A stretch of 64,000 nt of DNA, taken from assembly GCA_003696075.1 (NCBI GenBank), contig RFHH01000119.1, positions 10,873 through 74,872 of the forward strand, in the 5' to 3' direction. This document shows positions 1-64,000 of this stretch, piece after piece; the first letter of the stretch is position 1, and the number at the start of each line of letters is the position of its first letter. This stretch comes from Acidobacteriota bacterium. GTDB lineage: Bacteria > Acidobacteriota > Polarisedimenticolia > J045. The position numbers and the translations under genes were made by a program. The notes under the pieces are model-generated. The model worked only from the letters and a program-made list of their open reading frames with translations, searched no databases and was not told the origin of the DNA.

Positions 1-264
1 TCGACCCGCAAGCTCCCCGGTCTCAACCAGGTCCCGGACAGTGTCTGCCGGATCTTCGAGGGCTCGCCGAAGAAGCTCCCGCGCCCTGCCGCCAAGGAAA
101 CGCCCGCGGCGGCGGCGGCGGGCGGAGCGCACGCCGCCTGGCTGGTCCCGGCGCTGGCGGCGGGCGGTCTGGTGGCACTCCTCGCGCTGCTGAACGACGA
201 CCACGAAGACGCGCGGGACACCAACGCGACGCCTTTCTGAGCGGAAGTCGGTTCGCCGGCGGGA

Positions 265-2709
265 TCAGCGCGGTGGCGGTGCGTCGTCGCTGACGACCCG
301 CACCTCGCCCGACACATCGACCCGGCCCGGCTCTTCGGGTCCGGCCGGCGGCCGCTCGAACAGGTCGTCCCCGAGAGCGACCCGGATCACGTCGTCCAGC
401 TCCTGGGCGAAGTCGAACTGCATCGTCGCCCGCAGCTCGGGCTGGATGTCCTCGAGGTCCTTCTCGTTGTTCGCCGGCAGGATGACGCGCGTCACGCCGG
501 CGCGGCGGGCCGCCAGGACCTTCTCCTTGATCCCGCCCACAGGGAGCACCTTCCCGCGGAGGGTGAGCTCCCCCGTCATCCCGACCATCGGCCGCACCGG
601 ACGGCCGATCAGCAGCGACAGGAGGCTCACCGCGATCGTCACGCCGGCCGAGGGCCCGTCCTTCGGGATGGCGCCCGCGGGGACGTGCACGTGGATGTCG
701 TTCTTCTCGAACTTCTCGGGCGGGATCCCGAACGCGGCGGCGTTGGAGCGGATCCAGGACAGCGCAGCCTGGGCCGACTCCTTCATCACCTCGCCGAGCC
801 GCCCCGTGATGAGGAGTTTGCCGCGGCCCGGCATCAGGCTCGATTCGATGAACAGAATGTCGCCCCCAGACTGGGTCCACGCGAGACCGATGGCGACGCC
901 GGGGCGGTTGGCGCGCTCCGCCAACTCCCGGTGGAATTTCTGCGGACCGAGGTAGTCGGGCACGTCCGCCGCCCGAATCACGATCGGGCCGGACCGGTGC
1001 TCCTCCTCCTGCTCGACGAGCCGCCGGGCCACCTTGCGGCACAGGCTGGCGATCTCGCGCTCGAGATTCCGCAACCCCGCCTCCCGGGTGTACTCGGCGA
1101 TGATCCGCTGGATCGCACCGTCCTCGATCTCGATGTCGACTCCCTCGAGACCGTTTTCCTCCAGCTGCCGCGGGATCAGATGCCGGCGCGCGATTTCCAG
1201 CTTCTCCTCTTCGGTGTACCCGGGAAGGGACAGAACCTCCATCCGGTCACGCAACGCGTGCGGGATGGTGTCGAGCACGTTCGCCGTGCAGATGAAGAAG
1301 ACCTGACTCAGATCGAACGGGACCTCGAGGTAGTGGTCGGAGAAGGAGAAATTCTGCTCCGGGTCGAGCACCTCCAGCAGGGCGCTCGAGGGATCGCCGC
1401 GGAAATCGGCGCCGAGCTTGTCCACCTCGTCGAGGACGAACACGGGGTTCTTCGACCCCGCCCGTTTCAGTCCCTGAATGATCCGTCCCGGGAGGGCTCC
1501 GACGTACGTCCGGCGATGGCCTCTGATCTCCGCCTCGTCCCGGACGCCTCCCAGCGAGATCCGGACGAACTTGCGGCCCATCGCACGCGCGATGGAGCGG
1601 CCGAGCGAGGTCTTCCCGGTCCCCGGCGGGCCCACGAAGCACAGGATCGGTCCCTTGAGATCCGGCTTGCGCTTCCGGACGGCCAGGTACTCGAGGATCC
1701 TGTCCTTCACCTTCTCCAGGTCGTAGTGATCCTGGTCCAGGATCTCGCGGGCGGCTTTCAGCTCGATCTTGTCCTCGGTGGTGGTGCTCCACGGCAGGCT
1801 CGTCATCCAATCGAGGTAGGTCCGCGCCACCGTGTACTCCGCCGACGCCGGCGGCATCGCGCTCAGCCGGTCGAGCTCCCGCTCCGCGACCTCCCGGGCC
1901 TCGTCGGGCATCCCGGCCGCCTCGATCTTCTTCCGGAACTCTTCGATCTCCCGCGTCCGATCGTCGCCGTCCCCGAGCTCCCGCTGGATCGCCTTCATCT
2001 GCTCGCGCAGGTAGAAGTGCCGCTGGGTCTTCCCGACCTCGTCCATGACGCGCGACTGGATCTGCGACCCGAGCTCGGTGACCTGGATCTCCCGGTTCAC
2101 GCGGTAGGTGATCTTCTCCAGCCGCTCCTTGAGGGATGCGATCGGGAGAAGCTCCATCTTGTCCTTCACCGGGATGGGCAGGACCGAGGCCACGAGATCC
2201 GCCAGCCGGTCGGGATCGTCCTCCGGAAGGGTCAGCTCGGAAATATCCCCGGACAGGTTCGGGTGAATCTCCACCAGCTTGCGGAACTGGATGGCGAGGT
2301 TCCGGGCGAGCGCTTCGACCTCGATTCCCTCGTCGCGAATCGTCTCCAGGCGCTCGAAGCGTCCGGCCAGGTGCGGCTCTTCCTGCTCGAGCTCGATCAG
2401 GCGGACGCGCTGCAGACCCTGAATGATGAGGTTGATGTTTCCGCCGCCGACGCGGATCGCTTTGAGCACTCGCGCCAGGGTGCCGTGATCGTACAGATCC
2501 TCGATCCGCGGGTCGTCGGTTCCCGGGTCCTTCTGGCTCAGGACGACGATCTGGAGATCCTTCTCCAGCGCGTTCTCGATCAGCGCGAGCGTCTTGCGCC
2601 GCCCGACGCTGATCGGCATCACGGCGTGGGGGAACAACACACTGTTTCGGAGCGGCAGAATGCCGAACCGCTCGCCGTCCGCGCCCTTCGAACGCTTCGC
2701 CTCGCTCAT
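265..2709 (-). CDS. lon: ATP-dependent Lon protease (LonA type)
   Basis: 814 aa ORF. N-terminal LON substrate-binding domain, AAA+ Walker A GPPGTGKTS, and a C-terminal S16 proteolytic domain with the PKDGPSAG motif. Confidence 0.9.
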   Translation of the reverse strand: MSEAKRSKGADGERFGILPLRNSVLFPHAVMPISVGRRKTLALIENALEKDLQIVVLSQKDPGTDDPRIEDLYDHGTLARVLKAIRVGGGNINLIIQGLQRVRLIELEQEEPHLAGRFERLETIRDEGIEVEALARNLAIQFRKLVEIHPNLSGDISELTLPEDDPDRLADLVASVLPIPVKDKMELLPIASLKERLEKITYRVNREIQVTELGSQIQSRVMDEVGKTQRHFYLREQMKAIQRELGDGDDRTREIEEFRKKIEAAGMPDEAREVAERELDRLSAMPPASAEYTVARTYLDWMTSLPWSTTTEDKIELKAAREILDQDHYDLEKVKDRILEYLAVRKRKPDLKGPILCFVGPPGTGKTSLGRSIARAMGRKFVRISLGGVRDEAEIRGHRRTYVGALPGRIIQGLKRAGSKNPVFVLDEVDKLGADFRGDPSSALLEVLDPEQNFSFSDHYLEVPFDLSQVFFICTANVLDTIPHALRDRMEVLSLPGYTEEEKLEIARRHLIPRQLEENGLEGVDIEIEDGAIQRIIAEYTREAGLRNLEREIASLCRKVARRLVEQEEEHRSGPIVIRAADVPDYLGPQKFHRELAERANRPGVAIGLAWTQSGGDILFIESSLMPGRGKLLITGRLGEVMKESAQAALSWIRSNAAAFGIPPEKFEKNDIHVHVPAGAIPKDGPSAGVTIAVSLLSLLIGRPVRPMVGMTGELTLRGKVLPVGGIKEKVLAARRAGVTRVILPANNEKDLEDIQPELRATMQFDFAQELDDVIRVALGDDLFERPPAGPEEPGRVDVSGEVRVVSDDAPPPR

Positions 2710-2805
2710 CGTGACCTCACACCGCGTGCGACGCGCGGGAGCCGCGGCCCTGGTTCGAGTGTGCCACGGCGCCCCCGCTCCTGCCAGACGATCCGGAAGG
2801 GCCCG

Positions 2806-3237
2806 TCACCCGGAAACCTCGATCCGGCGAACCCGCGCCTCCTCGCGCTTCGGGATCGTGATCGTGAGCACCCCAGCTTCGTAGCCGGCGGTGATGCGGG
2901 ACGGATCGGCGCCGGGCGGCAGCCGGAAGCTGCGCCGGAACCGACCGGCCGGCCGCTCGGAACGCACGATGCCAGCGCCGTTCGCACGGGGACGCTCGCC
3001 GGTCAGCAGGAGCATCCCTCCCTCGACGCGCAGATCGATCGCCTCGCGCGGAACTCCGGGCAGGTCGGCCTCGATCACCACCGCGCTGTCGGTCTCACGG
3101 ACGTCGACGGGGGGGAGGAATTCCGCGGCGCGACGCCCGCGCCCTGGCAGGCCGAGCCCGTCCAGAATCCGGGTCAGGTCCTGCTCGAGGCCCGAGAGAA
3201 TCTCGAAGGGATGACGGCCCGTCTCGCTCGCACGCAT
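2806..3237 (-). CDS. Hsp20/alpha-crystallin family small heat shock protein
   Basis: 143 aa with an alpha-crystallin domain signature (VDVRETDSAVVIEADLPGV ... GVLTITIPK). It lies immediately upstream of lon on the same strand. Confidence 0.85.
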   Translation of the reverse strand: MRASETGRHPFEILSGLEQDLTRILDGLGLPGRGRRAAEFLPPVDVRETDSAVVIEADLPGVPREAIDLRVEGGMLLLTGERPRANGAGIVRSERPAGRFRRSFRLPPGADPSRITAGYEAGVLTITIPKREEARVRRIEVSG

Positions 3238-3304
3238 GGTCTTCGCTCCCGCCGGGATCCTGAAGATCCGGGCGCGCAGCTTCTAAGACCGGCGGCAAGC
3301 GCCG

Positions 3305-5389
3305 TCAAGACGCCCCGACGACGGCGTCGACGAGCTCGGGGGGAACAGGCCGGTAGTCGAACGGCTCCAGGGCGAACGTGCCGCGTCCCTGGGTGAGCGA
3401 GCGAAGGTCCGTCGAATAACCGAACATCGATCCCAGCGGAACGAATCCGCGGACCACCGCCTGCGTTCCCAGGACTCCGGTTTCGCGGATCTCCGCCCGG
3501 CGGGCCCCCAGGTCCTTGACCACCGCTCCCAGGAACTCCTCCGGAGCCCTGACCTCGAAGCGCATGATCGGCTCGAGCAGCACCGCCTCCGCCTTCTGGA
3601 AGGCGTGGCGCACGGCGAGCGAAAGGGCCGCTCCGAGGGGCACCGAGGGCTCCGGGGCATCGCCGAGCTCGAGCGCGGTCAAGGTGACCCGCACGTCGAT
3701 CACGGGAAAGCCGTGCGCGCCTCCCGCCTCGCACGCGGATCGCAGCGTGTCGGCGGCCTCCTCCCGCAGGGCCGGCGGGAGAAGCGCCGCGTGCGATCCG
3801 AGGTCGACCTCCACCGGGGGAAGCGAGCGATCGCCCGGGGGCCGGGGCCTCGGCGCCACCTCCACGGCGGCGCGGGCGAACAGGGCGACGTCGCCGACCC
3901 GCTTGTCGAACACGCCCTCCCCGGCGGCCGGCCCGCCGATCGTCTCGCGATAGGAGACGCGGGGTCGCCCGAACCGGGCGCGCACGCGGAAGTCGCGTTC
4001 CATCCGGTTGCGAATGACATCCAGGTGGAGCTCTCCCATTCCGGAGAAAATCAGCTCGCCCGTTTCCTCGTTCACGTGGCAGCGGAACGTCGGATCTTCC
4101 CGCTGGAGCCTGTCCACGACTTCGAGCAGCTTGTCCCGGTCCGCGGCCGTCCGGGCCTCGACGGCCACGGAAACGACCGTCTCCGGGAAGGTGATCTTCT
4201 CGTACGCGATGGGGTGATCGGGATCGCACAGGGTGTCGCCGGTGACGACGTCCTTGATCCCCATCGCGGCGACGATGTCGCCCGTCTCCGCGCGGTCCAC
4301 CGGCTCCGTCCGGTCGGCGAAGATCCTCAGCAGGCGCCGCAGCCGGAGCCTTTTCCCGGTCCGCGGGTTGAAGCAGCGGTCCTCGGTCCCCAGCGAACCC
4401 GAATAGACACGCAGCCAGTGGACGTCGGCGTTGGGCGTCGCGACGACCTTGCAGACCAGCGCGGAGAATGGCGCCGACGGATCCGGCGGGCGCGTCGCCG
4501 GCTCACCCGTCTTCGGGTCGATCCCGGCCGCGGGGGGCCGGTCGAGCGGGGATGGGAGGTAGTCGCACACCGCATCGAGGACGGGGCGGATACCGAGATC
4601 CTTGAGCGCCGCGCCGCAGAGGACCGGGACGAAACGCCCGGCGACCGTGGCCTCGCGAATCGCGCGGCGGAGCTCCTCCCCACTCACGGGCTCGTCGGCG
4701 AGGAACTTGTCGGCGAGCCAGTCCACGGCCTCGGCCACGCCGCAGACGAGCCTCTCGCGGGCGGCCTCGGCCGCCTCCCGCATCTCGGGGGGGATGTCCT
4801 CTTCCTCCAACTCCCGCCCGCGGGTCGCGGGATCGAAGACCAGGCGGCGCATGGAGAGCAGGTCGATCACCCCGTCGAGCTTGTCCTCGAGGCCGCAGGG
4901 GAGATTGATGAAGCAGGCATTCGCCCCCAGGACTTCGCGAATCTGTTCGAGCACCCGCTCGTGGTCGGCACCCACCCGGTCGAGCTTGTTGATGAACGCC
5001 AGCCTCGGGACGCGGTAACGGTCGGCCTGGTGCCAGACGGTCTCGCTCTGCGGCTCGACGCCTTCCACCCCGGAGAAGACGACGACAGCCCCGTCGAGGA
5101 CGCGAACGCTCCGCTCGACCTCGGCGGTGAAATCGACGTGCCCCGGGGTGTCGATCAGGTTGACCTGATGGCCGTTCCAGAGGAAGGTCGTCGCCGCCGC
5201 CTGGATGGTGATCCCGCGCTCCCGCTCCTGCTCGAGAAAGTCCATCGCCGCCTCCCCGCGATGGACCTCTCCGATCTTGTGGATCAAGCCGGCGTAGTAG
5301 AGGAAGCGCTCCGTGGTCGTCGTCTTGCCCGCGTCGATGTGCGCGATGATGCCGATGTTCCGGACCTTGTCTCGGGGTGCGCGCGACAC
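3305..5389 (-). CDS. fusA: Elongation factor G family GTPase (EF-G paralogue)
   Basis: 694 aa. G1 motif [17 protein letters not shown], and full EF-G domain II-V architecture. It is not in an str-operon context. Confidence 0.85.
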
Positions 5390-5539
5390 GGGTCGACCTC
5401 GCTCGGCTCGCAGGAATGACCGGCAAGTTAGCAGGGGGGCGAAAGTGCGTCAACGCGAAGCCGGCGCCTCCGGCCCGGCAGCCCGGCGTTCCGAAACCCG
5501 GGATCCACAACCGCTCGCCGCGGTTTTCCACATTGTGGG

Positions 5540-7240
5540 TCAATCGGTGGAAAACAGCAGGTCGCCCTCCCAGGGCCCTTCACCCGGCCCCGGCACAGCC
5601 TCGGTTTGAGGGAAGGCCGGAAACGGCTGGTCCGGATCGGCGCCGAAGAGCGGCCCCGGACCGGCGAGCCCTCCCGAGCCGGACCAAGGGCAGGTGACGA
5701 CCCCGGTCCGCTGCTCGGGAAGCACGCGGAGCCGGCCGCGCACCGCGCCTCGATCGTTGCGCAGCACCACCAGGTCGCCGTCCGACAGCCCGCGGGCCTC
5801 GGCGTCGGCGGGCGCCATTCCGATCCACAGGCGCCGCTCGGGCGCGGGCGGCGCGGGAACGAACTCGAGCGGGAAGGCGGTGCTCCGGGCCGGGGGCGCC
5901 ACCCGGGCCTCGGCCCCCAAGACTGCCCCGCCGCACTCGCGCGATCGGACGCGGGCGTCTCCCCGCGGCGGCGCTTCGCCCTCGGCGCACGGGGGTAGGA
6001 GCGGGCCGAGATCCTCGGGAAACCACTCGGCGGGCCATCCGAGGCGCGCGCCGAGTCCGCGCCAGAGGCGTTCCGGCGGCCGGACCTCGGGAGGCGGCGG
6101 GACCGCACCCTGGCCTCCCCACGGGCACGGGCCGATCCCGGCTCCGGCGGCCGCGTCGGAAGCCTCGAAGAAGGCCGGAGCGGGGAGGAGAAGATCCGCG
6201 CGGCGTGCGGTCGGTCCCTGTATCTCCAGCGCGAACCGGACCACCAGGCGCGCCTTTTCGAGGTACCGCGCCAGGATGGAAGCCCCGGGCCAGAAGGTCA
6301 GCGGATCGGGGCCGGAGACCACGACCACGTCGGAGCCGGCGTCGCGCTCCTCCAGGCGGGCGGCGAACCAGGCGGCGTCCCGGGCCACGGCACCTGCAGA
6401 GCCGACGGGGAGCGGCATCCCGCTTCCCGGCGGCTCACCCTCGAGCGTCGCGGCCAGCACGGCACCCGTCGTGCGGGCCAGCTCGCCGAGGGACCGGCAC
6501 AACAGCCCGGCGGCCTCCCCCGCAGCGGCCTCCTCCCCGACCACGATCATGGCCTCCCCGGCGGCGTCGGCGAGGCTCCGGCCCAGCCAGACGATCTCGT
6601 CCGGCGACACGCCCGCCACGGCGGCCGCCCTGGCCGGGGGCCAAGGGTCGCCCGTCTCTCTCCCCCCGCGGACCTCGCGCGCCACATGGGCGGCGCCGAG
6701 CGCGATGGCGGCGTGGGTACCGGGAAGTGGCTGGATCCTCCGGTCCGCCTCGCCAGCGGCCGGTCCCCCGCGCGCTCCGACGAAAACGCGTCGGGCGCCG
6801 TCACGCCGGGCCCGCTCCGGCCATCGGTCGCCGAGCCCCCCGGTGTCGCCGAGCTCGGCACCCCAAAGGACGAGCAGGCGCAGCCGCTCGAACCGGCCCG
6901 GGCCGTCCGCCGGACGGGCTTCGGGAGCCAGCGCCTCGGCCAGGAGCCGGCGCGGGCTCGGGGAGCGCACGATCTCGATCGGCTGCGGGAGGAAAGCGGA
7001 AACCCGGTCGAGCAGAACACGGGAGAATCGGGCGCGGACCGCCGTATCGAGAACCACCCAGCGAACCTGTCGCTCCCGCGCCTCGGCCGCGAGGCGGTCC
7101 AGGACCTCCCGCCAGCCGACCGGCACGAACCGGCGGACCCGCCCCCCTTCCCGCCGTCCCCCCTCCGGTCGCATCGGCACGGTGAGCCGGGCACCGGAAG
7201 TCGCGACGCGGACCTCGTGCCGGCAATCGGGGCAGGGCAT
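5540..7240 (-). CDS. Molybdopterin oxidoreductase family protein (C-terminal molybdopterin-dinucleotide-binding domain); start uncertain
   Basis: The C-terminal sequence LSDGDLVVLRNDRGAVRGRLRVLPEQRTGVVTCPW is a typical MopB MGD-binding barrel. The upstream part is degenerate, and the ORF extends to 7753, but the first ~170 codons look like GC artefact. The ATG at 7240 (MPCPDC) was chosen as the start. Confidence 0.5.
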   Translation of the reverse strand: MPCPDCRHEVRVATSGARLTVPMRPEGGRREGGRVRRFVPVGWREVLDRLAAEARERQVRWVVLDTAVRARFSRVLLDRVSAFLPQPIEIVRSPSPRRLLAEALAPEARPADGPGRFERLRLLVLWGAELGDTGGLGDRWPERARRDGARRVFVGARGGPAAGEADRRIQPLPGTHAAIALGAAHVAREVRGGRETGDPWPPARAAAVAGVSPDEIVWLGRSLADAAGEAMIVVGEEAAAGEAAGLLCRSLGELARTTGAVLAATLEGEPPGSGMPLPVGSAGAVARDAAWFAARLEERDAGSDVVVVSGPDPLTFWPGASILARYLEKARLVVRFALEIQGPTARRADLLLPAPAFFEASDAAAGAGIGPCPWGGQGAVPPPPEVRPPERLWRGLGARLGWPAEWFPEDLGPLLPPCAEGEAPPRGDARVRSRECGGAVLGAEARVAPPARSTAFPLEFVPAPPAPERRLWIGMAPADAEARGLSDGDLVVLRNDRGAVRGRLRVLPEQRTGVVTCPWSGSGGLAGPGPLFGADPDQPFPAFPQTEAVPGPGEGPWEGDLLFSTD

Positions 7241-7356
7241 CGTTCCTGACGCTCCGGCGAGACCGGCGAGCCGGGCCCCGGCCACCAGCGCGATCGGCCG
7301 GCAGCCTCCCCGGCAGGCGGCCGAAGGAGCCACGGGGACCGCCCGTACGGCTGGAC

Positions 7357-7746
7357 TCACGGCTCGAGCAGATCCCGCACGTGGGTGGCGAGCGCCTCGA
7401 TGTCCGGCGGCTTGGTGAGGAACAGGTCGGCACCGGAGATCAAGGACCGCTCCTGGGCGCCGATCCCCGGATAGCCGGTGAGGATGATGATCTTGAGCGA
7501 GCGACCGCGCGTCAGGCGCCGGATCCTCTCGCAGATGTCGAGACCTCCCATCCCCGGCATGACGACATCGAGGATGACGACCTGCGGCTCGAACGTCGCG
7601 AGCCGATAGCCGGCCTCGAACGCGTCGCCGGCCATCGCGACCTCGAACCCGGACCTGAGCATGAGCGATTTCGCCAGGGATTCCCTCAGATCCGCATCGT
7701 CGTCGACGAGAAGCACCCGAGGTGCCGCCCCCTTCGCTCCCGCCAT
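7357..7746 (-). CDS. Single-domain response regulator (receiver domain only)
   Basis: 130 aa from MAGAKGAAPRVLLVDDDADL... with the VVILDVVMPGMGG phospho-acceptor Asp region. The longer ORF upstream of it is GC artefact. Confidence 0.75.
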   Translation of the reverse strand: MAGAKGAAPRVLLVDDDADLRESLAKSLMLRSGFEVAMAGDAFEAGYRLATFEPQVVILDVVMPGMGGLDICERIRRLTRGRSLKIIILTGYPGIGAQERSLISGADLFLTKPPDIEALATHVRDLLEP

Positions 7747-7880
7747 CTGCCACTCCGCCAGGGACCGACGCTGTTCAGGGTTGCTCGTCGGATTGTACGG
7801 CGACGGTCCACGAGAGTCCATGGATTTTCCTCGGCCGGCCGAGAACTTCGTACCGGCGCTCGCGGCCGGCGCCCGCTGGA

Positions 7881-8660
7881 TCACTCGGCGAAGCCCGCGG
7901 TGAGCCCGCCGTCGGCCACGAGAACCGTTCCGGTGACGAACGAGAACGCCGGATCGAGTAGCCGGAAGATCGCCTCGGCGATCTCCTCGGGACGCCCGAT
8001 CCGGCCCACCGGGTGGCGGCCGCCGAGCCTTTCCAGCCTCGCGTCGCTCGCGGGTTCGTCTCCCCGCGGTGCCCGAAGCATCGGCGTGTCGACGGCACCG
8101 GGGCAGACGGCGTTCACTCGAATCCCCTCCCCCGCGTGGTCGAGGGCCATGGCGCGCGTGAGATTGACCAGCGCCGCCTTGCTGGCGCAGTACGCGGCGG
8201 CTCGCCGCATTCCGACGAGGCCGAGGGTGCTGGCGACGTTGACCACCGCCGGTCTCTCCCCCGCCCGGAGCAGCGGGAGCGCGGCCCGGCTCACCAGGAA
8301 AGCCCCCGTCACGTTGACGCGGAACAGGCGTTCCCAGACCTCCAGGGGGGTGGTCTCCACGGTTCCGAAGGCGGCCTGCCCCGCGTTGTTGACCAGGGCC
8401 TCCAGCCGACCGAAACGGCGCTGCACCGCCGCGATCGCGTTGTCGACCTCTGCGGGATCTCCGACGTCGGCCGTCTCGACCACGGCCCTTCCGCCGGCGG
8501 AAGCGCAGGCGCGCGCCGTTTCCTCGAGTTCCCGGCGGCGCCTCCCGACCAGCGCCACCGCGTAGCCCGCCTGCGCGAGCCGTACGGCGGTCGCGCGGCC
8601 GATCCCGGATCCGGCGCCGGTGACGAGCGCGTGGCGCGTCCGGTCTCGTCCAGGGGGCAT
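7881..8660 (-). CDS. SDR family oxidoreductase
   Basis: TGAGSGIGRA Rossmann motif, NNAG, and the YCASKAAL catalytic Tyr-x3-Lys. The start at 8660 avoids overlap with the tRNA. Confidence 0.85.
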   Translation of the reverse strand: MPPGRDRTRHALVTGAGSGIGRATAVRLAQAGYAVALVGRRRRELEETARACASAGGRAVVETADVGDPAEVDNAIAAVQRRFGRLEALVNNAGQAAFGTVETTPLEVWERLFRVNVTGAFLVSRAALPLLRAGERPAVVNVASTLGLVGMRRAAAYCASKAALVNLTRAMALDHAGEGIRVNAVCPGAVDTPMLRAPRGDEPASDARLERLGGRHPVGRIGRPEEIAEAIFRLLDPAFSFVTGTVLVADGGLTAGFAE

Positions 8661-8706
8661 CCGCGCCGCCTCCGGCGGGGGCTGCTCGCGGCCGCGGCGA
8701 GGGGAC

Positions 8707-8782
<76 letters not shown>

Positions 8783-8864
8783 CCGTCGCCGGCCTCGAGG
8801 ATAGCGCACCGGCGGGCACGAGGCCGGCTGCCGCTCGGCTCCCGGCCCGGGCAAAGCGCGGATT

Positions 8865-9929
8865 CTAGCCGCCGCCCTCCGGGCTTTCAACCGCCTCGGC
8901 GAGCGACTCGCGGGCCTCCCGCATCAGGGCCAGCACCACGGCGAGGATCACCGGACCCAACACCAGGCCGACCAGACCGAAGGCGGCCAGGCCTCCCAGA
9001 ACGCCGAAGAAGACCACGATGAAGGGAATCCGGGTGGAACCGGAAATGAAGAGCGGCCGGAGGAAGTTGTCGATCAGCGACACGAACAAGAAGGACCACA
9101 AGGCCACGAACAGGGCGCGACCCCACTCGCCGCCGATGGCGAGGCCCGCGATGACCGGAATGAACACCAGGCTCACGCCGAAGGGAATCACCGCGCACAG
9201 CCCGGTCGCCACACCCAGGAGCACCGGAGCGGGAACCCCCGCCAGCCAGTAGCCCACCATCGCCACGAGTCCCTGGGCGGCGGCGGTCATCAACCAGCCG
9301 TAGACGACGGCGCTGACGGTCTCGCGCACCGCCTGGAACAGGTCGCGGCCTCGCTCGCCGATGATCCTGTCGAGCAGGATGCCCACCTCCGAAACGAGGG
9401 TCTCGCCGTCCCGGTACACGAAGAAGAGGGTGAAGACGATGAGCACGCCGTTGAGGAGGTGCTGGGCGACGTTCCTGCCGAGACGCAGGACCTGCTGCGC
9501 CTGACCGGCGAGTTCCCGGATCCACACCTGCCGCAGTTCGTTGTCGGACAGCCGGTCGGCCCAGTCCTGCAGCAGCTGCTCGAGGAGGGGCACACGGTTC
9601 ACCCACTCCGGCCACTGGATCACCGGCGCAGTGGCCCAGGCGCGAAGGCGCGCGATCTGCGGTTCGAGTTCCTGGAGGAGAGCGAAACCGAGGAGCCCGG
9701 TGGGAACCAGCAGCAGGAGCACCAGCAGAGCGGTCATCGAGAGGGCGGCGAGCGTCCGCCGCCCGCCCAACCGGTCCCGCAGCCGCCGATAGGCGGGCCA
9801 GGTGGCGCTTCCGAGGATGAGCGCCCACAGGATCGGACTGATGAAAGGCGACAGGACGAGGATGCAGCCGTAGAGCACCGCGGCGAGCGCCGCGACGGCG
9901 AGAACCGCCCTCGTGATCTGGACGCGCAT
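8865..9929 (-). CDS. AI-2E family transporter (PerM/YhhT-like permease)
   Basis: 354 aa polytopic membrane protein with the UPF0118/AI-2E pattern (…LIDNFLRP…IPFIVVFFGVLGG…). Confidence 0.8.
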   Translation of the reverse strand: MRVQITRAVLAVAALAAVLYGCILVLSPFISPILWALILGSATWPAYRRLRDRLGGRRTLAALSMTALLVLLLLVPTGLLGFALLQELEPQIARLRAWATAPVIQWPEWVNRVPLLEQLLQDWADRLSDNELRQVWIRELAGQAQQVLRLGRNVAQHLLNGVLIVFTLFFVYRDGETLVSEVGILLDRIIGERGRDLFQAVRETVSAVVYGWLMTAAAQGLVAMVGYWLAGVPAPVLLGVATGLCAVIPFGVSLVFIPVIAGLAIGGEWGRALFVALWSFLFVSLIDNFLRPLFISGSTRIPFIVVFFGVLGGLAAFGLVGLVLGPVILAVVLALMREARESLAEAVESPEGGG

Positions 9930-9981
9930 CGCCCGATGCTACCTCAGCCGGGGGCGCCCCCGGCCACCCCCGCCCCGCGGC

Positions 9982-10995
9982 TCAGGCGGTAACGCCGGCG
10001 GGGAGCGCCCTGAAATGTTCCTCGATCGCGCCGATGAAGTCCTCGGGCCGTTCGAGCGCGGAGATCCGGCGCCGGAGCGCGTCCCCATCCGGCAAGCCCC
10101 GGGCGTAGCGGCCGGTGAAGGTCCTCAGCTTGTGCAGCGCCATCTTCGGCTCGTAGTCGCGGACGATCCACGCGAAGTGCGTCCGGATCAGCTCGAGCCG
10201 CTCCTCGGGCCGGGGCCTGCAGGGAGGCCTTCCGGCCAGGAGGTCGGCCGCCTCCCTGAAAATCCACGGGTTCTCCAGAACGGCACGCCCGATCATGACC
10301 CCGGCGCACCCCGTCTCCCTCAGCATCCGGAGCGCGGCGGCGGGAGAGTCCACGTCTCCGTTACCGATCACCGGTATCGACAGGGCCGCCGCCAGCCGGG
10401 CGATCGCTTCCCAGTCGGCGTGCCCCCGATACATCTGCCGGGCCGTCCGCGCGTGGAGCGTGACGGCGTCGGCCCCTTCGGATTCGCACATGCGGCCGAA
10501 CTCGAGATAGTTCACCGGCGTCGGTCCGGTTCCGATCCCGAGGCGGAACTTGACCGTGAGAGGGATCGTGAGCTCCCGCCGGCAGGCCCGGACGATGCTT
10601 GCCGCACGCTTGACGTCGCGCATCAGCGCCGCTCCCGCGCACCCTTTCAGAATCTTGTTCGCGGGGCAACCCATGTTGATGTCGCAGACATCCGGGCGGA
10701 GGCGTTCCACCACGCGGGCACAGGCCGCCATCTGTTCCGCGTCGCGCCCGTAGATCTGGATCGCGATCGGTCGCTCCTCCGTGGTGAACGTCAGCTTCTC
10801 GAGCTCCTTGCGGATCCCGCGGGCCACCTGCCCCGAGGAGACGAACTCCGCCGACACGAGGCCCACTCCGCCGATCCTTCTCACGAGCAGCCGGAAGTGG
10901 CGGTCGCAGATGCCGGCCATGGGAGCCAGCACGAGCGGCGGCCGCACCGTGAGCCCCCCGATCCGCAGCGCCGGGATCCCTCCACCCGCCGCCAT
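9982..10995 (-). CDS. dus: tRNA-dihydrouridine synthase
   Basis: LAPMAGICDRHFR, INMGCPANK (Dus catalytic Cys), and a TIM-barrel FMN signature. The start ATG overlaps the NUDIX stop (TGATG). Confidence 0.85.
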   Translation of the reverse strand: MAAGGGIPALRIGGLTVRPPLVLAPMAGICDRHFRLLVRRIGGVGLVSAEFVSSGQVARGIRKELEKLTFTTEERPIAIQIYGRDAEQMAACARVVERLRPDVCDINMGCPANKILKGCAGAALMRDVKRAASIVRACRRELTIPLTVKFRLGIGTGPTPVNYLEFGRMCESEGADAVTLHARTARQMYRGHADWEAIARLAAALSIPVIGNGDVDSPAAALRMLRETGCAGVMIGRAVLENPWIFREAADLLAGRPPCRPRPEERLELIRTHFAWIVRDYEPKMALHKLRTFTGRYARGLPDGDALRRRISALERPEDFIGAIEEHFRALPAGVTA

Positions 10996-11548
10996 CACGT
11001 TCTCCCGGACAGCAGGTACAGACCGACCGCGGCCACGACGAGCGCGTGCCGGATCGCCCCCTCGCGGACGAGATCGGGAAGGGCGCCGGCGGGGCGCCGG
11101 ATCAGCTCGATCCGCTCCCATGGGTCCGGCTCGGCGGGCCCCGCCGGCCGAGCGTCCTCGGCGAGAAAACAGTGACAGCGGTTGGCGAAGATCGCCGGAT
11201 TGGGCTCGATCGTCCCCAGCAACTCGGCTCGTGCGGCTCGGTAGCCCGTTTCCTCTCTCAGCTCGCGCAGGGCCGCCTGCTCCGGCGTCTCCCCGCGATC
11301 GACCATGCCGCCTGGGATCTCGAGCGAGTCGCTCTCCGAGCCGTGGCGGTACTGCCGGACGAGGAGGACCTCCCGTTCGGGGGTGAGCGCGATCACGTTC
11401 ACCCAGTCCACCGCCCGGAGCACCACGAAATCCCGCTCCCGGCCCTCCGGTTCGAGGCGATACCGATCGCGGTGGACGGTGAAGATCCCGTGATCCGCTA
11501 CCTTTCTTCCGCCGAGACGGACCCAGCCGCCGGGAGCCGCCCCACGCA
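10995..11548 (-). CDS. NUDIX hydrolase
   Basis: Nudix box GGMVDRGETPEQAALRELREETG. The start overlaps the upstream gene's stop by 1 nt. Confidence 0.8.
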
Positions 11549-12253
11549 TCAGCGAAGCCCCGGTTGCGCCAGCCCGAGCACGAGGCGGAACAGGCCGGGG
11601 GCGAGGAGATCGAACAGCCGCCACGCGACGAGGAGTCCGAACAATGCCGCCATCGGCGCGGAGCGCGCCGCCGCCATCAACGCGGCTCCCGCCCTACCCC
11701 CGAGCCCTTCGAGCACCGTGGCGCCATCGAGCGGCGGAAGCGGGATGAGGTTGAACACCCCGAGCATGGCGTTGAGGAGGGCGAGAACGCTCAGGAGCCT
11801 CGCTCCCGCCATCGCGAACGGGCCCCCGACCGCCGGCACGACGATACGTTCGAGCCCCGGCTCGGCCGGCGGCGCTCCCAGCCCCGCGCCCACGAGCGCT
11901 CGGATCGCGACGATGGCTGCGCCGGCGAGCGCGAGGTTGGCGAGCGGCCCCGCGGCGGCCATCGCCGCCGCGCGCCGGGGGTGGCGGCGGGCCCAGCGGG
12001 GGTCGTAGGGCGCGGAAGCCCAGCCGATCATCCAGCCAGCCAGGGCGTAGCACACGATCGGGACGACCAGCATTCCGAACGGCTCCCGCCTCAGGTGCGG
12101 GATCGGATTGAGGGTGACCTGCCCGGCGCGGTAGGCGGTCGGATCGCCGCCGAGGCGCGCCGCCGCCGCATGCGCCGCTTCGTGGCAAGTGGCGGACAGC
12201 AGGAAGGCCACCAGCCACAAGGCCAGACCCGCGACGTCGAAGGGAAGACTCAT
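11548..12253 (-). CDS. Site-2 protease family (M50) membrane metallopeptidase
   Basis: Multi-TM protein with HEAAH (HExxH) in TM1 and a second LDG motif (PLPPLDG) typical of S2P/M50. Confidence 0.7.
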
Positions 12254-12271
12254 CGGGGACGGCGCAGCCGA

Positions 12272-13135
12272 TCAGTACTCGTAGAAACCGCGGCCCGTCT
12301 TTCTTCCGAGCCACCCGGCGTCGACGTACTTGACGAGAAGCGGGCACGGACGGTACTTGGGATCGCCGAGCCCCTCGTGCAGCACCCGCAGGATGGCCAG
12401 GCAGGTGTCGAGCCCGATGAAGTCGGCAAGGGTCAACGGCCCCATCGGGTGGTTCATGCCGAGCTTCATGACGGTGTCGATCTCCTCGACCCCGGCGACC
12501 CCCTCGTAGAGCGCGTAGATCGCCTCGTTGATCATCGGCATGAGAACGCGGTTCGCCACGAAGCCGGGATAGTCGTGAACCTCCACGGGCGTCTTCCCCA
12601 GCTTCTCCGCCAGATCCCTGGTCAGCGAGAAGGTCTCGTCGCTGGTGGCCAGGCCGCGGATGACCTCGACGAGCTTCATCACCGGCACGGGGTTCATGAA
12701 ATGCATTCCGATGAACCGGTCGGGCCGCTTCGTCGACGAGGCGAGCCGCGTGATCGGAAGCGACGAGGTGTTGCTCGCGAGGACCACCTCGTCCCGCGTG
12801 ATCCGATCGAGTTCGGAGAAAAGCCGCGTCTTGGCCTCGAGATTCTCGACGATCGCCTCGACGACGAAGTCGCTGTCGGCCAGCGGCTCCACACCCACCG
12901 CGGGTGTGATCCGCGCGAGAGTGGCGTCTTTGTCCTCTGCGGCGATCTTCCCCTTCTCGACGGCGCGTGACAGGAACCCACCGATCTTCGCGATCGCCTT
13001 GTCGACGAGGTCCCGCGACACGTCGCTCAAGGTGACCTCGTAGCCCGACTGGGCGAACACGTGGGCGATTCCACTTCCCATCTGTCCGGCGCCGACGACA
13101 CCGATCCGTTTCACTTCGTCGATCTTCATCGTCAC
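12272..13135 (-). CDS. hbd: 3-hydroxybutyryl-CoA dehydrogenase
   Basis: [16 protein letters not shown]-binding motif and the 3HCDH N- and C-terminal domains. It is adjacent to a thiolase. Confidence 0.9.
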
Positions 13136-13144
13136 CCTCCCGCT

Positions 13145-13507
13145 TTATCGCTTGCCGAGGCAGGCCCAGAAGCCTGCGCCGGCGACCGCCAGGTAGATGA
13201 CCGCGGCGCCGAGGGCGGGCCGGAGGCGCTCGCGCGCCGTCGCCGCGGCTCCCCCCGCCAGGGGAGCCAGAACCACCAGCGTCACGGCGCACCAGATCGC
13301 CAGGATCCAGGCCGCCGGCCTCCCGCCGCGCGGAACCAGCACCGTGGCCGCGACCCCGAATGCGGCGACCGCGGCCGCGGAACCCGGTCCGACGTCGCCT
13401 CTCCAGGCGAACCAGAGGCAGGCGAGCGAGCCGGCCGCGGTCAGGAAGGCCAGCGCGCCGCGCACCAGCGACCTGGCCCCGTCCGCGCCGCCGACCGGCT
13501 CGGTCAC
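13145..13507 (-). CDS. Small hydrophobic membrane protein (hypothetical)
   Basis: ORF 13145..13573, with about 3 predicted TM helices. A GTG start at 13507 avoids overlap with the thiolase stop. There are no recognisable motifs. Confidence 0.35.
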   Translation of the reverse strand: MTEPVGGADGARSLVRGALAFLTAAGSLACLWFAWRGDVGPGSAAAVAAFGVAATVLVPRGGRPAAWILAIWCAVTLVVLAPLAGGAAATARERLRPALGAAVIYLAVAGAGFWACLGKR

Positions 13508-13511
13508 GGCT

Positions 13512-14690
13512 TCACCGCTCGATGGCGACGGCCACCGCGTTGCCCCCGCCGAGGCAAAGGGAGACGACCGCACGGTGCGCGTCCCGGTCGCGCATCGCGT
13601 ACAGGGCCGTGGTCAGGCAGCGCGCTCCCGAAGCGCCGATCGGGTGTCCCAGGGCGACGCCGCCGCCGTGGACGTTGTGCTTTTCGCGCGGGATCCCGAG
13701 GACCTTTCCGAGCGCCACCTGCTGGACCGCAAAGGCCTCGTTGATCTCGAACAGATCCACCTCGTCCATCGACCACCCGGCCTTGTCGAGCACCGCCCGA
13801 ATGGCCGGCTCCGGCGTCATGAGGACCCATTCCGGCGCGAGACCCGACGTCACCGAGGCCACCACGCGGCCGAGCACCGGCAGGCCGCGCTCGCGCGCCA
13901 CGCCCTCGCGCGCGACGACCACCGCCGCCGCACCGTCGTTCACGCCGGGCGAGTTGCCGGCCGTCACCCGCCCGTCCTTGCGGAAGGCCGGCTTCAGCCG
14001 GGCGAGCTTCTCCAGGCTCGTGTCGCGCCGCGGCCCCTCGTCGGTGTCCACGAGCTTCGTCTCACCCTTTCGCTGGGGAACCTCGACCGGAACGATCTCG
14101 TCGCGGAACTTTCCGGCGTCGATCGCGGCGATGGCGCGCTCGTGGCTCATCAAGGCCCAGGCGTCCATCTCCTCGCGGCTGACCTCGTACCGGTCCGCGA
14201 CCATCTCCGCCGTCTCGCCCATGTGCACGTCGTTATAGACGTCCCACAGCCCGTCGTGGATCATCGAATCCACGAGCTGGGCGTGCCCCATACGCAGCCC
14301 GGTCCGGGCCTGCTGGACGAGATAGGGGCAGTTGGACATCGACTCCATGCCCCCGGCCACGATGATGTCGGCGTCCCCCGCGCGGATCGCCTGATCGGCG
14401 AGCATCACCGCCTTCAGCGACGATCCGCAGACCTTGTTGACGGTGAACGCCCCGACGCTCTCCGGGACGCCCCCCCAGATCGCCGCCTGGCGCGCCGGAT
14501 TCTGGCCCAGGCCGGCCTGGACGACGTTGCCCATGATGACCTCGTCCACGTCGCCGGGGGCGATGCCGGCGCGGCTCACCGCCTCCCGGACCACCAGCGC
14601 ACCGAGGCGCGTGGCCGGCAGCGGCGACAGGGCGCCGAGGAACCGTCCGATCGGAGTTCGGCAGGCACTCACAATGACCGTCTTTTCCAT
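13512..14690 (-). CDS. Acetyl-CoA C-acetyltransferase (thiolase II)
   Basis: [15 protein letters not shown]…VNKVCGSS (active Cys)…[12 protein letters not shown] thiolase signatures. Start at ATG 14690. Confidence 0.9.
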
Positions 14691-14846
14691 GGGTGACCTC
14701 GTTCCCGGTCCGGAGGCGGGACGCGACCGGGTCGACTGGAGACGCGGCAGCGCCGCGTGGGGCGGAGTATACCCGCCCCCCCGCCGGCGTCCCACACCGG
14801 CGCAGCCGTCCCCTCCCATCGCCGCGGGGAGCGGGACGCCGCCGGG

Positions 14847-16763
14847 CTAGTCCTTCCGTGCCAGTTTCCGTGTCGCTTCGGTGTCGCCCGGATGGAGTTC
14901 GAGCACCCGCCTCCAAGCCTCGTCGGCCCGCCCGGCGAAGCCCGCGTCCTCCGCGATCCGCGCCAGCTCGCGCCACGCCGCGGTCGAGCGCGGGCTCCGC
15001 TCGAGCCAATGCTCGAGCAGGGCGAGCGCCTCCTCCGTCCGGCCGGCCAGGTGCAGGACCCGGGCCCGCATCGCGATCGAGGCGGCGCTCGGCGGTACGA
15101 GGGTGTCGTGCTTTTCGTAGGCTCGCAGCGCGAGGTCGTACTCGCCGCGGCGCCGGTGGACCCCCGCCAGTCGCCAGAGCACCTCGGCGCTCCTGCGGGG
15201 ATCGCCCTTCGTCAGCTCCAGTGCCTGCGAGAGGACCCGTTCCGCCGGCCCCAGGAGCCCCATCGCCACCCAGGCGTCGGCGAGCCGGCACCGGGCGGCG
15301 AGATTGCCGGGATCCCTGGCGATCAGCTCACGCAGGCGCTTCTCGGCGGCGCGGTACCGGCCCTGCCCGATCTCGAAGGAGGCGATGTGGAGCTGCTGCT
15401 GGACGCGGATCATCCGCTTCGGATCGGCGAGCCCCTGGGCGGGACGCGCCGTGCCGGGTGCACCTCCCTGGAAGTATCCGAGGCTCTGGAGTCGGCCGAG
15501 CTCGGCGTCGTCCAGGGCGCGTGGACGGTCGGGCGCGATCCGGGCGAAGGCGCGCTCCAGCTGCTCGGACAGCCAACCCGCGGTCTTCCTGGCCGTCTCG
15601 AATCTGTTCTTCGTCTCTCCGGGATCGCGCCGGAGGTCGTACAGCTCGGGCTCGGGGGCGGCGATGAATTTCCACTCCCCGGTCCGCACCGCGCGCAGGG
15701 GAGCCCAGCCGTACTCGATCGATCCCAGCCGGCTCTCGCTGAAGGCGTACTCCCTCGCCGGATTCCCGCCCTGCGCGAGACGCCAGAAGCTCTGGCCGTC
15801 GAGTCCCTCCGGCAATGCAAGGCCGAGCGCTTCGAGGACGGTCGGGACCACGTCCGACAGCGAGACGACCGGAGCGATCCGGCGGCCCGCCGGCAGCCCC
15901 GGATAGCGCAGGATCAGCGGAACCCGGATCGTCTCGTCGTACAGGAACAGGCCGTGGGTCAGCTCGCCGTGCTGCATCAGCCCTTCGCCATGATCCGCGG
16001 TGACGACGAGGAGCGTCCGGTCGAGCCAGCCGTGCTCCTCGAGGGCCCGCACCAGGCGATCGAGCTGATCGTCGACGTAGGCGATCTCGCCTTGATAGGC
16101 GACGAATCCTTCCGCCCCGCCGGTCCCGCCGGCGTCCTCGAGGTAGCGCGGCGGCGGAGAGTACGGGGCGTGCGGATCGTAGTAGTGCACGAAGAGGAAG
16201 CGCCGCCGGCCGCCTCCGGGTCGGGATCCGATCCAGGCGACGGCCGCGTCGGTCACCGATTCCGCGGTGCGGCTCGGCTCTTCGTAACCCGCCGATTCCA
16301 GATCGGGGATCGCATCGTCGAACAGGTCGAAGCCTTGTTCGATCCCCGAGCCGGAGGCGAGCGGCGCTCCGGCGACGAACGCCGCCGTCTCGAATCCCTC
16401 CGAGCGGAGCCTCTCCGCCAGCGTTTCGAAACGGTCCTCCAGCCGGTACAGTCCGTTGTGCCAGATTCCGAGGTGCCACGGTTCGAGACCGGTCAGGAGC
16501 GTCGCGTGCGACGGCAGCGTGATCGGTGCCGGGGCCACCGCCTGTTCCGCCAGCACCCCCTCCCGCGCCAGACGGTCGAACGTCTCGGTGTGCGCCGAGG
16601 CCGCTCCATAGCAACCGAGGTGATCGGCCCTGAGCGTGTCCACACTGACGATGACCACGTGCTGGGCCGGCGGAAGCTCGGGGTAGGGATGCCCCCCGCA
16701 CGAAGCCGCCGCGAGCGCCAGCCCGGCGGCGGAAAGGGGAGCCAAACCGCGGGCGGGCCTCAT
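14847..16763 (-). CDS. Sulfatase-family lipoprotein with C-terminal TPR repeats
   Basis: Lipobox LALAAASC. Sulfatase motifs SVDTLRADHLG and TADHGE. The C-terminal ~200 aa are TPR-like. The start ATG at 16763 overlaps the pyrF stop. Confidence 0.8.
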   Translation of the reverse strand: MRPARGLAPLSAAGLALAAASCGGHPYPELPPAQHVVIVSVDTLRADHLGCYGAASAHTETFDRLAREGVLAEQAVAPAPITLPSHATLLTGLEPWHLGIWHNGLYRLEDRFETLAERLRSEGFETAAFVAGAPLASGSGIEQGFDLFDDAIPDLESAGYEEPSRTAESVTDAAVAWIGSRPGGGRRRFLFVHYYDPHAPYSPPPRYLEDAGGTGGAEGFVAYQGEIAYVDDQLDRLVRALEEHGWLDRTLLVVTADHGEGLMQHGELTHGLFLYDETIRVPLILRYPGLPAGRRIAPVVSLSDVVPTVLEALGLALPEGLDGQSFWRLAQGGNPAREYAFSESRLGSIEYGWAPLRAVRTGEWKFIAAPEPELYDLRRDPGETKNRFETARKTAGWLSEQLERAFARIAPDRPRALDDAELGRLQSLGYFQGGAPGTARPAQGLADPKRMIRVQQQLHIASFEIGQGRYRAAEKRLRELIARDPGNLAARCRLADAWVAMGLLGPAERVLSQALELTKGDPRRSAEVLWRLAGVHRRRGEYDLALRAYEKHDTLVPPSAASIAMRARVLHLAGRTEEALALLEHWLERSPRSTAAWRELARIAEDAGFAGRADEAWRRVLELHPGDTEATRKLARKD

Positions 16764-17491
16764 GCGTCGAAGAACGCTGCGATGCGGGCCTGGATGCTCT
16801 CCGCCGCCCGCCGAGGGTCGGGGGCCTCGCGGATGGGGCGCCCCACCACGATGTGGTCGGCGCCCGCTGCGAAGGCCTTCTCGACCGTGACCACCCGCTT
16901 CTGGTCGTCCACGACGCGGTTGTCCACCGGCCGGATGCCGGGGCAGACGATCAGAAGGCGGTTTCCCAGGTGCTCGCGCAGGCGGGCCGCCTCGATGCCG
17001 GAGGAGACGACGCCGTCGCAACCCAGCTCCAGGGCGCGGCGTGCCCGGGAGAGGACCAGCTCCTCGACGTCGCAGTGGAAACCGAGGTCGCGGAGATCAC
17101 CGCGGTCGAGACTGGTGAGGACGGTCACCGCGAGGATCTTGAGGGACCCGCGGGGAACCGATGCCGCCGCCTCGAGCATGGCGTCGTTGCCGTGGACGGT
17201 CGTCAGGCTGACGCCGGTGTCGGTCAGCCGCGAGACCGCGCGCCGGACCGTCTCCGGCACGTCGAAGAGCTTGAGATCGGCGAACACCTTTTTCCCCCGG
17301 CGCACGAGCCAGTCCACGAGCTCCAGGTATCCGCCCGCCAGGAAGAGTTCGAGACCGAGCTTGTAGAAAACGACGCTGTCGCCGAGCCGTTCCACCAGGC
17401 GGCGAGCCGCATCGGCATCCGGCACGTCGAGCGCGAAGATCAACCGCTCGCGCAGCGGGATGTCCGGGCCGCCTTCCCTCGCTTCGCCCAT
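16760..17491 (-). CDS. pyrF: Orotidine 5'-phosphate decarboxylase
   Basis: LIFALDV…DLKLFDVPETV…PGIRP motifs of OMP decarboxylase. Confidence 0.9.
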   Translation of the reverse strand: MGEAREGGPDIPLRERLIFALDVPDADAARRLVERLGDSVVFYKLGLELFLAGGYLELVDWLVRRGKKVFADLKLFDVPETVRRAVSRLTDTGVSLTTVHGNDAMLEAAASVPRGSLKILAVTVLTSLDRGDLRDLGFHCDVEELVLSRARRALELGCDGVVSSGIEAARLREHLGNRLLIVCPGIRPVDNRVVDDQKRVVTVEKAFAAGADHIVVGRPIREAPDPRRAAESIQARIAAFFDA

Positions 17492-17571
17492 CTTGCCGCT
17501 CCCCACCCGCACCACGGGCCGCGGCGGATTCTATCCTCCGCCGGGCGGGCGCGCCGGGAAAGACCCGCGCG

Positions 17572-17820
17572 TCACGGCACCAGGCGGCGTCCCGAGGCGT
17601 CCCGGACGATCAGGGCTCCCGTGGGGCAGGAAGCGCAGGCGGCGAGCAGGCGTTCGGGATCGATCGTCCCCGGCGCCCCGGGACGGAACGTGACGAAGCC
17701 CTCCGCGTCGAGCTCGAACAGCTCCGGGGCGATGACGATGCAGGTCTCGGCCGCCACGCACCGTTCCCGCTCGATCGTCACGGTCAACTCACCGATCCGG
17801 CGCACCCGATCATCCGACAT
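17572..17820 (-). CDS. Ferredoxin (single-cluster, 3Fe-4S/4Fe-4S Fdx type)
   Basis: 82 aa. CVAAETC…CASCP cysteine pattern of actinobacterial-type small ferredoxins. Confidence 0.75.
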   Translation of the reverse strand: MSDDRVRRIGELTVTIERERCVAAETCIVIAPELFELDAEGFVTFRPGAPGTIDPERLLAACASCPTGALIVRDASGRRLVP

Positions 17821-17905
17821 GCGCGCCTCCCCGTCTCCGCTCGCGCAGCGGCACCGACGATTCGGCCTGCGGGCGGGCAGCGGACCGCTCCCCGAGGGGC
17901 TCCGC

Positions 17906-19238
17906 TCAGCAGTACCACGGCTCCTCGAGGTACGGGACCTTCGCCCGCCGCGGCGCTTCGGTGTGCTCCCCCGCGGCCGCGACGGCCCCCTCGGCGAGCC
18001 GGACGAACCGCTCGAAGACGGCCCCTGGAGAAACGCCTGCCGCCGCGGCTTCGCGCGCGATCGCCGCGGCGGCCCGTTGCATCTCGTCGACGTCCGGGTC
18101 CGGGTGGCGCCAGGGATGGACGAGGGCCTGAGGATCGAACGGGCCGCTGATCCGCCGGATCTCGGGAAGCTCGAGCAACCGGGAGCGCCGCGTGATCAAC
18201 AACCGCAGGGACAACTGCACCGGGGGCACATCGTCCACCAGCTTCAGCTCGGCGAGGCGAGCGAGGAAGGCCGCGTATCCGGAGCGCGTCGTCCACGGAT
18301 GGAAGGGGATGAACGTCGGCTTCACTCCGAGACCGGCCGCGCGCAGCAGACCCACGGCGGCGACCGCTTCCGATCCCGTGTGCCCCTTCTCCAGCCGGGC
18401 GAGCACCGCGTCGTCGAACGACTCCACCGCGGTGGTCACGAACAGGCAGCCCGTCCGCTTCAGGACGTCCAGGTGCCGGCGGTACCGTAGAAGGTGCTCG
18501 ACCTTGATCGTGACGTCATACGACAGGCGCGGGTGGCGCCTGTGCATCTCTTCCACGATCCGCAGCGAGTGCGTGGGGGCGTTGAAGAAATCGGGATCGG
18601 CGAACGTCACGTGCCCGGCACCCGCTTCGACCAGGTTGTCCACATCCGCGAGCACGACCTCGCGCTGCACGATCCGGAGCGTTCCGCCGTAGACGGGGAC
18701 CACCGGGCAATGACGGCAGCGGTGAAGACATCCGCGGCTCGTCTGGGTGGCGCCGGCCACGCGTCTCGTGCCGTCCGGCATCACCAGGTGCGCGTACCCG
18801 TCGAGCGCGGGTAGACCCTTCCGCAGCGGGATCAGGAAGCGCTGCCGGTCGAGCACGGTGCGAACGCCCCCTTCCGCCTCCGGCCGCATCTGGTCGGCCA
18901 GCACCGCCTCGAATTCGCCGCCGGTGGCGGCGTCGGCCCCGAGTTCGAGCAGCGATTCGCCGTTGAGCGCCGCGTACAGCCCGAAGCAGCAGAGACGCGC
19001 TCCCGGGGCGGCCCGGCGGATCGCGGGGAGAAACCGCGCCGCCAGGCGCGCCGCGGTGTGCATGGGCAAGTAGAGGGCGACGAGATCGGCCCCCTCGAAC
19101 GCGATGGGATCGAACGGCTCGACCGCCAGATCGACGCAGCGGACGTCCGCCCCCGCGCGGGCCAGCCAGGCGGCCGCCGACGCGACGCCGAACGGCTGCC
19201 GACCGAGGTCGTAGGTCGAGACGAGGACGGCCTTCATC
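17906..19238 (-). CDS. Radical SAM protein with N-terminal B12-binding-like domain
   Basis: N-terminal Rossmann-like domain (MKAVLVSTYDLG…) followed by a CxxxCxxC variant radical-SAM motif (SRGCLHRCRHC). The ORF extends upstream, but the ATG at 19238 fits domain boundaries. Confidence 0.75.
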
Positions 19239-19251
19239 CGCCGTCGGGCGC

Positions 19252-19845
19252 TCAGAAGGGGGAGGGGCCGCCGCCCTTGGCCGGCTGGTAGTAGGGGTTC
19301 TTCCCGCCCGCGTGATCCGTGGTGTCGATCACCTCCGTGATCTCCGGAACCGCTTGTCGGATCATCGCCTCGATGCCCTGTTTCAGCGTGACGCTGGCCA
19401 TCCCGCAGCCCTGGCAGCCTCCCTCGAGCCGGACGTAGGCCTTCCCCTCGCGCACGTCGAGCAGGGAGACGCGGCCCCCGTGCGAGGCCACCGCCGGGTT
19501 CACATGGCGGTCGATCACCTCCTGGACGCGGGCGGCCAGCGGGTCGTCCCACACCGGATTCGGGTTGTCGATGCGGAAACCGGCCCGTCCCGGGGCGTCG
19601 ACGTAGTCGAAGGTGGCGCCTTCCAGCTTCTCGGCGCTTTGCGGATCGACGAAGACCTTGAACGGGCCGGCATCGATGACCTTGTCGTCCTCGCGCCGAT
19701 CGGTCTCCTCGACCAGGCCGAATTCGTACTGGAACCCGCCCGGGCCGCGGCCGCGGATGGCGATGCGGAGCGCGAGACCCGGCTCGCCCTCGGCCTCGAT
19801 GTACTCACAGACTTTGCGGCGCGCGAGGTCGGTGATCTTCAGCAT
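19252..19845 (-). CDS. nfuA: Fe-S biogenesis protein NfuA-like (IscA/HesB N-domain + Nfu C-domain)
   Basis: C-terminal Nfu motif CQGCGMASVTLKQGIE (CxxC) and an A-type-carrier-like N-terminal half. Confidence 0.8.
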   Translation of the reverse strand: MLKITDLARRKVCEYIEAEGEPGLALRIAIRGRGPGGFQYEFGLVEETDRREDDKVIDAGPFKVFVDPQSAEKLEGATFDYVDAPGRAGFRIDNPNPVWDDPLAARVQEVIDRHVNPAVASHGGRVSLLDVREGKAYVRLEGGCQGCGMASVTLKQGIEAMIRQAVPEITEVIDTTDHAGGKNPYYQPAKGGGPSPF

Positions 19846-19876
19846 GGGATCCTTGTCCGGGAACGGCGAGCGGTGA

Positions 19877-21145
19877 TTATGGCATGCCGGCCGCTGCCTG
19901 TCCCCTGCGCAGCGGCTCGATCTCGAAGCGGAGGCAGGAGTGCGCCCTCTCGAGCGACCGCACCACGTCCGGCGGCGAGGCGCCCCGGGCGAACAGGAAG
20001 CCGAGGTAGCGGTCGCCTTCGGGAGGCGGTTCCAATTCCGCTCCCGGGGGCACGGTGATCCTCACTCCCTCGATCCCCGGTTCCAGGCGCGCCTTCGCCT
20101 CCCCCGTCCAGCCGCGCAGGATCCCGGGCGCGGGGATCGGGATCATCATCACCCCGCGGGCCCCCGGCTCCGGTTCGAAACCCTCGACGTCCATCCCCAG
20201 AGCGGAACGGATCACGAGCTCCTCCAGCGGGGTTCCCCCGGGACGGAACCGGACCACGCGGGAGCAAAGGCCGCCGATCGACCGCGGGGCGATCTCGATG
20301 ACGTGGGGAAGGCCACCGACGATCCGCAACTCGGCGTGGACGTTCCCGGTGTGGAAACCGACCGCTCCCAGCGCCCGCTCGACCGCGAGCCGGCAGCCCT
20401 CCTGCGCTTCGGCCGTCAGGCCGGAGGGGAGCACGTAGATCGACTCCTCGAAGAAGGGCCCCTGCCCGGCCCGCGGTTTGTCGAACAGGGCGAGGGTTCG
20501 CAGCCGCCCGCGCCGGACCACGCCCTCGAGGGCCACTTCGGGTCCGTCGAGGTAGGACTCCACGAGCAGCGGCTGGCGGCCGGCGGACAGCTCAGCCCGG
20601 TTCAGAAGCGCCCGGATCCGGGAGACGGCCCGGACGAATCCGGCGGGATCGTCGGCGCGAACGACCCCTCGGCTGGCCGACAGGGCCACGGGCTTCACGA
20701 CGACCGGAAAGGTCAAGCGCCGGGCGGCGCGGGCGGCATCCTCGCCCGGGGCCAGCAGCCGCCACCGCGCCGACGGGAGACCGGCCTCCGAAACCGCGCG
20801 CCGGAAGAGATGCTTGAATCTCAGCCGTCGCACCGCCTCGGCCGGGGCGTGCCGGAGGCCGAGGGCCGCCGCCGCCTCCGCGGCGAGCAGCACGCCGTCG
20901 TCGTCCGCGGCGAGCACACCGTCGATCCGGGTCCGCCGGGCGAAGGCGGCGATCTTCGCGACGGCGCGACGACTCTCGCCGAACGGCAGCACCAGATGAC
21001 CCTGCGGATCGGCCGCCGCCAAAGCCTGTGGCCGGTCCGTTCCGACCGTCAGCGCCACACCGCAGCGGGCGGCAGCGGTGACGAACGCCTCCGCCTTGTA
21101 CGTGCTCGTCGTCATCAACAGCAGGAGCCGGGGGCGATCGGTCAT
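19877..21145 (-). CDS. ATP-grasp domain protein
   Basis: Pre-ATP-grasp and ATP-grasp signatures (FPVVVKPV…SRGV, …ESYLDGPEVALEGVV…). The start ATG at 21145 overlaps the stop of the upstream HMG-CoA lyase (ATGA). Confidence 0.75.
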   Translation of the reverse strand: MTDRPRLLLLMTTSTYKAEAFVTAAARCGVALTVGTDRPQALAAADPQGHLVLPFGESRRAVAKIAAFARRTRIDGVLAADDDGVLLAAEAAAALGLRHAPAEAVRRLRFKHLFRRAVSEAGLPSARWRLLAPGEDAARAARRLTFPVVVKPVALSASRGVVRADDPAGFVRAVSRIRALLNRAELSAGRQPLLVESYLDGPEVALEGVVRRGRLRTLALFDKPRAGQGPFFEESIYVLPSGLTAEAQEGCRLAVERALGAVGFHTGNVHAELRIVGGLPHVIEIAPRSIGGLCSRVVRFRPGGTPLEELVIRSALGMDVEGFEPEPGARGVMMIPIPAPGILRGWTGEAKARLEPGIEGVRITVPPGAELEPPPEGDRYLGFLFARGASPPDVVRSLERAHSCLRFEIEPLRRGQAAAGMP

Positions 21146-22059
21146 CGTTCTTCCTTGTCGTGCCGGCAGGACGCGCGCCGGAATCGGGCGTAGCGCGAGG
21201 CGGGCTGCAGCCCGAGCCGCTCCAGCCAGAGGGCGGTCTCGACGAGGGCGTCGAGGTCGACTTCCGTCGGCACCCCTTCCCCGTCGAGAAGCTGGACGAG
21301 GTCCTCGGTGGCGACGTTCCCCGCCGCGCCGGGAGCATAGGGGCAACCGCCGAGTCCGCCCACCGAGCCGTCGAGGATGCGAACGCCCTCCTCCAGCGCT
21401 ATGTAGGCGTTGACGAGGCCGAGGCCGCGCGTGTCGTGCAGATGGAGGGCCACCCGTTCCGGTCCGAGGCGCTCGATCGCGAGTCTCGCCAGCCGGCGCA
21501 CGGCGCGCGGGGTGCCGGCGCCGATCGTGTCGCCCAGGGAGACCTGGACCGCGCCGAGCTCGGCGAGCCGCTCCGCGAGGCCGATCACTTCCCCCTCGTC
21601 GATCGCTCCTTCGTAGGGGCATCCCAGGGCGGTGGAGACGTAGGCCCGGAGCGCGACCCCGGATTCCCTGCAGGCGCGGGCGATCCGCGCGATCTCGGCC
21701 ATCGACTCCTCCCGGGAACGGTTGAGGTTCTTCCGGTTGTGCGTCTCGCTGGCCGACACGACGACGGCCACCCGCCGGACGCCCGCTTCGACGGCGAGCT
21801 CGTAGCCCTTCACGTTCGGGACCAGAGCCCAGAAGCGGACGCCCTCGCGCTCCCCGAGGAGTTCGGCGACCCGATCCGTCTCGGCCATCTGGGGCACCCA
21901 CCGCGGATGGACGAAGCTTCCGATCTCGATGTCCCGGAGCCCGCAGGCCGCGAGCCGTTGCACGAGCTCGGCCCGCTGATCGGGAGACAGGAGCGTGGGC
22001 TCGTTCTGAAGGCCGTCGCGCGGGCCGACCTCGTACAGCGTGACGGTCCCGGGTGGCAT
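21142..22059 (-). CDS. Hydroxymethylglutaryl-CoA lyase family (DRE-TIM metallolyase)
   Basis: VTLYEVGPRDGLQNE and HLHDTRGLG…GGLGGCPYA motifs. Confidence 0.88.
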   Translation of the reverse strand: MPPGTVTLYEVGPRDGLQNEPTLLSPDQRAELVQRLAACGLRDIEIGSFVHPRWVPQMAETDRVAELLGEREGVRFWALVPNVKGYELAVEAGVRRVAVVVSASETHNRKNLNRSREESMAEIARIARACRESGVALRAYVSTALGCPYEGAIDEGEVIGLAERLAELGAVQVSLGDTIGAGTPRAVRRLARLAIERLGPERVALHLHDTRGLGLVNAYIALEEGVRILDGSVGGLGGCPYAPGAAGNVATEDLVQLLDGEGVPTEVDLDALVETALWLERLGLQPASRYARFRRASCRHDKEER

Positions 22060-22169
22060 TCGCCGCGGGGATCGGTTCTGGTTCGATCGGACCATGGCCG
22101 CCTCGGCGCGCGTGGCGGCGCGAGCCTATCGGAGAGCCGCCGAAACCCGCAACACCGGCCCCGAACGTG

Positions 22170-23507
22170 TCAGCCGAGCCGGGCTTGCCGCAGGATCTCT
22201 CGCAGCCGCGGGCGCGAGCCGCCCAGAAGGAGCCCGATGCGGAACAGTCGCGCGCCGAACCGGATCCCGAACCAGGTGCTGGCCGCCAGCAGTGCGAGGG
22301 AGCCCGCGATCTCCCACCAGCGCACGCCCTCCGGCTCGAGCGCGAGGCGCAGCAGCACCGTGATTCCCGAGCTGAACGGGAACCAGGTGAGCGCCCGTGC
22401 CACCGGCCCGTTGGGATCCGGAATCATGATGCCGAGAAACATCACCGGCAGCGCCACCAGCATCGTCCAGAGCATCGACCACTGCTGGCTCTCGCGCATC
22501 GTGCCCCCGAGGGATCCGGTGCCGAGCATCAGGCTTCCCAGCAGCGCGTATGTGGCCAGGAAGTAGGGCACGGCCAGGCCGGCCGCGGCCCAGGGCAGGC
22601 TCACCCCAGCCGCCGCGAGAGCACCGGCGAAGAGGACGCCGGCCAGGATCAGCAGTCCGAGCCAGACGGCGACCTGGAGCAGGGCCGCGGAACCGAGACC
22701 GACGAGCTTCCCCAGGAGGATCTCGTCGGGGTCGGCGCTGGCGAGAAGCACCTCGACCACGCGGTTTTCCTTTTCGAGGGCTGTGCCCTGGACGAGGTAA
22801 CCGGCGCTGATCATCAGGGACACGAAGAGCATGATCGTGAACACGATCGGGACGAGGGTCGCCGCCGCCTTCCCCAGCCGACTGTACGGCTTGATCGCGC
22901 CCGACTCGTCCATCATGAGGCGCTCGGTCCGCACGACCGGCTGCTTCACCCTCTCGAGGATCTCCTCCTCCACCTTTCCCTCGAGAAGACGCCGGCGCAC
23001 CAGCGAGGCGAACGCCGATCCGGCCTGCACCCTGTCCCCGAAGCCCGTCTCCCGCTGGACGAACCGAACCGCCCCCGTCTGCAGGTAATCGCTGCCCAGA
23101 ACGTAGTAGGCGTCGATCCGGCCGTCCGCGAGGGCCTCTTTCGCCTCGTCCTCAGCGGCGGCAGGGGTGAACACGATCCGGCCCACCGCCAGCGCGGGCG
23201 CCCTGGGGTTCATCGACCGCGCCCGCTCGATCGCTTCCCGGACTTCCGGCGGCAGCTCCACGGCGGGCTCTTCGATCCGCGAGACCAGGCCGATCGCGCC
23301 CCCCTCGTCGACGACGGCCACCACACGCGGCCGCGACGCCCGGGCCTCCACTCTCTTGTTGACGAAGGCGCCGAGGCCCGCGATGAACCCGCCGTAGAGA
23401 ATCACGAACACCGGCATTCCGAACGTCGCCACCAGGTAGCCGACCCGGCGAACCGTGGACAGGAACTCGAAGGAGGCCACCACCCCCGCCTTGCGCGGCC
23501 GGATCAT
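22170..23507 (-). CDS. ABC-2 family transporter permease
   Basis: 445 aa. N-terminal TM, a large periplasmic loop, and a C-terminal 5-TM bundle. Translationally coupled (ATGA) to the upstream ATPase. Confidence 0.8.
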   Translation of the reverse strand: MIRPRKAGVVASFEFLSTVRRVGYLVATFGMPVFVILYGGFIAGLGAFVNKRVEARASRPRVVAVVDEGGAIGLVSRIEEPAVELPPEVREAIERARSMNPRAPALAVGRIVFTPAAAEDEAKEALADGRIDAYYVLGSDYLQTGAVRFVQRETGFGDRVQAGSAFASLVRRRLLEGKVEEEILERVKQPVVRTERLMMDESGAIKPYSRLGKAAATLVPIVFTIMLFVSLMISAGYLVQGTALEKENRVVEVLLASADPDEILLGKLVGLGSAALLQVAVWLGLLILAGVLFAGALAAAGVSLPWAAAGLAVPYFLATYALLGSLMLGTGSLGGTMRESQQWSMLWTMLVALPVMFLGIMIPDPNGPVARALTWFPFSSGITVLLRLALEPEGVRWWEIAGSLALLAASTWFGIRFGARLFRIGLLLGGSRPRLREILRQARLG

Positions 23508-24415
23508 CGCCCTTCCCCCCCGACGAGCGCGATGAAGATGTCCTCCATCGGCGCCAGGACACGTTCGTAGCGGTACACCTCCGCGCCTGTGGCCACGAGC
23601 TGTTGCAGGATCCGCGCCCCGTCGCCCGTGTCCCGCAGCCGGATCCTCCAGGTGTGGTCTCCCTCGGGACGGACCTCGGCGACCCCGTCCAGCGGCGGCA
23701 GTTCACCTTCGAGGGCGATCCGCACTTCCGGAGGCGAGTGGCGCCGGCGGATGTCGCCGACCTCCCCGTAGAGGACGAGACGACCGCGATGGATCATCGC
23801 CACCCGGTCGCACAACTCCTCGACCATGTTCATCTGGTGCGTCGACAGGATGGTGGTGGCGCCGCTGTCTTTCCGCTCGCGAATCAGATCCTTCACCAAG
23901 CGCACGTTCACCGGGTCCAGCCCGGAGAAGGGCTCGTCGAGGATCGCCACTTCGGGATCCGCCAGCAGCGCCGAGACGATCTGCACCTTCTGCGACATCC
24001 CCTTCGACAGCCGCTCGACCTTCCAGCCCGCGACCTCGGGCAAGCCGATCCGTTCCAACCAGCGGTGCGATCGACCGATCGCTTCCCTCCGGCTCAGCCC
24101 CTTCAACGCCGCGAAGTAGGTCAGGACGTCGAGGACCTTCTGCTTGACGTACAGGCCCCGCTCCTCCGGCAGGTAGCCGAAGCGGTCGAGGTACTTCCGC
24201 CGCATCGGCTCTCCCCGGTACAGGACCGTCCCGCGATCCGCGCGGATGATGTCCATCAGGATCCGGATGAGGGTCGTCTTCCCCGCCCCGTTCGGACCGA
24301 GCAGGCCCAGCACCTCACCACCGAAGACGTCGAACGAGACGTCGGCCACGGCCGGCGTGCCTCCGTAGCTCTTGGAGACGTCCCGGAACGAGATGACCGG
24401 CTCAGGAGTCGTCAT
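23504..24415 (-). CDS. ABC transporter ATP-binding protein
   Basis: Walker A GPNGAGKTT, signature LSKGMSQK, Walker B ILDEPFSGLD. Confidence 0.9.
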   Translation of the reverse strand: MTTPEPVISFRDVSKSYGGTPAVADVSFDVFGGEVLGLLGPNGAGKTTLIRILMDIIRADRGTVLYRGEPMRRKYLDRFGYLPEERGLYVKQKVLDVLTYFAALKGLSRREAIGRSHRWLERIGLPEVAGWKVERLSKGMSQKVQIVSALLADPEVAILDEPFSGLDPVNVRLVKDLIRERKDSGATTILSTHQMNMVEELCDRVAMIHRGRLVLYGEVGDIRRRHSPPEVRIALEGELPPLDGVAEVRPEGDHTWRIRLRDTGDGARILQQLVATGAEVYRYERVLAPMEDIFIALVGGEGR

Positions 24416-25226
24416 CTGGCTTCCTGTGTTTGTCGAACAGGCCCGCGGGGGCCTCCGGCGGCCCGCCTTCCGGTATCCCCGCCACGCGCGCCACCCACTC
24501 CGTCTGGTGCAGCAGGGCCCGGATCACGCGGACGTCATACTCGGTGAGCAGCGCCCGGCCGAGCATCTGCCGCCACCGCCGCAGGATCGCGTCCGGGTTC
24601 TGCGCGTGCAGGTATCCGATCCGCGACCATACGCGGCGGGCATGCCGGAACATCTCTTCGACCTGCTCGACCGGTGCCGGTTCCACGGCGAGCGGTCGGG
24701 GCCCGGTTCCCAGATCGGCCCTGGCGCGGCGCGCGAGCACGTACCCCACGACGGCGACGGCGTGGGCGAGGTTCAGGGACGGGCCGGCCGGATCGGAGGG
24801 GATCCAGAGGAGCCGCTGGCAGCGATCGACTTCCGCCGTGGACAGCCCGTGCGCCTCGCGGCCGAAGAGGATCGCCGTCTCGTAGGGAGCTCGCCAGGGT
24901 TTCGTCTCGTCGAAGACCTCCTCGGGCGTGAGCCCGGGGCCGCGGCGCTTGCCCAGCCGGCGGGAGGTGCCGATCACCAGACGGCAGCCGGCGACCGCCT
25001 CGTCGAGCGTGGCGACCCTCTCGGCTCCGCGCAGGACGGGCTCCCCTTCCTCCCGGGCGTACCAGCGGGCCTCGTCCGCCTCGGGGTCGGCCCTCCCCCC
25101 CACCAGCACCAGCCGGGACAAGCCGAAGTTCCGCATGGCGCGCGCCACCTGGCCGAGGTTCCCGTGATACCTCGGCTCGACGAGCACGATGCGGATGCGC
25201 TGCAACTTGTCGACGAGGCTTTCCAC
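24402..25226 (-). CDS. SpoU/TrmJ-like tRNA/rRNA 2'-O-methyltransferase
   Basis: SPOUT fold motifs (IVLVEPRYHGNLGQVARAM…FGREAHGLS…LNLAHAVAV). Confidence 0.8.
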   Translation of the reverse strand: MESLVDKLQRIRIVLVEPRYHGNLGQVARAMRNFGLSRLVLVGGRADPEADEARWYAREEGEPVLRGAERVATLDEAVAGCRLVIGTSRRLGKRRGPGLTPEEVFDETKPWRAPYETAILFGREAHGLSTAEVDRCQRLLWIPSDPAGPSLNLAHAVAVVGYVLARRARADLGTGPRPLAVEPAPVEQVEEMFRHARRVWSRIGYLHAQNPDAILRRWRQMLGRALLTEYDVRVIRALLHQTEWVARVAGIPEGGPPEAPAGLFDKHRKPDDDS

Positions 25227-25265
25227 CGCCGCTCCGCGCCGCCCCGCGGGCGGCCCGCCGACAGG

Positions 25266-26849
25266 TTACGCGAAATCGGCGAGGTCGAGGGAGGGGAACA
25301 GGCCGTCGCGCTCCTCGCAAAGTTCGAGAAACCGGCGATCGTCGCCCTCCAGGGCCACCCGTCCGAGCATCCCGTCCAGGCGGTTGAACCGCTGCACGTG
25401 CTCCGTGAAGCGGCGAGTGGCGTACTCGACCGCCGTCCCGGTGCTCATGAGGAACGGCCAGTCGCTCGCCTGCGCCAGCATCGCCTCCCGCACCGCCTGC
25501 CGGAGGATGCGCCCCTTCGCGGCATCGCCGGGATCGCGCTCCTCCAGGCGTGCGGCCAGCCGCTCGCCGATCCCGGTGAGGTGCGGCAGGCACCACTCGT
25601 TCGACTCGTCGAGCCAGACGGCGAGATGCCCGCCGGCCCCCCACGAACTCGGCTCGAGGTCGACGACCTGGAGCGCGCCGGCGCGGGCGAGCACGTCGCC
25701 CGGAGTGGCGGGGTCGAGATCGTCCGCCGCGGCGAGGCTCCGGAAGACACGCTCCAGGAACCAGGGACCCTCGAACCACCAGTGGCCGAACAGCTCCGCA
25801 TCGTAGGGGCAGAACAGCACCGGAGGCCGGTCCATCCGGGAGGCCTGGTCCCGGGCCTGCTCCCGGCGCCTCGCCACGAAGTGATCGCCGTGCTCGAGGG
25901 CGCGGGCTCGCGCCGCGCGGGGATCGTAGGGTTCCTTGGCCTCGGTCTCGCCGGTGATCCGGTAGTACTTCAATCCCGTGAACATCCTCTGCCCCGAGGG
26001 ATCGATGAAGGGCGCGATCTGCTCGAACGGGAGGTCCCACCCGACGTCGCGGTAGAACTCGCGGTAAACGGGGTCGCCGGGGTAGCCGCCGCGCGCCGAC
26101 CACACCTCCCGCGCCGACGCCACGTCCCGGGCGAACACGGCCACGCCGTGCTCCGTCCAGCAGGGGGCGTAGATGCCGTAGCGCGGGGAGGGGCTCGCGC
26201 TCAGCAGGCCGTGGGCATCGACGGCGAACCAGCGCAGATCGGCCTCGGCGAGGTACCGGTCCAGCGGAGGGGCGTAGGCACACTCCGGAAGCCAGATGCC
26301 CCGGGGCCGGCGGCCGAAGATCCGCTCGTGCTCGCGGACGGCCGTGCGGATCTGACCGCGCGCCAGCTCCGGGCGATCCAGCAACGAGGGCAGGATCGGG
26401 TGCGTCGCGGCGCAGGTGGCCAGCTCGAGCAGCCCGGCGCGCTCGAGCCGGGCCAGTTCTCCGTTCAGGTCGCGCCCCAGCCGCTCGTAGAGGTCGAGCA
26501 GGCGCGTGAGACGCTTCCGGTAGAAGGCGACCACGTCCGAGAAGGCGCGGTCACCGCGGGTGCGCTCCTCCTCCTGCCGGCACAGCCGGAGCAGGCGCGC
26601 GCCGAACTCGGCCGTGCGACCGCGCAGCAGCGGATCCTCGAGCATCGCTGCGAGGGTGGGCGAGACGTCGACCGTGAGCCTCACCGGCACCCCGTCCCGC
26701 TCGAGCGCGCGCAGCGCCTCCACCAGCGGGAGGTAGCACTCGAACACCGCCTCGAACAGCCAGTGCTCTTCCAGGAAGAAAGGAAGTTCCGGGTGGCGCA
26801 CCCACGGGAGGTGCGCGTGGAGGAGGACGACCAGCTCTCCGCGCTTCAC
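25266..26849 (-). CDS. GH57-family 1,4-alpha-glucan branching enzyme
   Basis: GH57 signatures (VVLLHAHLPW, WLPECAY, PYDAELFGHWWFEGP). Probable GTG start at 26849, overlapping the stop of the upstream DUF4912 gene (GTGA). Confidence 0.85.
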   Translation of the reverse strand: MKRGELVVLLHAHLPWVRHPELPFFLEEHWLFEAVFECYLPLVEALRALERDGVPVRLTVDVSPTLAAMLEDPLLRGRTAEFGARLLRLCRQEEERTRGDRAFSDVVAFYRKRLTRLLDLYERLGRDLNGELARLERAGLLELATCAATHPILPSLLDRPELARGQIRTAVREHERIFGRRPRGIWLPECAYAPPLDRYLAEADLRWFAVDAHGLLSASPSPRYGIYAPCWTEHGVAVFARDVASAREVWSARGGYPGDPVYREFYRDVGWDLPFEQIAPFIDPSGQRMFTGLKYYRITGETEAKEPYDPRAARARALEHGDHFVARRREQARDQASRMDRPPVLFCPYDAELFGHWWFEGPWFLERVFRSLAAADDLDPATPGDVLARAGALQVVDLEPSSWGAGGHLAVWLDESNEWCLPHLTGIGERLAARLEERDPGDAAKGRILRQAVREAMLAQASDWPFLMSTGTAVEYATRRFTEHVQRFNRLDGMLGRVALEGDDRRFLELCEERDGLFPSLDLADFA

Positions 26850-27589
26850 GCCCCGCGTCCCGAGGGCCGGCCGGGGCCGCCCCAGGAGGAGCCCGGAGGT
26901 CCGCCGGCCCCCTCCTCGGGCGGGGCGGCGCCCGGCGCCCCGAGGGGACGCGGCCGGGAAACGCCTTCGCACCGCCCCGCCTGCGCCGCGATCTCCAATC
27001 GCTCGAGGAGCCGCGCCGCGGGGCGGTCGCCCCCGCGAGGCGGGGGCGCGTGGCCGGGGATCGCGGGCGGTTCGCCGCGGACCAGTGCCCGCCGGTCGAG
27101 ATCGGGCGGCAAGGCGAGCGCCTCGGGCGTGCCGCCGCCCGAAGGCCGGTGCCGGGCCGCGCGGACGGGACAGGACCGGGCGATCGGGCCCGGCGGAAGC
27201 GCGGCTCCGTCGAGAACGAGCTCTCCCGTCCAGACCCCCCCTTCTCCGGGCACCTCGAGAGAAAGGATCCCTCCGCGGCGGCCCAGGCGCCGCCGGAGGC
27301 GGGGTTCACCGTGGCCGTCGCGGACGACGAGGAGGAGGTTCCGCCAGCCGTCCCGCTCCCCCGCCTGCACGGCGTCCGGATCGTTCACTTCCCAGACCAC
27401 GAGCAGGGTGGAGGGGTCCCGCGCGAGCAGCCTGAGGTAGGTGAGCCGGTAGCCGGCCGGCGGGGGGCCGAGCGCCTCGGCCAGGACCGGAGCGTGCGGC
27501 CCCAGGTCGAAGCGCGCGGTCTCCGCCCGGAGTTGACCGTGCCCCTCCGCCGGGGGCTCCCCGCCGCGAGCTTCTCTCTCGCCGGACAT
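26846..27589 (-). CDS. DUF4912-like protein (commonly paired with GH57 branching enzymes)
   Basis: 247 aa, Pro/Gly-rich. Conserved YRLTYLRLLARDPSTLLVVWEVND block. The family assignment is from memory and not verifiable here. Confidence 0.5.
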   Translation of the reverse strand: MSGEREARGGEPPAEGHGQLRAETARFDLGPHAPVLAEALGPPPAGYRLTYLRLLARDPSTLLVVWEVNDPDAVQAGERDGWRNLLLVVRDGHGEPRLRRRLGRRGGILSLEVPGEGGVWTGELVLDGAALPPGPIARSCPVRAARHRPSGGGTPEALALPPDLDRRALVRGEPPAIPGHAPPPRGGDRPAARLLERLEIAAQAGRCEGVSRPRPLGAPGAAPPEEGAGGPPGSSWGGPGRPSGRGA

Positions 27590-27595
27590 CGCGCG

Positions 27596-28630
27596 TCAGC
27601 GGCTGGCGCCGGACCCCGCGCGAGTCCCTCCCAGCCAGGCCGACCAGTCTTCCGTCTCGCCGACCTGCACGGCGAGGATCTCGCCGTCCCCCGACACGAG
27701 GAACGACGTCGGGGTGCGGGTCACGAGGAGCGTCTTTCCGGCGGCGTTGCGGACGTCCAGCAGGTGTTTCCAGGGATAGGACTCGATCAGCGGAGCGGCC
27801 GCGCGGCGCAGCGCCTCGGCGTCGGCGCGGGCCACATCGACGACGACGAGATCGTCGGGACGGTGCTCTTCGTACCAGCGTCCGAGCACCGGAAGCGCCC
27901 GCTTGCAGTGGGGACAGATCGGAGACCAGTAGAAAAGCAGCAACCGCTTGCCGGGAACGAGGAAGTCGGTGAGCCGCCGCCAGGTGGAGCCGTCCAGCTC
28001 CGTGACCGCGACGCCCGGAAGCTTCGACCCGAGCAGCCGGTACGCCGGCTGGTACTCGAGGACACCGAGCGTGGGCACCGCCTTCCCCTTCGCAGCGAGC
28101 GCGAGCGCCTGCAGAATCGAAACGCCGTCCTTGTTGGCCTGCGAAATGTCGGAGCCGCCGACGAGCCGCAGAACGCCCCCGGCGTCGATGAGCGCGAACG
28201 AGGGAGCGCGGCGCACTCCGAGAACGACGGCCAGGTCGCCCCGGTCGATCACCGGCTCCACCGCCGACGCCAGCCCGAGCTCCTTCAGGCGCTCGGTCAC
28301 CGACGATTCCGGCTGGCCGGCAGCCAGCACCGCGACCGGCAGGACGGCCGCCTCGGGAGCCGCCTCCCGGGCGCCCGCGATCGCGTCGGCGAGGGCCGCC
28401 TCGGAGACGGGATCGCCCGGACGCCAGTAGACGACGAGCACGGGCCGCACGCCGAGGTACCCGGCCAACGCCTTGCCGGCCGGTCCGGCCTCGCGTTCCA
28501 GGACGGCGGCCGGCACCGCCTCCCCAGGCCGGGTGACGGGACGCGGCCCGCCCTGGGCGAACGCGGCGAGGCACGAAAACCCGGCGAGCAGCGATACGAG
28601 GACGGCGCCGCGAATTGTCTTCTTCGTCAT
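27596..28630 (-). CDS. Secreted thioredoxin-like (TlpA/redoxin) protein with tandem Trx-fold domains
   Basis: Signal peptide ([25 protein letters not shown]). The second domain has WSPICPHC (CxxC). The first domain lacks CxxC. Confidence 0.7.
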
Positions 28631-28695
28631 CGGGCGGCCATTATAGGGGCGGCTCAGCGCGGCCGCTCGGCCCCGCGCCCCGAGACCGACCGCCG

Positions 28696-29664
28696 ATGGA
28701 ACGCGAAACCGAAACCGGTGAAACCGTCGCCGCCCGTTTCAAGGTCGGTCCGGCCTTCGCCGGATGCCGGCTCGACCGGTTCCTGCAGCGCATGATCCCG
28801 AAGCTGTCGCGCACCCGTGTCCAGCGGGCGATCGCCACGCGCGTCGAGTTGTCGTGGGACGCGCCGGTGAAGCCGTCGACGCCCGTGCAAGTCGGCGGCA
28901 CCGTATCGCTGCTCGATCCCGGCATCGAGGAAGAGGAGATCGCCTTCGATCCACCGGTTCTCTACGAAGACCGGGATATCCTCGCCATCGACAAGCCACC
29001 GGGACTGGTGGTGCACCCCACCCACAGCCACCGGCGGAACACCGTCATCAGTCTGCTGCGCCGCCGGCGGGGGGAGCCCCAGCTCACCCTCGCCCACCGC
29101 CTGGACGCGGAGACCAGCGGCGTGCTTCTCCTCGGGCGCCACCGGTGGGCCGCGCGGCGCCTCCAAACGGCGTTCGAGCGGGCGCGTGTTTCGAAGACCT
29201 ACCTCGCCGTCGTCCGCGGAGCTCCGGCGGCCGACCGCTTTCGCATCGACCTTCCCCTGGGGACTTTCACCAGGGACGGCTTCATCTTCAGGCAGGGTCC
29301 GGAGGCGGAGCGAACGAAGAGCGCCCGGACCGAGGTGAGGGTCGTCCGGCGCCTTGCCGACCGGGCTCTCGTGGAGGTTCGCCCCGAGACGGGGCGGCGG
29401 CACCAGATCCGGGCTCACCTGGCCCTCGCCGGCCACCCGATCCTCGGCGACAAGCTCTACATGCTCCCCGACCGCGACTACCGCCGGCTCCTGCTGTACG
29501 GGAAGCTGCCCGAGGAAGCGGCGGCCCGCCTCGGCGCCGGCCGGCTGTTGCTCCACTCCTTCAGACTCGAGCTGGATCACCCGCGCGAGGGCGGCCGAAT
29601 CTCGCTCGAAGCGCCGATGCCGTCCGACATGCGGGAAGCCCTGCGCGGGGAGCCTTCGGCGTGA
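28696..29664 (+). CDS. RluA-family pseudouridine synthase
   Basis: [14 protein letters not shown] catalytic Asp motif. S4-like N-terminus. ATG 28696. Confidence 0.85.
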
Positions 29665-30317
29665 AGCGGGCCGGCGCGATTCTGGCGGTCGCCCTGCTCG
29701 CCGCTTGCGGCGGACGGACTGCGGTCCGGCCGGCGGAGTCCGCCGCGGCCACGCGGGCCGCGCCGCTCCGCGTGCACATCGTCGCGCCCGGGGAGACGTT
29801 GTGGCGCATCGCGCGCCGCTACGGCGTCGACGTGGAGCGCCTCGCGGCCCTGAACGGGCTCGCCGATCCGAACCGGATCGTCGCGGGACAACGCCTCCTG
29901 CTTCCCCCGGAGGCGGCGCCGGCACCGGAGGCCGCTCCGGCCGCTCGCCCGAGGTGGAGGTGGCCGGTGCGGGGCCCGGTCAGCTCCCTCTTCGGGGCGC
30001 CGAGGGGCGGGAGCCGGCATCAGGGGATCGATATCCTCGTCCCGCCCGGCACGCCGGTCCGGGCCTCCGCGGCGGGCGTGGTGCGGTACGCCGGGCGCCG
30101 CCGCGGCTACGGCCTGCTGGTGGTCGTCGACCACGGGGAGGGGTTCACCACCTGGTACGGTCACAACAGCCGCATCACGGTCCGGGAGGGGGACGCCGTG
30201 GCCGCGGGGGCGCGTGTCGCCCTGAGCGGGGCCAGCGGCAATGCGTCGGCCCCCCATGTCCACTTCGAGGTGAGGCGGAACGGGAAGCCGCTGGATCCGC
30301 TCGCGCTCCTGCCCTGA
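29661..30317 (+). CDS. LysM + M23 peptidase lipoprotein
   Basis: GTG start overlapping the rluA stop (GTGA). Lipobox LLAACGG. LysM ([18 protein letters not shown]) and M23 motifs (HQGIDI…, HVHFEV). Confidence 0.8.
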
Positions 30318-30475
30318 GGGCCGCCCTTGCCGGCGCGCCGCCGCCGACCGAACGTTACCTTGCGAGGTCCCTCCCGGCCGGCGGTCGCGCGCGGTTCCCG
30401 CCTCCGGCGGGCGCGGTTCCCCGGCCGGGCAGCTCGGATCGCTCGACCCCGAGGGTCCCGAGAAGGGAGGCGAGT

Positions 30476-31153
30476 GTGGTGCCGGAGCCGCGGAAGGTCG
30501 AAATCCCTTGTCCTGCGTGCGGGCAAACGCACCAGGTGGAAGAGGAGCGTCTCCCCGACAGCGGTGAGCTTCCCTGCCCCGAGTGCGGGGGGACGATCGC
30601 TTTCGCCGCTCCCGCGTCCGCTCCGGCCGCGGCCCCGGCGGCGGCACCGGCGCCGGCCCCCCGCCGGCCGGCGCACGTGGACGACTGGGAAGACGAGGAC
30701 ACCCAGTCGGACGAGGTCGCCTGCCCCGCCTGCGGGCACCGGTTCGACCCGGACCGTGCGCGAGCCGGGCGTGCCACGGTCCTGGTCGTCGAGGACAAAG
30801 AGGTCTTCCTCGGCCTGGCTACCGACGCGCTCGGCCGCCGGTACAACGCCGTCCCCGCCCGCAGCGTCGCGGAGGCGAGGCAGGTTCTCGCGACCCGTCC
30901 GATCGACCTCGTCCTTCTCGACCTGAGCCTGCCGGACGGTGACGGCGTGGACGTGCTCCGCGCCCTCCCGCGCCAGGACATCCCGGTCCTTCTCTACACG
31001 AACGGAGACGAGGGCTCTCTGATGGGAGAGGAGTGGGACCGCCTTCGCGCCCTCGGCGTTCACGACGTGGTGCAGAAGGGCCTCAACATCGACGACGTGC
31101 TGCTGGCGAAGGCTGCCAATCTTCTCGGGGCGTCCGCCCCCGCCGGACACTGA
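30476..31153 (+). CDS. Zinc-ribbon domain fused to response-regulator receiver domain
   Basis: GGGAGG Shine-Dalgarno sequence 7 nt upstream of GTG. The N-terminus has CPACG…CPECGG and CPACGH (double CxxC zinc ribbon). C-terminal REC domain (VLVVEDKE…LVLLDLSLPDGDG…). Confidence 0.7.
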   Translation: MVPEPRKVEIPCPACGQTHQVEEERLPDSGELPCPECGGTIAFAAPASAPAAAPAAAPAPAPRRPAHVDDWEDEDTQSDEVACPACGHRFDPDRARAGRATVLVVEDKEVFLGLATDALGRRYNAVPARSVAEARQVLATRPIDLVLLDLSLPDGDGVDVLRALPRQDIPVLLYTNGDEGSLMGEEWDRLRALGVHDVVQKGLNIDDVLLAKAANLLGASAPAGH

Positions 31154-31174
31154 CGGCGGCAGCCCGGCGCGGCT

Positions 31175-32008
31175 TCAGGCCAGCCCGCGCTGCGCCAGCT
31201 CTTCCTCGTCGTAGCCGAGATAGTGGCCGATCTCGTAGCTGAGCGTGAGCCGCAGCTCCCGGATCAGCGTCTCCTCGTCGTGGCAGAAACGTTCGAGGTT
31301 TCGTTTGTAGATGTAGATCGTATCGGGCCGCCGCGGCTTCGCCTTGCCCCGCCTTTCGGGCAGCGGAACTCCCACGTAAAGCCCGTACAGGCATGGATCG
31401 AGCGGCGGATCGAAGTCGAGCAGATCGGACTCCCGCGGCAGGTCGCGCACGACGAAGCGGAGCTGGTCGGCCTTGCGGCGGGCGTCGGGCGGCAAGTGCC
31501 GCCGCGTCTCCGCGAGCGCCTCCGCGAGCGCCCTGGCGAAGGTTCCGCCGCCGAACCGCGTCGGCATCGGATAGGCCTCGGGGTCGATCTCGTGCGCGCG
31601 CCGGAAGCACTCTTCGGCGGCCCGGTACTCGCCGCGCCGCTCGACGCACAGCGCCATCCAGTAGCAGGCCTGGGGGTCGTCCGGGTCGAGAGCGAGGGCG
31701 CGCCCGAGCACCGCCTCGGCTTCGCCGAACCGGCACATCTCGAAATAGCACAGGCCGAGATCCGCGAGCGCGGGCACGTCGTCGGGCTCCGCCTCGAGGT
31801 TCTGCTCGAGCAGCCGGGCGGCCTCCTCGAATTCCCCCTGCTCGATCAGGGCCGACGCCAGAACCTGGCGCGCCCGCGAGGACTCCGGCCGGAGCATGAG
31901 GGCGCGGCGGCCGAGAGCCTCCGCCTCGCCGAACTGTTCCGCGTCGAGCGCATCCTGCGCCCGGCGGATCAACTCCTCGTGCCGTCTGGCGGCCCGGGGC
32001 TGGCCCAT
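31175..32008 (-). CDS. TPR-repeat protein with C-terminal zincin-like (DUF1025/Zincin_1) domain carrying degenerate YEIGHY motif
   Basis: N-terminal 3-4 TPRs. C-terminus GLYVGVPLPERR…IYIYKRNL…LSYEIGHYLGYDEEEL aligns to the HEIGHHFGFSDD family motif, but both flanking His are Tyr. Confidence 0.65.
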   Translation of the reverse strand: MGQPRAARRHEELIRRAQDALDAEQFGEAEALGRRALMLRPESSRARQVLASALIEQGEFEEAARLLEQNLEAEPDDVPALADLGLCYFEMCRFGEAEAVLGRALALDPDDPQACYWMALCVERRGEYRAAEECFRRAHEIDPEAYPMPTRFGGGTFARALAEALAETRRHLPPDARRKADQLRFVVRDLPRESDLLDFDPPLDPCLYGLYVGVPLPERRGKAKPRRPDTIYIYKRNLERFCHDEETLIRELRLTLSYEIGHYLGYDEEELAQRGLA

Positions 32009-32210
32009 GGCGTCTCTCCCCCTCCCGGATCGGCTCCGGCCGACCCCGACCCCGCAGGAAGCCCCGGGCGGTCGCCCCGCGCCGGGCCGCGAGCGGGCCG
32101 GCCGACCCGGCTCTCCGGAACGCCCCTAAGATATCCGCTCCCGGCCGGTGCCGACCACAGCGGGGTGGCATCACGGGCGCCCCCGGCCGGGCGTGCGTAG
32201 AATCGGCGCC

Positions 32211-33224
32211 ATGCTTCCCGAACCCAGGTCCCTCGCCGCCTCGCTCCTGGCCTTGGCCGCGGCGCTCCCCGCTTTCGGCGCCGGGGAACCCCCGGCCGAG
32301 CAGCTGCCCGCTCCCGGCACCCCCCTGCCCCCGGTGGCCCGCGCCGAGACCAACTTCAAGATCGGGGAGCGCTACCTCGAGAGCCTCCCCGACGGAACGG
32401 TGGTGCGGGTCGAGCGGACCGACGGCACCCGGCTCGAATACCGCCTCGAGGAGGGGCGCTGGAAGACCGAACTTCCCCCGGCGCGGCTGGAGCAGGACGG
32501 CTCGCGATTCGTCTCCCCGCTCGGCTACTCCGTGGCGATCACCCGGGTCCGCAACCGGGAGCGGGTGCGAATCACCGCTCCCAGCGGCGCCTACACCGAC
32601 TTCTGGATCTCCGGCGACCGGCTGCTCGCCAGCGAGGGAGACGGCGGGCTGTGGTCTCTGTCCATCTCGCACGGAGGTGCGCTCCGGCTGCCGGACGCGA
32701 CGCGGATCGACCTTCTCCCGCGAAAGGCGCGCTGGGAGGCGATCACGCTCGCGGGCCGGCGGTTCGCGCTGGATCTGCGCAGCGGCCGCTGGAGCGAGCT
32801 ACCCGCCGTTCCGTCGGCGCCGCTGGTGCCCGACCTGAACGCGGCCTACGTGGCGGGGGACGGAGACGACTGGCGGAGGCCCGTCGCCGAGGAGCACGTC
32901 GCCTTCGCGTGGAACTGGTACCCCTACGGCCTGCCGGCTTCCCGGCTCGCCGCCGACCTCCGAGACCCGAAGAGGAAGCATGACCTGGACTTCTACTTCA
33001 ACGGACTGCGGGAAGCTCAGCCGGGGCCGGAGGCGGCGGCCTATCTCTTCGCCCGCCGCTTCTGTCTGGGCGGCGGCGACAAGCTGACTTTCGACGTTCC
33101 GGGCCGCGAGCCATACACCGCGATGCTCCTGCCGGGGCCCATCGAACCCGATTTCTTTCTTCTGAAAATCGAGCGGCCGAAGACGCTGCCGGCCCCGCGG
33201 AGCATCCCCCAGGGACGGCGGTGA
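32211..33224 (+). CDS. Secreted hypothetical protein
   Basis: Signal peptide MLPEPRSLAASLLALAAALPAFGAG. No recognisable catalytic motifs. The ORF begins at 32148, and ATG 32211 was chosen as the start. Confidence 0.5.
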   Translation: MLPEPRSLAASLLALAAALPAFGAGEPPAEQLPAPGTPLPPVARAETNFKIGERYLESLPDGTVVRVERTDGTRLEYRLEEGRWKTELPPARLEQDGSRFVSPLGYSVAITRVRNRERVRITAPSGAYTDFWISGDRLLASEGDGGLWSLSISHGGALRLPDATRIDLLPRKARWEAITLAGRRFALDLRSGRWSELPAVPSAPLVPDLNAAYVAGDGDDWRRPVAEEHVAFAWNWYPYGLPASRLAADLRDPKRKHDLDFYFNGLREAQPGPEAAAYLFARRFCLGGGDKLTFDVPGREPYTAMLLPGPIEPDFFLLKIERPKTLPAPRSIPQGRR

Positions 33225-33254
33225 CGCCGGCGCGGCCCGCGCGGAGGAAACCGG

Positions 33255-35375
33255 ATGAGGCGGATCGGGATCTTGGCGGTTCTCGTGTGGGTGGGCGCAT
33301 TCGGCCCCGCGACGGCGGCCGGGGCGGGCCTGACGCCCGAACAGGTGGCGCAGATCCGGGACGTCACCAGCGCCCGGATCTCGCCCGGCGGGGAGATCAT
33401 CGCCTTCACGCTCGCGCGGCCGCGGCAGCCGGGGAAGGACGAAGACGGGCCCGCCTGGGTCGAGCTGCACGTGGTCAGGACCGACGGTACGGGGGCGAGG
33501 ACCTTCGTGGGGGGCGATGTCTCCGTGTCGCACGTGCGCTTCAGCCCCGACGGCCGTCTCATCGCCTACCTGTCGAAGCGAGGGGACGACGAGCACACCG
33601 CGATCTGGGCGATCCCGGTCGACGGTGGAGAGTCCCGGAAGCTGGTCGAACACGAGACCGACATCACGAGCTTCGACTGGAGCCCCGACGGCACGCGAAT
33701 CGCGTTCGTCGCGTCAGAGCCGCTCCCGGAGGAGATCGAAGAACAGCGGGACAAGGGATTCAACCAGGAGATCTACGAGGAGGACTGGCAGCCGCGCCGG
33801 ATCTACCTGGCGCAGCTCGGGGACGGCGACGAGCCGGTGACCGAGGCGCGGAAGCTCGCTCTCGAGGGACAGCCCTGGCATGTCCGGTTCTCACCGGACG
33901 GTTCGAAGCTCCTCACCGATCTTTCACCGACTCCGCTGACCGACGATCGCTATATGTTCCGCCGGCTCGCCGTGGTCGACGCGGAGAGCGGGGAGGTCGT
34001 CGCGCGGATCGAGAATCCGGGGAAGCTGGGTCAGTTCGACTGGTCCCCGGACGGTAACACGATCGTGCTGGTCTCGGGGGTCGACATCAACGACCCGCGA
34101 GAGGGGCGGCTCATGGCCGTCGCCGCGTCGGGCGGAACGCCGCGGGACCTTCTCCCGGAGCTGCGCAATCGGGGTCACGTCGAAGCGTTTGCGTTCCGGG
34201 CCGACGGCGCGATTCTCTACCTCGCGAGCGTGGGCGTGGGCACCCGCGTCGGACTCGTGGGCCCCGGCTCCTCCGCGAACCGCATCCTCTACGAAGGGGA
34301 CGGCGCCAACGGACCGGTCCTGTACTCGATCCACGCCGACCGCGCCGGACGCACGGTCGTGGCCGTGGGCGACAGTCCCCGTCACCCCCGCGAGCTGTTC
34401 GTTCTGCCGCCGTCGGCGCCCGACCGGCCGCAGAGGCTGACCGACAGCAACCCGTGGCTCTCGGAAGTCGAGCTGGCGCCGCAGGAGATCGTCACCTACA
34501 CCGCCCGGGATGGCCTGGAACTCCAGGGGCTCCTGATCCACCCGCTCCGGCGCGAGGAAGGACGGACGGTTCCGCTGATCGTCGTGGCGCACGGAGGGCC
34601 CGAGTACCATTACCGAAACGGCTGGCTGACGCGCTACTCCTACCCGGGGCAGGTCGCCGCCGCCCGCGGCTACGCGGTTTTCTACCCGAACTACCGGGGA
34701 AGCACCGGCCGTGGTGTGGCCTTCGCGAAGGCCGACCAGGGAGACGGTGGGGGCAAGGAGTTCCTCGACGTCATCGACGGCATCGAGCACCTCGTCGCCC
34801 GCGGATTGGTCGACCGCGCCAAGGTCGGGATCACGGGAGGCTCGTACGGCGGTTACTTCACCGCGCTCGGCGCCACGAAGTTCAGCGACCATTTCGCGGC
34901 GGGGGTGATGTTCGTCGGGATCTCGGACCAGCTTTCCAAGTTCGGGACGTCGGACATCCCCCGCGAGATGGAACTCGTCCACTGGCTCGCCCATCCGTTC
35001 GACAATCTGGAGCTCTTCCTCGACCGGAGCCCCGTGATGCATGCGGCCAAGGCGCACACACCGCTGCTGATCCTGCACGGAAAGGAAGACCCGCGTGTCA
35101 ATCCCGGCCAGTCTCACGAGCTCTACCGGGCGTTGAAGCGCAAGGGAGACGTCCCTGTGCGGCTGGTGCTGTACCCCGGGGAGGGTCATGGCAATCGCAG
35201 GGCTGCGTCACGCTACGACTACAACCTGCGGATGCTGCGCTGGTTCGATCACTTCCTCAAGGGAGGCGGTCGGGAACTGCCCGACTGGCGGATCGAGTAT
35301 CCCCTCCTCGAAGAAGAAGAGGAGGGGGATGCGGAGGCGAAGGCCGCGGGGGCGGCGCCCGCCTCCGCTTCCTGA
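33255..35375 (+). CDS. S9 family peptidase (acylaminoacyl-peptidase/prolyl oligopeptidase type) with N-terminal beta-propeller
   Basis: Signal peptide. WD40/TolB-like repeats (FSPDG, WSPDG). C-terminal alpha/beta hydrolase GGSYGG nucleophile elbow. Confidence 0.9.
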   Translation: MRRIGILAVLVWVGAFGPATAAGAGLTPEQVAQIRDVTSARISPGGEIIAFTLARPRQPGKDEDGPAWVELHVVRTDGTGARTFVGGDVSVSHVRFSPDGRLIAYLSKRGDDEHTAIWAIPVDGGESRKLVEHETDITSFDWSPDGTRIAFVASEPLPEEIEEQRDKGFNQEIYEEDWQPRRIYLAQLGDGDEPVTEARKLALEGQPWHVRFSPDGSKLLTDLSPTPLTDDRYMFRRLAVVDAESGEVVARIENPGKLGQFDWSPDGNTIVLVSGVDINDPREGRLMAVAASGGTPRDLLPELRNRGHVEAFAFRADGAILYLASVGVGTRVGLVGPGSSANRILYEGDGANGPVLYSIHADRAGRTVVAVGDSPRHPRELFVLPPSAPDRPQRLTDSNPWLSEVELAPQEIVTYTARDGLELQGLLIHPLRREEGRTVPLIVVAHGGPEYHYRNGWLTRYSYPGQVAAARGYAVFYPNYRGSTGRGVAFAKADQGDGGGKEFLDVIDGIEHLVARGLVDRAKVGITGGSYGGYFTALGATKFSDHFAAGVMFVGISDQLSKFGTSDIPREMELVHWLAHPFDNLELFLDRSPVMHAAKAHTPLLILHGKEDPRVNPGQSHELYRALKRKGDVPVRLVLYPGEGHGNRRAASRYDYNLRMLRWFDHFLKGGGRELPDWRIEYPLLEEEEEGDAEAKAAGAAPASAS

Positions 35376-35387
35376 ACGGGGGACCCG

Positions 35388-38009
<2,622 letters not shown>

Positions 38010-38048
38010 CGTTCACCTCTCCGAGTCATCGGCCTATCGGCACCGGCC

Positions 38049-38999
38049 TCAAGATCGCTCGAGCCGGGCGAGCTTCTCGTACAGTTCGCGCTGCTCTCGC
38101 GTCGGGTGCTTCGGCACCACGAGGCGGACTCGCGCAAGCAGATCGCCGCGCCCGCCGTCCTTCCGGGGAAGACCGCGGCCGCGCACGCGCAACGTCGTCC
38201 CCGTCGAAGTCCCGGGCGCGACACGGACTCTCACCGGGCGCTCGGGGGTCGGCACCTCCACGTGGCCGCCGACCACCGCGAGGGGTGCCGGGACGTCGAC
38301 CTCGGTCACGAGGTCGTCACCTTCGATGCGGAACGCCGGATCCGGGCGCAGCCGGATCTTCAGGTACAGATCTCCGCGGGGCGAGCCGGGCTGTCCCCCG
38401 CCGCCCATCCCGGGCAGGCGCAGCTTCTGTCCCGGCCGCAGTCCCGGAGGCAGGTTCACCGTCACGGTCTTCCGCTCCACCTTCCCGCCGGCTCCGGGAA
38501 CGCCCACCGTGATCCTGCGCGGACCCGGATGGAGCAGGTCGGACAGTCCGAACTCCACCTCCGCTTCGACGTCCCGGCCGCGCGGCCGGTGCGTGCGGGT
38601 GCGGCCGAAACCGCCCAGCCCCAGGTCACCGAAGAGGGTCTCGAAGAAATCGGAAAAGCCGCTTCCCCCGGCGCCGCCTCCGGCGGACCCGAAGATGTCG
38701 CCGAGATCCCCCATGCCGCCGACGTGGACGCGGAATCCCTCGAAGCCGGGAGGCGGCTCGAACGGAGCGCCGTGCTTCCAATTGGCGCCGAGCCGGTCGT
38801 AGCGGGCCCGCTTCTCGGGATCGCTGAGAACCTCGTAGGCCTCGTTGAGGTCCCGGAACTGCTCCTCCGCCCGGGGGGACTTGTTGACGTCCGGGTGGAG
38901 TTCGCGCGCCTTCCGGCGATAGGCGCGCTTGATCTCCTCGGTCGACGCCTTCCGGTCGACGCCCAGGATGGCGTAGTAGTCCTTGTAGGTCACGCTCAC
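38049..38999 (-). CDS. DnaJ-class co-chaperone (CbpA-like; J domain + C-terminal substrate-binding domains, no Zn finger)
   Basis: KDYYAILGV…HPD J-domain, a Gly-rich linker, and DnaJ_C beta domains. The start is approximate (GTG near VSVTYKDYY). Confidence 0.8.
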
Positions 39000-39630
39000 G
39001 ACGACGCCTCTCGATCGGTGGAGACCCGCCCGGGGCGGGCCGAGCGACCGCCGCGCCCCTTGTGGCATCGCGGGGCCCCCGGGTCAAGCGGCGCCGGCGC
39101 CCGGACGTTTCCGGGCAGCCGGCGCGAGTGCCCGAGAAATCGATGCGCCCGCAGGCGGCGCGGCCTCTTTCCGTTGGACGCGGGCGGCCTCCCGAAGCAG
39201 CGGCGGAGGGGGCTTTCGGCCGGCGGTCGGCTCGTCCGGCCCCCCGGCGGCCGGGCGTTCGTTCCGAGGTGCACCCGCGATGGTGCGTTTTCCTCTGCAA
39301 GTCGTTGTGGCTTGGGAGGTTCCGGCCGAACTCGCCGCTCGAGGAGTCAGGGCGCGCGGAAGCCACGGGTTTTCGCGGGACTGGGCGCCGGCGCGCACCG
39401 TCGCGGAAGCACCTTCCGCTCGCTGCGGCCCACCGGCGGGACGGGACGGAAGCGGAGGGCGGCGCCTCCGCCTTCGGCCCGCGGAGGGGGCGGTCGTCCC
39501 GCCCGCGCAGGATCCGGCCGGCCGATCCGCTGGGATCACCCCGGGAGACCGCCTTCCCGCTGGCGACCGCAACGAAGGCCGCCTTGCGCCGGCGGCCGTG
39601 CAGGATCACGCTTCGACGCCGGAGGAACCG

Positions 39631-40146
39631 ATGGGGCGCCCCCACCCGCGCCGGATGAACGAGCGGCAACTGCGGCGACTGCTGAACTTCTACCCGCCGT
39701 TCCTCTTCCAGAGGATCCGCGTCGTGGAGATCGGCCCGGGGTTCCGCCACGCGAAGGTCCGAGTCCGCAAGAGCCTGTTCAACCGCAACCACGCCGGAAC
39801 GATCTTCGGCGGTTCGATCTTCGCCGCCGCCGATCCGATCTACGCGGTGCTCTACTGGCAGGCCCTCGCGCGCGAGGGTCTCCGCGTGCACGTGTGGCTC
39901 AAGAGTGCCTCCATCCGCTACCTCAAGCCGGCCGCCTCCGACCTCACCTTGGAGTTCGCGCTGACGGACCGGGACCTCGCCGAGGCCCGCGACGCTCTCG
40001 CGTCCGAGGGGCGCTTCGCCCGGCGCTTCGCGGTCGAGGCCATCGACGCGGGCGGCGAGCCCTGCGCGCTGGTCGAGACCGAGGTCTACGTCGGGATGCC
40101 CGGGACCGGGGAGAGGTCCGGAGCCGCCGGAGCGGAGGCGGTGTGA
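39631..40146 (+). CDS. Hotdog-fold thioesterase-like protein (DUF4442/YiiD_C-like)
   Basis: 171 aa. FYPPFLFQRIRVVEI…HAGTIFGGSIFAAADPIYAVL resembles the YiiD C-terminal hotdog. The ATG at 39655 is an alternative start. Confidence 0.6.
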   Translation: MGRPHPRRMNERQLRRLLNFYPPFLFQRIRVVEIGPGFRHAKVRVRKSLFNRNHAGTIFGGSIFAAADPIYAVLYWQALAREGLRVHVWLKSASIRYLKPAASDLTLEFALTDRDLAEARDALASEGRFARRFAVEAIDAGGEPCALVETEVYVGMPGTGERSGAAGAEAV

Positions 40147-40246
40147 CCGGGGGCCCGTGCCCGTGGCCGGCGCGGCCCCGCCCGGACATACTTGCCGGGC
40201 CCGCCGCTCAGCCGCGGGAGAACCAGCCGAGCCGGGAGGCCCGCCG

Positions 40247-41515
40247 ATGAGCCGCAGCAAGGTCGCCGTCCTCCAGACCCGCCCCCGCACCGTCTTCGCC
40301 GACTACCACCGCCTGATGAACCTCGCGGGGTACCAGGACGTCATCGACCGCTCAGCCGACACGGCACTCAAGATCAACATCTCGTGGCACTTCTTCTATC
40401 CGGCCAGCTCCACCACGCCCTGGCAGCTCGAGGGCGTGATCCGCGCGATGAAGGCCGACGGGTACGATCCGGCGTTGATCCACGGATGCCACAACCGGAC
40501 GGTCGTGATCGACGCCCACCTCGGGGAGCGCGAGAACAAGCACCTCGCGGTGCTCCAGGCGCACGGCCTGAGGAACATCCATCTCTACGAGGGCGAGGAG
40601 TGGATCCACATCAGAGATGCGGTCGGGGAGCTCGCCGACCGGTTCCTGTGCCTGAACGACGTCTATCCCCGAGGCTTCCACATCCCGAAGCGGTTCATCG
40701 GCGAGAACATCATCCACCTGCCGACGGTCAAGACCCACGTGTTCACCACGACCACCGGGGCGATGAAGAACGCCTTCGGAGGGCTGCTGAACGAGCACCG
40801 ACACTGGACGCACCCGGTGATCCACGAAACGCTCGTCGACCTTCTCATGATCCAGAAGAAGATCCACCGGGGGGTCTTCGCGGTGATGGACGGTACGTTC
40901 GCCGGGGACGGACCCGGGCCGCGGTGCATGGTGCCGCACGTGAAGAACGTGATCCTGGCATCCGCCGACCAGGTCGCGATCGACGCGGTGGCGGCGCGGA
41001 TGATGGGGTTCGACCCCCTCTCGATCAAGTACATCCGTCTCGCGCACGATCTGGGACTCGGATGCGGCGATCCGCGGGAGATCGAGATCGCCGGCGACGA
41101 GAGGGCCGCGGCACAGAACTGGCGCTTCGACGGACCGTACAAGCGAATGACCTTCGCTTCCCGCATGCAGCACAAGATCTACTGGGGCCCGCTGAAGAAA
41201 CCGGTCGAGTGGTCGCTGAAGACGGTGCTCGCGCCGTGGGCGTACGTTGCGAGCGTTCTGTACCACGACAGCTTCTGGTATCCGCTGAAGGCGAAGCGGA
41301 TGATGCGGGCGGCGCTCGACAGCGAGTGGGGGCGGCTGTTCCGGAACTGGGAAAAGCTGAGCCCCGACGAACTCGGCTTTCCCGAGGTCGGTGACGAACC
41401 GGCGGAGCTGGAGAAGACGGGGCTGCGCGCTCTTCGCCAATCGCTCGGGATCCTCGCCACCTGTCTCCGGGAGGCCCCGGAGTTCGCCGCGCGACGGCGA
41501 GCCCGCGGGCGCTGA
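40247..41515 (+). CDS. DUF362 domain-containing protein
   Basis: MSRSKVAVLQTRP… The conserved DUF362 core is present throughout. The family call is from memory. Confidence 0.7.
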   Translation: MSRSKVAVLQTRPRTVFADYHRLMNLAGYQDVIDRSADTALKINISWHFFYPASSTTPWQLEGVIRAMKADGYDPALIHGCHNRTVVIDAHLGERENKHLAVLQAHGLRNIHLYEGEEWIHIRDAVGELADRFLCLNDVYPRGFHIPKRFIGENIIHLPTVKTHVFTTTTGAMKNAFGGLLNEHRHWTHPVIHETLVDLLMIQKKIHRGVFAVMDGTFAGDGPGPRCMVPHVKNVILASADQVAIDAVAARMMGFDPLSIKYIRLAHDLGLGCGDPREIEIAGDERAAAQNWRFDGPYKRMTFASRMQHKIYWGPLKKPVEWSLKTVLAPWAYVASVLYHDSFWYPLKAKRMMRAALDSEWGRLFRNWEKLSPDELGFPEVGDEPAELEKTGLRALRQSLGILATCLREAPEFAARRRARGR

Positions 41516-41678
41516 CGAGCGCCGCGCTCCGGCAATTCCCTCCGCGGCGGTGGGGATCCCTCTTTCCCCGCAGCCGGCACCGCGTTCGCACCGCCGCGGG
41601 GACACCCGGGGCCGGTTTGCAGCTTCGCGCGTCTTCGCGGTACCCTCCGGCGGCTCCCGAGCCGTCCGGAAGGCGCCG

Positions 41679-44600
41679 ATGACCCTCAAACTGCCCACCC
41701 TTCCGCGCCAGCTCTTGCCGGCCGCCCTGGCGTCGCTCATCGTCGTGCCGCCCGCTGCAGGCGGGCCGCCGGCGGCGCTCGTCAGGGACCTCCGGTCGCC
41801 AGAAACCGCGGGATCGGGCGTTTCCTCCTTCCCCCACGATCTCGTCCGCTTCGGCTCGATCGTTCTGTTCGCCGCCGAGGACCCGGCGCACGGTAGCGAG
41901 CTGTGGCGGACCGACGGCACGCCCGGCGGGACGGAGTTGGTTCTGGACATCCAGGCGGGAGCGGGAAGCGGCTCCCCGACGAACCTCACGGTCGCCGGCG
42001 GCGCCGTCTACTTCACCGCGGACGACGGAGTTCACGGTCGCGAACTGTGGGTCAGCGACGGCACCGCCGCGGGAACGCGGATGGTGGCCGACATCGCGCC
42101 GGGACTCGCGGGTTCGCGGCCCGAAGCGCTCTTCTCCGACGGCACGCGCCTCTTCTTCGCGGCCGACGACGGGCTCCACGGCCAGGAGCTGTTCGTGACC
42201 GACGGAACGGCGGGCGGGACCGTACTGCTGGCCGACATCGCGGCCGGTACGGAGACGTCCTTTCCGCGGCCGCTCGGAGCCGCCGGCGGTCTCCTCTACT
42301 TCGCCGCCACCGAGAGGTCCGCTGCCGGCGTTTCTCCCGCCGGCACGGGACGCGAACTGTGGGTGACCGACGGGACGCCGGAGGGCACGCGGCTCGTCAA
42401 GGACATCGATCCAGGGGAGGCCTCTTCCTCGCCGGCCGGTTTCGCCCTGGCGGGCGGGCTCGTCCTGTTCAGCGCGGACGACGGCACCCACGGCCGGGAG
42501 CCCTGGGTCACGGACGGGACCGAGGCGGGCACGCACCTCCTTCTCGACGTCAATCCGCCGCAGGAAGGCGACGAGGCGCGCGGTTCCGATCCGCGGGAGT
42601 TTTTCCCCTTCGCCGGGATCGTGCTCTTCTCGGCCTTCCGCGACGAAGACGGCCGCGAGCTGTGGCGAACCGACGGCACCGCCGCCGGGACCTTCCCGGT
42701 GGCCGACATCGCTCCCGGAACGGATTCCTCGTCGCCGTTCGGCTTCACCGCCGCGGGCGGGTTCGTCTACTTCTCCGCCGCGGACCCGAACCACGGGCGC
42801 GAGCTGTGGCGAACCGACGGCACGCCGGGGGGAACGGCGCTCGTCGCCGACGTCGGCCGCGGGGCGGGTGCCGCTCCGGGGGCTGCCGACCCGCTCGACG
42901 GCGATCCGGGACAGCTCACCCCGCTCGGCGATGGGATCCTCTTCGCCGCCACCGACGAGGCGCACGGGCGGGAGCCCTGGTTCGCCGACGGCGCCGGCGC
43001 CGTCCTCCTCGCCGACGTCCGGCCGGGCGCGGCCGGGAGCGATCCCGTCGTGCTCGCCGCGGCCGGGAGTGCCGTCTATTTCGCCGCCGGGGAAGGTGGG
43101 GATGGCCGGACGCTGTGGCGCTCCGACGGCACGCCCGCAGGCACGGGCCCGGTCCCGACCCCCTTTCCGCCGCCCCTCGGGCCCGATACCGCGGTGGCCC
43201 TCGGCGAGCTGTTGATCTTCGTCGCCGACGACGGTGTCTCCGGGCGGGAGCCATGGGTGTTCGATCCGGCGGCCCCTCAGTCCGAGCGGTTGGCCGACAT
43301 CGCCGGAGAGGACGGTTCCCTCCCGATCCCTCTTCTGTTCACCGAGGTGGTGCGCACGGGCGAGACCGAGCCGGTCGAGCAGCTGTTCTTCTCCGCCGAC
43401 GACGGGCTCCACGGCCGCGAGCTATGGGCCACCTTCGGCACCCCGTCCGGGACGTCGCTGTTCGCGGACATCGATCCCGGCGCGCCGCCCTCGACGCCCG
43501 CGGACCTCACCCTGTTCACCGCCGACGGGGGGGACCGGATCGTGCTCCGGGCTCACTCGGAGGCGCTGGGCGAGGAACCGTACGCCGTGGTCCTCGCGAC
43601 CCAGGTTCTCGTCCCGCTGGGCGATCTCCGGCCGATCAGCGGCCTCGGCTCGAAACCGCGCGAGTTCACCCCCTCGGGCGGCTCGATCTTCTTCAGCGCG
43701 GACGACGGCATCCACGGCCGGGAACTGTGGCGGAGCGACGGGACGGCGGACGGAACCGCGCTGGTGGCCGACATCGGGCGTGACGGCACCGGGAGCGATC
43801 CCGATCCCCATGGCTCCGATCCGGCGGACCTGACGAGCGCCGCCGGACTCCTGTTCTTCGCTGCAGAGGATCCGGGCGCTGGCCGCGAGCTCTGGATCAC
43901 CGACGGCACGGAGGCGGGAACGCGGAGGGTGAAGGACATCGAACCGGGTCCCGGCTCCTCCTCGCCGCACGACCTCACCGCGCTGGGGAATCTCGTCCTG
44001 TTCGCCGCGAGCACGACGGACGCGGGCGAGGAGCTCTGGGCGAGCGACGGGACGGAGGCCGGAACGGCGCGACTGGCGGACATCGCTCCCGGCGCGGCGG
44101 GCTCCTCCCCGAGGATCCTGCTGACGGCAGGGAATCACGCCTATTTCAGCGCCGACGACGGGACGCACGGGCGCGAGCTCTATGTCACCGACGGAACGAG
44201 CACCGGAACCGTCTTCCTCGGCGATCTCGAGCCCGGCACCGGCGGCTCCGACCCGGCGGGGCTGTTCGACCTCTCCCGCGACGGCACCGAGCGCGTCCTC
44301 TTCACCGCCTGGACGTCCGCGGAGGGTCGCGAGCTGTGGGCGACCGACGGGACCCCGGCCGGTACGTCGCTCCTCGCCGACATCGCAGCGGGGCCGGCCT
44401 CCTCCGATCCGGCCGGGATGACGCTCCTGGACGCCTCGGCGCTGTTCAGCGCGGACGACGGCCTGCACGGCCGCGAGCCGTGGGTCACCGACGGGACCGC
44501 CGCGGGAACCTCCCTCGTCGCGGACATCTCCCCCGGGGCGGCGTCGTCCATGGCCGCCGGGGCGGCGTCCTTCGCCGCCGCGGGCGGGCGAGCCTTCTTC

Positions 44601-45116
44601 GCCGCGGACGACGGGGTGAGCGGGGCCGAGCCGTGGTCGACCGACGGGACGAATGCCGGAACGGAGCTGGTGCAGGACATCGCACCCGGCCCGGCCGGAT
44701 CGGCGCCGGCTCGTTTCCTGGCGGGCCGGACGCGCGTCTTCTTCTCGGCGGACGACGGCACGCACGGCCGGGAACTGTGGGCGATCGACCTGTGTTCCTA
44801 CCCGTCGTCGGGGGATTGCGACGGCGACGGCGTGCCGAACCAGGCGGACAACTGCCCGAGGACCCCGAACGCGGACCAGCTGGATTTCGACGCCGATGGG
44901 GCCGGCGACGCCTGCGAGTCGGGCGCCTCCGCAGCGGACGCCGACCGATCGGGTCGCGTCGACGGGTACGACCTCGCCGCCCTCGGGAGGGCGTTCGGCG
45001 CCGCCGCGGGAGATCCCCGTTACGATCCGACGGTCGATCTCGACCGGAACGGATTCGTGGACGGAGAGGATCTCGCCCTTTTCGCCCCCGAGTTCGGCGC
45101 GGAGGTGGAGCCATGA
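41679..45116 (+). CDS. ELWxxDGT-repeat surface protein with C-terminal thrombospondin type-3 repeats and type-I dockerin
   Basis: GGAAGG Shine-Dalgarno sequence. Signal-like N-terminus. About 19 tandem ~50-55 aa repeats (G[RQ]ELW[RV]TDGT..GT.LV.DI.PG…S.P). The C-terminus has DCDGDGVPNQADNCPRTPNADQLDFDADGAGDAC, then DADRSGRVDGYDLAAL… and DLDRNGFVDGEDLALF (two Ca-binding dockerin segments). Confidence 0.85.
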   Translation: MTLKLPTLPRQLLPAALASLIVVPPAAGGPPAALVRDLRSPETAGSGVSSFPHDLVRFGSIVLFAAEDPAHGSELWRTDGTPGGTELVLDIQAGAGSGSPTNLTVAGGAVYFTADDGVHGRELWVSDGTAAGTRMVADIAPGLAGSRPEALFSDGTRLFFAADDGLHGQELFVTDGTAGGTVLLADIAAGTETSFPRPLGAAGGLLYFAATERSAAGVSPAGTGRELWVTDGTPEGTRLVKDIDPGEASSSPAGFALAGGLVLFSADDGTHGREPWVTDGTEAGTHLLLDVNPPQEGDEARGSDPREFFPFAGIVLFSAFRDEDGRELWRTDGTAAGTFPVADIAPGTDSSSPFGFTAAGGFVYFSAADPNHGRELWRTDGTPGGTALVADVGRGAGAAPGAADPLDGDPGQLTPLGDGILFAATDEAHGREPWFADGAGAVLLADVRPGAAGSDPVVLAAAGSAVYFAAGEGGDGRTLWRSDGTPAGTGPVPTPFPPPLGPDTAVALGELLIFVADDGVSGREPWVFDPAAPQSERLADIAGEDGSLPIPLLFTEVVRTGETEPVEQLFFSADDGLHGRELWATFGTPSGTSLFADIDPGAPPSTPADLTLFTADGGDRIVLRAHSEALGEEPYAVVLATQVLVPLGDLRPISGLGSKPREFTPSGGSIFFSADDGIHGRELWRSDGTADGTALVADIGRDGTGSDPDPHGSDPADLTSAAGLLFFAAEDPGAGRELWITDGTEAGTRRVKDIEPGPGSSSPHDLTALGNLVLFAASTTDAGEELWASDGTEAGTARLADIAPGAAGSSPRILLTAGNHAYFSADDGTHGRELYVTDGTSTGTVFLGDLEPGTGGSDPAGLFDLSRDGTERVLFTAWTSAEGRELWATDGTPAGTSLLADIAAGPASSDPAGMTLLDASALFSADDGLHGREPWVTDGTAAGTSLVADISPGAASSMAAGAASFAAAGGRAFFAADDGVSGAEPWSTDGTNAGTELVQDIAPGPAGSAPARFLAGRTRVFFSADDGTHGRELWAIDLCSYPSSGDCDGDGVPNQADNCPRTPNADQLDFDADGAGDACESGASAADADRSGRVDGYDLAALGRAFGAAAGDPRYDPTVDLDRNGFVDGEDLALFAPEFGAEVEP
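41880..44790 (+). repeat. Intragenic tandem coding repeats (~150-165 bp units, ELWxxDGT)
   Basis: Recurrent cacggccgcgagctgtgg…gacggcac blocks at roughly 150-165 bp periodicity inside CDS 41679..45116. Confidence 0.8.
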
Positions 45117-45754
45117 CAACGCGGAACGGCGGCGAGTTCGCCCGGGTGCGGCTCGCCCGCCCGCTGCTGGCGGCGGTGGCGGCCGTCATGGTGGGGACCG
45201 GTCTCCTCGCGACGGGGTGCCACGAAGCCCCGCCGGATATCCTCTTCGAATCCCCGCTCACCACCTTCTTCACGGAAAGCTCCACTCCGGATGCCCCGGA
45301 TCTCGTCCGGCTGCGCGGGGAGGTCATCGACAACCAGACCGTTCTGGTTGAAGTCGTCGTCACCGGTCCGACCACCAGCTCCGACATCTACTCGTTCGCT
45401 TTCGACCTGCTGTTCAGCGGCGATCTCACCCCGCAGTACGTGTCCGGATCGGCCGAGGCGGGTGATTTCCTCACGGCCGGACCGGGCCAGGACGTCGTCG
45501 CCCAGGTGAGTCAATCGGGGGCGCGCCTGACCGTCGGGGTGACGAAGACGGGCGGTGGTCCGGGCAACGGCCTGGGGGCGGGACAGGCCACGGTGGTGAG
45601 CTTCCGCGTCACCCTCCCGGAAGCGGGCCGGGCGGCGATCCGCTTCGCGGCCGATCCCCAGGGACGCGCTCCCGCCGCCCTCGATCCCTCGGGAAATCCG
45701 GTGCCGTCGATCGTGTTCGACGGCGAACCGGCGGTCATCGCGCGGCAGGCGTGA
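45113..45754 (+). CDS. Cohesin-like domain lipoprotein
   Basis: ATG overlaps the upstream stop (ATGA). Lipobox LLATGC. IYSFAFDLLFSGDL…AEAGDFL and LTVGVT… resemble the cohesin beta-sandwich core. Confidence 0.55.
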   Translation: MTTRNGGEFARVRLARPLLAAVAAVMVGTGLLATGCHEAPPDILFESPLTTFFTESSTPDAPDLVRLRGEVIDNQTVLVEVVVTGPTTSSDIYSFAFDLLFSGDLTPQYVSGSAEAGDFLTAGPGQDVVAQVSQSGARLTVGVTKTGGGPGNGLGAGQATVVSFRVTLPEAGRAAIRFAADPQGRAPAALDPSGNPVPSIVFDGEPAVIARQA

Positions 45755-46635
45755 GGGCTCACGGGACGCCGCGCGGGTTCGGACCGGCCGCCGGGGCGGT
45801 GCTCGCGATCGTCCTGGTCTCGGTGGGATGCGCGACCACGGGGCCTCCCGGCGTTCCTCCCGGCGCTCGCCCGCTCTCCCCCCCGCCCCGCGAGCCGGCC
45901 GGCGAGGGCGGCTCACGCGTGGGCGGCCCGCCGGGGGAGGTGCCGCGTCCCGCGGGACGCGGTTCGGAGGCGCCCGCGCCGCCGGAGGCCGGGGAACCCG
46001 CCCGGACGAACGAGGGATCCGGAAAAGACTCCGCCCCCGGCGGACCCGGCCGAGCCGGCTTCGTCGCGGCCGTCCCCCCGGACTCCCCCGCGGAGGTTCC
46101 CGCGGCGGGCGAAGCGGCGGAGCCGCTCGCCCCGAGCCGCGAGCCACCGGAGCGGGAGCCGCCGGAACACGCTCGCGAGCCAGCGGCGCCGCAGGAGTCC
46201 CCGGGCCCGGAACCGGGTGCGGAGACGGCGATCCTCGTCGTCCCCGAGCCCGCGGAGGTTGCCCCCGGGGAAATCGTCACGCTGAGCGTGCGCCTCGCCG
46301 CGGCGGTCGAGGTGTCGAGCGTCCCCCTTCTCGTGCGGTTCGATCCCCGGATCGTGTCGTTTCTCGACGCGGCCGAGGGAGATTTCCTCCGCCGGGACGG
46401 CGCCCCCACCGCGTTTCTGGCGTCGCTCGACTCGTCCGGCCGCGCGGTGGTGGTGGGAAACTCGCGACTCGGCCGCCGGCCGGGGCTGTCGGGAGACGGA
46501 GAGGTCTGCCGGCTCCGTTTCCGCGCGCTGGCCTCCGGTGATCCGGCGTTCTCCGTCCCCCGGGCGAACGTGAGGGCCGCGGGCGGCGCCGTCGTGGCGG
46601 CCGAGCTCACCGTCCTGCCCGCACGGGTGCGCTGA
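45751..46635 (+). CDS. Cohesin-like domain lipoprotein (second copy, Pro/Glu-rich linker)
   Basis: GTG overlaps the upstream stop (GTGA). Signal and lipobox (LVSVGC). A long PE-rich low-complexity linker. The C-terminal domain GEIVTLSVRLAAAVEVSSVPLLVRFDPRIVSFLDAAEGDFL matches the cohesin pattern (…YDP..LE.V….GDFL). Confidence 0.6.
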   Translation: MRAHGTPRGFGPAAGAVLAIVLVSVGCATTGPPGVPPGARPLSPPPREPAGEGGSRVGGPPGEVPRPAGRGSEAPAPPEAGEPARTNEGSGKDSAPGGPGRAGFVAAVPPDSPAEVPAAGEAAEPLAPSREPPEREPPEHAREPAAPQESPGPEPGAETAILVVPEPAEVAPGEIVTLSVRLAAAVEVSSVPLLVRFDPRIVSFLDAAEGDFLRRDGAPTAFLASLDSSGRAVVVGNSRLGRRPGLSGDGEVCRLRFRALASGDPAFSVPRANVRAAGGAVVAAELTVLPARVR

Positions 46636-46687
46636 CCGCGGTATGATGCTTCCGGTCGCCCGGTGCTCCGGGCGAGGGGAGGTCTCC

Positions 46688-47440
46688 ATGATCGCCGTCG
46701 GCAGCGAAGCGCCAGCCTTCACCCTTCAGGACCAGTTCGGGCGCACCATCGATTCGAAGAAGATCCTGGAAACGCGGCACCTCATGCTCTTGTTCTACCC
46801 GCTCGACTTCACCCCCACGTGAAGCCGGGAGGTGCCGGCGGTCCAAGCGCGGCTCGCGCGCTTCGAGGCCGCCCACACCCAGGTTCTGGGTGTCAGCGTC
46901 GACAGCATCTACTGCCACGCCAACTGGGCACGGAGTCTCGGAGGCATTTCGTTCCCCCTGCTGGCCGATTTCCACCCGAAAGGCGACGTGGCGCGCCGTT
47001 TCGGGCTCTACCTCGAGGACAAGGGGATCACGGACCGGGCGACCGTGATCGTCTCGCGCGACGGCATCGTGCGGTTCGCGGAATCGGTGACGCCCGCGGG
47101 CGAACGCGACATCGACGCGCTCGTGGCCGAATGCGAGCGGATCGACCGCGAGCACCCGGGCGGGGAACCCCCGGCACGCCGCCGACTCCCCGACGGTTCG
47201 GTGCTCTTCGTGAAGACCGGCTGCCCCTTCTGCCGTTGGGTGCTCGCTGCGCGGGAGAACCTCGGGCTCACCGAGTCGCTGCCCGTGCGGAACGTCTCGG
47301 AGGACCCGCAGGCGCGCGCCGAGCTGGAGCGCATCGCCGGCCGGACCCAGGTGCCGTGCCTCGTGAGGGAGGGCGAGCCGATGCACGAGTCGGCCGAGAT
47401 CGCTCGCTTCCTCGCCGAACTCGCCGCACCCGTCCACTGA
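46688..47440 (+). CDS. Selenocysteine-containing peroxiredoxin (BCP/PrxQ-like) fused to glutaredoxin; in-frame TGA at 46820-46822
   Basis: GGGGAGG Shine-Dalgarno sequence, ATG 46688. The translation MIAVGSEAPAFTLQDQFGRTIDSKKILETRHLMLLFYPLDFTPT-[TGA]-SREVPAVQARL… aligns to the Prx motif FYPxDFTPxC, with TGA at the peroxidatic Cys. The downstream ORF is in the same frame and continues the Prx fold. The C-terminus carries a Grx domain with CPFC. Confidence 0.7.
46837..46873 (+). promoter_or_regulatory. Putative SECIS-like stem-loop 15 nt downstream of the in-frame UGA
   Basis: GGCGG-UCC-AAGCGCG-GCUCG-CGCGCUU-CGAGG-CCGCC forms a bipartite hairpin (5 bp + 7 bp stems, 5-nt apical loop). A smaller alternative hairpin, GCCGG-GAGGUG-CCGGC, lies at 46824-46839. 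Confidence 0.4.
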
Positions 47441-47510
47441 ACCGGAGCGGGCGGGCCGGAGCTCCGATCGGGCCGCGGCCGGCGCGGCGGCGAACCGTTG
47501 CGGAGGCGGT

Positions 47511-49949
47511 TCAGGAGAACTGGCGCAGCGTCTCGGCCATCTGCGACAGCCGCCGCGAGACCCGATCGCCCAGGCTTCCGGCCGGCCACGTGCCGTTCTC
47601 GTCCGGCGCACCGAACGGAATGCCGGCGAGCAGACCCATCAACTCCGCCACGCTGTCCACCGGGTGGATGCGGAATTTGCCCGCCGCGATGTCGTCGACC
47701 ACCTCGGGCGAAAGCTGGAGGTAGGCCACGCACGACGATGGGATGATCACGCCCGGCCGCCCCCGGAACCCCCGCTCGCGGCACGCCCGCCAGAAGCCCT
47801 CGATCTTCTCGTTGATACCGCCCACGGCGAGCACGTTCCCGTGCTGGTCCACCGCACCTGTGACCGCGAGGTCCTGCCGCAGCGGTTGATTCGAGAGGGC
47901 GGAGAGCAGCGCGGCGAGTTCGGCCGACGACGCCGAGTCTCCCTCCACGCCGCCATAGGACTGCTCGAAGCAGATGCTCGCGGTGACCGACAGCGGGAGG
48001 CGTCGCGCGAACTGGGAACGGAGATACCCCGCCAGGATCAGCGAAGCCTTGGTGTGGATCTCCCCCGACAGATCCGCTTCCCTTTCGACGTCGATCACCC
48101 CTTCGTCCCCAACGGCCACGGTGGCGGTGATGCGCACGGGGTAGCCCAGCCGTTCCAGTTTCGTCTGCACGACGGCGAGCGCGTTCACCTGGCCCACCGC
48201 CGTGCCCTCGAGATCCAGCTTGAGCACCCCTTCCCGGATCGCGTCCTGAATGCGTCCCGACAGGAGGCCCTGCCGCTCGCGCCGGGCTCGCAGCGCCCGC
48301 TCGACATCCTGCATCTCCACCCGGCCGACCCCCCGCTCCCGCGCGAACCAGGTGGCCTCCCGCGCCAGGTCCAACATCTCGCGGAAGCGCGTCGACAACC
48401 GGTGGCGGCTGTCGGCCAGCCTGACCATGTACTCCATGATCCGTGCGACACCGTCCCGGGAGATCGGCAGGAGGTCCTCCTCCTTCACGACGCGCGCGAG
48501 GAAGCACGCGTAGGAGTAGACCATCTCGGCGGTCAGCGGGACCCGGTCGTCGAACAGCGCGGTCACCTTGAACAGCTTGGAGAACTCCTCGTCGCCGCTA
48601 TGGAGCAGATCGTGAGTGCCGACCGTTCCGACGAGGACCACGGTGACATCGATCGGGATCGGCTCGGGAAGGAGCACCGGCGGCCCCTCGGAGGCGTTGC
48701 CGCTGACCGGGGTGACGCTGTTGGTGAGCATGGACCTCCGGAGCGCCGGCCACGCCCCCTCTTCCGACAGCAGCTCCCTCGCGTTCAGGACGAGATAGCC
48801 GCCGTCGGCGCGGTGCAGGGCCCCGGGACGGATGCTCGACAGGCCCGCCTGCAGGCCCCCTTCCGGCGTCCGCCGAGCTTCGACCACACCGCACAGGCGG
48901 GGCGCGGTGGGATCCACCTCCTCCACCAGGGGCCGTCCGTCCTCCTCGGCCCGGTCGACCAGAAGGTTCACGCGGAGCACGTCGAGCGGGCTGAATGGCG
49001 TGCCCTCGCCCGGTTGCGTGCGGACCGCCTCCCCCTGGGCGTAGAGAACCGGGAAGATCTCCAGAAGGTAGTTCTCGACGTCGGCGAGGAAGCGGTCCAG
49101 ACCCGGCCGCTCTCCCTCCTCCAGTCCCACCGCCTCTCGGATTCCGCCGACGATCTCCTTGATCGCCGGAACGGCCGCCTGCCGGTCGAACTCCGCCACC
49201 GCGCGTTCGAGCTCGCGGCCCAGCGCCTGGAGCTTCGCCGTTTCGCGCGAAAGGCGCGCGGCGAGCTCCGGATGCCTCCGGCGCAAGCGCTCCGCCTCCT
49301 CGGCGGGGATGACGCCCTCGTGGACCTTGCCGTCCAGCTCTCCCATGGAGACGGGTTCCCCCCCGACGACCGGGGCGAGCTCGTGCCGCCGGAAGTTGCC
49401 CAGATTCACCTCGACGAGGGCGAAGCCCTCCTTTTCGACCTCCGTCTGGAAGTCCTTGATGATCCGGCTCTGCTGCTGCTGGAACCGGCGGGCGATCATC
49501 TGCCGCCGCTTCCTGTGCGTCTGGGAGCCTCGAAGGGCGAGAAGGCCGTGCTGGAAGCGCTCGATCGCGGCGTCGAGCGCCGCTCTCAATCTCCGGCCCG
49601 CCCCGGCGGGGAGCCGGAGCGCGCGCGGCGATCTCGGATCGGCGAAGTTGTGCACGTAGCACAGGTCGTCCGGGACGGGCCCCTTCTTCCGCACCTCCTG
49701 GAGGACGCGCCTGACCGTGGATGTCCGGCCGGTGCCCGGGAGCCCGGCTACGTAGACGTTGTAGCCGCGTGCCCTCAGACTGGCCGCCAATCGCACCGCG
49801 TCGACAGCCTTCGGCTGGTCGTAGGCGCTGGCGCAGTCGCCGAGCTCGGCCGTGGTCTCGAACGGCAGCCACTCCGCGGGACAGCGCCAGGCCACCTGGT
49901 CGGCCGTCAGGGAACGTTCGAGCGGTTCCGGTCCTCGGCTCACGGGCAA
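47511..49949 (-). CDS. LonC-like protease (AAA+-like domain with degenerate Walker A + S16 Lon proteolytic domain)
   Basis: 812 aa. GLPGTGRTS (Lys replaced by Arg in Walker A). The C-terminal Lon protease domain has a Ser-Lys dyad region (…EQSYGGVEGDSASSAELAALLSAL…). Confidence 0.8.
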   Translation of the reverse strand: MPVSRGPEPLERSLTADQVAWRCPAEWLPFETTAELGDCASAYDQPKAVDAVRLAASLRARGYNVYVAGLPGTGRTSTVRRVLQEVRKKGPVPDDLCYVHNFADPRSPRALRLPAGAGRRLRAALDAAIERFQHGLLALRGSQTHRKRRQMIARRFQQQQSRIIKDFQTEVEKEGFALVEVNLGNFRRHELAPVVGGEPVSMGELDGKVHEGVIPAEEAERLRRRHPELAARLSRETAKLQALGRELERAVAEFDRQAAVPAIKEIVGGIREAVGLEEGERPGLDRFLADVENYLLEIFPVLYAQGEAVRTQPGEGTPFSPLDVLRVNLLVDRAEEDGRPLVEEVDPTAPRLCGVVEARRTPEGGLQAGLSSIRPGALHRADGGYLVLNARELLSEEGAWPALRRSMLTNSVTPVSGNASEGPPVLLPEPIPIDVTVVLVGTVGTHDLLHSGDEEFSKLFKVTALFDDRVPLTAEMVYSYACFLARVVKEEDLLPISRDGVARIMEYMVRLADSRHRLSTRFREMLDLAREATWFARERGVGRVEMQDVERALRARRERQGLLSGRIQDAIREGVLKLDLEGTAVGQVNALAVVQTKLERLGYPVRITATVAVGDEGVIDVEREADLSGEIHTKASLILAGYLRSQFARRLPLSVTASICFEQSYGGVEGDSASSAELAALLSALSNQPLRQDLAVTGAVDQHGNVLAVGGINEKIEGFWRACRERGFRGRPGVIIPSSCVAYLQLSPEVVDDIAAGKFRIHPVDSVAELMGLLAGIPFGAPDENGTWPAGSLGDRVSRRLSQMAETLRQFS

Positions 49950-50102
49950 CCTCCCGGCGGGGGCAGGCCCCGCCCCTCCTCCCGCGACAGTCTACGACGG
50001 TGGGGCGGGAGCGTCGTGCTGCCGGTCCCCGGGGCGCGGCGCGGCCGCGCTGGTGGCACTATTGATATCCCCACCGGCTCCACCCGGCGGGAGGTAGGCA
50101 CC

Positions 50103-51377
50103 GTGGGCGGACTGCTCGAAACGTTCCATCCGGTCGACCTCGAGCTGTTCAAGGCGTTCGCCGAGGCGCTGGCGATCGGCCTGCTCGTCGGAGTGGAGCG
50201 CTACAAGGACCGGGAGCCGGACGAACGGGCGGCGGCCGGCATTCGCACCTTCGCCATCATCTCGCTCCTGGGGGCGATCTGCGGCCTGGTGGGCGAGGTC
50301 GGCTTCACGCTCGCCACATTCGGGGCGCTCGCGGTTCTCGTGGCGATCGGCTACCACCGCGAATCGCCGGAGAGCATCGGACTCACGACCGAGATCACCG
50401 CGCTGGTGACGTTCTGGCTCGGCTACATCGTCCGCGATCACGAGCGGCTCGCCATCGCTTCCACGATCGTGCTCGTCATCCTTCTCGCGTCGAAGCGAAC
50501 GCTTCACGACTTCGTCAAGGGAAAGGTCAGCGACGCCGAGTTCTACGACACGCTCAAGTTCCTCGCGGTGGTCTTCGTGGTCCTGCCTCTGCTGCCGAAC
50601 CGGCCACTGGGCCCGCTGGGCTTCTTCAATCCGGCGAAGATCTGGATGCTGGTCATCATCGTTTCCACGATCAGCTACTCCGGTTACGTGCTGATGCGCG
50701 TGATGGGACGCGACCGCGGTCTCGCTGCCAGCGCTCTCGTCGGGGGGCTGGTGTCGACCACCGCCGTGACGCTCTCCCTCGCCGACCGGGCCAACCGGAC
50801 GCCTGCTCTCACCCGAGCCTGCGGCGTTTCGGGTGTCCTCGCCAACGCGGTGCAGTTTCCCCGGCTCCTGTTCCTGGTGTGGATCGTGGAGCCGCGCCTC
50901 GGCCGTCTTCTCGCGCTTCCTCTGCTCGGGGGATTCGCCGCGGGGCTCGCCGGGGCATGGGTGCTCGGCACCCTCCGGCGGCGGGAGGACGACCCGGAAC
51001 TCGAGGTCGCGCTTCCCAATCCGTACTCGCTGGCGGCGGCGCTCCGCTTCGCAGCGATGTTCGTGGTCGTCCTCTTCGCCGCCCGCGCGGCCACCATCTC
51101 CCTGGGCGACCGCGGGCTGTATCTGGCGAGCGCGGTGGCCGGGCTGGTGGATGCCAGCGCGATTTCGCTCACGGCGGCGGACATGGCCGCGCGGACCCAG
51201 CTCGCCCCCGGGGCGGCTGCGATCGCGGTGGTGATCGCCATCGCGACCAATGCCCTTCTGAAATGGATCCTGGCCCTGGCCAACGGTACGCGGGAGCTGG
51301 CCTTCTGGCTGGGAGGCGGCTTCGTCACGATGGTGGGCACCGCGGCGCTCCTGCTCGGAGTGGCGCTCCTCGTGTGA
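50103..51377 (+). CDS. MgtC/SapB family membrane protein with DUF4010 C-terminal domain
   Basis: GGGAGG Shine-Dalgarno sequence 9 nt upstream of GTG. The N-terminal MgtC-like TM bundle (LAIGLLVGVERYKDREPDERAAAGIRTFAII) is followed by a repeated TM region. Confidence 0.75.
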   Translation: MGGLLETFHPVDLELFKAFAEALAIGLLVGVERYKDREPDERAAAGIRTFAIISLLGAICGLVGEVGFTLATFGALAVLVAIGYHRESPESIGLTTEITALVTFWLGYIVRDHERLAIASTIVLVILLASKRTLHDFVKGKVSDAEFYDTLKFLAVVFVVLPLLPNRPLGPLGFFNPAKIWMLVIIVSTISYSGYVLMRVMGRDRGLAASALVGGLVSTTAVTLSLADRANRTPALTRACGVSGVLANAVQFPRLLFLVWIVEPRLGRLLALPLLGGFAAGLAGAWVLGTLRRREDDPELEVALPNPYSLAAALRFAAMFVVVLFAARAATISLGDRGLYLASAVAGLVDASAISLTAADMAARTQLAPGAAAIAVVIAIATNALLKWILALANGTRELAFWLGGGFVTMVGTAALLLGVALLV

Positions 51378-51463
51378 GCCGCGGCGGGAAGTCGGTTGCG
51401 CCCGGGCGTCTACCTCGCCTAAAAAAGGCCCCGGGTGCGGGGAGTGCCGGAGGGGAGGTCAAG

Positions 51464-51955
51464 ATGAGCCTGTGGAGACGCTGTGCGGCCTTGTCGGCTG
51501 TGGCGCTGCTGCTCGCCGCCGCCGGGTGCCTCGGCCGCGGGAACGAGGCGGAGGACCAGAAGGCGCTCCTGGACAACGTCAAGGCCTGGGAGGAGGCGAG
51601 CAACGCCGGCGATGTCGACCGCCTGCTCGGCCTGCTCACGCCGCATGCCCGCGTCCTTCCCCCCAACCACGCATCCGTCGAAGGGGATGAAGCGCTGCGC
51701 GCTTTCTTCCAGGAGATGGCGGATGCGGGCGTGACGCTGGAACTCCAGAACGAGGATGTGGCGGGGGACCGCAACCTCGCCTACACGGCGGGCCGCTACG
51801 CGGTGAAGGGACCGGACGGCACCGAGATCGACCACGGGAAGTACCTCGAGGTCTGGCGCCGGATCGAGGGTGCCTGGAAGCTCCACCGCCTGATGTGGAA
51901 CAGCAGTGTGGAGGTGCCGGAGCCGGCGGCCGCCGGGGAGGAGGGCGGCGCCTGA
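51464..51955 (+). CDS. SnoaL-like/DUF4440 (NTF2-fold) lipoprotein
   Basis: GGAGG Shine-Dalgarno sequence. Lipobox LLLAAAGC. NTF2-like pattern (…WEEASNAGDVDRLLGLLT…GAWKLHRLMWN). Confidence 0.6.
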   Translation: MSLWRRCAALSAVALLLAAAGCLGRGNEAEDQKALLDNVKAWEEASNAGDVDRLLGLLTPHARVLPPNHASVEGDEALRAFFQEMADAGVTLELQNEDVAGDRNLAYTAGRYAVKGPDGTEIDHGKYLEVWRRIEGAWKLHRLMWNSSVEVPEPAAAGEEGGA

Positions 51956-51958
51956 GAT

Positions 51959-53401
51959 TCAGCGCGCGGGCGCCACGCCGCGCTCGCGCGCGAGCCGCTC
52001 GAGCAGACGCCGGACCTCATCGACGTCGCCGGGCTGAAGTCCCGGGAGCCGGAGGGCGAGCCGCGCGGCCCGCTCGGCGAGCGCCGGGTCGAGCGTGGCG
52101 GACAGGCGCGCCGCCTTGACGGCCATGGGCGCGGTGAGCCCCTTTTCCGCCGCCTGGAGCGCCGACTCGATGGCGGCGCGGGCCGCGGCGCCCTCTCCAC
52201 CTTCGGCCAGAGCGCGCGCCACCCTGAGCAGCAATCCCGGATCCGCGGGAGGCTCGGGGATGTAGCGCACCAGTTCCATCCACTGCTCGCGCACCACGTC
52301 GGTCTCGCCTTCCCGAGACGCCCGGTCGATCGCGCGGAGCATCGCCGGAACCGCTTCGGGAACCCGGTCCCGGGCGCACGCCAGGCGCCACAGCGCCAGG
52401 GCGGCATCGCGATCGTCCGGCCGGCGGATCGCCAGCCGGCGCAGCCGGTCCCACGCCTCGTCGAGACGGCCGGCCTCTTCGGCGGCGAGCGCGAGCTCCA
52501 GCTCCGGGTTGGCGTGGACGGTCCGCTCGATCCGCCGCCGGATGCCGGGCTCGACGTACCGCTCCTCGATGCCGAAACGCTTGATCGCGAAGGCCGCCGC
52601 GGCGCCGGCCGCGAACCCTCCGACGTGTGCCCAGTATGCGACGCCGTCCGTCGAGCCGGCGCCCGTCAGCGACGCCATGAAGAGCTGCTGCCCCAGCCAG
52701 AGTCCCAGCATCGTCCAGGCCGGGGCCCAGAAGGTGCCCCGGGCCCACAGGCCGAACAGGTAAAAGAAGCGAACCCGCATCCTGGTGAAGCGGACCATGA
52801 AAGCGCCCATCACACCGGCGATGGCACCCGAAGCTCCCACGAGGGGCACATCGGAGCCCGGGTGGGTGGCCACGTGCGCCGCGGCAGCCACGAGGCCCGC
52901 TCCGAGATACAAGGCGGTGAAAAGCGGCCGCCCCAGGCGGTCCTCGACGAAGGGACCGACGAAGTAGAGGATGAGCATGTTTCCCAGGAGATGCAGCCAT
53001 CCGACGTGCAGGAACATGTGGGTGACGAAAGCGGTGGCGGAGCGCCGCGCCGGCCGCAGCCCATAGCGACGGAGCGGATGGTTGCGCCGCAGCTCGAGCG
53101 CCTTGCCGCAGAGTTCCTCGAGCCGGCGCTGCTCCGCGGCGATATCGGTTCCCCGCTCCCTCGCCTGGCGCCCCAGCTCCTTCAGCACTTCCCGAAGGGG
53201 TTCCCGATCGCGCTCCCGAACGTCCTCGAAGACGATGGTTGCGAACTCCTCCGGCAGCTCGAGGTAGGGGTGCTGCTGATAGAAGCGGATCGCCTCACCG
53301 AAGGCCCGGGCGACATCCGCTTCGGACACCGGCGGCACCAGCTCGGTGACGGCGAACGCCGCAGCGCAGGCCGCCATCAGACCGAACGTGATCCAGGGCA
53401 C
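51959..53401 (-). CDS. Rhomboid-family intramembrane serine protease with C-terminal TPR-like extension
   Basis: GASGAIAG (catalytic Ser) and AHVGGF (catalytic His) motifs within a 6-TM core. The C-terminal ~200 aa are helical repeats. Confidence 0.85.
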   Translation of the reverse strand: MPWITFGLMAACAAAFAVTELVPPVSEADVARAFGEAIRFYQQHPYLELPEEFATIVFEDVRERDREPLREVLKELGRQARERGTDIAAEQRRLEELCGKALELRRNHPLRRYGLRPARRSATAFVTHMFLHVGWLHLLGNMLILYFVGPFVEDRLGRPLFTALYLGAGLVAAAAHVATHPGSDVPLVGASGAIAGVMGAFMVRFTRMRVRFFYLFGLWARGTFWAPAWTMLGLWLGQQLFMASLTGAGSTDGVAYWAHVGGFAAGAAAAFAIKRFGIEERYVEPGIRRRIERTVHANPELELALAAEEAGRLDEAWDRLRRLAIRRPDDRDAALALWRLACARDRVPEAVPAMLRAIDRASREGETDVVREQWMELVRYIPEPPADPGLLLRVARALAEGGEGAAARAAIESALQAAEKGLTAPMAVKAARLSATLDPALAERAARLALRLPGLQPGDVDEVRRLLERLARERGVAPAR

Positions 53402-53523
53402 GCGCCGGACCGAGTCCTGCTCGATGTCGATCGGGACGACGAGTATGGCTCCTCCCCGGCGGCCGAACGGGCCGCCGGGGAAAAAGCTAGGTCAGCCGGC
53501 CCTCCGGGGCGAGCGCGGCCGCG

Positions 53524-56500
53524 TCAGGGTGTCTTCACCGGAGCCTCCGGCCTCGGAGGTCGGACCACCGGGTGGGCCTCGATCGCTCGCATCACCTCCT
53601 GAACGGCTCGCTCGAGCTGCGGGTCCCGCCCTTCGATCAGCGATTTGGGATCGTTCTCCACCTCGATGTCGGGATCGACGCCGTGCCCCTCGATCACCCA
53701 GTGCCCTTCCGCGTCGGCCGTGCCCGCTTCCGGAACGTAGATCGTTCCGCCGTCCATCAGCGGCGCCCGGCCGTAGATGCCGACGACGCCGCCCCAGGTG
53801 CGCTTTCCGATCAGCGGACCGAGTCCCGCGGCGCGGAACACGTAGGCGAACTGATCGCCGTCCGACGCCGTGTCCTCGTCGATCAAGCAGACCAGCCGGC
53901 CAGGGAACACTCCCGTCGGGTACGGATCCCAGTAATCGCGGTTCCGCTCGTAGTCGATCATCAGCAGCTTTCGGCTGAGCCTGTCGATGATCATCTGGGA
54001 GACGTTGCCTCCGCCGTTACCCCTGACGTCGATCACGAGCCCGTCCTTGTCGAGCTGCGGGTAGTACCACTTGATGAACTCCTGGATGCCGCTGGCGCCC
54101 ATGTCGGGAAGGTGCAGGTAGCCGACGCGCCCCCCGCTGAGCTCGGCGACACGCTCCCGGTTTCGGGTGACCCATTCGAGATAGATGAGAGAGGCCTCCG
54201 ACCGAATCGGCCGGTACACCGCCTTCCTCGCCCCTTCGAACGTCGGCTTCTCGTTCACGGTGAGCACGACGGGGCCACCCGCACGATTGCGCAGCACCCG
54301 GTAGGGGTTCTCGTCCGCCGTCAACTCCTCCCCGTCGATCGCGAGCACGTAGTCGCCTTCCCGAACGTCAACACCGACCTCCGTCAGCGGGGAGCGGTAC
54401 TTGGGCTCCTCGTTCTGGCCCCGGAAGATCTTCACGATCCGGTAGCGTCCGGCCTCGGCGTCCAGCGCGAAGCGGGCGCCGGGAAGGGCGACCGACGGGC
54501 GCTGTGGCAGGCCGAGATCGCCGCCCGCCACGTAGGCGTGCCCCACGTTCAGTTCCGCGATCATCTCACCGATCACATAGTTGAGATCGGAGCGGTGCGC
54601 CACGTGATCGAGCCACGGGCGGTACTGCTCCCGCAGTGCCTCCCAGTCATAGCCGTGCATGTTCTCCACGTAGAAGAAGTCGCGGTACCGCCGCCAGACC
54701 TCGTTGAAGATCTGACGCCACTCGAGAGCCGGGACCCTCCACACCTTCAGGCCGGACGTCGAGACATCCTTGGCCTTTTCAGGGCCATTGGGATCGGCGT
54801 CGAAGACATGAAAACCGGAGTCGTCTCTCACCAGGACCTTCCGGCGGTCCGCCGAGAGCGCGTAGCCCTTGACCCCCGACAGGAGCTTGGAAGCCTTCCT
54901 CTTCTCGAGATCGAAATACTCGAGGGTCGGCGGCACGTCGGTTTCGCGGCCATAGTAGTCGGCGCCCGACGTGACGTACAGGAGTCCTCCCTCGACGGCC
55001 GACAGGCCGTCGATGTTGCCGGCCTCGATCGGGATTCGGACAACGCGGTCGGCGAGGCCGTCGAAGTCGACGCGGACCTCCGGAAGCCCTTTCTTCTCTC
55101 CTTCCTTCTTCTTCTTGTCCGCCGCGCCGGCCTTCTCTTCTTCCTCGGGGGGCAGTGCCGACTCGACCTCGTCGATCCTCGGCGGCACAGGGCTCGGCGT
55201 GTCCTTTGCCAGCGCCAGGGCGAAGACCCCCGTCTCGCGGTCGAGAACGTAGTTCCACTCGATCGAGCCGAGTTGCGGAGCGAAGTCGCGATCGGCGAGG
55301 AAGAAGAGGTACTTGCCCTCGGGTCCCCAGACGGGGTTCCTCTCGTTGAAGAGCCGGCTCGTGACGCGGTGCGACCTCCCGGTCTCGGCCTCCCAGATGA
55401 ACAGGGAGCGGCGGTCGTTCGTCTCGCCCAGGCTGTAGGCGAGGAAACGCCCGTCCGGCGACCAGTCGGGATCGAGACCGAAGGGCTGCGGGTCGTCGGC
55501 GACAAGGCGCACCCGGTGCGAGTCGAACTCGTAAACGTAGAGGCGGCCTGCCTGGTCGTGATAGGCGATCCTCTTGCCGTCCGGCGACCAGACGATCCCC
55601 TCCAGATAGGCACGGTGCTCCTCGGTGAGCTTGACCGGATGTCCCTCGCCCGACGCCGGCATCACGTAGAGCTGGTCCTCCCCGTCGCGGTCGGAGATGA
55701 ACGCCACCCGTTTGCCGTCCGGCGAATAGCGTGCGGAGCGGTCGTGGGCCCCAGGCGACCGCGTCAGATCGATGGTCCGGCCGTGCTCGACCGGCGTCGA
55801 GAGCACCTCTCCCCGCGCCACGAACAGCACCCGGCGCCCCTTGGGGCTGAGCGAATAGTCCTCGATGTTGCGGGAAGCGTCGACGTACCCCGGGCGCATC
55901 CACACGCCGTCGTGGGGGACCGTGATCGGGACCTTGTGCTCCTCCCGCGTCTCGACGTCGAGCACGTGGAGTTCGCCGTTCAGCTCGAACACGATCCGGC
56001 GCTCGCCATCGGTTGCCGGCCACCGAACATCCCACGTCTCGAACCTGGTGATCGGCTCGATCTCCCGCGTTTCCAGATCGAAGCGGTAGATGTTGTTCTT
56101 GCCGCTCCGGTCGGACGTGAAGTAGATCGCATTGCCGATCCACATCGGATCGCGGTCGGACCGGGGATGGCGTGTGATGCGCTCGATCTCATAGGTATCG
56201 AGGTCGAAGATGTACAGCTCCTGGGCCCAGCCGCCCTCGTAGCGCTTCCAGGTGCGGAAATCGCGCACCAGCGGAGAGTAGACGACGCGCCGGCCGTCCG
56301 GCGACAGGTCGGCGCAACCCGCGTAAGGAAGCGGAAGCGCCTCCGGAAGCCCGCCCTTCGGGCTCACCGTGTACAGGCGGCTGTCCGTCAGCCCATAGGA
56401 GTCCCGCAGCGACCTGAAGAGGATGCGGCTCCCGTCCGGGGTCCAGCCGTAGACCTGGTTGTCGTAGCCCCAGCGGGGCGGGAGGGGGCCACGTGCAGGG

Positions 56501-56820
56501 TAGAACGTGAGCTGCTTCGGCACTCCTCCGCCGGCCGGCATCACGTAGACCTGTTCGTCGCCGTCGTACTGGCCCGTGAACGCGATCCACTTCCCATCGG
56601 GCGAGAAGCGGGCGAACAGTTCCAGCCCGGGGTGGCTGGTCAGGCGGACCGCGGTGCCTCCCTCCACCGGCGCCGACCAGAGATCACCGGCGTAGGTGAA
56701 CACGATCCGGTTCCCGTGGATGTCGGGAAACCTGAGGAGCTTCGTCTGGGCGGCGGCGGCCGTCACCGCCAGAAGGAAAACCAAGACACCGGCCGAAAGA
56801 CGGAAGCGGGAACGCCACAT
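53524..56820 (-). CDS. Tricorn protease homologue (S41 family; beta-propellers + PDZ + S41 peptidase domain)
   Basis: 1098 aa with a signal peptide. Repeated FSPDG and WSPDG propeller blades, then a PDZ and S41 C-terminal domain. Confidence 0.9.
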   Translation of the reverse strand: MWRSRFRLSAGVLVFLLAVTAAAAQTKLLRFPDIHGNRIVFTYAGDLWSAPVEGGTAVRLTSHPGLELFARFSPDGKWIAFTGQYDGDEQVYVMPAGGGVPKQLTFYPARGPLPPRWGYDNQVYGWTPDGSRILFRSLRDSYGLTDSRLYTVSPKGGLPEALPLPYAGCADLSPDGRRVVYSPLVRDFRTWKRYEGGWAQELYIFDLDTYEIERITRHPRSDRDPMWIGNAIYFTSDRSGKNNIYRFDLETREIEPITRFETWDVRWPATDGERRIVFELNGELHVLDVETREEHKVPITVPHDGVWMRPGYVDASRNIEDYSLSPKGRRVLFVARGEVLSTPVEHGRTIDLTRSPGAHDRSARYSPDGKRVAFISDRDGEDQLYVMPASGEGHPVKLTEEHRAYLEGIVWSPDGKRIAYHDQAGRLYVYEFDSHRVRLVADDPQPFGLDPDWSPDGRFLAYSLGETNDRRSLFIWEAETGRSHRVTSRLFNERNPVWGPEGKYLFFLADRDFAPQLGSIEWNYVLDRETGVFALALAKDTPSPVPPRIDEVESALPPEEEEKAGAADKKKKEGEKKGLPEVRVDFDGLADRVVRIPIEAGNIDGLSAVEGGLLYVTSGADYYGRETDVPPTLEYFDLEKRKASKLLSGVKGYALSADRRKVLVRDDSGFHVFDADPNGPEKAKDVSTSGLKVWRVPALEWRQIFNEVWRRYRDFFYVENMHGYDWEALREQYRPWLDHVAHRSDLNYVIGEMIAELNVGHAYVAGGDLGLPQRPSVALPGARFALDAEAGRYRIVKIFRGQNEEPKYRSPLTEVGVDVREGDYVLAIDGEELTADENPYRVLRNRAGGPVVLTVNEKPTFEGARKAVYRPIRSEASLIYLEWVTRNRERVAELSGGRVGYLHLPDMGASGIQEFIKWYYPQLDKDGLVIDVRGNGGGNVSQMIIDRLSRKLLMIDYERNRDYWDPYPTGVFPGRLVCLIDEDTASDGDQFAYVFRAAGLGPLIGKRTWGGVVGIYGRAPLMDGGTIYVPEAGTADAEGHWVIEGHGVDPDIEVENDPKSLIEGRDPQLERAVQEVMRAIEAHPVVRPPRPEAPVKTP

Positions 56821-56916
56821 GGACCGAGCCCTCCATCCCGCCGCGGGGCGCGACGTCGACAGGGCGCGCGATTCTATCGCGGTTCGCGGCCGCCCGCTCC
56901 GGAGGAAGGGACCGAC

Positions 56917-57872
56917 TCAGTCGTACCGGACCTCCCGGACGGCACCCTGCGAGCGGAACCACGCGATCGTCCGCTCGAGCCCTTCCTCGAGCGGTGTGCG
57001 CGCCGACCAGCCCAGCAGGCGTCGGGCCCGGGTCACGTCCAGGCAGCGGCGAGGCTGGCCGTCGGGCTTCGACGGATCCCACCGGAGCCGCCCGCGGTAG
57101 CCCACCAGCCGCGCTATCGTCTCTGCGAGTCGCCGGATCGTGATCTCCTCGCCGGTTCCCAGGTTGATCGGAACCGGATCCTCCATCGTCTCAGCCGCGG
57201 CGAGAATCCCCTCCGCCGCGTCGTCCACGTAGAGGAACTCCCGCGACGCCTCCCCCGTTCCCCAGCAGACGACCTCGTCCGCTCGCGCGTCCGCCGCGGC
57301 GCTCATCTTGCGGATCAAGGCCGGTATCACGTGCGACGTCTCCAGGTCGAAGTTGTCACCGGGACCGTACAAGTTGACCGGAAGAACCACGGCGCTTCGC
57401 AGCCCGTATTCCCGCCGGTAGGCATCCAGCATCACGATCAATGCCCTCTTGGCGATCCCGTAGGGGGCGTTGGTTTCCTCGGGGAATCCGTTCCACAGGT
57501 CCTCCTCCCGGAACGGTACCGGCGTGTGCTTCGGGTAGGAGCATACGGTGCCGACCTGCACGAATTTCCGGATACCCCGCTTTCTGGCGTGCTCGATGAG
57601 ATGAAGACCCATCGCCAGGTTGGCGTAGAAGAAGCGACCTGGGTGGGCGCGGTTCGCGCCGATGCCGCCCACCTCCGCGGCCAGGTGGATCACGACCTCG
57701 GGACGGGCCACCTCGAAGAGCCGCTCGACGTCCTGCTCCCTGGTGAGATCGAAGTCGCGGCGCCGGGGGACGAACGGCTGGCCGCCGCGCGCCGCCAGCA
57801 GCCGGCAGACGGCCCGGCCGAGAAATCCTGCGCCGCCCGTGACAGTGACCCTCGTTCTCCTCCAGTCGAGCT

Positions 57873-57876
<4 letters not shown>
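56917..57876 (-). CDS. fcl: GDP-L-fucose synthase (GDP-4-keto-6-deoxy-D-mannose 3,5-epimerase/4-reductase)
   Basis: Alignable to Fcl throughout ([23 protein letters not shown]…[24 protein letters not shown]). The GTG start overlaps the gmd stop (GTGA). Confidence 0.85.
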
Positions 57877-58973
<1,097 letters not shown>

Positions 58974-59076
58974 GCCGCCTCCGCTCGGGGCCCCGCGGGA
59001 CCTTCCGGATGCCGGGGGCCCCGCTGGCGGGAGAATACCCCCTCCCGAAGGCCGCCGGCGAGCGGCCCCGGGGCCG

Positions 59077-59092
59077 TGTCACGACCATGACA
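59077..59092. promoter_or_regulatory. Perfect palindrome TGTCA-N6-TGACA in the divergent gmd/desaturase intergenic region
   Basis: tgtcacgaccatgaca, 80 nt upstream of the desaturase ATG. Candidate operator for a dimeric helix-turn-helix regulator. Confidence 0.3.
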
Positions 59093-59172
59093 TAGCCATG
59101 CCAGGATCGTTTCGACCCGCGGGGGCCCACAACGCCGGCCCTGACTCGCGGGGCGACACGAAAAGACCGAGG

Positions 59173-60333
59173 ATGAGCAAGATGCTTTCGAATCCGTTGT
59201 TCCAGGGACTTCTTCCCCTCCCTTGGTGGGGATACGTCCTGGTGGCCCTCGCGATGACCCACATGACGGTCGTCGCGGTGACGATCTTCCTCCACCGCGC
59301 CCAGGCGCACCGCTCGGTGACGCTGCACCCGGCCGTCGAGCACGCGCTGCGCTTCTGGCTTTGGCTCACCACCGGGCTCCGGACGAAGGAGTGGGTGGCC
59401 GTCCACCGCAAGCACCACGCGAAGGTGGAGACCGCGGACGATCCGCACAGCCCGCGCGTCAAGGGGCTGTGGAAGGTCGTCTTCGGCGGCGTCGGCCTGT
59501 ACCGTGCGGCCGCTGCCGACCCCGAGACGCTCGCGACCTATGGCAAGGGAACTCCCGACGACGCGATGGAGCGGAGGGTTTACGCCGCCCATCCGATGCT
59601 CGGCATCGTGTTGATGGCCGCCGTGGACCTGGCGCTGTTCGGCGCGGCGGGCGCCTTGATCTGGATCGTTCAGATGATCTGGATTCCGTTCTGGGCTGCG
59701 GGCGTGATCAACGGGATCGGCCACCGCATCGGCTACCGGAACTTCGACACCCGCGACGACTCCTCGAACATCGTTCCGTGGGGAGTGATCATGGGCGGTG
59801 AAGAGCTCCACAACAACCACCACGCCCGCCCGGGCTCCGCACGCCTGTCGCACAGGTGGTTCGAGCTGGACATCGCCTGGATCTACCTCCTGGCCCTCGA
59901 GCGCCTCGGACTCGCCCGCCTCCGGCGTCCCCGGCAGGCACGGCCCGCGCCGGCGCCCGACGGCGCCGCTGCCGCCGCGAAGCGCTACGCGGCCGAGGTG
60001 CTGCTGCCGGCGCTCCGCGAGGAGCTCTCCCGGGCCGAGGGAGCGGTACGCGCCATGCTGGCCCGGTGCCAGGAAGAACTCCAGCGCAACCCGCTGGGAC
60101 CGGCCCCGACAGCCGAGCGCCTGGAACGGGCAGAAGAGGTCGGACCGGCGGTGCGCGCCATGCTCGCCGCCAGGCGCCGGCTCGTCGACGCGTGGAAGCG
60201 CGCGTCGCGAGGCGCCGCCGACGGGCGGGCTGCGATCGAGGAATGGCTGGAGACCGCCGAGCGGAGCGGTGTCGAGATGCTCGAGCGGTTCGCGGCCGGC
60301 CTGCGACTCGACATGGAACTCGAGCGCACCTGA
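59173..60333 (+). CDS. Acyl-CoA (stearoyl-CoA) delta-9-type fatty acid desaturase
   Basis: Three His boxes HRAQAHRS, HRKHHA and HNNHHA, and four TM helices. ATG 59173 with a GAGG Shine-Dalgarno sequence. C-terminal ~110 aa helical extension. Confidence 0.85.
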   Translation: MSKMLSNPLFQGLLPLPWWGYVLVALAMTHMTVVAVTIFLHRAQAHRSVTLHPAVEHALRFWLWLTTGLRTKEWVAVHRKHHAKVETADDPHSPRVKGLWKVVFGGVGLYRAAAADPETLATYGKGTPDDAMERRVYAAHPMLGIVLMAAVDLALFGAAGALIWIVQMIWIPFWAAGVINGIGHRIGYRNFDTRDDSSNIVPWGVIMGGEELHNNHHARPGSARLSHRWFELDIAWIYLLALERLGLARLRRPRQARPAPAPDGAAAAAKRYAAEVLLPALREELSRAEGAVRAMLARCQEELQRNPLGPAPTAERLERAEEVGPAVRAMLAARRRLVDAWKRASRGAADGRAAIEEWLETAERSGVEMLERFAAGLRLDMELERT

Positions 60334-60387
60334 GCCGCCCCCGGGCGGCATCCGCCGCGCTCCCAACCGCGCAAACCCGGATCGCCC

Positions 60388-60419
60388 GAAGCCGCCGGCG
60401 CTCTTGCTCCGGCGGCTTC
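60388..60419 (+). terminator. Perfect 11-bp GC-rich stem-loop downstream of desaturase (U-tract-less terminator candidate)
   Basis: gaagccgccgg-cgctcttgct-ccggcggcttc, 55 nt after the stop. It is followed by two further hairpins at 60423-60444 (gcgttca/tgaacgc) and 60486-60502 (ccgcggc/gccgcgg). Confidence 0.35.
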
Positions 60420-60520
60420 GCTGCGTTCAGATGAGGTTGAACGCAAGACTCCGGCGGACCCGCGTCGACGCAGCCTCCGTCGGTACCGCGGCGTTGCCGC
60501 GGCGCGGGAAGGGAGGTTGC

Positions 60521-61303
60521 ATGAACGATCGAATCCTTGCGGCGCGGAGGGCCATCCGCGCCGGCGCGATCGGGCTTTGCCTCGCGTCGCTCGGCACTCC
60601 CACCGCCCTGCTCGCCTGCATCCGGACCGACAGGGACAGCGAAACCACTTATACCTGCCAGATCGCCGGCCGGCCGATCAGCCTGGGGCTCTCGGTGGAC
60701 AGGAGTTCGAAAGACGAGGCCGTCGAGCGCGCGCTTCTTCGAGAGGGAGATCGCGTGCTCCTGGAGGCGGTGCTGACGATCACCCGGAGCGGCCTGAGGT
60801 TCGCGGGCCGCCTCGACGAAGACCCCTTTGTCTGGGCGGCCGAGTCCCGTTGGCCACACCGTGTGGTCTCGACGAGATCGTGGGGCGATCTCCGCCTCTC
60901 GGCGGAGGTCGACGAAACGCCCGCGGGAACGCTCACCGTCCGCCTGACCGAAGGGGATCTCGGGGCTTACCTTCTCCTCGTGAGCGGCCGGACGGCGTCC
61001 GCGGTGCTCCAGGCGGTGGAATGGATCGCCGCCGAGGCCGCGCCCGGAGATTTCCGGGTGCTGGCCCTCCGGTCCGCACTGAGGGGACTCACGATGGACA
61101 CGCACGGCGGAAGTCCCGTCGGACGATACCTCGGGTGCCTCGAGGACACGTGCAGGGCCTGCCGGGGATGCTGGGAGGGGGGCTGCCACTGCTGCCACGG
61201 CGACCCGTGGTGGGCCTGCGCCACGATCTGGACCTGCTACCTGGTCGGCTCCGAGCTCTGCGTGCTCCAGGAGATCAACGATCTCACGCCGAAGCTGCGG
61301 TGA
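60521..61303 (+). CDS. Lipoprotein with extremely Cys-rich C-terminal tail (hypothetical)
   Basis: GGGAGG Shine-Dalgarno sequence. Signal and lipobox (ALLAC). The C-terminal 45 aa are GCLEDTCRACRGCWEGGCHCCHGDPWWACATIWTCYLVGSELC (11 Cys). No family recognised. Confidence 0.55.
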   Translation: MNDRILAARRAIRAGAIGLCLASLGTPTALLACIRTDRDSETTYTCQIAGRPISLGLSVDRSSKDEAVERALLREGDRVLLEAVLTITRSGLRFAGRLDEDPFVWAAESRWPHRVVSTRSWGDLRLSAEVDETPAGTLTVRLTEGDLGAYLLLVSGRTASAVLQAVEWIAAEAAPGDFRVLALRSALRGLTMDTHGGSPVGRYLGCLEDTCRACRGCWEGGCHCCHGDPWWACATIWTCYLVGSELCVLQEINDLTPKLR

Positions 61304-61352
61304 GTGAGCTAGAATGAAGCGTTTTCCCGATTCCGGAGAGGAGGGTCCCTCC

Positions 61353-62252
61353 ATGATCCGGGTGCGGGGCTTGAAGTACCGGTATCGCGGGGGGTTCACG
61401 CTCGACGTGCCGAACCTCCACCTGCGTGCGGGGCAGGTGACCGCTCTCGTGGGACCCAACGGCTCCGGGAAGACGACGTTCCTCGGCCTGCTCGCGGGTC
61501 TCCTCAGGCCGGACGAGGGAAGCGTGGAGATCGGGGGGGAGCCGCTCGAGTCGGCTCTCCGGAGGCGGCGGGTCGCCGCCGCCTTCGACTTCCTGCCTCC
61601 GCAGTCCAATCTGCCCGCGTCGATCTGGATACGGACCCTGTCCCGGCTCCGCGCGGCGGATCCCGACCAACTCGCCCGCCTCGACCGCATCGTCCACGAG
61701 GACGGGATGGCCCCGTGGCTGAACCGCCCGCTGCCGCGGCTATCGGCGGGCCAGCGCCGGCAAGCGGCCCTGGCGATGGCGGTGATCGGGGATTGGGACA
61801 TCCTGCTGCTCGACGAGCCGTTCGCATCGCTCGACGCGGAGACGGCGGCGCGATGGATGCGGCGCATCGAGCGCTTCGCTGCAGCCGGGAAAACGATCGT
61901 CGTCAGCTCCCACCGGCTCCTCGAACTCGATCGCCTCGGGGACTGGTTCCTGTTCCTTCGCCAGGGCAGGATCCGGCACGAGAGCAGCAAGGACGATCTG
62001 GCGGCCTGCGACGAGATCCGGGTGGTGCTGCGCTGCAGCGAGGCCACGGCGCTCCGCATCCTCGGTCCGACGGCGATCCGCGAAATCCGTGCGGTGGCAC
62101 CGGGAGTCGTCTCGCTGATCGTCGACGGCCGGGTGGCCGGCGGGCTGGCGGGCGTTCTCAATCCCCTCGTGCGGGAAGGACTCGAGGTCCAGCGGATCGA
62201 ACCGCGGTTGACCGGACTCGAGCGAACCTACCATGAGGTCGGCCGTGCGTGA
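61353..62252 (+). CDS. ABC transporter ATP-binding protein
   Basis: Walker A GPNGSGKTT, signature LSAGQRRQ, Walker B LLLDEPFASLD. GGAGG Shine-Dalgarno sequence 8 nt upstream of the ATG. Confidence 0.8.
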   Translation: MIRVRGLKYRYRGGFTLDVPNLHLRAGQVTALVGPNGSGKTTFLGLLAGLLRPDEGSVEIGGEPLESALRRRRVAAAFDFLPPQSNLPASIWIRTLSRLRAADPDQLARLDRIVHEDGMAPWLNRPLPRLSAGQRRQAALAMAVIGDWDILLLDEPFASLDAETAARWMRRIERFAAAGKTIVVSSHRLLELDRLGDWFLFLRQGRIRHESSKDDLAACDEIRVVLRCSEATALRILGPTAIREIRAVAPGVVSLIVDGRVAGGLAGVLNPLVREGLEVQRIEPRLTGLERTYHEVGRA

Positions 62253-63051
62253 CGCCGAGCGGAGATTCGCCGAGCAGGCCCTTCGGATGGCCGCGACGGC
62301 GCGCCTGCTGGCGGAGGACCATCTCCGAAATCGGCGGCACCTGGTCGCGTTGCTGGTTCTGCTTCTCTTGTTCGCGCCCGTGTGGCTCGGCTACCTGTTC
62401 GCGGCCCCGGAAACGCGCCTGGAGGGACTGTTCAAGGCGCTCGACGGTTGGGCGTTCGTGACCGCCTTCTACCTCACCGGGGAAGCGGTGTCGCGCGAGG
62501 CGAGAACCGGGCGCTGGGCTCTGCTCCGCACCGCCGGCGTGCCTCCCGGGACCTTCTTCGTCACCGTGTCGTGCTTCTGGATCGCCGTCTTCCTCGGCCT
62601 GGCCTGGACGATGGGGGTGCTCCTGGGGGCCGCCCTGGGCGCGGGCACGGCGGCTCCCGCCGGCTCGCTGGCCATCGGGATCCTCGCCGCGCCGGTGCGG
62701 TATCTTCCGCTCGTCGCGCTCTGCCTCGCCTTGGGCGGCGTCCTTGCGGGGTGGCTGAACGTGGCGGCCTGTCTGGGACTGTTGCTCCTCGCCTTGGTGT
62801 TCGACTTTCTCGCCGACGTCGCGGGGTGGCCATCCGCTCCTGTCCGGATCATCGGCGGCCTCCTCTTCGCACGGCCGCTCCTCTCTCCCGCGGTCGGGGG
62901 CGCTCCCGTTCTGTACGCCGATTGGCCGTGGCGCCTCGCCCGCGCCGTGGCGGTTGCCATCGCCTATCTCGGCCTCGGGACGGCGGCGGTGAGATGGAAG
63001 ACCGGCGGCCGCGGACCGTTCCTACCGGCGCGAGGTCTCGGGAACGCTTGA
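62233..63051 (+). CDS. ABC-2-type transporter permease (hypothetical membrane component)
   Basis: 272 aa with about 6 predicted TM helices. Overlaps the upstream ATPase gene by 20 nt. Confidence 0.55.
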   Translation: MRSAVRDAERRFAEQALRMAATARLLAEDHLRNRRHLVALLVLLLLFAPVWLGYLFAAPETRLEGLFKALDGWAFVTAFYLTGEAVSREARTGRWALLRTAGVPPGTFFVTVSCFWIAVFLGLAWTMGVLLGAALGAGTAAPAGSLAIGILAAPVRYLPLVALCLALGGVLAGWLNVAACLGLLLLALVFDFLADVAGWPSAPVRIIGGLLFARPLLSPAVGGAPVLYADWPWRLARAVAVAIAYLGLGTAAVRWKTGGRGPFLPARGLGNA

Positions 63052-63313
63052 ACGCCCCCGGCGAAGAGCTGGGGCCCGGGGGTCCGGCTCGTGTCGAGCC
63101 GCCGTGCGCCGCCGGAGGGCTTCGCAACGAACCGATGGCCGGCGCCGCGCAATGGAGGCGAGGGCCGCGCGTGACAGGATCGGAACCGCTCCCCCGAGAC
63201 GGTTTCCCGGGGCGTTTCCGGGCGGGCCCGCAGCGGGGTGTGGCCGTTCGCAGGCATCCGCGGGCCGCGCGGCACGGGCTTCGCATGTCCCACGGGCACG
63301 GGGAGCGCTCGGC

Positions 63314-63766
63314 ATGAACGCGAACGGACGAGCCGGAACCGATCGCCCGGCTCCGCGCCCGGAGGCGGGAGGCGAAGACCGCGTTCTGGACAGGTGGCTA
63401 CGTCCAGGGACCACGGCCGGCACGGGCCGGGTCGCCTGGGCCCGGCTCGGGAACGAGGCCGCCGCGTTCCTCCGCCACCTTGCATGGCTGCGCCGGAGGC
63501 TCGCCGGCCCGGCGAAGTCCTCTCCCGTGCCACCGTCGCCGGCGCGCGCCGCCCGCGTTCGTTGCGACGGGTGCCGAAGGAGGTTCGCGACGTCCTGGGG
63601 CGTGGTCCGGGAGGCCCTGGTGGAGGGGGCCCCTCTCCACTGCGGGCATTGTGGCGACCGTCTCGAGGCGGTGACGATCGAGTGGAGGCCCGGAGAACTC
63701 GAGGAGATCCTGCGCTATCTGGCCGGGGGACACCCGGGGCCGGAAGGCCCCCGTGCCGGGCGCTGA
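63314..63766 (+). CDS. Hypothetical zinc-ribbon protein
   Basis: CDGCRRRF…CGHCGDRLE (CxxC…CxxC) near the C-terminus. The frame is open from 63104. Weak call. Confidence 0.3.
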   Translation: MNANGRAGTDRPAPRPEAGGEDRVLDRWLRPGTTAGTGRVAWARLGNEAAAFLRHLAWLRRRLAGPAKSSPVPPSPARAARVRCDGCRRRFATSWGVVREALVEGAPLHCGHCGDRLEAVTIEWRPGELEEILRYLAGGHPGPEGPRAGR

Positions 63767-64000
63767 CTCCGCGGACGTTATCGACGGCGATCCACGCGCC
63801 GACCCGAGGCGGGATCTCGGCGGAGCCGGGGGCTGCCGGCCCGCTCCGCGATCGCCGCCCCTGACCGGACGGGACGATTCCGCTTCGGGGAGCGGCCCAC
63901 CCACCGCCATCGCCGAGGGGCGAAACGAGGCGTAACCCACTAGAAATTAGCGGCTTGCAGAAACCGGCCGCGCGAAGGCCGCCCGTCCCGTATCTTGACC

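Follow-up and report, generated by a model that had tools for sequence, protein, structure and literature searches.

A putative non-cellulosomal cohesin–dockerin retention cassette with predicted lipoprotein cohesins in Acidobacteriota

Three consecutive genes in the window (the 64,000-nucleotide stretch of Acidobacteriota DNA analysed here) probably form a non-cellulosomal cohesin–dockerin retention cassette, in which a cargo protein ending in a dockerin is encoded directly ahead of two predicted lipoproteins, A and B, that each carry one cohesin domain (Table 1). Few known modular connectors of proteins match the strength of cohesin–dockerin pairs; to our knowledge, non-cellulosomal pairs are widespread and have almost never been characterised. 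In the mechanism we propose, the cargo would be exported via Sec, gene A would supply one cohesin on a short tether of about 13 residues past the lipidated Cys, and gene B would supply a second, tethered by some 130 disordered residues. One or both cohesins would bind the dockerin, presumably in a calcium-dependent manner, retaining the cargo at the cell envelope, where the same cohesins would probably also hold dockerin-tailed products of genes at other sites in the genome. Binding itself, the choice of A or B as partner and the placement of the complex at the outer surface are what we infer from the features described below.

Table 1 Features of the cassette, in coordinates of the window
Feature	Position	Strand	Description
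Three-gene cassette	41679..46635	+	dockerin-tailed cargo gene, then gene A, then gene B
Cargo gene	41679..45116	+	RMG45411.1, D6718_07605, 1145 aa
Thrombospondin type 3 calcium-binding repeat of cargo	44787..44879	+	aa 1037–1067; Pfam TSP_3
Dockerin module of cargo	44934..45107	+	F-hand segments DADRSGRVDGYDLAALGRAFG and DLDRNGFVDGEDLALFAPEFG, linked by AAAGDPRYDPTV
Gene A	45113..45754	+	213 aa; predicted lipoprotein, one divergent cohesin domain; absent from public annotation
Signal peptide and lipobox of A	45113..45220	+	aa 1–36, LLATG↓C; Cys36 at 45218–45220
Cohesin-fold domain of A	45260..45748	+	aa 50–212
Gene B	45751..46635	+	294 aa from GTG 45751; lipoprotein signal, long disordered linker, C-terminal cohesin
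Signal peptide and lipobox of B	45751..45831	+	aa 1–27, VSVG↓C; Cys27 at 45829–45831
Pro/Ala/Gly/Glu-rich linker of B	45832..46230	+	aa 28–160; P34, A23, G21, E18 of 133 residues
Cohesin domain of B	46228..46632	+	aa 160–294

The cargo protein is present in NCBI as an exact entry with the same start. It has a Sec-type signal peptide, around 19 ELWxxDGT repeats (994.6 bits over 19 stretches with TIGR04534, ELWxxDGT_rpt) that we presume to form a β-propeller, a thrombospondin type 3 repeat (28.7 bits against a Pfam threshold of 25) and a C-terminal dockerin. We assigned dockerins on the basis of two tandem F-hand segments of about 22 residues together with profile homology to solved dockerins, taking Asp, Asn or Ser at positions 1, 3, 5, 9 and 12 as the pattern of an F-hand calcium loop. 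The stretches DADRSGRVDGYD and DLDRNGFVDGED of the cargo tail fit this pattern, each is followed by LA..(L/F)....FG, and the two F-hands are nearly symmetric, with 12 of 21 positions identical. The window tail itself scored 15.7 bits with Pfam Dockerin_1 (PF00404, aa 1086–1134), below the gathering threshold of 22.9, and homologous tails exceeded the Pfam threshold at eight related loci (L001, L002, L006, L010, L012, L014, L015 and L019); the window tail is 59–66% identical to those of L001, L006 and L007. A profile of 12 tails matched solved dockerins, best 2y3n_B (E 1.8e-8) and also 2b59_B (E 1.2e-6), with its positions 3–24 matching thrombospondin-1 and COMP, so the dockerin that the preliminary description had placed on the upstream product is borne out by both the F-hand pair and the profile. 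A pair of Cys residues is either present together (7 of 13 aligned tails) or absent together (the other 6), a pattern that suggests a disulfide and hence an extracytoplasmic setting.

Gene A begins within the stop codon of the cargo gene and gene B within that of gene A: the ATG of A shares bases with a TGA in the ATGA at 45113–45116, as does the GTG of B in the GTGA at 45751–45754. Both overlaps had been reported from the sequence beforehand and proved exact, and the other features quoted at that stage were likewise found in place. The 4-nucleotide overlaps suggest that A and B may be translationally coupled and that the cassette genes may be co-translated; a promoter and terminator scan of 41300..47600 yielded nothing informative. 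In the public annotation, the locus tags either side of A, 07605 and 07610, are one step of 5 apart, and we therefore read it as containing no gene between them. The exact sequence of A was also absent from the protein collection that we searched. Its 20 homologs (E 4e-33 to 3e-11) and predicted fold rule out a spurious open reading frame. The public version of B, RMG45412.1, starts at ATC 45514 and, at 373 aa, is probably too long.

By lipobox pattern, both A and B are predicted lipoproteins. As the preliminary description had claimed, a signal peptide and lipobox can be read from each sequence, the N-termini MTTRNGGEFARVRLARPLLAAVAAVMVGTGLLATG↓C of A and MRAHGTPRGFGPAAGAVLAIVLVSVG↓C of B each running from a charged n-region through a hydrophobic core to a lipobox-like Cys. 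The lipobox Cys is conserved throughout the A family, in which 96 of 124 full-length representatives match the strict lipobox pattern and most of the others, inspected by eye, show a hydrophobic stretch followed by Cys and a Gly-rich stretch. The B homolog of locus L007 has ALPG↓C, whereas the hydrophobic anchor at the N-terminus of the L004 homolog lacks a Cys. The spacer that follows in B is Pro/Glu/Ala-rich, as first described, with a length of 133 residues in place of the roughly 150 given.

Three lines of evidence identify B as a cohesin: its Pfam score, a profile search against solved structures and its predicted fold. Pfam Cohesin (PF00963), with which both proteins were to be compared according to the preliminary description, recognised B (aa 166–263) at 25.1 bits against a gathering threshold of 24.1, and its homologs scored 29.2 (L004), 23.0 (L013) and 15.9 bits (L007); window A had no Pfam match, to Cohesin or any other family, even at E ≤1. 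All 16 matches of the B profile among solved structures were cohesins; as a single sequence, B gave non-significant matches only. A word-index search for homologs of the C-terminal 140 aa of B returned nothing, missing even B itself, and the low-complexity linker overwhelmed a search with full-length B, which recovered only B.

The evidence on A comes from profiles and models, and it supports A being a divergent cohesin by predicted fold and homology to B. Only 4 of 21 A-family members showed a weak Pfam Cohesin match (best E 4.7e-5), and the A-family profile matched none of the sequences of solved structures. An exhaustive profile search collected 554 cluster representatives of the A family, and among 1.84 billion proteins searched the A profile matched a protein, P0160, at E 1.5e-18, which itself scores 89.5 bits with Pfam Cohesin and bears a Por_Secre_tail. 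Comparison of the A and B families with hhalign gave 96% probability (E 3.8e-9) over 103 columns. The two cohesin-like segments singled out at the outset, IYSFAFDLLFSGDLTPQYVSGSAEAGDFL in A and LLVRFDPRIVSFLDAAEGDFL in B, are present and were aligned with one another in this profile–profile comparison. Through the alignment to the B family and the match to P0160, the A family qualifies as cohesin at the profile level. The predicted models of A and of B, the latter built from an alignment of A-family sequences, are nine-stranded β-sandwiches whose nearest structural neighbours are solved cohesins, at a sequence identity of only 12–14%.

Conservation of the gene order is an argument that these cohesins and dockerins belong together. 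We compared 17 distinct loci with A homologs from Acidobacteriota (Ca. Polarisedimenticolia), 16 of which were counted informative; a gene map of the loci based on GC3 was too crude in DNA of 70% GC. At 11 of the 17, A is directly preceded on its own strand by a dockerin-tailed gene ending no more than about 150 nt away, and at two more such a gene lies nearby (1.4 kb upstream in L015; convergent and abutting A in L009). No dockerin gene was within reach of A in L004, L013, L017 and L018. The preliminary description had held that lipoproteins occurring widely without a dockerin-bearing partner would count against its proposal. The proposal withstood this check, as adjacency was found at 11–13 of the 16 informative loci and was lacking at 4. 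A B-type cohesin follows A in the window, L004, L007 and L013.

The order of dockerin gene and then cohesin gene is kept across relatives despite unrelated cargo domains, which include ELWxxDGT, Kelch, FG-GAP (with a weak, below-threshold Peptidase_M10 match besides), an LCAT-like (lipase-like) hydrolase with PKD, a lactonase propeller and MopE repeats. The tails are 44–83% identical among loci by pairwise BLAST, or 59–83% when the insertion-bearing L002 tail is left out, and dockerin distances correlate with A distances (Mantel r 0.68), a correlation that shared ancestry could account for. We detected no glycoside hydrolase or carbohydrate-binding domain in any of the 13 cargo proteins examined, consistent with the initial view that this is not a cellulosome; this lack of carbohydrate-active cargo, together with the lack of a multi-cohesin scaffoldin (A and B have one cohesin each), rules out the cellulosome reading. 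A reverse search with the same dockerin subtype found no adjoining A in 6 of 11 informative metagenome contigs. This rules out a strict one-to-one pairing of cohesin and dockerin and, because about half of the contigs have the dockerin subtype without A, the cohesins probably serve several cargos.

Where the complex would sit is a separate matter: the sequence gives no direct evidence for surface or periplasm. The hosts are diderm bacteria, so a periplasmic complex is conceivable, in which the lipoproteins would face the periplasm and keep the propeller protein there, or on the periplasmic side of the outer membrane, instead of displaying it. We regard this arrangement as possible, if doubtful; being a sub-variant of the main reading, it shares part of the confidence placed in that reading. 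Sec and lipoprotein signals are the only ones visible, and the neighbours of the cassette (DUF362, DUF4442, a peroxiredoxin and a Lon-like protease) include no outer-membrane export system. The long disordered tether of B also resembles periplasm-spanning linkers, such as those through which LpoB and other outer-membrane lipoproteins cross the periplasm. However, every characterised cohesin–dockerin system that we know of is extracellular, and distant relatives found with the A profile, such as P0160, bear type IX secretion sorting tails, pointing to surface display. A bolder extension, which we consider unlikely, is that the symmetric dockerin binds short-tether A and long-tether B simultaneously or successively, in a two-tier lipoprotein relay by which dockerin-tailed propeller proteins and hydrolases would be positioned in, or passed outward through, the diderm envelope. 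If true, the relay would be a natural counterpart to engineered lipoprotein–cohesin display, using a cohesin family not recognised by current domain libraries.

It is rather improbable that A acts as a dedicated escort or chaperone, binding the dockerin tail briefly for export, folding or sorting while B or another protein is the true receptor. The tight linkage of A in cis to a single cargo gene, as often seen for dedicated chaperones, and the recurrence of stop–start overlaps (ATGA both in the window and in L007) would fit such a role, but the A family carries a lipoprotein signal throughout and a full cohesin fold, and dockerins of the same subtype without an adjoining A are more in keeping with a receptor shared among cargos than with a chaperone private to one. 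That A and B are cohesin-like folds that bind no dockerin, envelope or adhesion lipoproteins adjoining a repeat protein only through co-regulation of envelope genes, is highly improbable, as B is a cohesin at the sequence level and adjacency to a dockerin-tailed gene with unrelated cargo at most informative loci would be very difficult to account for if the dockerin itself played no part.

Retention by cohesin–dockerin binding makes a cheaply testable prediction for a defined set of modules, one dockerin and two cohesins, whose genes adjoin one another. It suggests a way in which uncultured sediment and hot-spring Acidobacteriota retain large propeller proteins and hydrolases at the cell. A predicted lipid-anchored form of cohesin is now evident in diderm bacteria, and a subfamily of cohesins, comprising several hundred sequence clusters, goes undetected by Pfam and NCBIfam and was missed in the public annotation of this genome. 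For protein engineering, the cassette may also be a source of new orthogonal connector pairs.

The cassette differs from known non-cellulosomal cohesin–dockerin systems in its lipoprotein anchors, its conserved gene order and its Pfam-invisible cohesin family. Our literature searches found no description of lipoprotein anchoring, of a second Pfam-invisible cohesin family or of the dockerin–cohesin gene order, and searches on ELWxxDGT, on cohesin–dockerin systems of Polarisedimenticola or Acidobacteria and on natural Gram-negative lipoprotein cohesins likewise found such a system undescribed. Non-cellulosomal cohesin and dockerin modules have been surveyed (Peer et al. 2009, as referred to in PMC8542988). 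Among the closest known systems are OlpA and OlpC of Clostridium thermocellum, single-cohesin anchoring proteins solved with dockerins (3ul4, 4dh2). They are attached by SLH repeats in monoderm Firmicutes, whereas the cohesins described here, from diderm Acidobacteriota, would be anchored by an N-terminal lipid (in L004, by a membrane helix), would take propellers and further non-carbohydrate proteins as cargo, and are encoded next to a cargo gene. The non-cellulosomal cohesin of Archaeoglobus fulgidus (2xdh), which falls within that 2009 survey, belongs to another lineage and has a different domain architecture. In the Clostridium perfringens GH84/GH33 toxin-complex proteins (2jh2, 2o4e, 2vo8, 2w1n), cohesins and dockerins lie inside large glycoside hydrolases and link enzymes, whereas the cohesin proteins here are small, stand-alone and membrane-tethered. 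Finally, the predicted cellulosome-like complex of Cloacimonadota (PMC8542988) and proteins of the P0160 type share with the cassette a cohesin–dockerin display predicted in diderm bacteria, but they are multi-cohesin and scaffoldin-like, attach through type IX sorting domains and carry hydrolytic cargo, whereas the cassette would rely on single lipid-anchored cohesins.

Gene A, the first of two lipoprotein genes that follow the cargo gene, is a divergent cohesin overlooked by domain libraries. Its product had no meaningful match in Pfam or NCBIfam, and just 4 of the 21 members of its family carry a weak Cohesin match. Homologs (n = 20, 37–51% identity) indicate a real family, for which an exhaustive profile search returned 554 cluster representatives at E ≤ 0.001 and 101 at E ≤ 1e-30, nearly all about 200 aa long. 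An AlphaFold2 model based on the alignment of 21 sequences was confident over residues 50–212 (mean pLDDT 89.2), with ten strands, and Foldseek searches against solved structures returned almost exclusively cohesins as top matches (best 2jh2, E 6.6e-5). The A profile also matched the protein P0160 (E 1.5e-18), in which Pfam recognizes Cohesin in three stretches (89.5 bits) along with a type IX secretion tail. The best-conserved motifs of the family, GPTTSSDIYSFAFD and RVVVGVTKxGGGxGNG, would map to putative strands 3 and 6 of the gene A model, which are predicted to belong to the dockerin-binding sheet known from solved complexes.

Gene B, too, is a cohesin by sequence. Residues 166–263 match Pfam Cohesin at 25.1 bits, barely exceeding the threshold of 24.1. 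A profile built from alignment A2, which combines this domain with three homologs found at other loci, matched 16 solved structures, cohesins without exception, with 3l8q_A the best (E 1.6e-7) and the non-cellulosomal cohesin of Archaeoglobus fulgidus, 2xdh_A, matched over 106 residues (E 1.4e-5). The gene B structure model was built on an alignment of A-family sequences. Profile–profile comparison joined the A and B families over 103 columns (96% probability, E 3.8e-9), aligning exactly with each other the two cohesin-like segments picked out in the preliminary description.

Several A-profile matches have other architectures. P0160, the most distant of those listed, has 856 aa with four cohesins, a carboxypeptidase-regulatory-like domain and a type IX secretion sorting tail, and looks like a scaffoldin-like surface protein of another phylum. 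In P0049 (376 aa) and P0101 (299 aa) an A-type cohesin is fused C-terminally to calcium-binding repeats, thrombospondin-like by eye and lacking a Pfam match in the former, MopE-type (Pfam 35.8 bits) in the latter; the same repeat types precede the dockerin in cargo proteins.

The C-terminal tail of the cargo protein is a dockerin; the protein also contains 19 ELWxxDGT repeats (994.6 bits) and one thrombospondin type 3 repeat (28.7 bits). The window's tail itself scores 15.7 bits against Pfam Dockerin_1, under the threshold of 22.9; it is 59–66% identical to the tails at L001, L006 and L007, and eight related tails, including those of L001 and L006, lie above the Pfam Dockerin threshold. It is laid out as DADRSGRVDGYDLAALGRAFG, a linker and DLDRNGFVDGEDLALFAPEFG; these two sequences are F-hand segments in which loop positions 1, 3, 5, 9 and 12 are acidic or polar. 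A profile of 12 tails matched the solved dockerins 2y3n_B (E 1.8e-8) and 2b59_B (E 1.2e-6), its leading part matching thrombospondin repeats. Because 12 of 21 positions are the same in the two F-hand segments of the window tail, one might speculate that this dockerin has a dual binding mode or binds two cohesins. Alignment of 13 tails revealed a Cys pair (FGxxCG ... DxxxC.VDG) in seven (L007, L008, L010, L011, L012, L014 and L015), with both residues absent from the other six, including that of the window. This pattern suggests a disulfide, seemingly an optional one that ties the inter-repeat linker to the second calcium loop.

The three genes lie on one strand of a metagenome-assembled Acidobacteriota genome (locus-tag prefix D6718; window G+C about 70%). 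The start overlaps and the signal peptides with lipoboxes described earlier for both lipoproteins hold, as does the Pro/Glu/Ala-rich composition of the gene B spacer, of which 72% is Pro, Ala, Gly or Glu; its length is 133 residues after the Cys rather than about 150. In the public record the next annotated gene after the cargo is a 373-aa version of gene B, whose length needs a start at a non-canonical codon inside gene A; the N-terminal extension over our 294-aa reading is Arg/Gly-rich and represents gene A read in the wrong frame. Starting at the GTG instead yields a proper lipoprotein signal, likewise in the L007 homolog. The locus tags flanking gene A, 07605 and 07610, are one step of 5 apart, which we take to mean that no gene was called between them and that gene A is missing from the record. 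The exact gene A product is absent from a collection of 15 billion proteins.

Coordinates of the three-gene cassette, its surroundings and selected ORFs at related loci
Feature	Position	Strand	Description
Three-gene run	41679..46635	+	all genes on same strand
Cargo gene	41679..45116	+	RMG45411.1, 1145 aa; public start as in our reading
Cargo stop/gene A start	45113-45116	+	ATGA, overlap with gene A ATG
Gene A	45113..45754	+	213 aa; charged segment, hydrophobic core, LLATG/C
Gene A stop/gene B start	45751-45754	+	GTGA, overlap with gene B GTG
Gene B	45751..46635	+	294 aa; N-terminus of same kind as gene A, signal ending VSVG/C
Public start of gene B	45514		ATC; RMG45412.1, 373 aa
Peroxiredoxin-like gene	46689..47440	+	just 3' of gene B
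In-frame TGA	46822-46824	+	within peroxiredoxin-like gene
Lon-like protease	47511..49949	-	LonB AAA and LonC helical domains; looks ordinary
tRNA-Gly (GCC)	8707..8782	-	sole RNA gene detected across whole window; looks ordinary
L004, after cohesin genes	9651-11109		two ORFs (301 and 173 aa)
L007, after cohesin genes	8898-9404		168-aa lipoprotein-like ORF, highly charged tail
L046, 3' of dockerin-tailed ORF	545-1117		about 190 aa, B-like cohesin
L063, 3' of dockerin-tailed ORF	961-1548		about 190 aa, B-like cohesin

The gene just 3' of gene B reads MIAVGSEAPAFTLQDQ...FYPLDFTPT up to the in-frame TGA, beyond which the frame goes on to encode a fusion of AhpC/TSA and glutaredoxin-like domains. 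As the TGA coincides with the peroxidatic Cys position of peroxiredoxins, this is probably a selenocysteine peroxiredoxin–glutaredoxin fusion. The alignment of the read-through product spans the TGA position; its best NCBIfam match, PrxU, scores 75.8 bits, under the family cut-off of 270, and a GC-rich hairpin 3' of the TGA has an unexceptional folding energy (z −1.4).

The strongest evidence for the cassette is its comparative context. We gathered A homologs with their surrounding loci, drawing on assemblies and on a set with one genome for each species, and scanned every six-frame ORF with profiles that we had built for A, B and the dockerin tail; the named records are all Acidobacteriota, three of them Ca. 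Polarisedimenticolaceae. At 11 of 17 distinct loci (window, L001, L002, L006, L007, L008, L010, L011, L012, L014 and L019) a dockerin-tailed gene ends at most about 150 nt upstream of A on the same strand. Another lies 1.4 kb upstream (L015), one is convergent and abuts A (L009), four loci (L004, L013, L017 and L018) lack a dockerin gene within reach, and L016 ends short on the upstream side. A B-type cohesin directly follows A in the window, L004, L007 and L013. Flanking genes differ at every locus, indicating that the cassette is self-contained. The tail is kept while the cargo changes. The window has ELWxxDGT repeats, L001 and L002 have Kelch propellers, and L009 has FG-GAP together with a Peptidase_M10 match that is weak and under the Pfam threshold. 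L015 combines PKD with an LCAT-like alpha/beta hydrolase, L019 has a lactonase-type propeller, MopE repeats occur at L010, L011, L012 and L014, and the cargos of L007 and L008 contain no known domain. A constant tail, an adjoining constant small cohesin gene and variable cargo would be expected if the cohesin recognizes the tail. Dockerin and A distances are correlated across 13 loci (Mantel r 0.68, permutation p 2e-4), a correlation for which shared ancestry could account. The ORFs that follow the cohesin genes at L004 and L007 have no mutual similarity by BLAST, and the two at L004 have no Pfam match.

A search in the reverse direction tempers this picture: queried with the dockerin-tail alignment, metagenome contigs yielded 14 that encode a full-length tail of the same subtype. 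Among the 11 with enough flanking DNA, A adjoins the dockerin gene in five (three downstream, one convergent, one upstream) and is not adjacent in six, so the dockerin subtype is probably more numerous than A; it is likely that the cohesins serve several cargos, of which one is usually encoded beside A. At L046 and L063, which carry dockerin genes of more distant lineages, the dockerin gene is directly followed by a small ORF whose B-like cohesin scores 68 and 40 bits, respectively, against our B profile, showing that this arrangement is not confined to the A family.

We propose that the cargo would be exported by Sec and that A and B, once lipidated, would stay membrane-bound, the A cohesin close to the membrane and the B cohesin at the end of a flexible, roughly 130-residue tether; with calcium present, one or both would bind the dockerin. 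In place of the lipid anchor, the L004 homolog of B carries a simple hydrophobic one. Calcium-binding thrombospondin or MopE repeats stand ahead of every tail and, like the Cys pair, fit an extracytoplasmic, calcium-rich setting.

The observations of the preliminary description are thus confirmed, and its cohesin–dockerin interpretation is supported as far as computation goes. A cellulosome is ruled out, as that description had suggested, because a multi-cohesin scaffoldin and carbohydrate-active cargo are both absent. Peer et al. 2009 (as cited in PMC8542988) surveyed non-cellulosomal cohesin and dockerin modules in all domains of life, so the kind of system is already known. Such cohesins will not greatly surprise a specialist; what is new is an undetected cohesin family, lipoprotein anchoring and a conserved cassette with swappable cargo, all directly testable, and our literature search did not find this cassette system described. 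Its closest functional analogues are OlpA and OlpC of Clostridium thermocellum, single-cohesin anchors that use SLH repeats to keep individual dockerin proteins on the cell surface, and the cohesin closest to B by sequence is that of Archaeoglobus fulgidus. The cassette differs from known systems in its apparent lipid anchoring in diderm Acidobacteriota, in its two adjacent cohesin families, one undetected by Pfam, in the placement of a cohesin gene beside the cargo gene, and in its non-carbohydrate cargos.

Follow-up and report, generated by a model that had tools for sequence, protein, structure and literature searches.

The gene described here lies on the forward strand of the 64-kb stretch of Acidobacteriota DNA that we analysed as a whole (64,000 nucleotides, hereafter the window). 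A single frame of 250 codons runs from an ATG at 46688 to a stop codon at 47438-47440 (+ strand) and contains an in-frame TGA at 46820-46822. Translated across that codon, the frame encodes a peroxiredoxin (Prx) domain followed by a C-terminal domain of the glutaredoxin (Grx) or GST-N type. The features on which the following account draws, each with the basis of its assignment, are:

46678..46682, + strand: Shine-Dalgarno-like GGAGG, 5 nt 5' of ATG 46688 (sequence reading)
46688..46819, + strand: codons 1-44, Met1 to Thr44, including the Prx active-site lead-in P38-x-x-x-T42-P-T (translation)
46697..47077, + strand: AhpE-like Prx domain, residues 4-130 (Pfam AhpC-TSA, E 1.1e-31)
46820..46822, + strand: predicted selenocysteine codon TGA (U45) at the peroxidatic position (codon conservation in relatives)
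46823..47437, + strand: the last 205 sense codons, Ser46 to His250 (translation)
46832..46876, + strand: SECIS-like stem-loop within the coding sequence (MFE fold)
46913..46915, + strand: Cys76 (in SVDSIYCHANW), a possible resolving or auxiliary residue (Cys counts in relatives)
47132..47134, + strand: Cys149, at the end of the Prx domain (alignment)
47201..47428, + strand: glutaredoxin / GST-N-type thioredoxin-fold domain, residues 172-247 (Pfam)
47222..47233, + strand: Grx-like motif C179-P-F-C182 (motif counts)
47354..47359, + strand: cis-Pro-type Pro223 and Cys224, in APCLV (alignment)
47438..47440, + strand: true stop codon TGA (sequence reading)

The 44 sense codons 5' of the TGA at 46820 finish in ...LLFYPLDFTPT. 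The initial annotation had translation begin at ATG 46688 behind a Shine-Dalgarno sequence, reach the TGA after ...FYPLDFTPT and resume in the same frame in the downstream open reading frame, and the sequence agrees on each of these points. An ORF finder breaks the gene in two, at 46643..46822 and 46832..47440. We rejected the more upstream ATG at 46643 as the start codon because orthologues open at MI(A/E/D)VG, their starts coinciding with the start residue in the window. The window has a G+C content of 71%, and GC3 at the TGA junction is 0.88 on one side and 0.84 on the other. This is the sole TGA in the 64 kb with plausible coding signal on both sides, and scanning the window for other genes with an in-frame TGA gave no convincing case. 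Since the junction is the only one of its kind in 64 kb and 42 of 43 orthologous fusions are divided in the same way, the interrupted frame is confirmed as observed and is not a chance arrangement. Neither a sigma-70 promoter nor an intrinsic terminator was predicted around the gene.

The gene is flanked upstream by a Pro/Ala-rich, secreted-looking open reading frame (45751-46635, + strand) and downstream by a convergent gene for a LonC-like protease (47511-49949, - strand), in wider surroundings that are rich in proteostasis genes (Lon, Hsp20, ClpB, DnaJ). The neighbours vary in the other genomes compared and there is thus no conserved operon.

The codon at the peroxidatic column was read in each of 164 related loci, drawn from both reference genomes and metagenomes. 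The 43 genes that combine a Prx with a Grx-like domain have TGA at this column in every case but one, an Armatimonadota gene with TGC (L165). The complete stand-alone relatives of about 150 residues are more evenly divided (TGA in 50 and TGC or TGT in 58, n = 108), and more distant relatives have Cys. Carriers of the fusion are spread over at least five phyla, comprising Acidobacteriota (Thermoanaerobaculia, Holophagae), Sulfomarinibacteraceae, Eiseniibacteriota, Myxococcota/delta-proteobacteria and Planctomycetota. Selection acts similarly on both sides of the codon, with a median dN/dS over orthologue pairs of 0.216 upstream of the TGA (44 codons) and 0.234 downstream of it (99 codons). An alternative genetic code was considered and rejected: TGA is the terminator of 30 of the 33 well-supported, high-GC3 open reading frames in the window, this gene included, and the organism therefore uses the standard code.

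The initial annotation had proposed that a Prx joined to a Grx-type domain has a selenocysteine (Sec) codon for its peroxidatic residue, and this core proposal is supported by every test that we ran: orthologues keep TGA at the column, homologues have Cys there, and no orthologue displays a genuine stop followed by a conserved restart. The best explanation of the locus is a gene for a 250-residue selenoprotein in which UGA 46820-46822 is read as Sec, and we consider this very probable. Sec insertion itself is what we infer from the gene structure, the conservation of the TGA, the hairpin that follows it, the domains and the conserved residues, which are themselves shown by the analysis.

When Cys is put in place of the TGA for the domain search, the Pfam AhpC-TSA match runs unbroken over the codon (109.8 bits against a cut-off of 26), so that a single Prx domain takes in both halves, as the initial annotation had expected. 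The catalytic set of a Prx is complete, made up of Pro38, Thr42, Sec45 and an invariant Arg117 (CGG 47036-47038), and the spacing Pro38-x-x-x-Thr42-x-x-Sec45 agrees with the PxxxTxxU motif described for Sec-containing peroxiredoxins (PMC13188914). The subfamily originally suggested was BCP/PrxQ. We reject this assignment, since the corresponding models score far below their cut-offs (PRK09437 for BCP, 45.4 bits against 140; NF053650 for PrxQ, 37.8 bits against 260) and the nearest solved protein is instead Mycobacterium tuberculosis AhpE (Rv2238c; E 6e-26 over residues 1-141), followed by 2-Cys peroxiredoxins (1e-19) and the BCP structure 2cx3 (E 1.4e-17). A Foldseek search with the model of a Cys-form homologue likewise returns AhpE first (1xxu, 37% identity). 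The domain has its nearest affinity with the AhpE subfamily of 1-Cys peroxiredoxins, to which it may belong: AhpE is the best match in both sequence and fold, and the stand-alone relatives have 153-159 residues, against about 150 for an enzyme of this type. Membership of the Sec-containing PrxU family is also rejected: NF040737 is the best NCBIfam match but reaches 75.8 bits against a cut-off of 270, and on that score no curated NCBIfam family covers the protein.

The C-terminal domain exceeds the Pfam gathering scores of three related families, GST_N_2 (3.3e-13; 50.5 bits against 25), Glutaredoxin (5.6e-10; 39.7 against 22.9) and GST_N_3 (7.1e-9). The Glutaredoxin match covers residues 172-230 and GST_N_2 gives the better fit. 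Comparison with solved Grx and GST-N domains reveals only distant similarity (best E 0.006). The AF2 model available to us is of a Cys-form homologue (P0003), in which the C-terminal domain is predicted with a pLDDT of 85-98 and a beta-alpha-beta ... alpha-beta-beta-alpha topology; the model as a whole has a pLDDT of 77 and its Prx core falls below 50, which makes it no basis for judging the proximity of Sec45 and Cys179. The initial annotation had placed a glutaredoxin domain with the motif CPFC here. That motif is unique to the window copy among the 43 fusions, in which the family pattern is C-[MG]-[FA]-S: CMFS occurs 20 times, CGFS 10, CGAS 5 and CGHS 2, and the other five calls are CSAS, CMAS, CGPS, the Cys-less TGRS of the Cys form L165 and one regex mis-hit. 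Cys179 is invariant among the Sec fusions and the second Cys of the motif is dispensable, a pattern that fits a monothiol mechanism. Two Cys-form fusions, P0007/L165 and P0034, have lost Cys179, which links this residue to the Sec chemistry. Pro223 and Cys224 are invariant in every fusion aligned, Sec and Cys forms alike. Downstream of them is a conserved Glu-Ser pair (HES, residues 233-235), which we take to resemble the part of the GST-N/Grx glutathione site where the gamma-glutamyl group binds.

From these features a catalytic cycle can be proposed. The UGA at 46820-46822 would be decoded as Sec under the direction of the intragenic stem-loop downstream, in the manner of bacterial SelB/SECIS recoding. 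Sec45, in an AhpE-like active site of the 1-Cys type, would then be oxidised by peroxide to a selenenic acid, a step that we extrapolate from the Prx family. Two routes back to the selenol may be envisaged. By the first, a low-molecular-weight thiol such as glutathione would form Sec-Se-SG, from which Cys179 would remove the thiol. By the second, Cys179 would attack Sec45 directly to give a Se-S bond that would be resolved by a thiol. In either case it would be the fused monothiol Grx/GST-N-type domain that recycles Sec45, a proposal based on domain identity and residue conservation to which we assign about an even chance.

An alternative that we regard as possible, if rather unlikely, is that the protein is a Sec-containing Prx whose selenenic acid is resolved by Cys76 or Cys149 and reduced by an external thioredoxin, leaving the Grx-like domain another role, for instance as a glutathione-binding module with a protective or regulatory purpose or as a relay that passes oxidation on to a partner. 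The distribution of the two cysteines speaks for this, and to that extent the earlier statement that no resolving Cys follows the UGA was too strong. Cys76 occurs in nearly all Sec fusions (34 of 36), compared with 13 of 43 stand-alone Sec forms, and is rare in Cys forms (8 of 60). Cys149 is near-invariant in one of our alignments (A4) and is Cys in 16 of 19 fusions, but it is replaced by Ala in the other three, and the position is mostly Ala in the stand-alone Sec forms. Those stand-alone forms, of about 154 residues, must have an external reductant because they contain no Grx domain, and the known Sec-containing Prx, PrxU, is named as thioredoxin-dependent in NCBIfam. Against resolution by an external reductant stand the invariance of Cys179 across all Sec fusions and its disappearance from the Cys forms P0007/L165 and P0034, the invariance of Cys224 in all aligned fusions of either form, and a precedent in 1nm3, where the Grx that reduces the Prx is part of the same polypeptide. 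Recycling of Sec45 by the fused domain is the route that we judge most likely.

Decoding of the UGA as Sec by the proposed route would involve an RNA structure, and a SECIS-like hairpin is found in the region after the UGA to which the initial annotation had pointed. The stem-loop begins about 12-17 nt after the UGA. Its core helix spans 46837-46873 and its apical loop, GCUCG (46852-46856), starts 29 nt after the UGA. Because the region is both coding and GC-rich, stability on its own needed controls, and we used three: synonymous recoding, loop geometry and comparison of windows within the gene. The recodings (n = 200) preserved the protein and the codon usage of the gene. The 63 nt folded from the window have a free energy of -36.9 kcal/mol against -22.9 kcal/mol for the recodings (z -4.03), and none of the 200 is as stable. 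Across the family, the mean z against recodings is -1.91 for Sec forms (n = 40) and -0.58 for Cys forms (n = 38), with a Mann-Whitney p of 5.6e-7 that overstates the independence of the sequences, which are related to one another. Every one of the 83 unique Sec forms places the loop 20-31 nt downstream of the UGA (median 28), and in Cys forms it falls anywhere from 8 to 51 nt. Within the window copy's gene, the post-UGA segment is the most stable of 66 windows, and in 41% of 34 fusions it is one of the three most stable, against the few per cent expected by chance.

Other measures of the hairpin are more equivocal. In the fusion subgroup 78% of cells pair in the chosen stem register, against 40-53% when the partner strand is slid. 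Column covariation over 34 fusions is not significant, as only six cells show changes in both partners and the observed score was equalled by 68 of 500 shuffles, and the case for the hairpin consequently rests on the recoding, Sec-versus-Cys and within-gene controls. RNAalifold returned no consensus structure for 27 mixed Sec forms, since the register of the stem differs by 1-2 nt from one subfamily to another. The hairpin is weak in a few orthologues (L010, L011, L018). A G in the apical loop has been cited as a feature of bacterial SECIS elements (PMC1088965). The window loop opens with G, and one occurs in the first two loop positions of 38 of the 83 Sec forms, no more commonly than in Cys forms.

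None of selA, selB, selC and selD is present in the 64-kb window: a Pfam scan of thirty of its open reading frames gave no SelA, SelB or SelD, the only tRNA detected with Rfam is a tRNA-Gly, and tRNA-Sec was found neither in the window nor in the flanks of 41 related loci. A tblastn search with an E. coli SelD query also found no match in 1.17 Mb of flanking sequence, a result that carries no weight, as sel genes may lie elsewhere in a genome. Selenoproteins have been recorded in Acidobacteria, and three Sec-containing peroxiredoxins in the myxobacterium Anaeromyxobacter (PMC1794560).

That no Sec machinery is seen in the window or the locus flanks would also be compatible with recoding of the UGA to another amino acid, either Cys, by a tRNA-Sec-like tRNA and SelB, or Trp, Cys or Arg by near-cognate decoding. 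Natural Sec-to-Cys recoding systems exist, and Cys at this position would likewise make an active Prx. We nevertheless consider non-Sec recoding very improbable. A TGC codon would suffice to encode Cys, as it does in many Cys homologues, and the retention of a TGA with a positioned hairpin over five phyla is a signature of Sec. The sole homologue that appeared to have Trp at the column (P0033) was discounted because its DNA has TGA and the Trp is an artefact of gene calling with code 4.

In databases the gene appears in truncated form. A search of 5.8 billion proteins recovered the downstream open reading frame itself (P0001), deposited as RMG45414.1, 'hypothetical protein D6718_07620', a 202-residue protein from an Acidobacteria metagenome-assembled genome (81 kb contig) that begins at the GTG at 46832. 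Truncation at this point is shared by about 115 of the best 120 homologues, which are 197-208 residues long with 75-81% query coverage. On the contigs of two such homologues a separate AhpC-TSA mini-ORF of 44-45 residues has been called just upstream. The reading that these calls embody, in which the TGA is a real stop separating a 44-residue fragment from a separately initiated 202-residue protein, or marking a pseudogene, can draw on the split being called by all annotation pipelines and on the GTG at 46832 lying three codons past the TGA, but it is untenable on sequence comparison and effectively refuted by conservation: the 202-residue product would have neither the peroxidatic residue nor the first two Prx strands, purifying selection constrains the 44 upstream codons as much as the remainder, the restarts called in orthologues differ (MPAVEA, MEALL, VPAVEA), the GGAGG at 46827-46831 abuts the GTG with zero spacer, and retention of the same TGA in 42 of 43 orthologues over several phyla is not what decay would leave. 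If the UGA is instead read as Sec, hundreds of database entries, RMG45414.1 among them, are 5'-truncated at the Sec codon and deprived of their catalytic residue, and a family model that allows a Sec exception would mend them.

Sec-containing peroxiredoxins have been known since 2001, and those with a TxxU motif form an established family (PMC1088965, PMC13188914) that includes PrxU of Eubacterium acidaminophilum and Prx proteins from marine metagenomes. The window protein shares with this family the AhpC-TSA fold, Sec in place of the peroxidatic Cys, the P-x-x-x-T-x-x-U motif, a hairpin within the open reading frame after the UGA and the widespread occurrence of Cys homologues. It is not an orthologue of PrxU, from which it differs in combining an AhpE-like Prx with a C-terminal Grx/GST-N-type domain. 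The GOS study described fusions of Sec-containing Prx to a PP2C-like phosphatase and none to a Grx, a Sec-Prx-Grx protein is absent from the table of prokaryotic selenoprotein families in a 2026 review (PMC13188914), and our own full-text literature searches, of incomplete coverage, found no description of such a fusion. We take this to be a real selenoprotein gene in which two things known separately, Sec-containing peroxiredoxins and Cys-containing Prx-Grx hybrids, are brought together in a combination that is new as far as those searches extend.

The closest relative of the Prx domain by sequence and fold, AhpE, offers a parallel for the proposed chemistry, in that its own recycling involves a Grx-like partner and a low-molecular-weight thiol: mycoredoxin-1 (Mrx1) either reduces AhpE-SOH directly or reduces AhpE-SSM formed with mycothiol (PMC4360819). 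The two systems are otherwise differently organised, AhpE being a stand-alone Cys protein of 153 residues with Mrx1 encoded by a separate gene, whereas the window gene encodes a Sec-containing fusion. Such a fusion would make it possible to ask if AhpE-type recycling can proceed through a selenenylsulfide with a tethered monothiol Grx. With natural Cys forms, some of them also without the Grx-domain Cys, available in the same family, it would further allow the contributions of Sec and Cys to a peroxiredoxin to be compared within one naturally occurring polypeptide.

In overall plan the protein most resembles the hybrid PGdx of Haemophilus influenzae (HI0572, 1nm3), which also has an N-terminal Prx and a C-terminal Grx-type domain within about 240-250 residues. 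By analogy, glutathione-dependent recycling by the fused domain would be expected in both. The Prx of PGdx is of the Prx5 type with Cys, unlike the AhpE-like Prx of the window protein, and the PGdx Grx motif is a dithiol CPYC, as against C-x-x-S in the window family. Structural alignment to 1nm3 gives 14-15% identity with an rmsd of 12-13 Å, and the C-terminal domains match with an E of 0.59. Membership of the Prx5-Grx hybrids is rejected on the AhpE-like Prx, the monothiol C-x-x-S motif of the family and this poor alignment, and the low identity, high rmsd and weak domain match are the reasons why the fusion looks independent of those hybrids. Fusion of a Prx to a Grx would then have come about a second time and independently, here with selenocysteine for the first time as far as our searches show, in lineages (Acidobacteriota, Myxococcota, Planctomycetota, Eiseniibacteriota) whose thiol redox systems have been little studied.

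Sec-containing glutathione peroxidase (GPx) provides the remaining comparison. Its active site is unrelated (a UxxT motif) and the likeness is one of chemistry alone; at that level the window protein would act analogously, as a selenol peroxidase whose regeneration passes through a selenenylsulfide and involves a thiol. Viewed against all of these systems, we tentatively propose, at somewhat less than an even chance for the proposal in its entirety, that the fusions may constitute an undescribed and phylogenetically broad selenoprotein family, every copy of which is UGA-truncated in databases. Its members would join an AhpE-type selenoperoxiredoxin permanently with a monothiol Grx/GST-N domain, would have an origin separate from that of the Prx5-Grx hybrids, and would represent a self-contained analogue of glutathione peroxidase built on a Prx scaffold.

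The selenoprotein gene lies in a window in which genes for proteostasis and the heat-shock response are abundant (265-5449, 35388-39083 and 47511-49949), the last of these stretches holding a protease gene that is convergent with it:

265-2805, Lon
2806-3282, Hsp20
35388-38012, ClpB
38049-39083, DnaJ
47511-49949, LonC/LonB-like protease

On its upstream side the selenoprotein gene is preceded by a large repeat protein gene and two consecutive smaller open reading frames, and a second redoxin-family protein is encoded elsewhere in the window:

27596-28738, minus strand, redoxin-family ORF of ~345 aa with a TlpA/ResA-like Redoxin domain
41391-45116, plus strand, 1241-aa ORF in which a degenerate HGxELWxTDGTxxGT... 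unit is repeated in tandem ~20 times
45120-46635, plus strand, two consecutive ORFs at about 45117-45754 and 45751-46635

The second of the consecutive ORFs ends 52 nt before the ATG at 46688, a spacing that makes its co-transcription with the selenoprotein gene possible. A search for promoter and terminator consensus sequences around the selenoprotein gene found none. The two products are Pro/Ala/Gly-rich with lipoprotein- or signal-peptide-like N-termini, and resemble each other in their C-terminal halves. The product of the 1241-aa ORF looks like a large secreted repeat protein of the beta-propeller type; its C-terminal end carries Asp-rich, calcium-binding-like motifs (DxDxDGxxDxCD, DxNGxVDGxD). 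The redoxin-family protein has a signal-peptide-like N-terminus and an SPICPHC (CxxC) motif in its Redoxin domain, and is unrelated to the selenocysteine (Sec) peroxiredoxin (Prx).

Among related Prx-Grx fusion loci, the Armatimonadota locus L165 (P0007; 3853-4629), with TGC at the peroxidatic column, is the sole Cys form in the main set for which DNA is available. A 15-bp hairpin is still present at its SECIS position, and the Grx-domain Cys is gone, the motif there reading TGRS. This combination suggests that Cys replaced Sec recently and that the recycling site then decayed. Directly downstream, on the opposite strand, is a 152-aa AhpC-TSA gene.

The Trp at the Sec column of P0033, a JGI metagenome gene call (L166, 190-933), is ruled out because the DNA reads TGA; the call was evidently made with genetic code 4, which masks this selenoprotein as a 'full-length' Trp protein. 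The Sulfomarinibacteraceae copy L024 (6001-6870) also has TGA at the Sec column, but a frameshift sets its central portion apart from every other copy, making it either a pseudogene or a copy with indel errors from long-read assembly. Two Sec-Prx-Grx copies (L008 and L019) sit on different contigs of one Holophagae MAG (MFD09964.bin.1.228), and the gene is thus duplicated in some genomes.

TGA also occupies the peroxidatic column in at least three more AhpE-like subfamilies, all stand-alone (loci L021-L031, L049, L111-L122; L041-L046, L056, L060, L138-L161; L036, L052, L065, L068, L129-L135, L160):

...DFTPTU[ST].E forms, Binatia and Planctomycetota
...DWTPVUTVQMP forms, Thermoanaerobaculia/Acidobacteriota soils
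...DFT[DN]TU / DFSGGU forms, Chloroflexota

Predicted Sec use in the AhpE-like Prx clade thus extends far beyond the Prx-Grx fusion.

What the first reader, a model, noticed from the sequence alone, without database searches (positions are those of the whole stretch)
46823..46875. Candidate bacterial SECIS hairpin immediately downstream of the UGA
15 nt after the UGA, the mRNA can fold as GGCGG-UCC-AAGCGCG-[GCUCG]-CGCGCUU-CGAGG-CCGCC. This is a two-tier stem of about 12 bp with an internal loop and a 5-nt apical loop. A smaller alternative hairpin is GCCGG-GAGGUG-CCGGC at +2..+17. Position and size are in the range of SelB-binding SECIS elements, which begin about 11 nt after the UGA.
Basis: seen in the sequence. 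Interest (0 to 1): 0.55.

Follow-up and report, generated by a model that had tools for sequence, protein, structure and literature searches.

The report
Selenocysteine insertion hairpin in a peroxiredoxin gene
The hairpin is real and is most likely the RNA signal that makes the ribosome read an in-frame UGA as selenocysteine in a mis-annotated peroxiredoxin-glutaredoxin fusion gene; this is a sound but ordinary example of a known mechanism.

Summary
A 37-nt hairpin at 46837-46873 starts 15 nt after the in-frame UGA (46820-46822). It has 15 bp, two 1-nt bulges, the loop GCUCG and an energy of -25.3 kcal/mol, which puts it in the top 0.2% of 37-nt windows in this 71% GC sequence.

The UGA sits at the catalytic cysteine position (Cys45 of M. 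tuberculosis AhpE) of a 250-aa peroxiredoxin fused to a glutaredoxin-like domain. GenBank annotates only a truncated 202-aa protein. All 80 related genes fetched from several phyla carry TGA at this codon, and both sides are conserved in frame.

In 81 such genes, the 60 nt after the UGA fold more stably than versions with permuted synonymous codons, and this is the strongest such signal in the gene. Most Cys-containing relatives lack it. Low-GC relatives keep a hairpin with its loop at the same columns.

Two caveats apply. The pairing register shifts between orthologues, so fixed-column covariation is not significant and RNAalifold finds no consensus. Also, the published bacterial SECIS criteria, which this hairpin meets, discriminate poorly in GC-rich DNA.

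The smaller hairpin at +2..+17 is rejected. The Sec machinery (selA/B/C/D) is not in the window and could not be checked.

Verdict: a probable functional bacterial SECIS, and a new member of a known kind.

The parts
46688..47440 (+). Complete coding sequence of a 250-aa selenoprotein. It has an AhpE-type peroxiredoxin domain (aa 4-130) with Sec at codon 45, and a C-terminal glutaredoxin/GST_N-like domain (aa 172-245, CPFC motif). GenBank annotates only the part from GTG 46832 (202 aa, D6718_07620).
   Evidence: Translation. Pfam AhpC-TSA 1.1e-31, Glutaredoxin 5.6e-10, GST_N_2 3.3e-13. The best solved structure is M. tuberculosis AhpE 1xxu, E 5.9e-26, with U45 aligned to Cys45. P0001 is 100% identical over 81% of the query.
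46674..46682 (+). Shine-Dalgarno-like GAGGGGAGG, ending 5 nt before the ATG at 46688.
   Evidence: Read from the sequence. The N-terminus MIAVG... is conserved in the orthologues, whose tblastn matches start at residue 1.
46820..46822 (+). In-frame UGA read as selenocysteine (codon 45), at the peroxidatic Cys position in the motif FYPLDFTPT-U-SRE (PxxxTxxU).
   Evidence: TGA is at the homologous codon in all 80 genome loci and in 4 further relatives. Full-length homologues have Cys there.
46837..46873 (+). Candidate SECIS hairpin. The lower stem is 46837-46844 paired with 46865-46873, with bulges at C46864 and A46866. The upper stem is 46845-46851 paired with 46857-46863. It encodes residues P50-A62.
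   Evidence: -25.3 kcal/mol, z -2.9. Pair probabilities are 0.96-1.0. Synonymous-permutation z is -2.7/-3.1. It lies in the top 0.2% of 37-nt windows in the window.
46852..46856 (+). Apical loop GCUCG, 29 nt after the UGA. This is the presumed SelB contact region.
   Evidence: Low-GC relatives L086 and L087 have the loops GGUUG and GAUUG at the same alignment columns 33-37.
46824..46839 (+).
   Evidence: -9.2 kcal/mol alone, ensemble probability about 0, and fully paired in only 1 of 79 orthologues. Its loop starts 6 nt after the UGA, outside the model's 16-37 nt range.
47438..47440 (+). The gene's real stop codon, which is also UGA. The same codon therefore has two meanings within one mRNA, so a local signal is needed to tell them apart.

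Best explanation
The hairpin at 46837-46873 is the bacterial selenocysteine insertion sequence (SECIS) of a selenoprotein gene at 46688-47440. The gene encodes an AhpE-type peroxiredoxin whose peroxidatic cysteine is replaced by selenocysteine, fused to a glutaredoxin-like domain.

Inferred mechanism, following the established E. coli and Moorella model: the specialised elongation factor SelB, carrying GTP and Sec-tRNA(Sec), binds the apical part of the hairpin (upper stem 46845-51/46857-63 and loop GCUCG) through its C-terminal winged-helix domains. When the ribosome places UGA 46820-22 in the A site, the hairpin sits at the mRNA entrance. The tethered SelB then delivers Sec-tRNA in competition with release factor 2. 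The ribosome afterwards unwinds the hairpin and translates it as P50-A62. The terminal UGA at 47438 lacks this context and is read as stop.

Shown here:
- The UGA lies at a catalytic Cys position and is conserved as TGA in every orthologue examined.
- Both sides of the UGA are conserved in one frame.
- The hairpin is unusually stable.
- The excess stability lies at synonymous sites, is localised just after the UGA, and is mostly absent from Cys homologues.

Inferred, not shown: SelB binding, the presence of Sec machinery in this organism, and which nucleotides are recognised.
For: (1) Sec codon.
- The product matches AhpC/TSA (1.1e-31) plus Grx/GST_N domains across the UGA.
- U45 aligns with the peroxidatic Cys45 of M. 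tuberculosis AhpE. The motif P-x3-T-x2-U matches the known Prx selenoprotein motif (PMC13188914).
- All 80 best genome loci have TGA at this codon. They come from Acidobacteriota, Myxococcota (including cultured Enhygromyxa salina), Planctomycetota, Gemmatimonadota and others. Their tblastn matches run from residue 1 to about 249.
- Full-length database homologues have Cys there.

(2) Hairpin.
- -25.3 kcal/mol, z -2.9, in the top 0.2% of the window.
- It meets all four published bSECIS constraints.

(3) Selection on structure.
- Over 81 genes, the windows 0 and 5 codons after the UGA have the lowest mean energy in the gene. The values are -23.6 and -26.6 kcal/mol, against -20.0 and -21.2 after synonymous permutation.
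- Mean z there is -1.04 and -1.58, and 31% and 44% of genes have z < -1.64. Elsewhere in the gene the mean z is about -0.24. A paired Wilcoxon test against each gene's own background gives p about 1e-8.

(4) Cys controls.
- Six Cys homologues give mean z of +0.08 and +0.04. Four of them show no excess structure.
- A Mann-Whitney test against 85 Sec genes gives p about 0.01.

(5) Low-GC relatives.
- L086 (38% GC) and L087 (46% GC) have a 9-10 bp hairpin with loops GGUUG and GAUUG at exactly the window's loop columns, with z from -2.9 to -4.1.
- Three upper-stem pairs are changed on both sides relative to the window: G-C to U-A, C-G to A-U and G-C to U-A.

(6) The register i+j=70 is the one enriched register. 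Its mean longest helix is 6.1 bp, against 4.9 in shuffles and about 3 in other registers.

(7) There is no terminator-like T-run.
Against: - RNAalifold finds no consensus structure over the 79 distinct orthologue sequences.
- For the window's exact structure, and for a fixed register-70 helix, 63-65% of cells pair. That exceeds slid controls (40-51%) but not column shuffles, and the covariation score is not elevated. Classical covariation support is therefore lacking.
- Orthologues fall into at least two fold classes, with loops at about 20 nt or at 25-30 nt after the UGA, and into several registers.
- Much of the pairing potential is already fixed by the conserved residues (E-A ... R-F). Synonymous shuffles still fold to about -21 kcal/mol.
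- The qualitative bSECIS criteria are not discriminating in this GC-rich context. In a lenient test 51% of real sequences and 49% of synonymous shuffles pass. In a strict ungapped test 43% of real sequences pass, against 16% of shuffles.
- The loop starts with GC, not the commoner GG or GU.
- No Rfam family matches.
- No selA, selB, selD or tRNA-Sec is present in the 64-kb window or near 60 orthologous loci.
- The Sec genes are phylogenetically related, so the p-values overstate independence.
Confidence: 0.82

Rival explanations
1. The UGA does encode selenocysteine, but this particular hairpin is largely a by-product of GC-rich codons for conserved residues (VEAL..RF.AA). On this view the element SelB actually recognises is something else: only a short part of the hairpin, an alternative fold, or a different register, as in the 'class B' orthologues whose small hairpin has a GGA loop 20 nt after the UGA.
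For: - Synonymous shuffles of the region still fold to about -21 kcal/mol, and register 70 is favoured even in shuffles (4.9 bp).
- There is no fixed-column covariation and no RNAalifold consensus.
- About 23 orthologues prefer a different, smaller hairpin, CAGCGCU-GGA-AGCGCUG.
- L092 uses yet another register.
- The lenient bSECIS criteria are passed equally by shuffles.
Against: - The real sequences are significantly more stable than synonymous permutations, specifically just after the UGA.
- In the window the excess is 10-11 kcal/mol (z about -3), and no competing fold has measurable probability.
- Most Cys homologues lack the excess.
- Low-GC relatives keep the same loop columns with compensatory changes.
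Confidence: 0.1
2. The hairpin promotes SelB-independent read-through or pausing at the UGA, for example near-cognate insertion of Cys or Trp, rather than selenocysteine insertion.
For: No Sec machinery could be shown for this organism. Stable downstream structures can stimulate read-through in other systems; this last point is general knowledge and was not tested here.
Against: - The UGA lies exactly at a redox-active catalytic Cys, the hallmark Sec/Cys pairing. Prx (TxxU) is an established and abundant bacterial selenoprotein family (PMC2398784; PMC5029168; PMC13188914).
- TGA is kept in 84 of 85 relatives across phyla rather than drifting to TGC/TGT or TGG, which argues that UGA itself is selected.
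Confidence: 0.04
3. The UGA is a true stop, so the gene is a pseudogene, two separate ORFs or an assembly error, and the hairpin is a chance GC-rich structure.
For: GenBank annotates only the downstream 202-aa ORF. About 25 equally stable hairpins occur per strand in the window.
Against: - TGA lies at the same codon in 80 of 80 independent genomes, with conservation in frame on both sides.
- The downstream ORF alone lacks the catalytic residue and the first 48 residues of the Prx fold.
- The 44-codon upstream part has a good SD and ATG.
Confidence: 0.02
4. The functional SECIS is the smaller hairpin at +2..+17 (46824-46839).
For: It forms in isolation at -9.2 kcal/mol.
Against: - Its ensemble probability is about 0 when the main hairpin can form.
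- All 5 pairs form in only 1 of 79 orthologues.
- Its loop begins 6 nt after the UGA, outside the model's 16-37 nt range. It would lie inside the ribosome's mRNA channel when the UGA is in the A site (general knowledge).
Confidence: 0.01

Closest known systems
Bacterial SECIS elements as described by the bSECISearch consensus model (Zhang & Gladyshev 2005, as summarised in PMC13188914); archetype E. coli fdhF/fdnG
   Same: - A stem-loop inside the coding sequence, just 3' of an in-frame UGA.
- A 5-nt apical loop beginning with G.
- A 7-bp upper stem.
- 29 nt between the UGA and the loop, within the 16-37 nt range.
- An energy far below -7.5 kcal/mol.
- The hairpin is itself translated.
   Different: - The loop is GCUCG rather than the commoner G[G/U] pattern.
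- No bulged U like that of fdhF is evident.
- The hairpin is long (15 bp) and very GC-rich.
- Among orthologues the register slides, and more than half lack a G at the start of the minimum-free-energy loop.
- Binding to SelB is untested.
Peroxiredoxin (Prx, PF00578, TxxU) selenoprotein family of bacteria (Eubacterium acidaminophilum PrxU; the GOS 'Prx' family)
   Same: - An AhpC/TSA fold with Sec at the peroxidatic position in a PxxxTxxU motif.
- Abundant Cys homologues.
- Marine low-GC stand-alone relatives with TGA (L086, L087, L092) probably belong to the GOS Prx group.
   Different: - It scores only 75.8 bits against the NCBIfam PrxU equivalog, whose cut-off is 270.
- The Prx domain is closest to the AhpE subfamily.
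- It carries a C-terminal Grx-like domain. I did not find this fusion mentioned in the papers I read, which report a Prx-PP2C fusion.
Mycobacterium tuberculosis AhpE (Rv2238c), a 1-Cys peroxiredoxin reduced by the glutaredoxin-like mycoredoxin-1
   Same: - It is the best solved-structure match (E 5.9e-26 over residues 1-141).
- The catalytic residue is at position 45 in both.
- The closest Cys homologues in the databases are labelled 'mycoredoxin-dependent peroxiredoxin'.
- A Grx-type partner is fused here, or encoded directly downstream in L089 and L092.
   Different: Sec replaces Cys45, and the reductant domain is covalently fused. The window has CPFC, whereas most orthologues have a monothiol CGFS-type motif.

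Membership tests
Bacterial SECIS (bSECIS consensus model) | A stem-loop within the ORF immediately downstream of an in-frame UGA | tested here: met
   The hairpin at 46837-46873 starts 15 nt after UGA 46820-22, inside ORF 46688-47440.
Bacterial SECIS (bSECIS consensus model) | An apical loop of 3-9 nt and an upper stem of 4-16 bp | tested here: met
   The loop GCUCG has 5 nt. The uninterrupted upper stem has 7 bp, and the whole hairpin has 15 bp.
Bacterial SECIS (bSECIS consensus model) | At least one G in the first two loop positions (mostly G followed by G or U) | tested here: met
   The first loop base is G46852, so the minimum rule is met. The next base is C, so the commoner G[G/U] pattern is not present. 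[quoted passage not shown]
Bacterial SECIS (bSECIS consensus model) | 16-37 nt between the UGA and the apical loop | tested here: met
   29 nt in the window. In the orthologues, 80 of 81 lie between 18 and 30 nt.
Bacterial SECIS (bSECIS consensus model) | Minimum free energy <= -7.5 kcal/mol | tested here: met
   -25.3 kcal/mol for the whole hairpin and -10.6 for the upper stem-loop alone. In this GC-rich context the combined criteria are weakly specific.
Bacterial SECIS (bSECIS consensus model) | Structure conserved in orthologous selenoprotein genes | tested here: inconclusive
   Nearly all of the 85 Sec genes have a hairpin, with excess stability over synonymous permutations. However, there is no RNAalifold consensus and no fixed-column covariation above shuffles.
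Bacterial SECIS (bSECIS consensus model) | Bound by SelB; the organism has selA, selB, selC (tRNA-Sec) and selD | not testable with these tools
   None of these genes is in the window, and there is no tRNA-Sec near 60 orthologous loci.
Rfam SECIS families | A covariance-model match at or near the gathering score | tested here: not met
   No SECIS family hit appears in the window at gathering thresholds, or at E <= 10 in 46600-47100. Only chance-level hits to unrelated families were found.
Prx (TxxU) selenoprotein family | An AhpC/TSA domain with Sec at the peroxidatic Cys in a PxxxTxxU motif, and Cys in homologues | tested here: met
   PF00578 1.1e-31. The motif P38-LDF-T42-PT-U45 is present. 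Cys homologues are aligned.
NCBIfam PrxU equivalog (NF040737) | A score above the curated cut-off of 270 bits | tested here: not met
   75.8 bits. It is therefore not a PrxU orthologue, and the Prx domain is AhpE-like.

The most novel reading that the evidence does not exclude
The AhpE-Grx selenoprotein family of Acidobacteriota, Myxococcota and Planctomycetota may use a SECIS type that departs from the canonical bacterial model. It would be a long GC-rich hairpin whose pairing register slides between lineages and whose apical loop often lacks the conserved G. That would imply a SelB recognition mode based more on shape and position than on loop sequence. The family itself, a Sec-AhpE fused to a mostly monothiol CGFS Grx-like domain and truncated in almost every database entry, would then be an undescribed and widespread selenoprotein subfamily.
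Probability: 0.2. Interest if true: 0.45.

Novelty: new member of a known kind. Interest (0 to 1): 0.3.

Why it matters
It corrects an annotation. A gene filed as a 202-aa hypothetical protein is really a 250-aa selenoenzyme whose catalytic residue is the 'stop' codon. The same truncation affects almost all of its database relatives: nearly all of the 120 best hits are truncated.

It also documents a Sec-containing AhpE-type peroxiredoxin fused to its likely glutaredoxin-type reductant, spread across several little-studied phyla.

It gives a concrete case in which bacterial SECIS structure is maintained by selection on stability while the pairing register drifts. That helps explain why covariation methods and the qualitative bSECIS rules perform poorly in GC-rich genomes. 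The mechanism itself is textbook.

Tried and rejected
- Rfam at gathering and permissive thresholds gave no SECIS hit.
- RNAalifold on 79 orthologues gave no consensus.
- Fixed-structure covariation counts for a register-70 helix and for the window's exact fold were not above column shuffles.
- A lenient suboptimal-structure version of the bSECIS rules did not discriminate real sequences from synonymous shuffles.
- One Cys homologue, P0003, had no retrievable DNA.
- The window was searched for Sec machinery and for other TGA-bridged ORFs. The three in-frame ORF pairs across TGA are ordinary adjacent genes. Pfam on 20 window ORFs found no SelA, SelB or SelD, and the 714-aa GTPase is EF-G-like.
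- There is no tRNA-Sec in the window or in 60 loci.
- Synteny of the window's neighbours with the 80 loci found none shared.
- A terminator or promoter reading of the hairpin found no sites.
- The small +2..+17 hairpin was rejected.

Full report
**The observation**

The in-frame UGA is at 46820-46822. RNAfold folds these 37 nt into one hairpin of 15 bp:
- a lower stem, 46837-46844 paired with 46865-46873, with single-base bulges at C46864 and A46866;
- an upper stem, 46845-46851 paired with 46857-46863;
- the loop GCUCG at 46852-46856.

The energy is -25.3 kcal/mol, and 72% of the ensemble takes this structure. The z-score against dinucleotide shuffles is -2.9. In a 61-nt context the z-score is only -1.64, because GC-rich shuffles also fold well.

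Over the whole 71% GC window, 37-nt windows average -11.1 +/- 4.1 kcal/mol. About 0.19% reach -25.3, which is roughly 25 sites per strand. The hairpin is therefore unusual but not unique. What counts is its position 15 nt after a specific codon.

It has zero ensemble probability next to the main hairpin, and all 5 of its pairs form in only 1 of 79 orthologues.

**The gene**

Reading from ATG 46688, which follows GAGGGGAGG, through the UGA to the terminal TGA at 47438-47440 gives a 250-aa protein. Its features are:
- an AhpC/TSA peroxiredoxin domain (1.1e-31) and a C-terminal glutaredoxin/GST_N-like domain with a CPFC motif;
- a best solved relative in M. tuberculosis AhpE (E 5.9e-26), with the UGA codon aligned to the peroxidatic Cys45;
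- the motif P-LDF-T-PT-U, which fits the PxxxTxxU signature of the known Prx selenoprotein family (PMC13188914).

The protein scores far below the cut-off of the curated PrxU equivalog: 75.8 bits against 270.

GenBank annotates only a 202-aa ORF from GTG 46832 (P0001, D6718_07620, 'Acidobacteria bacterium' MAG). The gene uses UGA both as codon 45 and as its stop, so a local signal must distinguish the two.

**Orthologues**

Nearly all of the 120 best database homologues are 200-205 aa long and cover about 80% of the query. They are truncated at the same point.

A scan of one genome per species found 318 relatives. The 80 best were fetched. They come from Acidobacteriota, Myxococcota (including cultured Enhygromyxa salina), Planctomycetota, Gemmatimonadota, Eiseniibacteriota, Binatota and others.

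Every one of the 80 has TGA at the homologous codon, inside FYPLD[FWY]TPT-U-[ST]xE, and their tblastn matches span residues 1 to about 249.

Database proteins that show W at this position proved to have TGA in the DNA (L084, L086, L087, L092).

True Cys forms exist. Some are fusions (L081-L083). Others are stand-alone AhpE-like proteins of about 152-155 aa, labelled 'mycoredoxin-dependent peroxiredoxin' by one source.

In L089 and L092 a separate Grx-like gene follows the stand-alone Prx directly. In L092 that gene carries a CGFS motif. The window's protein is therefore a fusion of a functional pair.

**Is the hairpin selected?**

I permuted synonymous codons within each gene, which preserves the protein and the codon usage, and folded 60-nt windows along 81 genes.
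- The windows beginning 0 and 5 codons after the UGA have the lowest mean energies in the gene: -23.6 and -26.6 kcal/mol, against -20.0 and -21.2 after permutation.
- They also have the most negative mean z, -1.04 and -1.58, and 31% and 44% of genes have z < -1.64.
- Other windows in the gene average about -0.24.
- In the window's own gene the values are -2.73 and -3.12, the extremes for that gene.
- A paired Wilcoxon test against each gene's own background gives p about 1e-8. Phylogenetic relatedness inflates this figure.

Six Cys homologues give mean z of +0.08 and +0.04. Four show no excess structure, and two (L081, L090) show a mild one. A Mann-Whitney test against 85 Sec genes gives p about 0.01.

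Low-GC stand-alone Sec relatives are the most telling:
- L086 (38% GC) folds as UUGAGUCGAU-GGUUG-AUCGAUUCAA.
- L087 (46% GC) folds similarly.
- Both have loops at exactly the window's loop columns 33-37, with z from -2.9 to -4.1.
- Relative to the window, three upper-stem pairs are changed on both sides in L086.

A register scan shows that i+j=70, counting from the U of UGA, is the one favoured register. Its mean longest helix is 6.1 bp, against 4.9 in shuffles and about 3 in other registers.

**What does not support it**

- RNAalifold finds no consensus over the 79 distinct sequences.
- For a fixed register-70 helix, and for the window's exact fold, 63-65% of cells pair. That is above slid controls (40-51%) but not above column shuffles, and the covariation score is not raised.
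- The folds fall into two classes. About 57 sequences, including the window, form a long hairpin with its loop 25-30 nt after the UGA. About 23 form a small hairpin, CAGCGCU-GGA-AGCGCUG, with its loop about 20 nt after.
- Further registers also occur.
- Part of the pairing comes from the conserved residues E-A...R-F.

The window's hairpin meets every constraint of the published bSECIS model: a 3-9 nt loop, a 4-16 bp upper stem, a G in the first two loop bases, 16-37 nt spacing, and an energy <= -7.5 kcal/mol (PMC13188914). These rules are weakly specific here.
- A strict ungapped version passes 43% of Sec genes, against 16% of synonymous shuffles and 11% of other positions in the same genes.
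- A lenient version passes 51% of real sequences against 49% of shuffles.

No Rfam family matches.

**Context**

The window contains no tRNA-Sec and no SelA, SelB or SelD. Sixty orthologous loci have no nearby tRNA-Sec. Whether the organism can decode Sec could therefore not be checked.

No terminator-like or promoter-like site overlaps the hairpin. The window's neighbouring genes are not shared with the orthologous loci.

**Conclusion**

The UGA is almost certainly a Sec codon. The 46837-46873 hairpin is, with about 0.8 confidence, its SECIS, acting in the standard SelB-tethering manner. That mechanism is inferred from the E. coli and Moorella paradigm and was not tested.

Prx is an established and abundant bacterial selenoprotein family (PMC2398784; PMC5029168). 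This is therefore a new member of a known kind.

Three modest points are new: the AhpE-type Sec-Prx fused to a Grx-like domain, its systematic mis-annotation, and a SECIS whose stability is conserved while its register drifts.

Noticed in passing
window 46832-47440 (+); database hits: GenBank annotates this gene as a 202-aa hypothetical protein (D6718_07620) starting at GTG 46832, just after the UGA. Nearly all of the 120 best database homologues are truncated in the same way (200-205 aa, about 80% coverage). Some pipelines instead print W at the Sec position because they translated TGA with another genetic code.
   Followed up: yes
L088:301-768 (Planctomycetota MAG JAWKUH010000009.1): A stand-alone relative has GGA (Gly) at the Sec/Cys codon, yet it keeps one of the strongest downstream hairpins (z -4.05 against synonymous permutations). 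It may be a recent TGA-to-GGA mutation, an inactivated gene, or an assembly or consensus error.
   Followed up: partly
L089:514-765 and L092:579-827: In stand-alone relatives, a separate 83-aa glutaredoxin-like gene directly follows or overlaps the Prx gene. L089 is the Cys form and L092 the low-GC Sec form. In L092 the Grx-like gene has a CGFS motif. The window's gene is a fusion of this pair.
   Followed up: partly
window 47219-47230 (codons 178-181, CPFC); alignment A1: The Grx-like domain has a dithiol CPFC motif in the window, but a monothiol CGFS-type motif (CGFS, CMFS, CEFS, CGHS) in most orthologues. Only the first Cys is nearly invariant. The resolving chemistry may therefore differ between lineages.
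   Followed up: no
window 46648-46683 (+): The 52-nt leader between the upstream gene's stop and the Prx start folds into a GC-rich hairpin, UCGCCCGG-UGCU-CCGGGCGA. An outer helix pairs CUUCC with part of the Shine-Dalgarno GGGGAG. The energy is -27.7 kcal/mol over 57 nt, but z is only -1.5. The weak Rfam hits here (Yfr1, CRISPR-DR9) are at chance level.
   Followed up: partly
window 41391-45116 (+): A 1241-aa protein is built of about 20 repeats of an 'ELW.(T/S)DGT..GT' unit and ends in thrombospondin-type-3-like Asp-rich and dockerin-like motifs. It is followed by a 294-aa ORF (45751-46635) with no Pfam hit. Neither is linked to the Prx gene in the other genomes.
   Followed up: partly
window 47511-49949 (-) and 265-2805 (-): The window holds two Lon-type proteases. 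A LonB/LonC-like AAA protease lies directly downstream of the Prx gene on the opposite strand, and a classical Lon lies at the window's start. ClpB (35388-38012) and DnaJ (38049-39083) are also present.
   Followed up: no
window, both strands: About 24-26 sites per strand have 37-nt hairpins at least as stable as the SECIS candidate (for example around 11941, 27011, 53445 and 61551). Stability alone is therefore not diagnostic in this genome.
   Followed up: no

Follow-up and report, generated by a model that had tools for sequence, protein, structure and literature searches.

A rare Cys-rich secreted protein of Acidobacteriota, its conserved linkage to a divergent ABC-2-type pump and its candidate role in the periplasm

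What could be the function of a secreted protein of 260 amino acids that ends in a tail crowded with cysteines and whose gene is followed by those of an ABC ATPase and of a membrane protein? This question is raised by a locus found at positions 60,521 to 63,051 of a 64,000-nucleotide stretch of DNA from an Acidobacteriota genome, hereafter the window. The first-pass annotation had read the protein as a lipoprotein and offered three possibilities, i.e., a metal-sequestering protein with a cognate efflux system, an effector needing export or a redox sensor; the data considered here favor, with different degrees of confidence, a different picture.

The three genes, their relatives and the pump

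The three genes, all located on the forward (+) strand as are all the coordinates given below, are real, as had been proposed. The first (60521..61303, including the stop codon) encodes the 260-aa Cys-rich protein; its codon-position GC (0.66/0.57/0.85) is similar to that of the neighboring real genes, its product has the same sequence as the NCBI record [quoted passage not shown] and its start is consistent with both the NCBI gene call and the lengths of the relatives (254–299 aa), an RBS-like purine-rich stretch, GGGAAGGGAGG (60506..60516, read directly), lying 4 nt upstream of the ATG at 60521. The second gene (61353..62252) encodes an ABC ATPase of 299 aa (PF00005, E = 1.6e-24) and begins 49 nt past the stop codon of the first, at the short distance that had been reported; this start has its own GGAGAGGAGGG and agrees with the N-termini of the relatives' ATPases, an alternative ATG existing upstream at 61314. 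The third gene (62233..63051), recognized by hydropathy and by homology to its counterparts in the other cassettes, encodes a membrane subunit of 272 aa having ~6 hydrophobic helices and overlaps the ATPase gene by 20 nt, the corresponding overlap being 4–20 nt in the relatives. A promoter/terminator scan detected neither a terminator-like site nor a promoter between the genes, and Rfam revealed no riboswitch or other RNA, either in the window region or in any of nine related loci. The neighbors of the trio in the window are desA, gmd, fcl and the gene of a tricorn-like protease.

The statement that the protein matches no nameable family stands, since no member of the family has a Pfam or NCBIfam match; the 260-aa protein is not assigned by PADLOC either, which returned generic ATPase matches only. 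An exhaustive HMMER/phmmer scan of 1.84 billion representatives yielded 13 distant relatives with 23–42% identity; the two named sources of the family are both Acidobacteriota. Word-index homology searches with the Cys-rich protein, the permease and the family profile retrieved the query itself only, plus P0012 in the case of the profile, and degenerate-pattern scans of GTDB genomes and JGI metagenomes, based on the clade-1 alignment (the 14-sequence alignment is too variable for designing such patterns), only re-found the P0003 loci. No match was obtained by tblastn in plasmid and phage collections, and a literature search found nothing on such a family. Sequence searches of the PDB, both single and profile, gave nothing meaningful (best E = 0.061), the matches with the AZUL of E3A (E = 0.12–0.24) being due to chance. 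Within the family, clade 1 comprises the window protein and P0003–P0005, while clade 2 comprises P0006, P0010, P0012 and P0013, relatives that lack two pairs of cysteines, namely C214/C239 and C33/C46.

As far as gene order tells, linkage of the Cys-rich gene with the pump is a conserved trait, because a cognate ABC ATPase is found in every relative with enough readable downstream DNA, the sample within which linkage was counted. The ATPase is directly next in seven members (window, P0003, P0004, P0005, P0007, P0008 and P0011), and in clade 2 (P0006 and P0012) it comes after a ResA/TlpA-like thiol-disulfide oxidoreductase that is interposed between the two genes and is directly downstream of the Cys-rich gene in all three clade 2 members whose downstream DNA can be read. 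Clade 2 also has an XRE-TPR regulator. On all contigs that extend far enough, the ATPase gene is overlapped by that of a ~250-aa membrane protein, and the ATPases of the cassettes are homologous to each other, as are their membrane proteins. Thus, the ATPase/permease pair does appear to be dedicated to the Cys-rich protein, as suggested by the first-pass annotation, the cognate ATPase being next or one gene on in all readable relatives; the same annotation had noted the lack of a substrate-binding protein beside the trio, and no gene for such a protein is found in any family locus. Homologues devoid of the tail or of the ABC neighbors were sought as a refutation of this premise, which was not refuted, the C-terminal domain being kept in 13 of 13 relatives and the linkage being maintained.

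The ATPase contains a Walker A (GPNGSGKT), a signature (LSAGQ), a Walker B (ILLLDE) and the His of the H-loop, followed by a C-terminal extension of ~80 aa ending with LERTY, and shares 42–45% identity with its counterparts in the other clade-1 cassettes. The orthologous ATPase of locus L002 aligns with the GldA model over residues 4–297 (3–300 of 301 in the model) and with DrrA over residues 25–297, with scores of 97–102 bits that are far under the cut-offs of 312–403; the window ATPase aligns with the DrrA model over residues 30–231 only. The lantibiotic-protection ATPase model gives 81–94 bits against a cut-off of 310, and the CcmA models likewise score far under their cut-off. As to the term "ABC-2 permease" originally given to the membrane subunit, the ~6 hydrophobic helices and the overlapping gene are there, while no ABC2_membrane family is matched at gathering score; in fact, the window protein has no Pfam match even at E = 10. 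Sub-threshold matches of the orthologous membrane proteins are with PF12698 (E = 3.5e-4 and 1e-3, two orthologues weakly matching the same part of this family), PF13346 (4e-3) and PF12679 (0.06–0.6), i.e., with the ABC2_membrane_3, _2 and _5 families. The single-sequence model of the window membrane protein is poor (pLDDT 56.6), and hhalign comparison of the permease profile with the single sequences of E. coli CcmB and YbhR was uninformative. The apparently GldA/DrrA-like ATPase, the weak ABC2_membrane matches and the lack of a binding-protein gene are best read as the signs of a divergent ABC-2 exporter.

Architecture, export and cysteine chemistry of the secreted protein

The AlphaFold model of the 260-aa protein (pLDDT 82.7) consists of a 10-strand sheet plus helices and finds no significant fold match. 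The N-terminal export signal (aa 1–32; 60521..60616), in which a basic n-region is combined with a hydrophobic core (hydropathy peak at aa 14–35; pLDDT <50 for aa 1–28), is followed by a predicted up-and-down antiparallel beta-sheet domain of 10 strands (aa 33–144; 60617..60952; AlphaFold2 model m965fcaae9e9c, block pLDDT 81–95), by three modeled helices in the region linking the sheet to the Cys domain (aa 147–191; 60959..61093) and by the conserved C-terminal Cys-rich domain (aa 199–250; 61115..61270), which is delimited by both the alignment with the relatives and the model and is predicted to comprise a helix (199–213), a short hairpin (217–223) and a second helix (230–259).

The Cys cluster of this domain (aa 206–247; 61136..61261) is present as described, although its count must be corrected from 11 Cys in 45 residues to 10 Cys in 42 residues (positions 206, 211, 214, 217, 222, 224, 225, 233, 239 and 247); the tail also contains 2 His and 4 Trp. 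Such a tail is far from chance, because the Cys content of the protein is 5%, compared to 0.2–1.2% in six neighboring proteins, and because the Cys pattern is kept in 13 distant relatives. Indeed, the C-terminal domain, with its eight core Cys, is the most conserved part of the family, the mean pairwise identity being 45% in this domain vs. 20% in the N-terminal part. Its consensus is CLxxxCxxCxGCWxxGGC(H/G)xCPGDPxWA......CYxxGAExC, with C211, C217, W218, C222, C225, Y240 and C247 being invariant and C206 near-invariant across the family.

The protein had been described as a lipoprotein with an ALLAC lipobox, a premise that is doubtful. The LLAC "lipobox" ends at C33, but the Leu at −2 falls outside the strict pattern with which a lipoprotein signal peptide ends ([LVI][ASTVI][GAS]C), and a TPT breaks up the h-region, which is long. 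In the clade-1 relatives P0003–P0005 the equivalent of Cys33 sits in VREC, VTEC and GATC, none of which is a lipobox, whereas a Cys is missing from this position in the more distant relatives; the signals of the relatives are type-I-like and without a lipobox. Lipidation of Cys33 is unlikely, since this residue is kept without a lipobox in the closest relatives and is placed opposite Cys46 in the hairpin predicted by the model; C33 is probably disulfide-bonded to C46, and cleavage by signal peptidase I probably occurs near the predicted CLA-S junction (aa 22/23). The twin-arginine motif is not conserved, RR being missing from most signals (P0003, P0004, P0005, P0007 and P0010), and the export signals are Sec-type across the family. 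That the protein should need the ABC pump for its own export, as had been surmised, does not agree with the presence of an N-terminal signal peptide.

The cysteines of the family are gained and lost in pairs. C214 and C239 co-occur in 10 of the 14 sequences and are jointly missing from the other 4; C224 and C233 occur in the window protein only, and C33 and C46, which face each other in the predicted first hairpin (33 + 46 = 38 + 41), in clade 1 only. The Cys of C206-x7-C214 and C239-x7-C247 are located within the two predicted helices or at their termini. The histidines, for their part, are replaced in the relatives, H223 by G, N, Y or V and H226 by Pro or other residues. The paired gain and loss of Cys, the lack of conserved His and the Sec-type signals favor disulfides over metal or Fe-S, so that the Cys-rich end is most likely disulfide-locked rather than metal-holding. 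Six disulfides are suggested for the window protein by covariation, each instance of which represents a single evolutionary event, and by spacing: C33–C46 would close the first hairpin, C206–C247 and C214–C239 would constitute a twin Cx7C staple linking two antiparallel helices, two further bonds would be formed among C211, C217, C222 and C225, and C224–C233 would be a lineage-specific disulfide. The dedicated periplasmic thiol-disulfide oxidoreductase of clade 2 would suit a multi-disulfide client.

Other assignments of the cysteines were considered as well, those as a haem, Fe-S or zinc-knuckle site being rejected. A metallothionein-like or Cys-His metal domain is poorly compatible with the loss of C214 together with the distant C239 and not with CxxC neighbors, and its ligand set is not kept; a c-type cytochrome CXXCH motif can be read as C222-H-C-C225-H226 in the window only, the relatives having mostly CxxCP; a Tat-exported ferredoxin-like Fe-S protein would have to do without the middle Cys (C214) in 4 of 14 sequences and without a conserved twin-arginine; finally, the motif underlying a zinc-knuckle reading of the tail is not conserved.

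A candidate periplasmic partner and the alternative explanations

The best explanation is that the three genes constitute one envelope module. Within this module, the order of the genes suggests that the 260-aa protein could be the extracytoplasmic partner of the divergent ABC-2 exporter, a reading that we hold tentatively and to which we assign somewhat less than an even chance. The protein would be exported by Sec and, non-lipidated, would be oxidatively folded in the periplasm, where the sheet-plus-helix body would act as a single rigid unit cooperating with the pump. The conserved Cys domain, being common to all members, would probably be where the membrane subunit docks, and the fast-evolving sheet would supply specificity. 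The most likely job of the protein would be to capture, shield against or pass on a hydrophobic or amphipathic compound expelled from the membrane by the exporter, following the logic of the pairs LanI/LanFEG and LppX/DrrABC; in a variant of this mechanism, ATP would drive a conformational action on the periplasmic partner, as for NosD with NosFY.

The main rival, unlikely but to be taken seriously, is a secreted disulfide-rich, toxin- or bacteriocin-like protein endowed with an ABC-2 pump for self-immunity. The amphipathic, Trp-rich C-domain would be membrane-active, the variable N-terminal sheet would be responsible for targeting and the pump would clear the active part of the protein from the producer's own membrane. 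The sporadic occurrence and great rarity of the family would fit such a system, as would the combination of a conserved C-domain with a variable N-domain and the XRE-TPR regulator of clade 2. Furthermore, one Acidobacteriota MAG contains two complete paralogous cassettes, divergent and provided with a pump each, and divergence is far faster in the secreted protein than in its ATPase (29–37% vs. 63–70% identity among P0003, P0004 and P0005). Thiol-disulfide oxidoreductases and ABC immunity pumps accompany disulfide-containing bacteriocins, BdbA and BdbB being the thiol-disulfide companions of sublancin and LanFEG (PMC4828448) an example of the immunity pumps. On the other hand, a Sec signal in a diderm leads to the periplasm only, and none of the loci has a linked system for release across the outer membrane; no toxin domain is matched and nothing of this kind emerged from the plasmid and phage collections or from PADLOC. 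In addition, the tail is not a free peptide in the AlphaFold model but is packed, with good confidence, into a globular protein of which it is an integral part.

The fast divergence of the secreted protein and the coexistence of paralogous cassettes suit a toxin/immunity conflict system equally well. A broader proposition, which we consider doubtful, is that the cassette, identified taxonomically only in Acidobacteriota, is an undescribed type of ABC-2-coupled envelope machine, in which ATP hydrolysis would be transmitted through the six-helix subunit to a disulfide-stapled protein of new fold, or in which Sec-dependent multi-disulfide toxins would have private immunity pumps.

It is quite improbable that the protein is a periplasmic thiol-redox device whose C(G/H)xC pair, being redox-active, senses or relays oxidative or thiol stress while the pump exports a reductant or responds to the signal, in a way reminiscent of CydDC or TlpA. 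C222-x-x-C225 is indeed invariant and reads CGPC in P0003 and P0005, and the ResA/TlpA-like oxidoreductase is found directly downstream in the three readable clade 2 members; nevertheless, this enzyme is absent from most cassettes, the pump appears to have the DrrA/GldA architecture and not that of the fused CydDC type, and the model places the motif in a short hairpin between helices, with no thioredoxin fold.

Very improbable, by now, is the leading idea of the first-pass annotation, namely that a Cu/Zn/Cd-sequestering protein is served by a cognate efflux system. This idea could account for the high Cys density, the CxxC spacings and the two His of the window protein, but neither H223 nor H226 is conserved, the Cys come and go in pairs, the CXXCH and CxxCxxC motifs are not conserved and the Sec-type signals lead into an oxidizing compartment. 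Moreover, none of the family loci shows a conserved gene for a metal-responsive regulator or for a P-type ATPase, RND or CDF system, and ABC-2 pumps are not known to export metals. As for the possibility that the three genes are unrelated neighbors and the tail a lineage-specific oddity, it is scarcely credible, being contradicted by the recurrence of the synteny in nine distinct family members at 23–42% identity, by the co-divergence of ATPases and membrane proteins and by the conserved start/stop overlap.

Comparison with known systems

An ABC-2 pump having a private extracytoplasmic partner is a recurring and poorly mapped design (LanI/LanFEG, NosD/NosFY, LppX/DrrABC), to which the trio adds a partner without a known family or fold match. 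As it stands, the trio is a well-delimited conserved module, rare in Acidobacteriota and without mechanistic surprise, in a phylum from which almost no envelope systems have been characterized experimentally; if the partner were to bind a defined compound, or to prove a toxin, a new family would be named and a function would be given to otherwise unclassifiable ABC pumps.

In lantibiotic producers, the lipoprotein LanI and the ABC-2 immunity transporter LanFEG (SpaI-SpaFEG, NisI-NisFEG) form such a pair (PMC4828448). As in the trio, the gene of an extracytoplasmic beta-rich protein (~165–245 aa) is adjacent to those of an ABC-2-type ATPase and permease without a binding protein, and the logic of the lantibiotic system is that protein and pump cooperate at the membrane surface, where both deal with one amphipathic compound. 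Unlike LanI, with which it shares no sequence or fold match, the protein of the trio is probably non-lipidated and has a disulfide-rich domain that LanI lacks; furthermore, each cassette has one membrane gene instead of two (LanE and LanG), the host is a diderm Acidobacteriota and no lantibiotic genes are nearby.

A second parallel is offered by NosD-NosF-NosY which, with NosL, take part in the maturation of nitrous oxide reductase (PMC8457098, PMC6530538). Also in this case the gene of a periplasmic protein directly precedes those of an ABC ATPase and of a six-helix ABC-2-type membrane protein. Cryo-EM work of 2022 on NosDFY reportedly indicated that the ABC part acts on the periplasmic partner and not on a classical transported solute. 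The differences are that NosD is a beta-helix of ~400 aa whereas the fold predicted for the protein of the trio is a sheet plus helices, that NosL is a Cu(I) lipoprotein, that neither the NosD nor the NosL family is matched by the 260-aa protein and that the locus contains neither nosZ nor other nos genes and the protein no conserved metal ligands.

A third system is that of mycobacterial PDIM export, in which the ABC-2 exporter DrrABC operates with the LolA-like lipoprotein LppX; the trio resembles it in the apparently DrrA-class architecture of the ATPase and in having a secreted sheet-and-helix protein, LppX being proposed to take the lipid from the pump.

With regard to the Cys domain alone, the CHCH domains and the small Tim proteins of the mitochondrial intermembrane space are helical hairpins with twin CxnC motifs. 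The protein of the trio differs from them in that it is bacterial and periplasmic, has no sequence relation to them, has a spacing of x7 instead of x9 or x3 and bears an extra Cys-rich hairpin between the helices. What they would share, by analogy only, is the arrangement of antiparallel helices, each with a C-x(n)-C pair, held by a two-disulfide staple in an oxidizing compartment; the eight-Cys, twin-Cx7C domain looks made for rigidity in an oxidizing, possibly hot, periplasm.

A conserved three-gene module

Because the G+C content of the window is ~70%, long ORFs occur in every frame; the ORF of the 260-aa Cys-rich protein (60521–61303, + strand) displays a codon-position GC (0.66/0.57/0.85) patterned like that of the surrounding real genes (0.67–0.74/0.45–0.55/0.85–0.89 for the tricorn-like protease, fcl, gmd, desA, the ATPase and the membrane protein). 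Its ATG is preceded at 4 nt by GGGAAGGGAGG, and the identical protein is listed at NCBI as [quoted passage not shown], encoded on an 81-kb contig. The ABC ATPase gene that follows on the + strand (N-terminus MIRVRGLKYRYRGGF) most likely starts at 61353, 49 nt past the preceding stop codon, where it has its own GGAGAGGAGGG and the orthologue N-termini agree, and ends at 62252, overlapping by 20 nt the gene of a 272-aa membrane protein with ~6 hydrophobic helices (62233–63051, +). No terminator-like or sigma-70-like sites were found within 60200–63600 and no Rfam family in the trio region.

That the 260-aa protein belongs to no nameable family, as held by the first-pass annotation, was borne out: it has no model in Pfam, NCBIfam or PADLOC and no relative in PDB sequence searches, the plasmid and phage collections contain no match and a word-index homology search returned the protein itself alone. 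Exhaustive phmmer analysis of 1.84 billion cluster representatives yielded 13 relatives (E 5.6e-25 to 2e-4, 23–42% identity), none matching a Pfam family except P0014 (193 aa), in which an adenylate kinase N-terminus is joined (PF00406, E = 3.9e-20) with the Cys-rich C-terminal domain; it lacks C206 and probably arose as a chimera during assembly or gene calling. Another relative, P0011, is divided between two overlapping ORFs of 115 aa (with signal peptide) and 145 aa (with Cys domain), seen in both an ENA assembly and a Logan run (loci L022, 2552–3333, and L023, 2484–3265), reflecting either a frameshift or a pseudogene; upstream, on the opposite strand, lies a radical-SAM-like gene. Taxonomic labels exist for two family sources only, both Acidobacteriota, and the G+C content of the family loci is 61–74%.

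The linkage to the ABC genes, on which the first-pass annotation had staked its reading, holds in the relatives with readable downstream DNA, the contigs of P0009 and P0013 stopping at the Cys-protein gene. The ATPase follows immediately in P0003 (4 contigs), P0004, P0005, P0007, P0008 and P0011, and the longer contigs of P0003, P0004 and P0008 also encode a 251–254-aa membrane protein whose gene overlaps that of the ATPase by 14–20 nt. In P0006, P0010 and P0012, which belong to a second clade (clade 2), the next gene encodes a ResA/StoA/TlpA-like thiol-disulfide oxidoreductase that is anchored in the membrane and has the motif WCAPC, and the ATPase comes after it in both contigs reaching that far. 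The cassette ATPases are mutually 36–70% identical and the membrane proteins detectably homologous. Furthermore, the uncultured Acidobacteriota MAG GCA_964582785.1 contains two complete divergent cassettes, those of P0008 (L012, contig CAZOTT010000174.1) and P0003 (L002/L003, CAZOTT010000193.1), each including a separate ATPase and membrane protein. The secreted protein with its multi-Cys domain and the divergent ABC ATPase/membrane pair thus constitute a conserved three-gene module, and this gene order supports the first-pass reading of a pump dedicated to the Cys-rich protein. Downstream of the P0008 cassette are found a 104-aa protein and an RsbRD_N-domain protein.

The second-clade loci also contain an XRE-type HTH/TPR regulator, transcribed divergently (L001 1446–3478, L009 4343–6527 and L020 3–1013, all on the − strand). 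L001 and L009 have in common an upstream repeat protein of 210–294 aa, 32% identical between them and without Pfam family; 2–4 kb upstream, L009 carries another ABC ATPase/permease pair together with a secreted protein of 120 aa.

In the window, the trio is directly preceded by a DesA-family fatty-acid desaturase (58939–60333, +; NF049918, E = 2.3e-137, above cut-off) having the "DesA/ISL3 alpha-bundle tail" domain (NF049919), which it shares with ISL3 transposases; since the NF049918 match begins at residue 90 of the ORF, translation probably starts further downstream than 58939, a Logan gene call being 383 aa. The − strand (53524–58973) encodes a 1098-aa tricorn-like protease (PD40 repeats, Tricorn_C1, PDZ_Tricorn, Peptidase_S41), then the overlapping GDP-fucose synthesis pair gmd/fcl, ordinary genes whose link to the cassette is not conserved among the relatives. 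The ~950 nt past the membrane protein (63052–64000) hold no confidently coding gene: an ORF with a zinc-ribbon-like CxxC...CxxC stretch (63104–63766, +) was rejected for its wrong codon-position GC (0.77/0.71/0.77), and another (63398–63940, −) has high GC3 but a Pro/Arg/Gly-rich product without Pfam match.

Cysteines, predicted fold and export

The Cys-rich tail is real, with slightly different numbers from those originally reported (11 Cys in 45 residues): 10 Cys (206, 211, 214, 217, 222, 224, 225, 233, 239 and 247), 2 His and 4 Trp are found in 42 residues, and 3 further Cys (20, 33 and 46) lie outside. The body of the family is weakly and the C-terminal domain well conserved (mean pairwise identity 20% for the remainder vs 45% for the Cys domain), the latter with the consensus S-x-I-G-x-Y-L-x-C-L-x3-C-x2-C-x-G-C-W-x2-G-G-C-(H/G)-x-C-P-G-D-P-x-W-A-x6-C-Y-x2-G-A-E-x-C, in which there is no variation at C211, C217, W218, C222, C225, Y240 and C247 and almost none at C206.

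An AlphaFold2 model built from a 14-sequence alignment (mean pLDDT 82.7; most 10-residue blocks from residue 31 onward 81–95, lower at 191–200 with 64 and 251–260 with 69) consists of ten consecutive antiparallel strands (33–144), helices (147–191) and the Cys domain, a helix-hairpin-helix. Hydrophobic and polar residues alternate along the strands (e.g., 51–62), a pattern that suggests a sheet whose one face the helices cover.

Across the family the Cys content changes three independent times, each time as a pair: 10 sequences have both C214 and C239 and the other 4 have neither, C224 and C233 occur in the window protein only and C33 and C46 in clade 1 only (the window protein and P0003–P0005). 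The C206-x7-C214 pair falls within and at the terminus of predicted helix 199–213 and C239-x7-C247 within helix 230–259, so arranged that an antiparallel hairpin would pair 214 with 239 and 206 with 247 in a twin Cx7C staple, a model consistent with the Cys covariation. The mature window protein would retain 12 Cys, an even number, and the second-clade oxidoreductase gene fits a many-disulfide client; sequence and model thus point indirectly to Cys that probably form disulfides.

The first-pass annotation, whose observation was largely right and whose reading stands as to dedicated pump and lack of known family, is unsupported, if not mistaken, on metal binding and lipidation. Besides the paired Cys changes, neither the 2 His of the tail nor CXXCH and CxxCxxC are conserved; twin-arginine signals are not conserved either, which makes a cytoplasmically inserted cofactor unlikely. 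As to the lipoprotein, C33 ends an L-L-A-C string in the window, but the closest relatives have V-R-E, V-T-E or G-A-T before the equivalent Cys, none a lipobox, ~8 residues past a good signal-peptidase I site, and a Cys is missing at this position from clade 2 and the remaining family members. C33 is always accompanied by a second Cys 11–14 residues on, and in the model C33 and C46 are cross-strand neighbours on strands 1 and 2 (33–38 and 41–48). The case for lipidation is thus weak and, since a lipidated C33 could not bond with C46, we infer a protein exported via Sec and processed by signal peptidase I, possibly following CLA22.

The ABC pair and the possible function of the module

In the ATPase encoded in the window every catalytic motif is present, and the C-terminus is extended by ~80 aa. 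GldA and DrrA are ABC-2-class ATPases; an orthologous cassette ATPase aligns full-length with their models, scoring far under the family cut-offs. The window membrane protein has no Pfam match, two of its orthologues match one shared region of ABC2_membrane_3 (E = 3.5e-4 and 1e-3) and also ABC2_membrane_2/_5, all below threshold, and no binding-protein gene was found in any cassette locus. Given these sub-threshold matches and this gene content, "ABC-2-type exporter" would be the best description, denoting a class and no defined subfamily. The Q-loop region of the ATPases (window 61590–61610) bears an unusual motif common to the orthologues, F-(L/D)-x-F-P-P-(D/Q/S/T), which reads FDFLPPQS in the window and FLDRFPPDS in the clade-1 relatives; in most relatives the usual Gln is replaced.

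What could be the role of a secreted protein encoded beside such a pump? On the favoured reading it would act as the pump's extracytoplasmic partner, docking through the conserved Cys domain that all members have in common and owing its specificity to the variable sheet. The main rival, a secreted toxin with its immunity pump, is favoured by both the fast divergence of the secreted protein (29–37% identity vs 63–70% for the ATPase in P0003, P0004 and P0005) and the paralogous cassettes within a single genome, but the lack of any route across the outer membrane speaks against it. A redox role of the Cys-rich protein is less likely, as is a metal role, and export of this protein by the pump is unlikely because it carries its own signal peptide.

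As a partner/pump system, the trio would represent a rare, uncharacterised and moderately interesting variant of a known design, whose nearest working analogies include LanI/LanFEG (PMC4828448), NosD/NosFY (PMC8457098, PMC6530538) and LppX/DrrABC, the cassette being a member of none of them.
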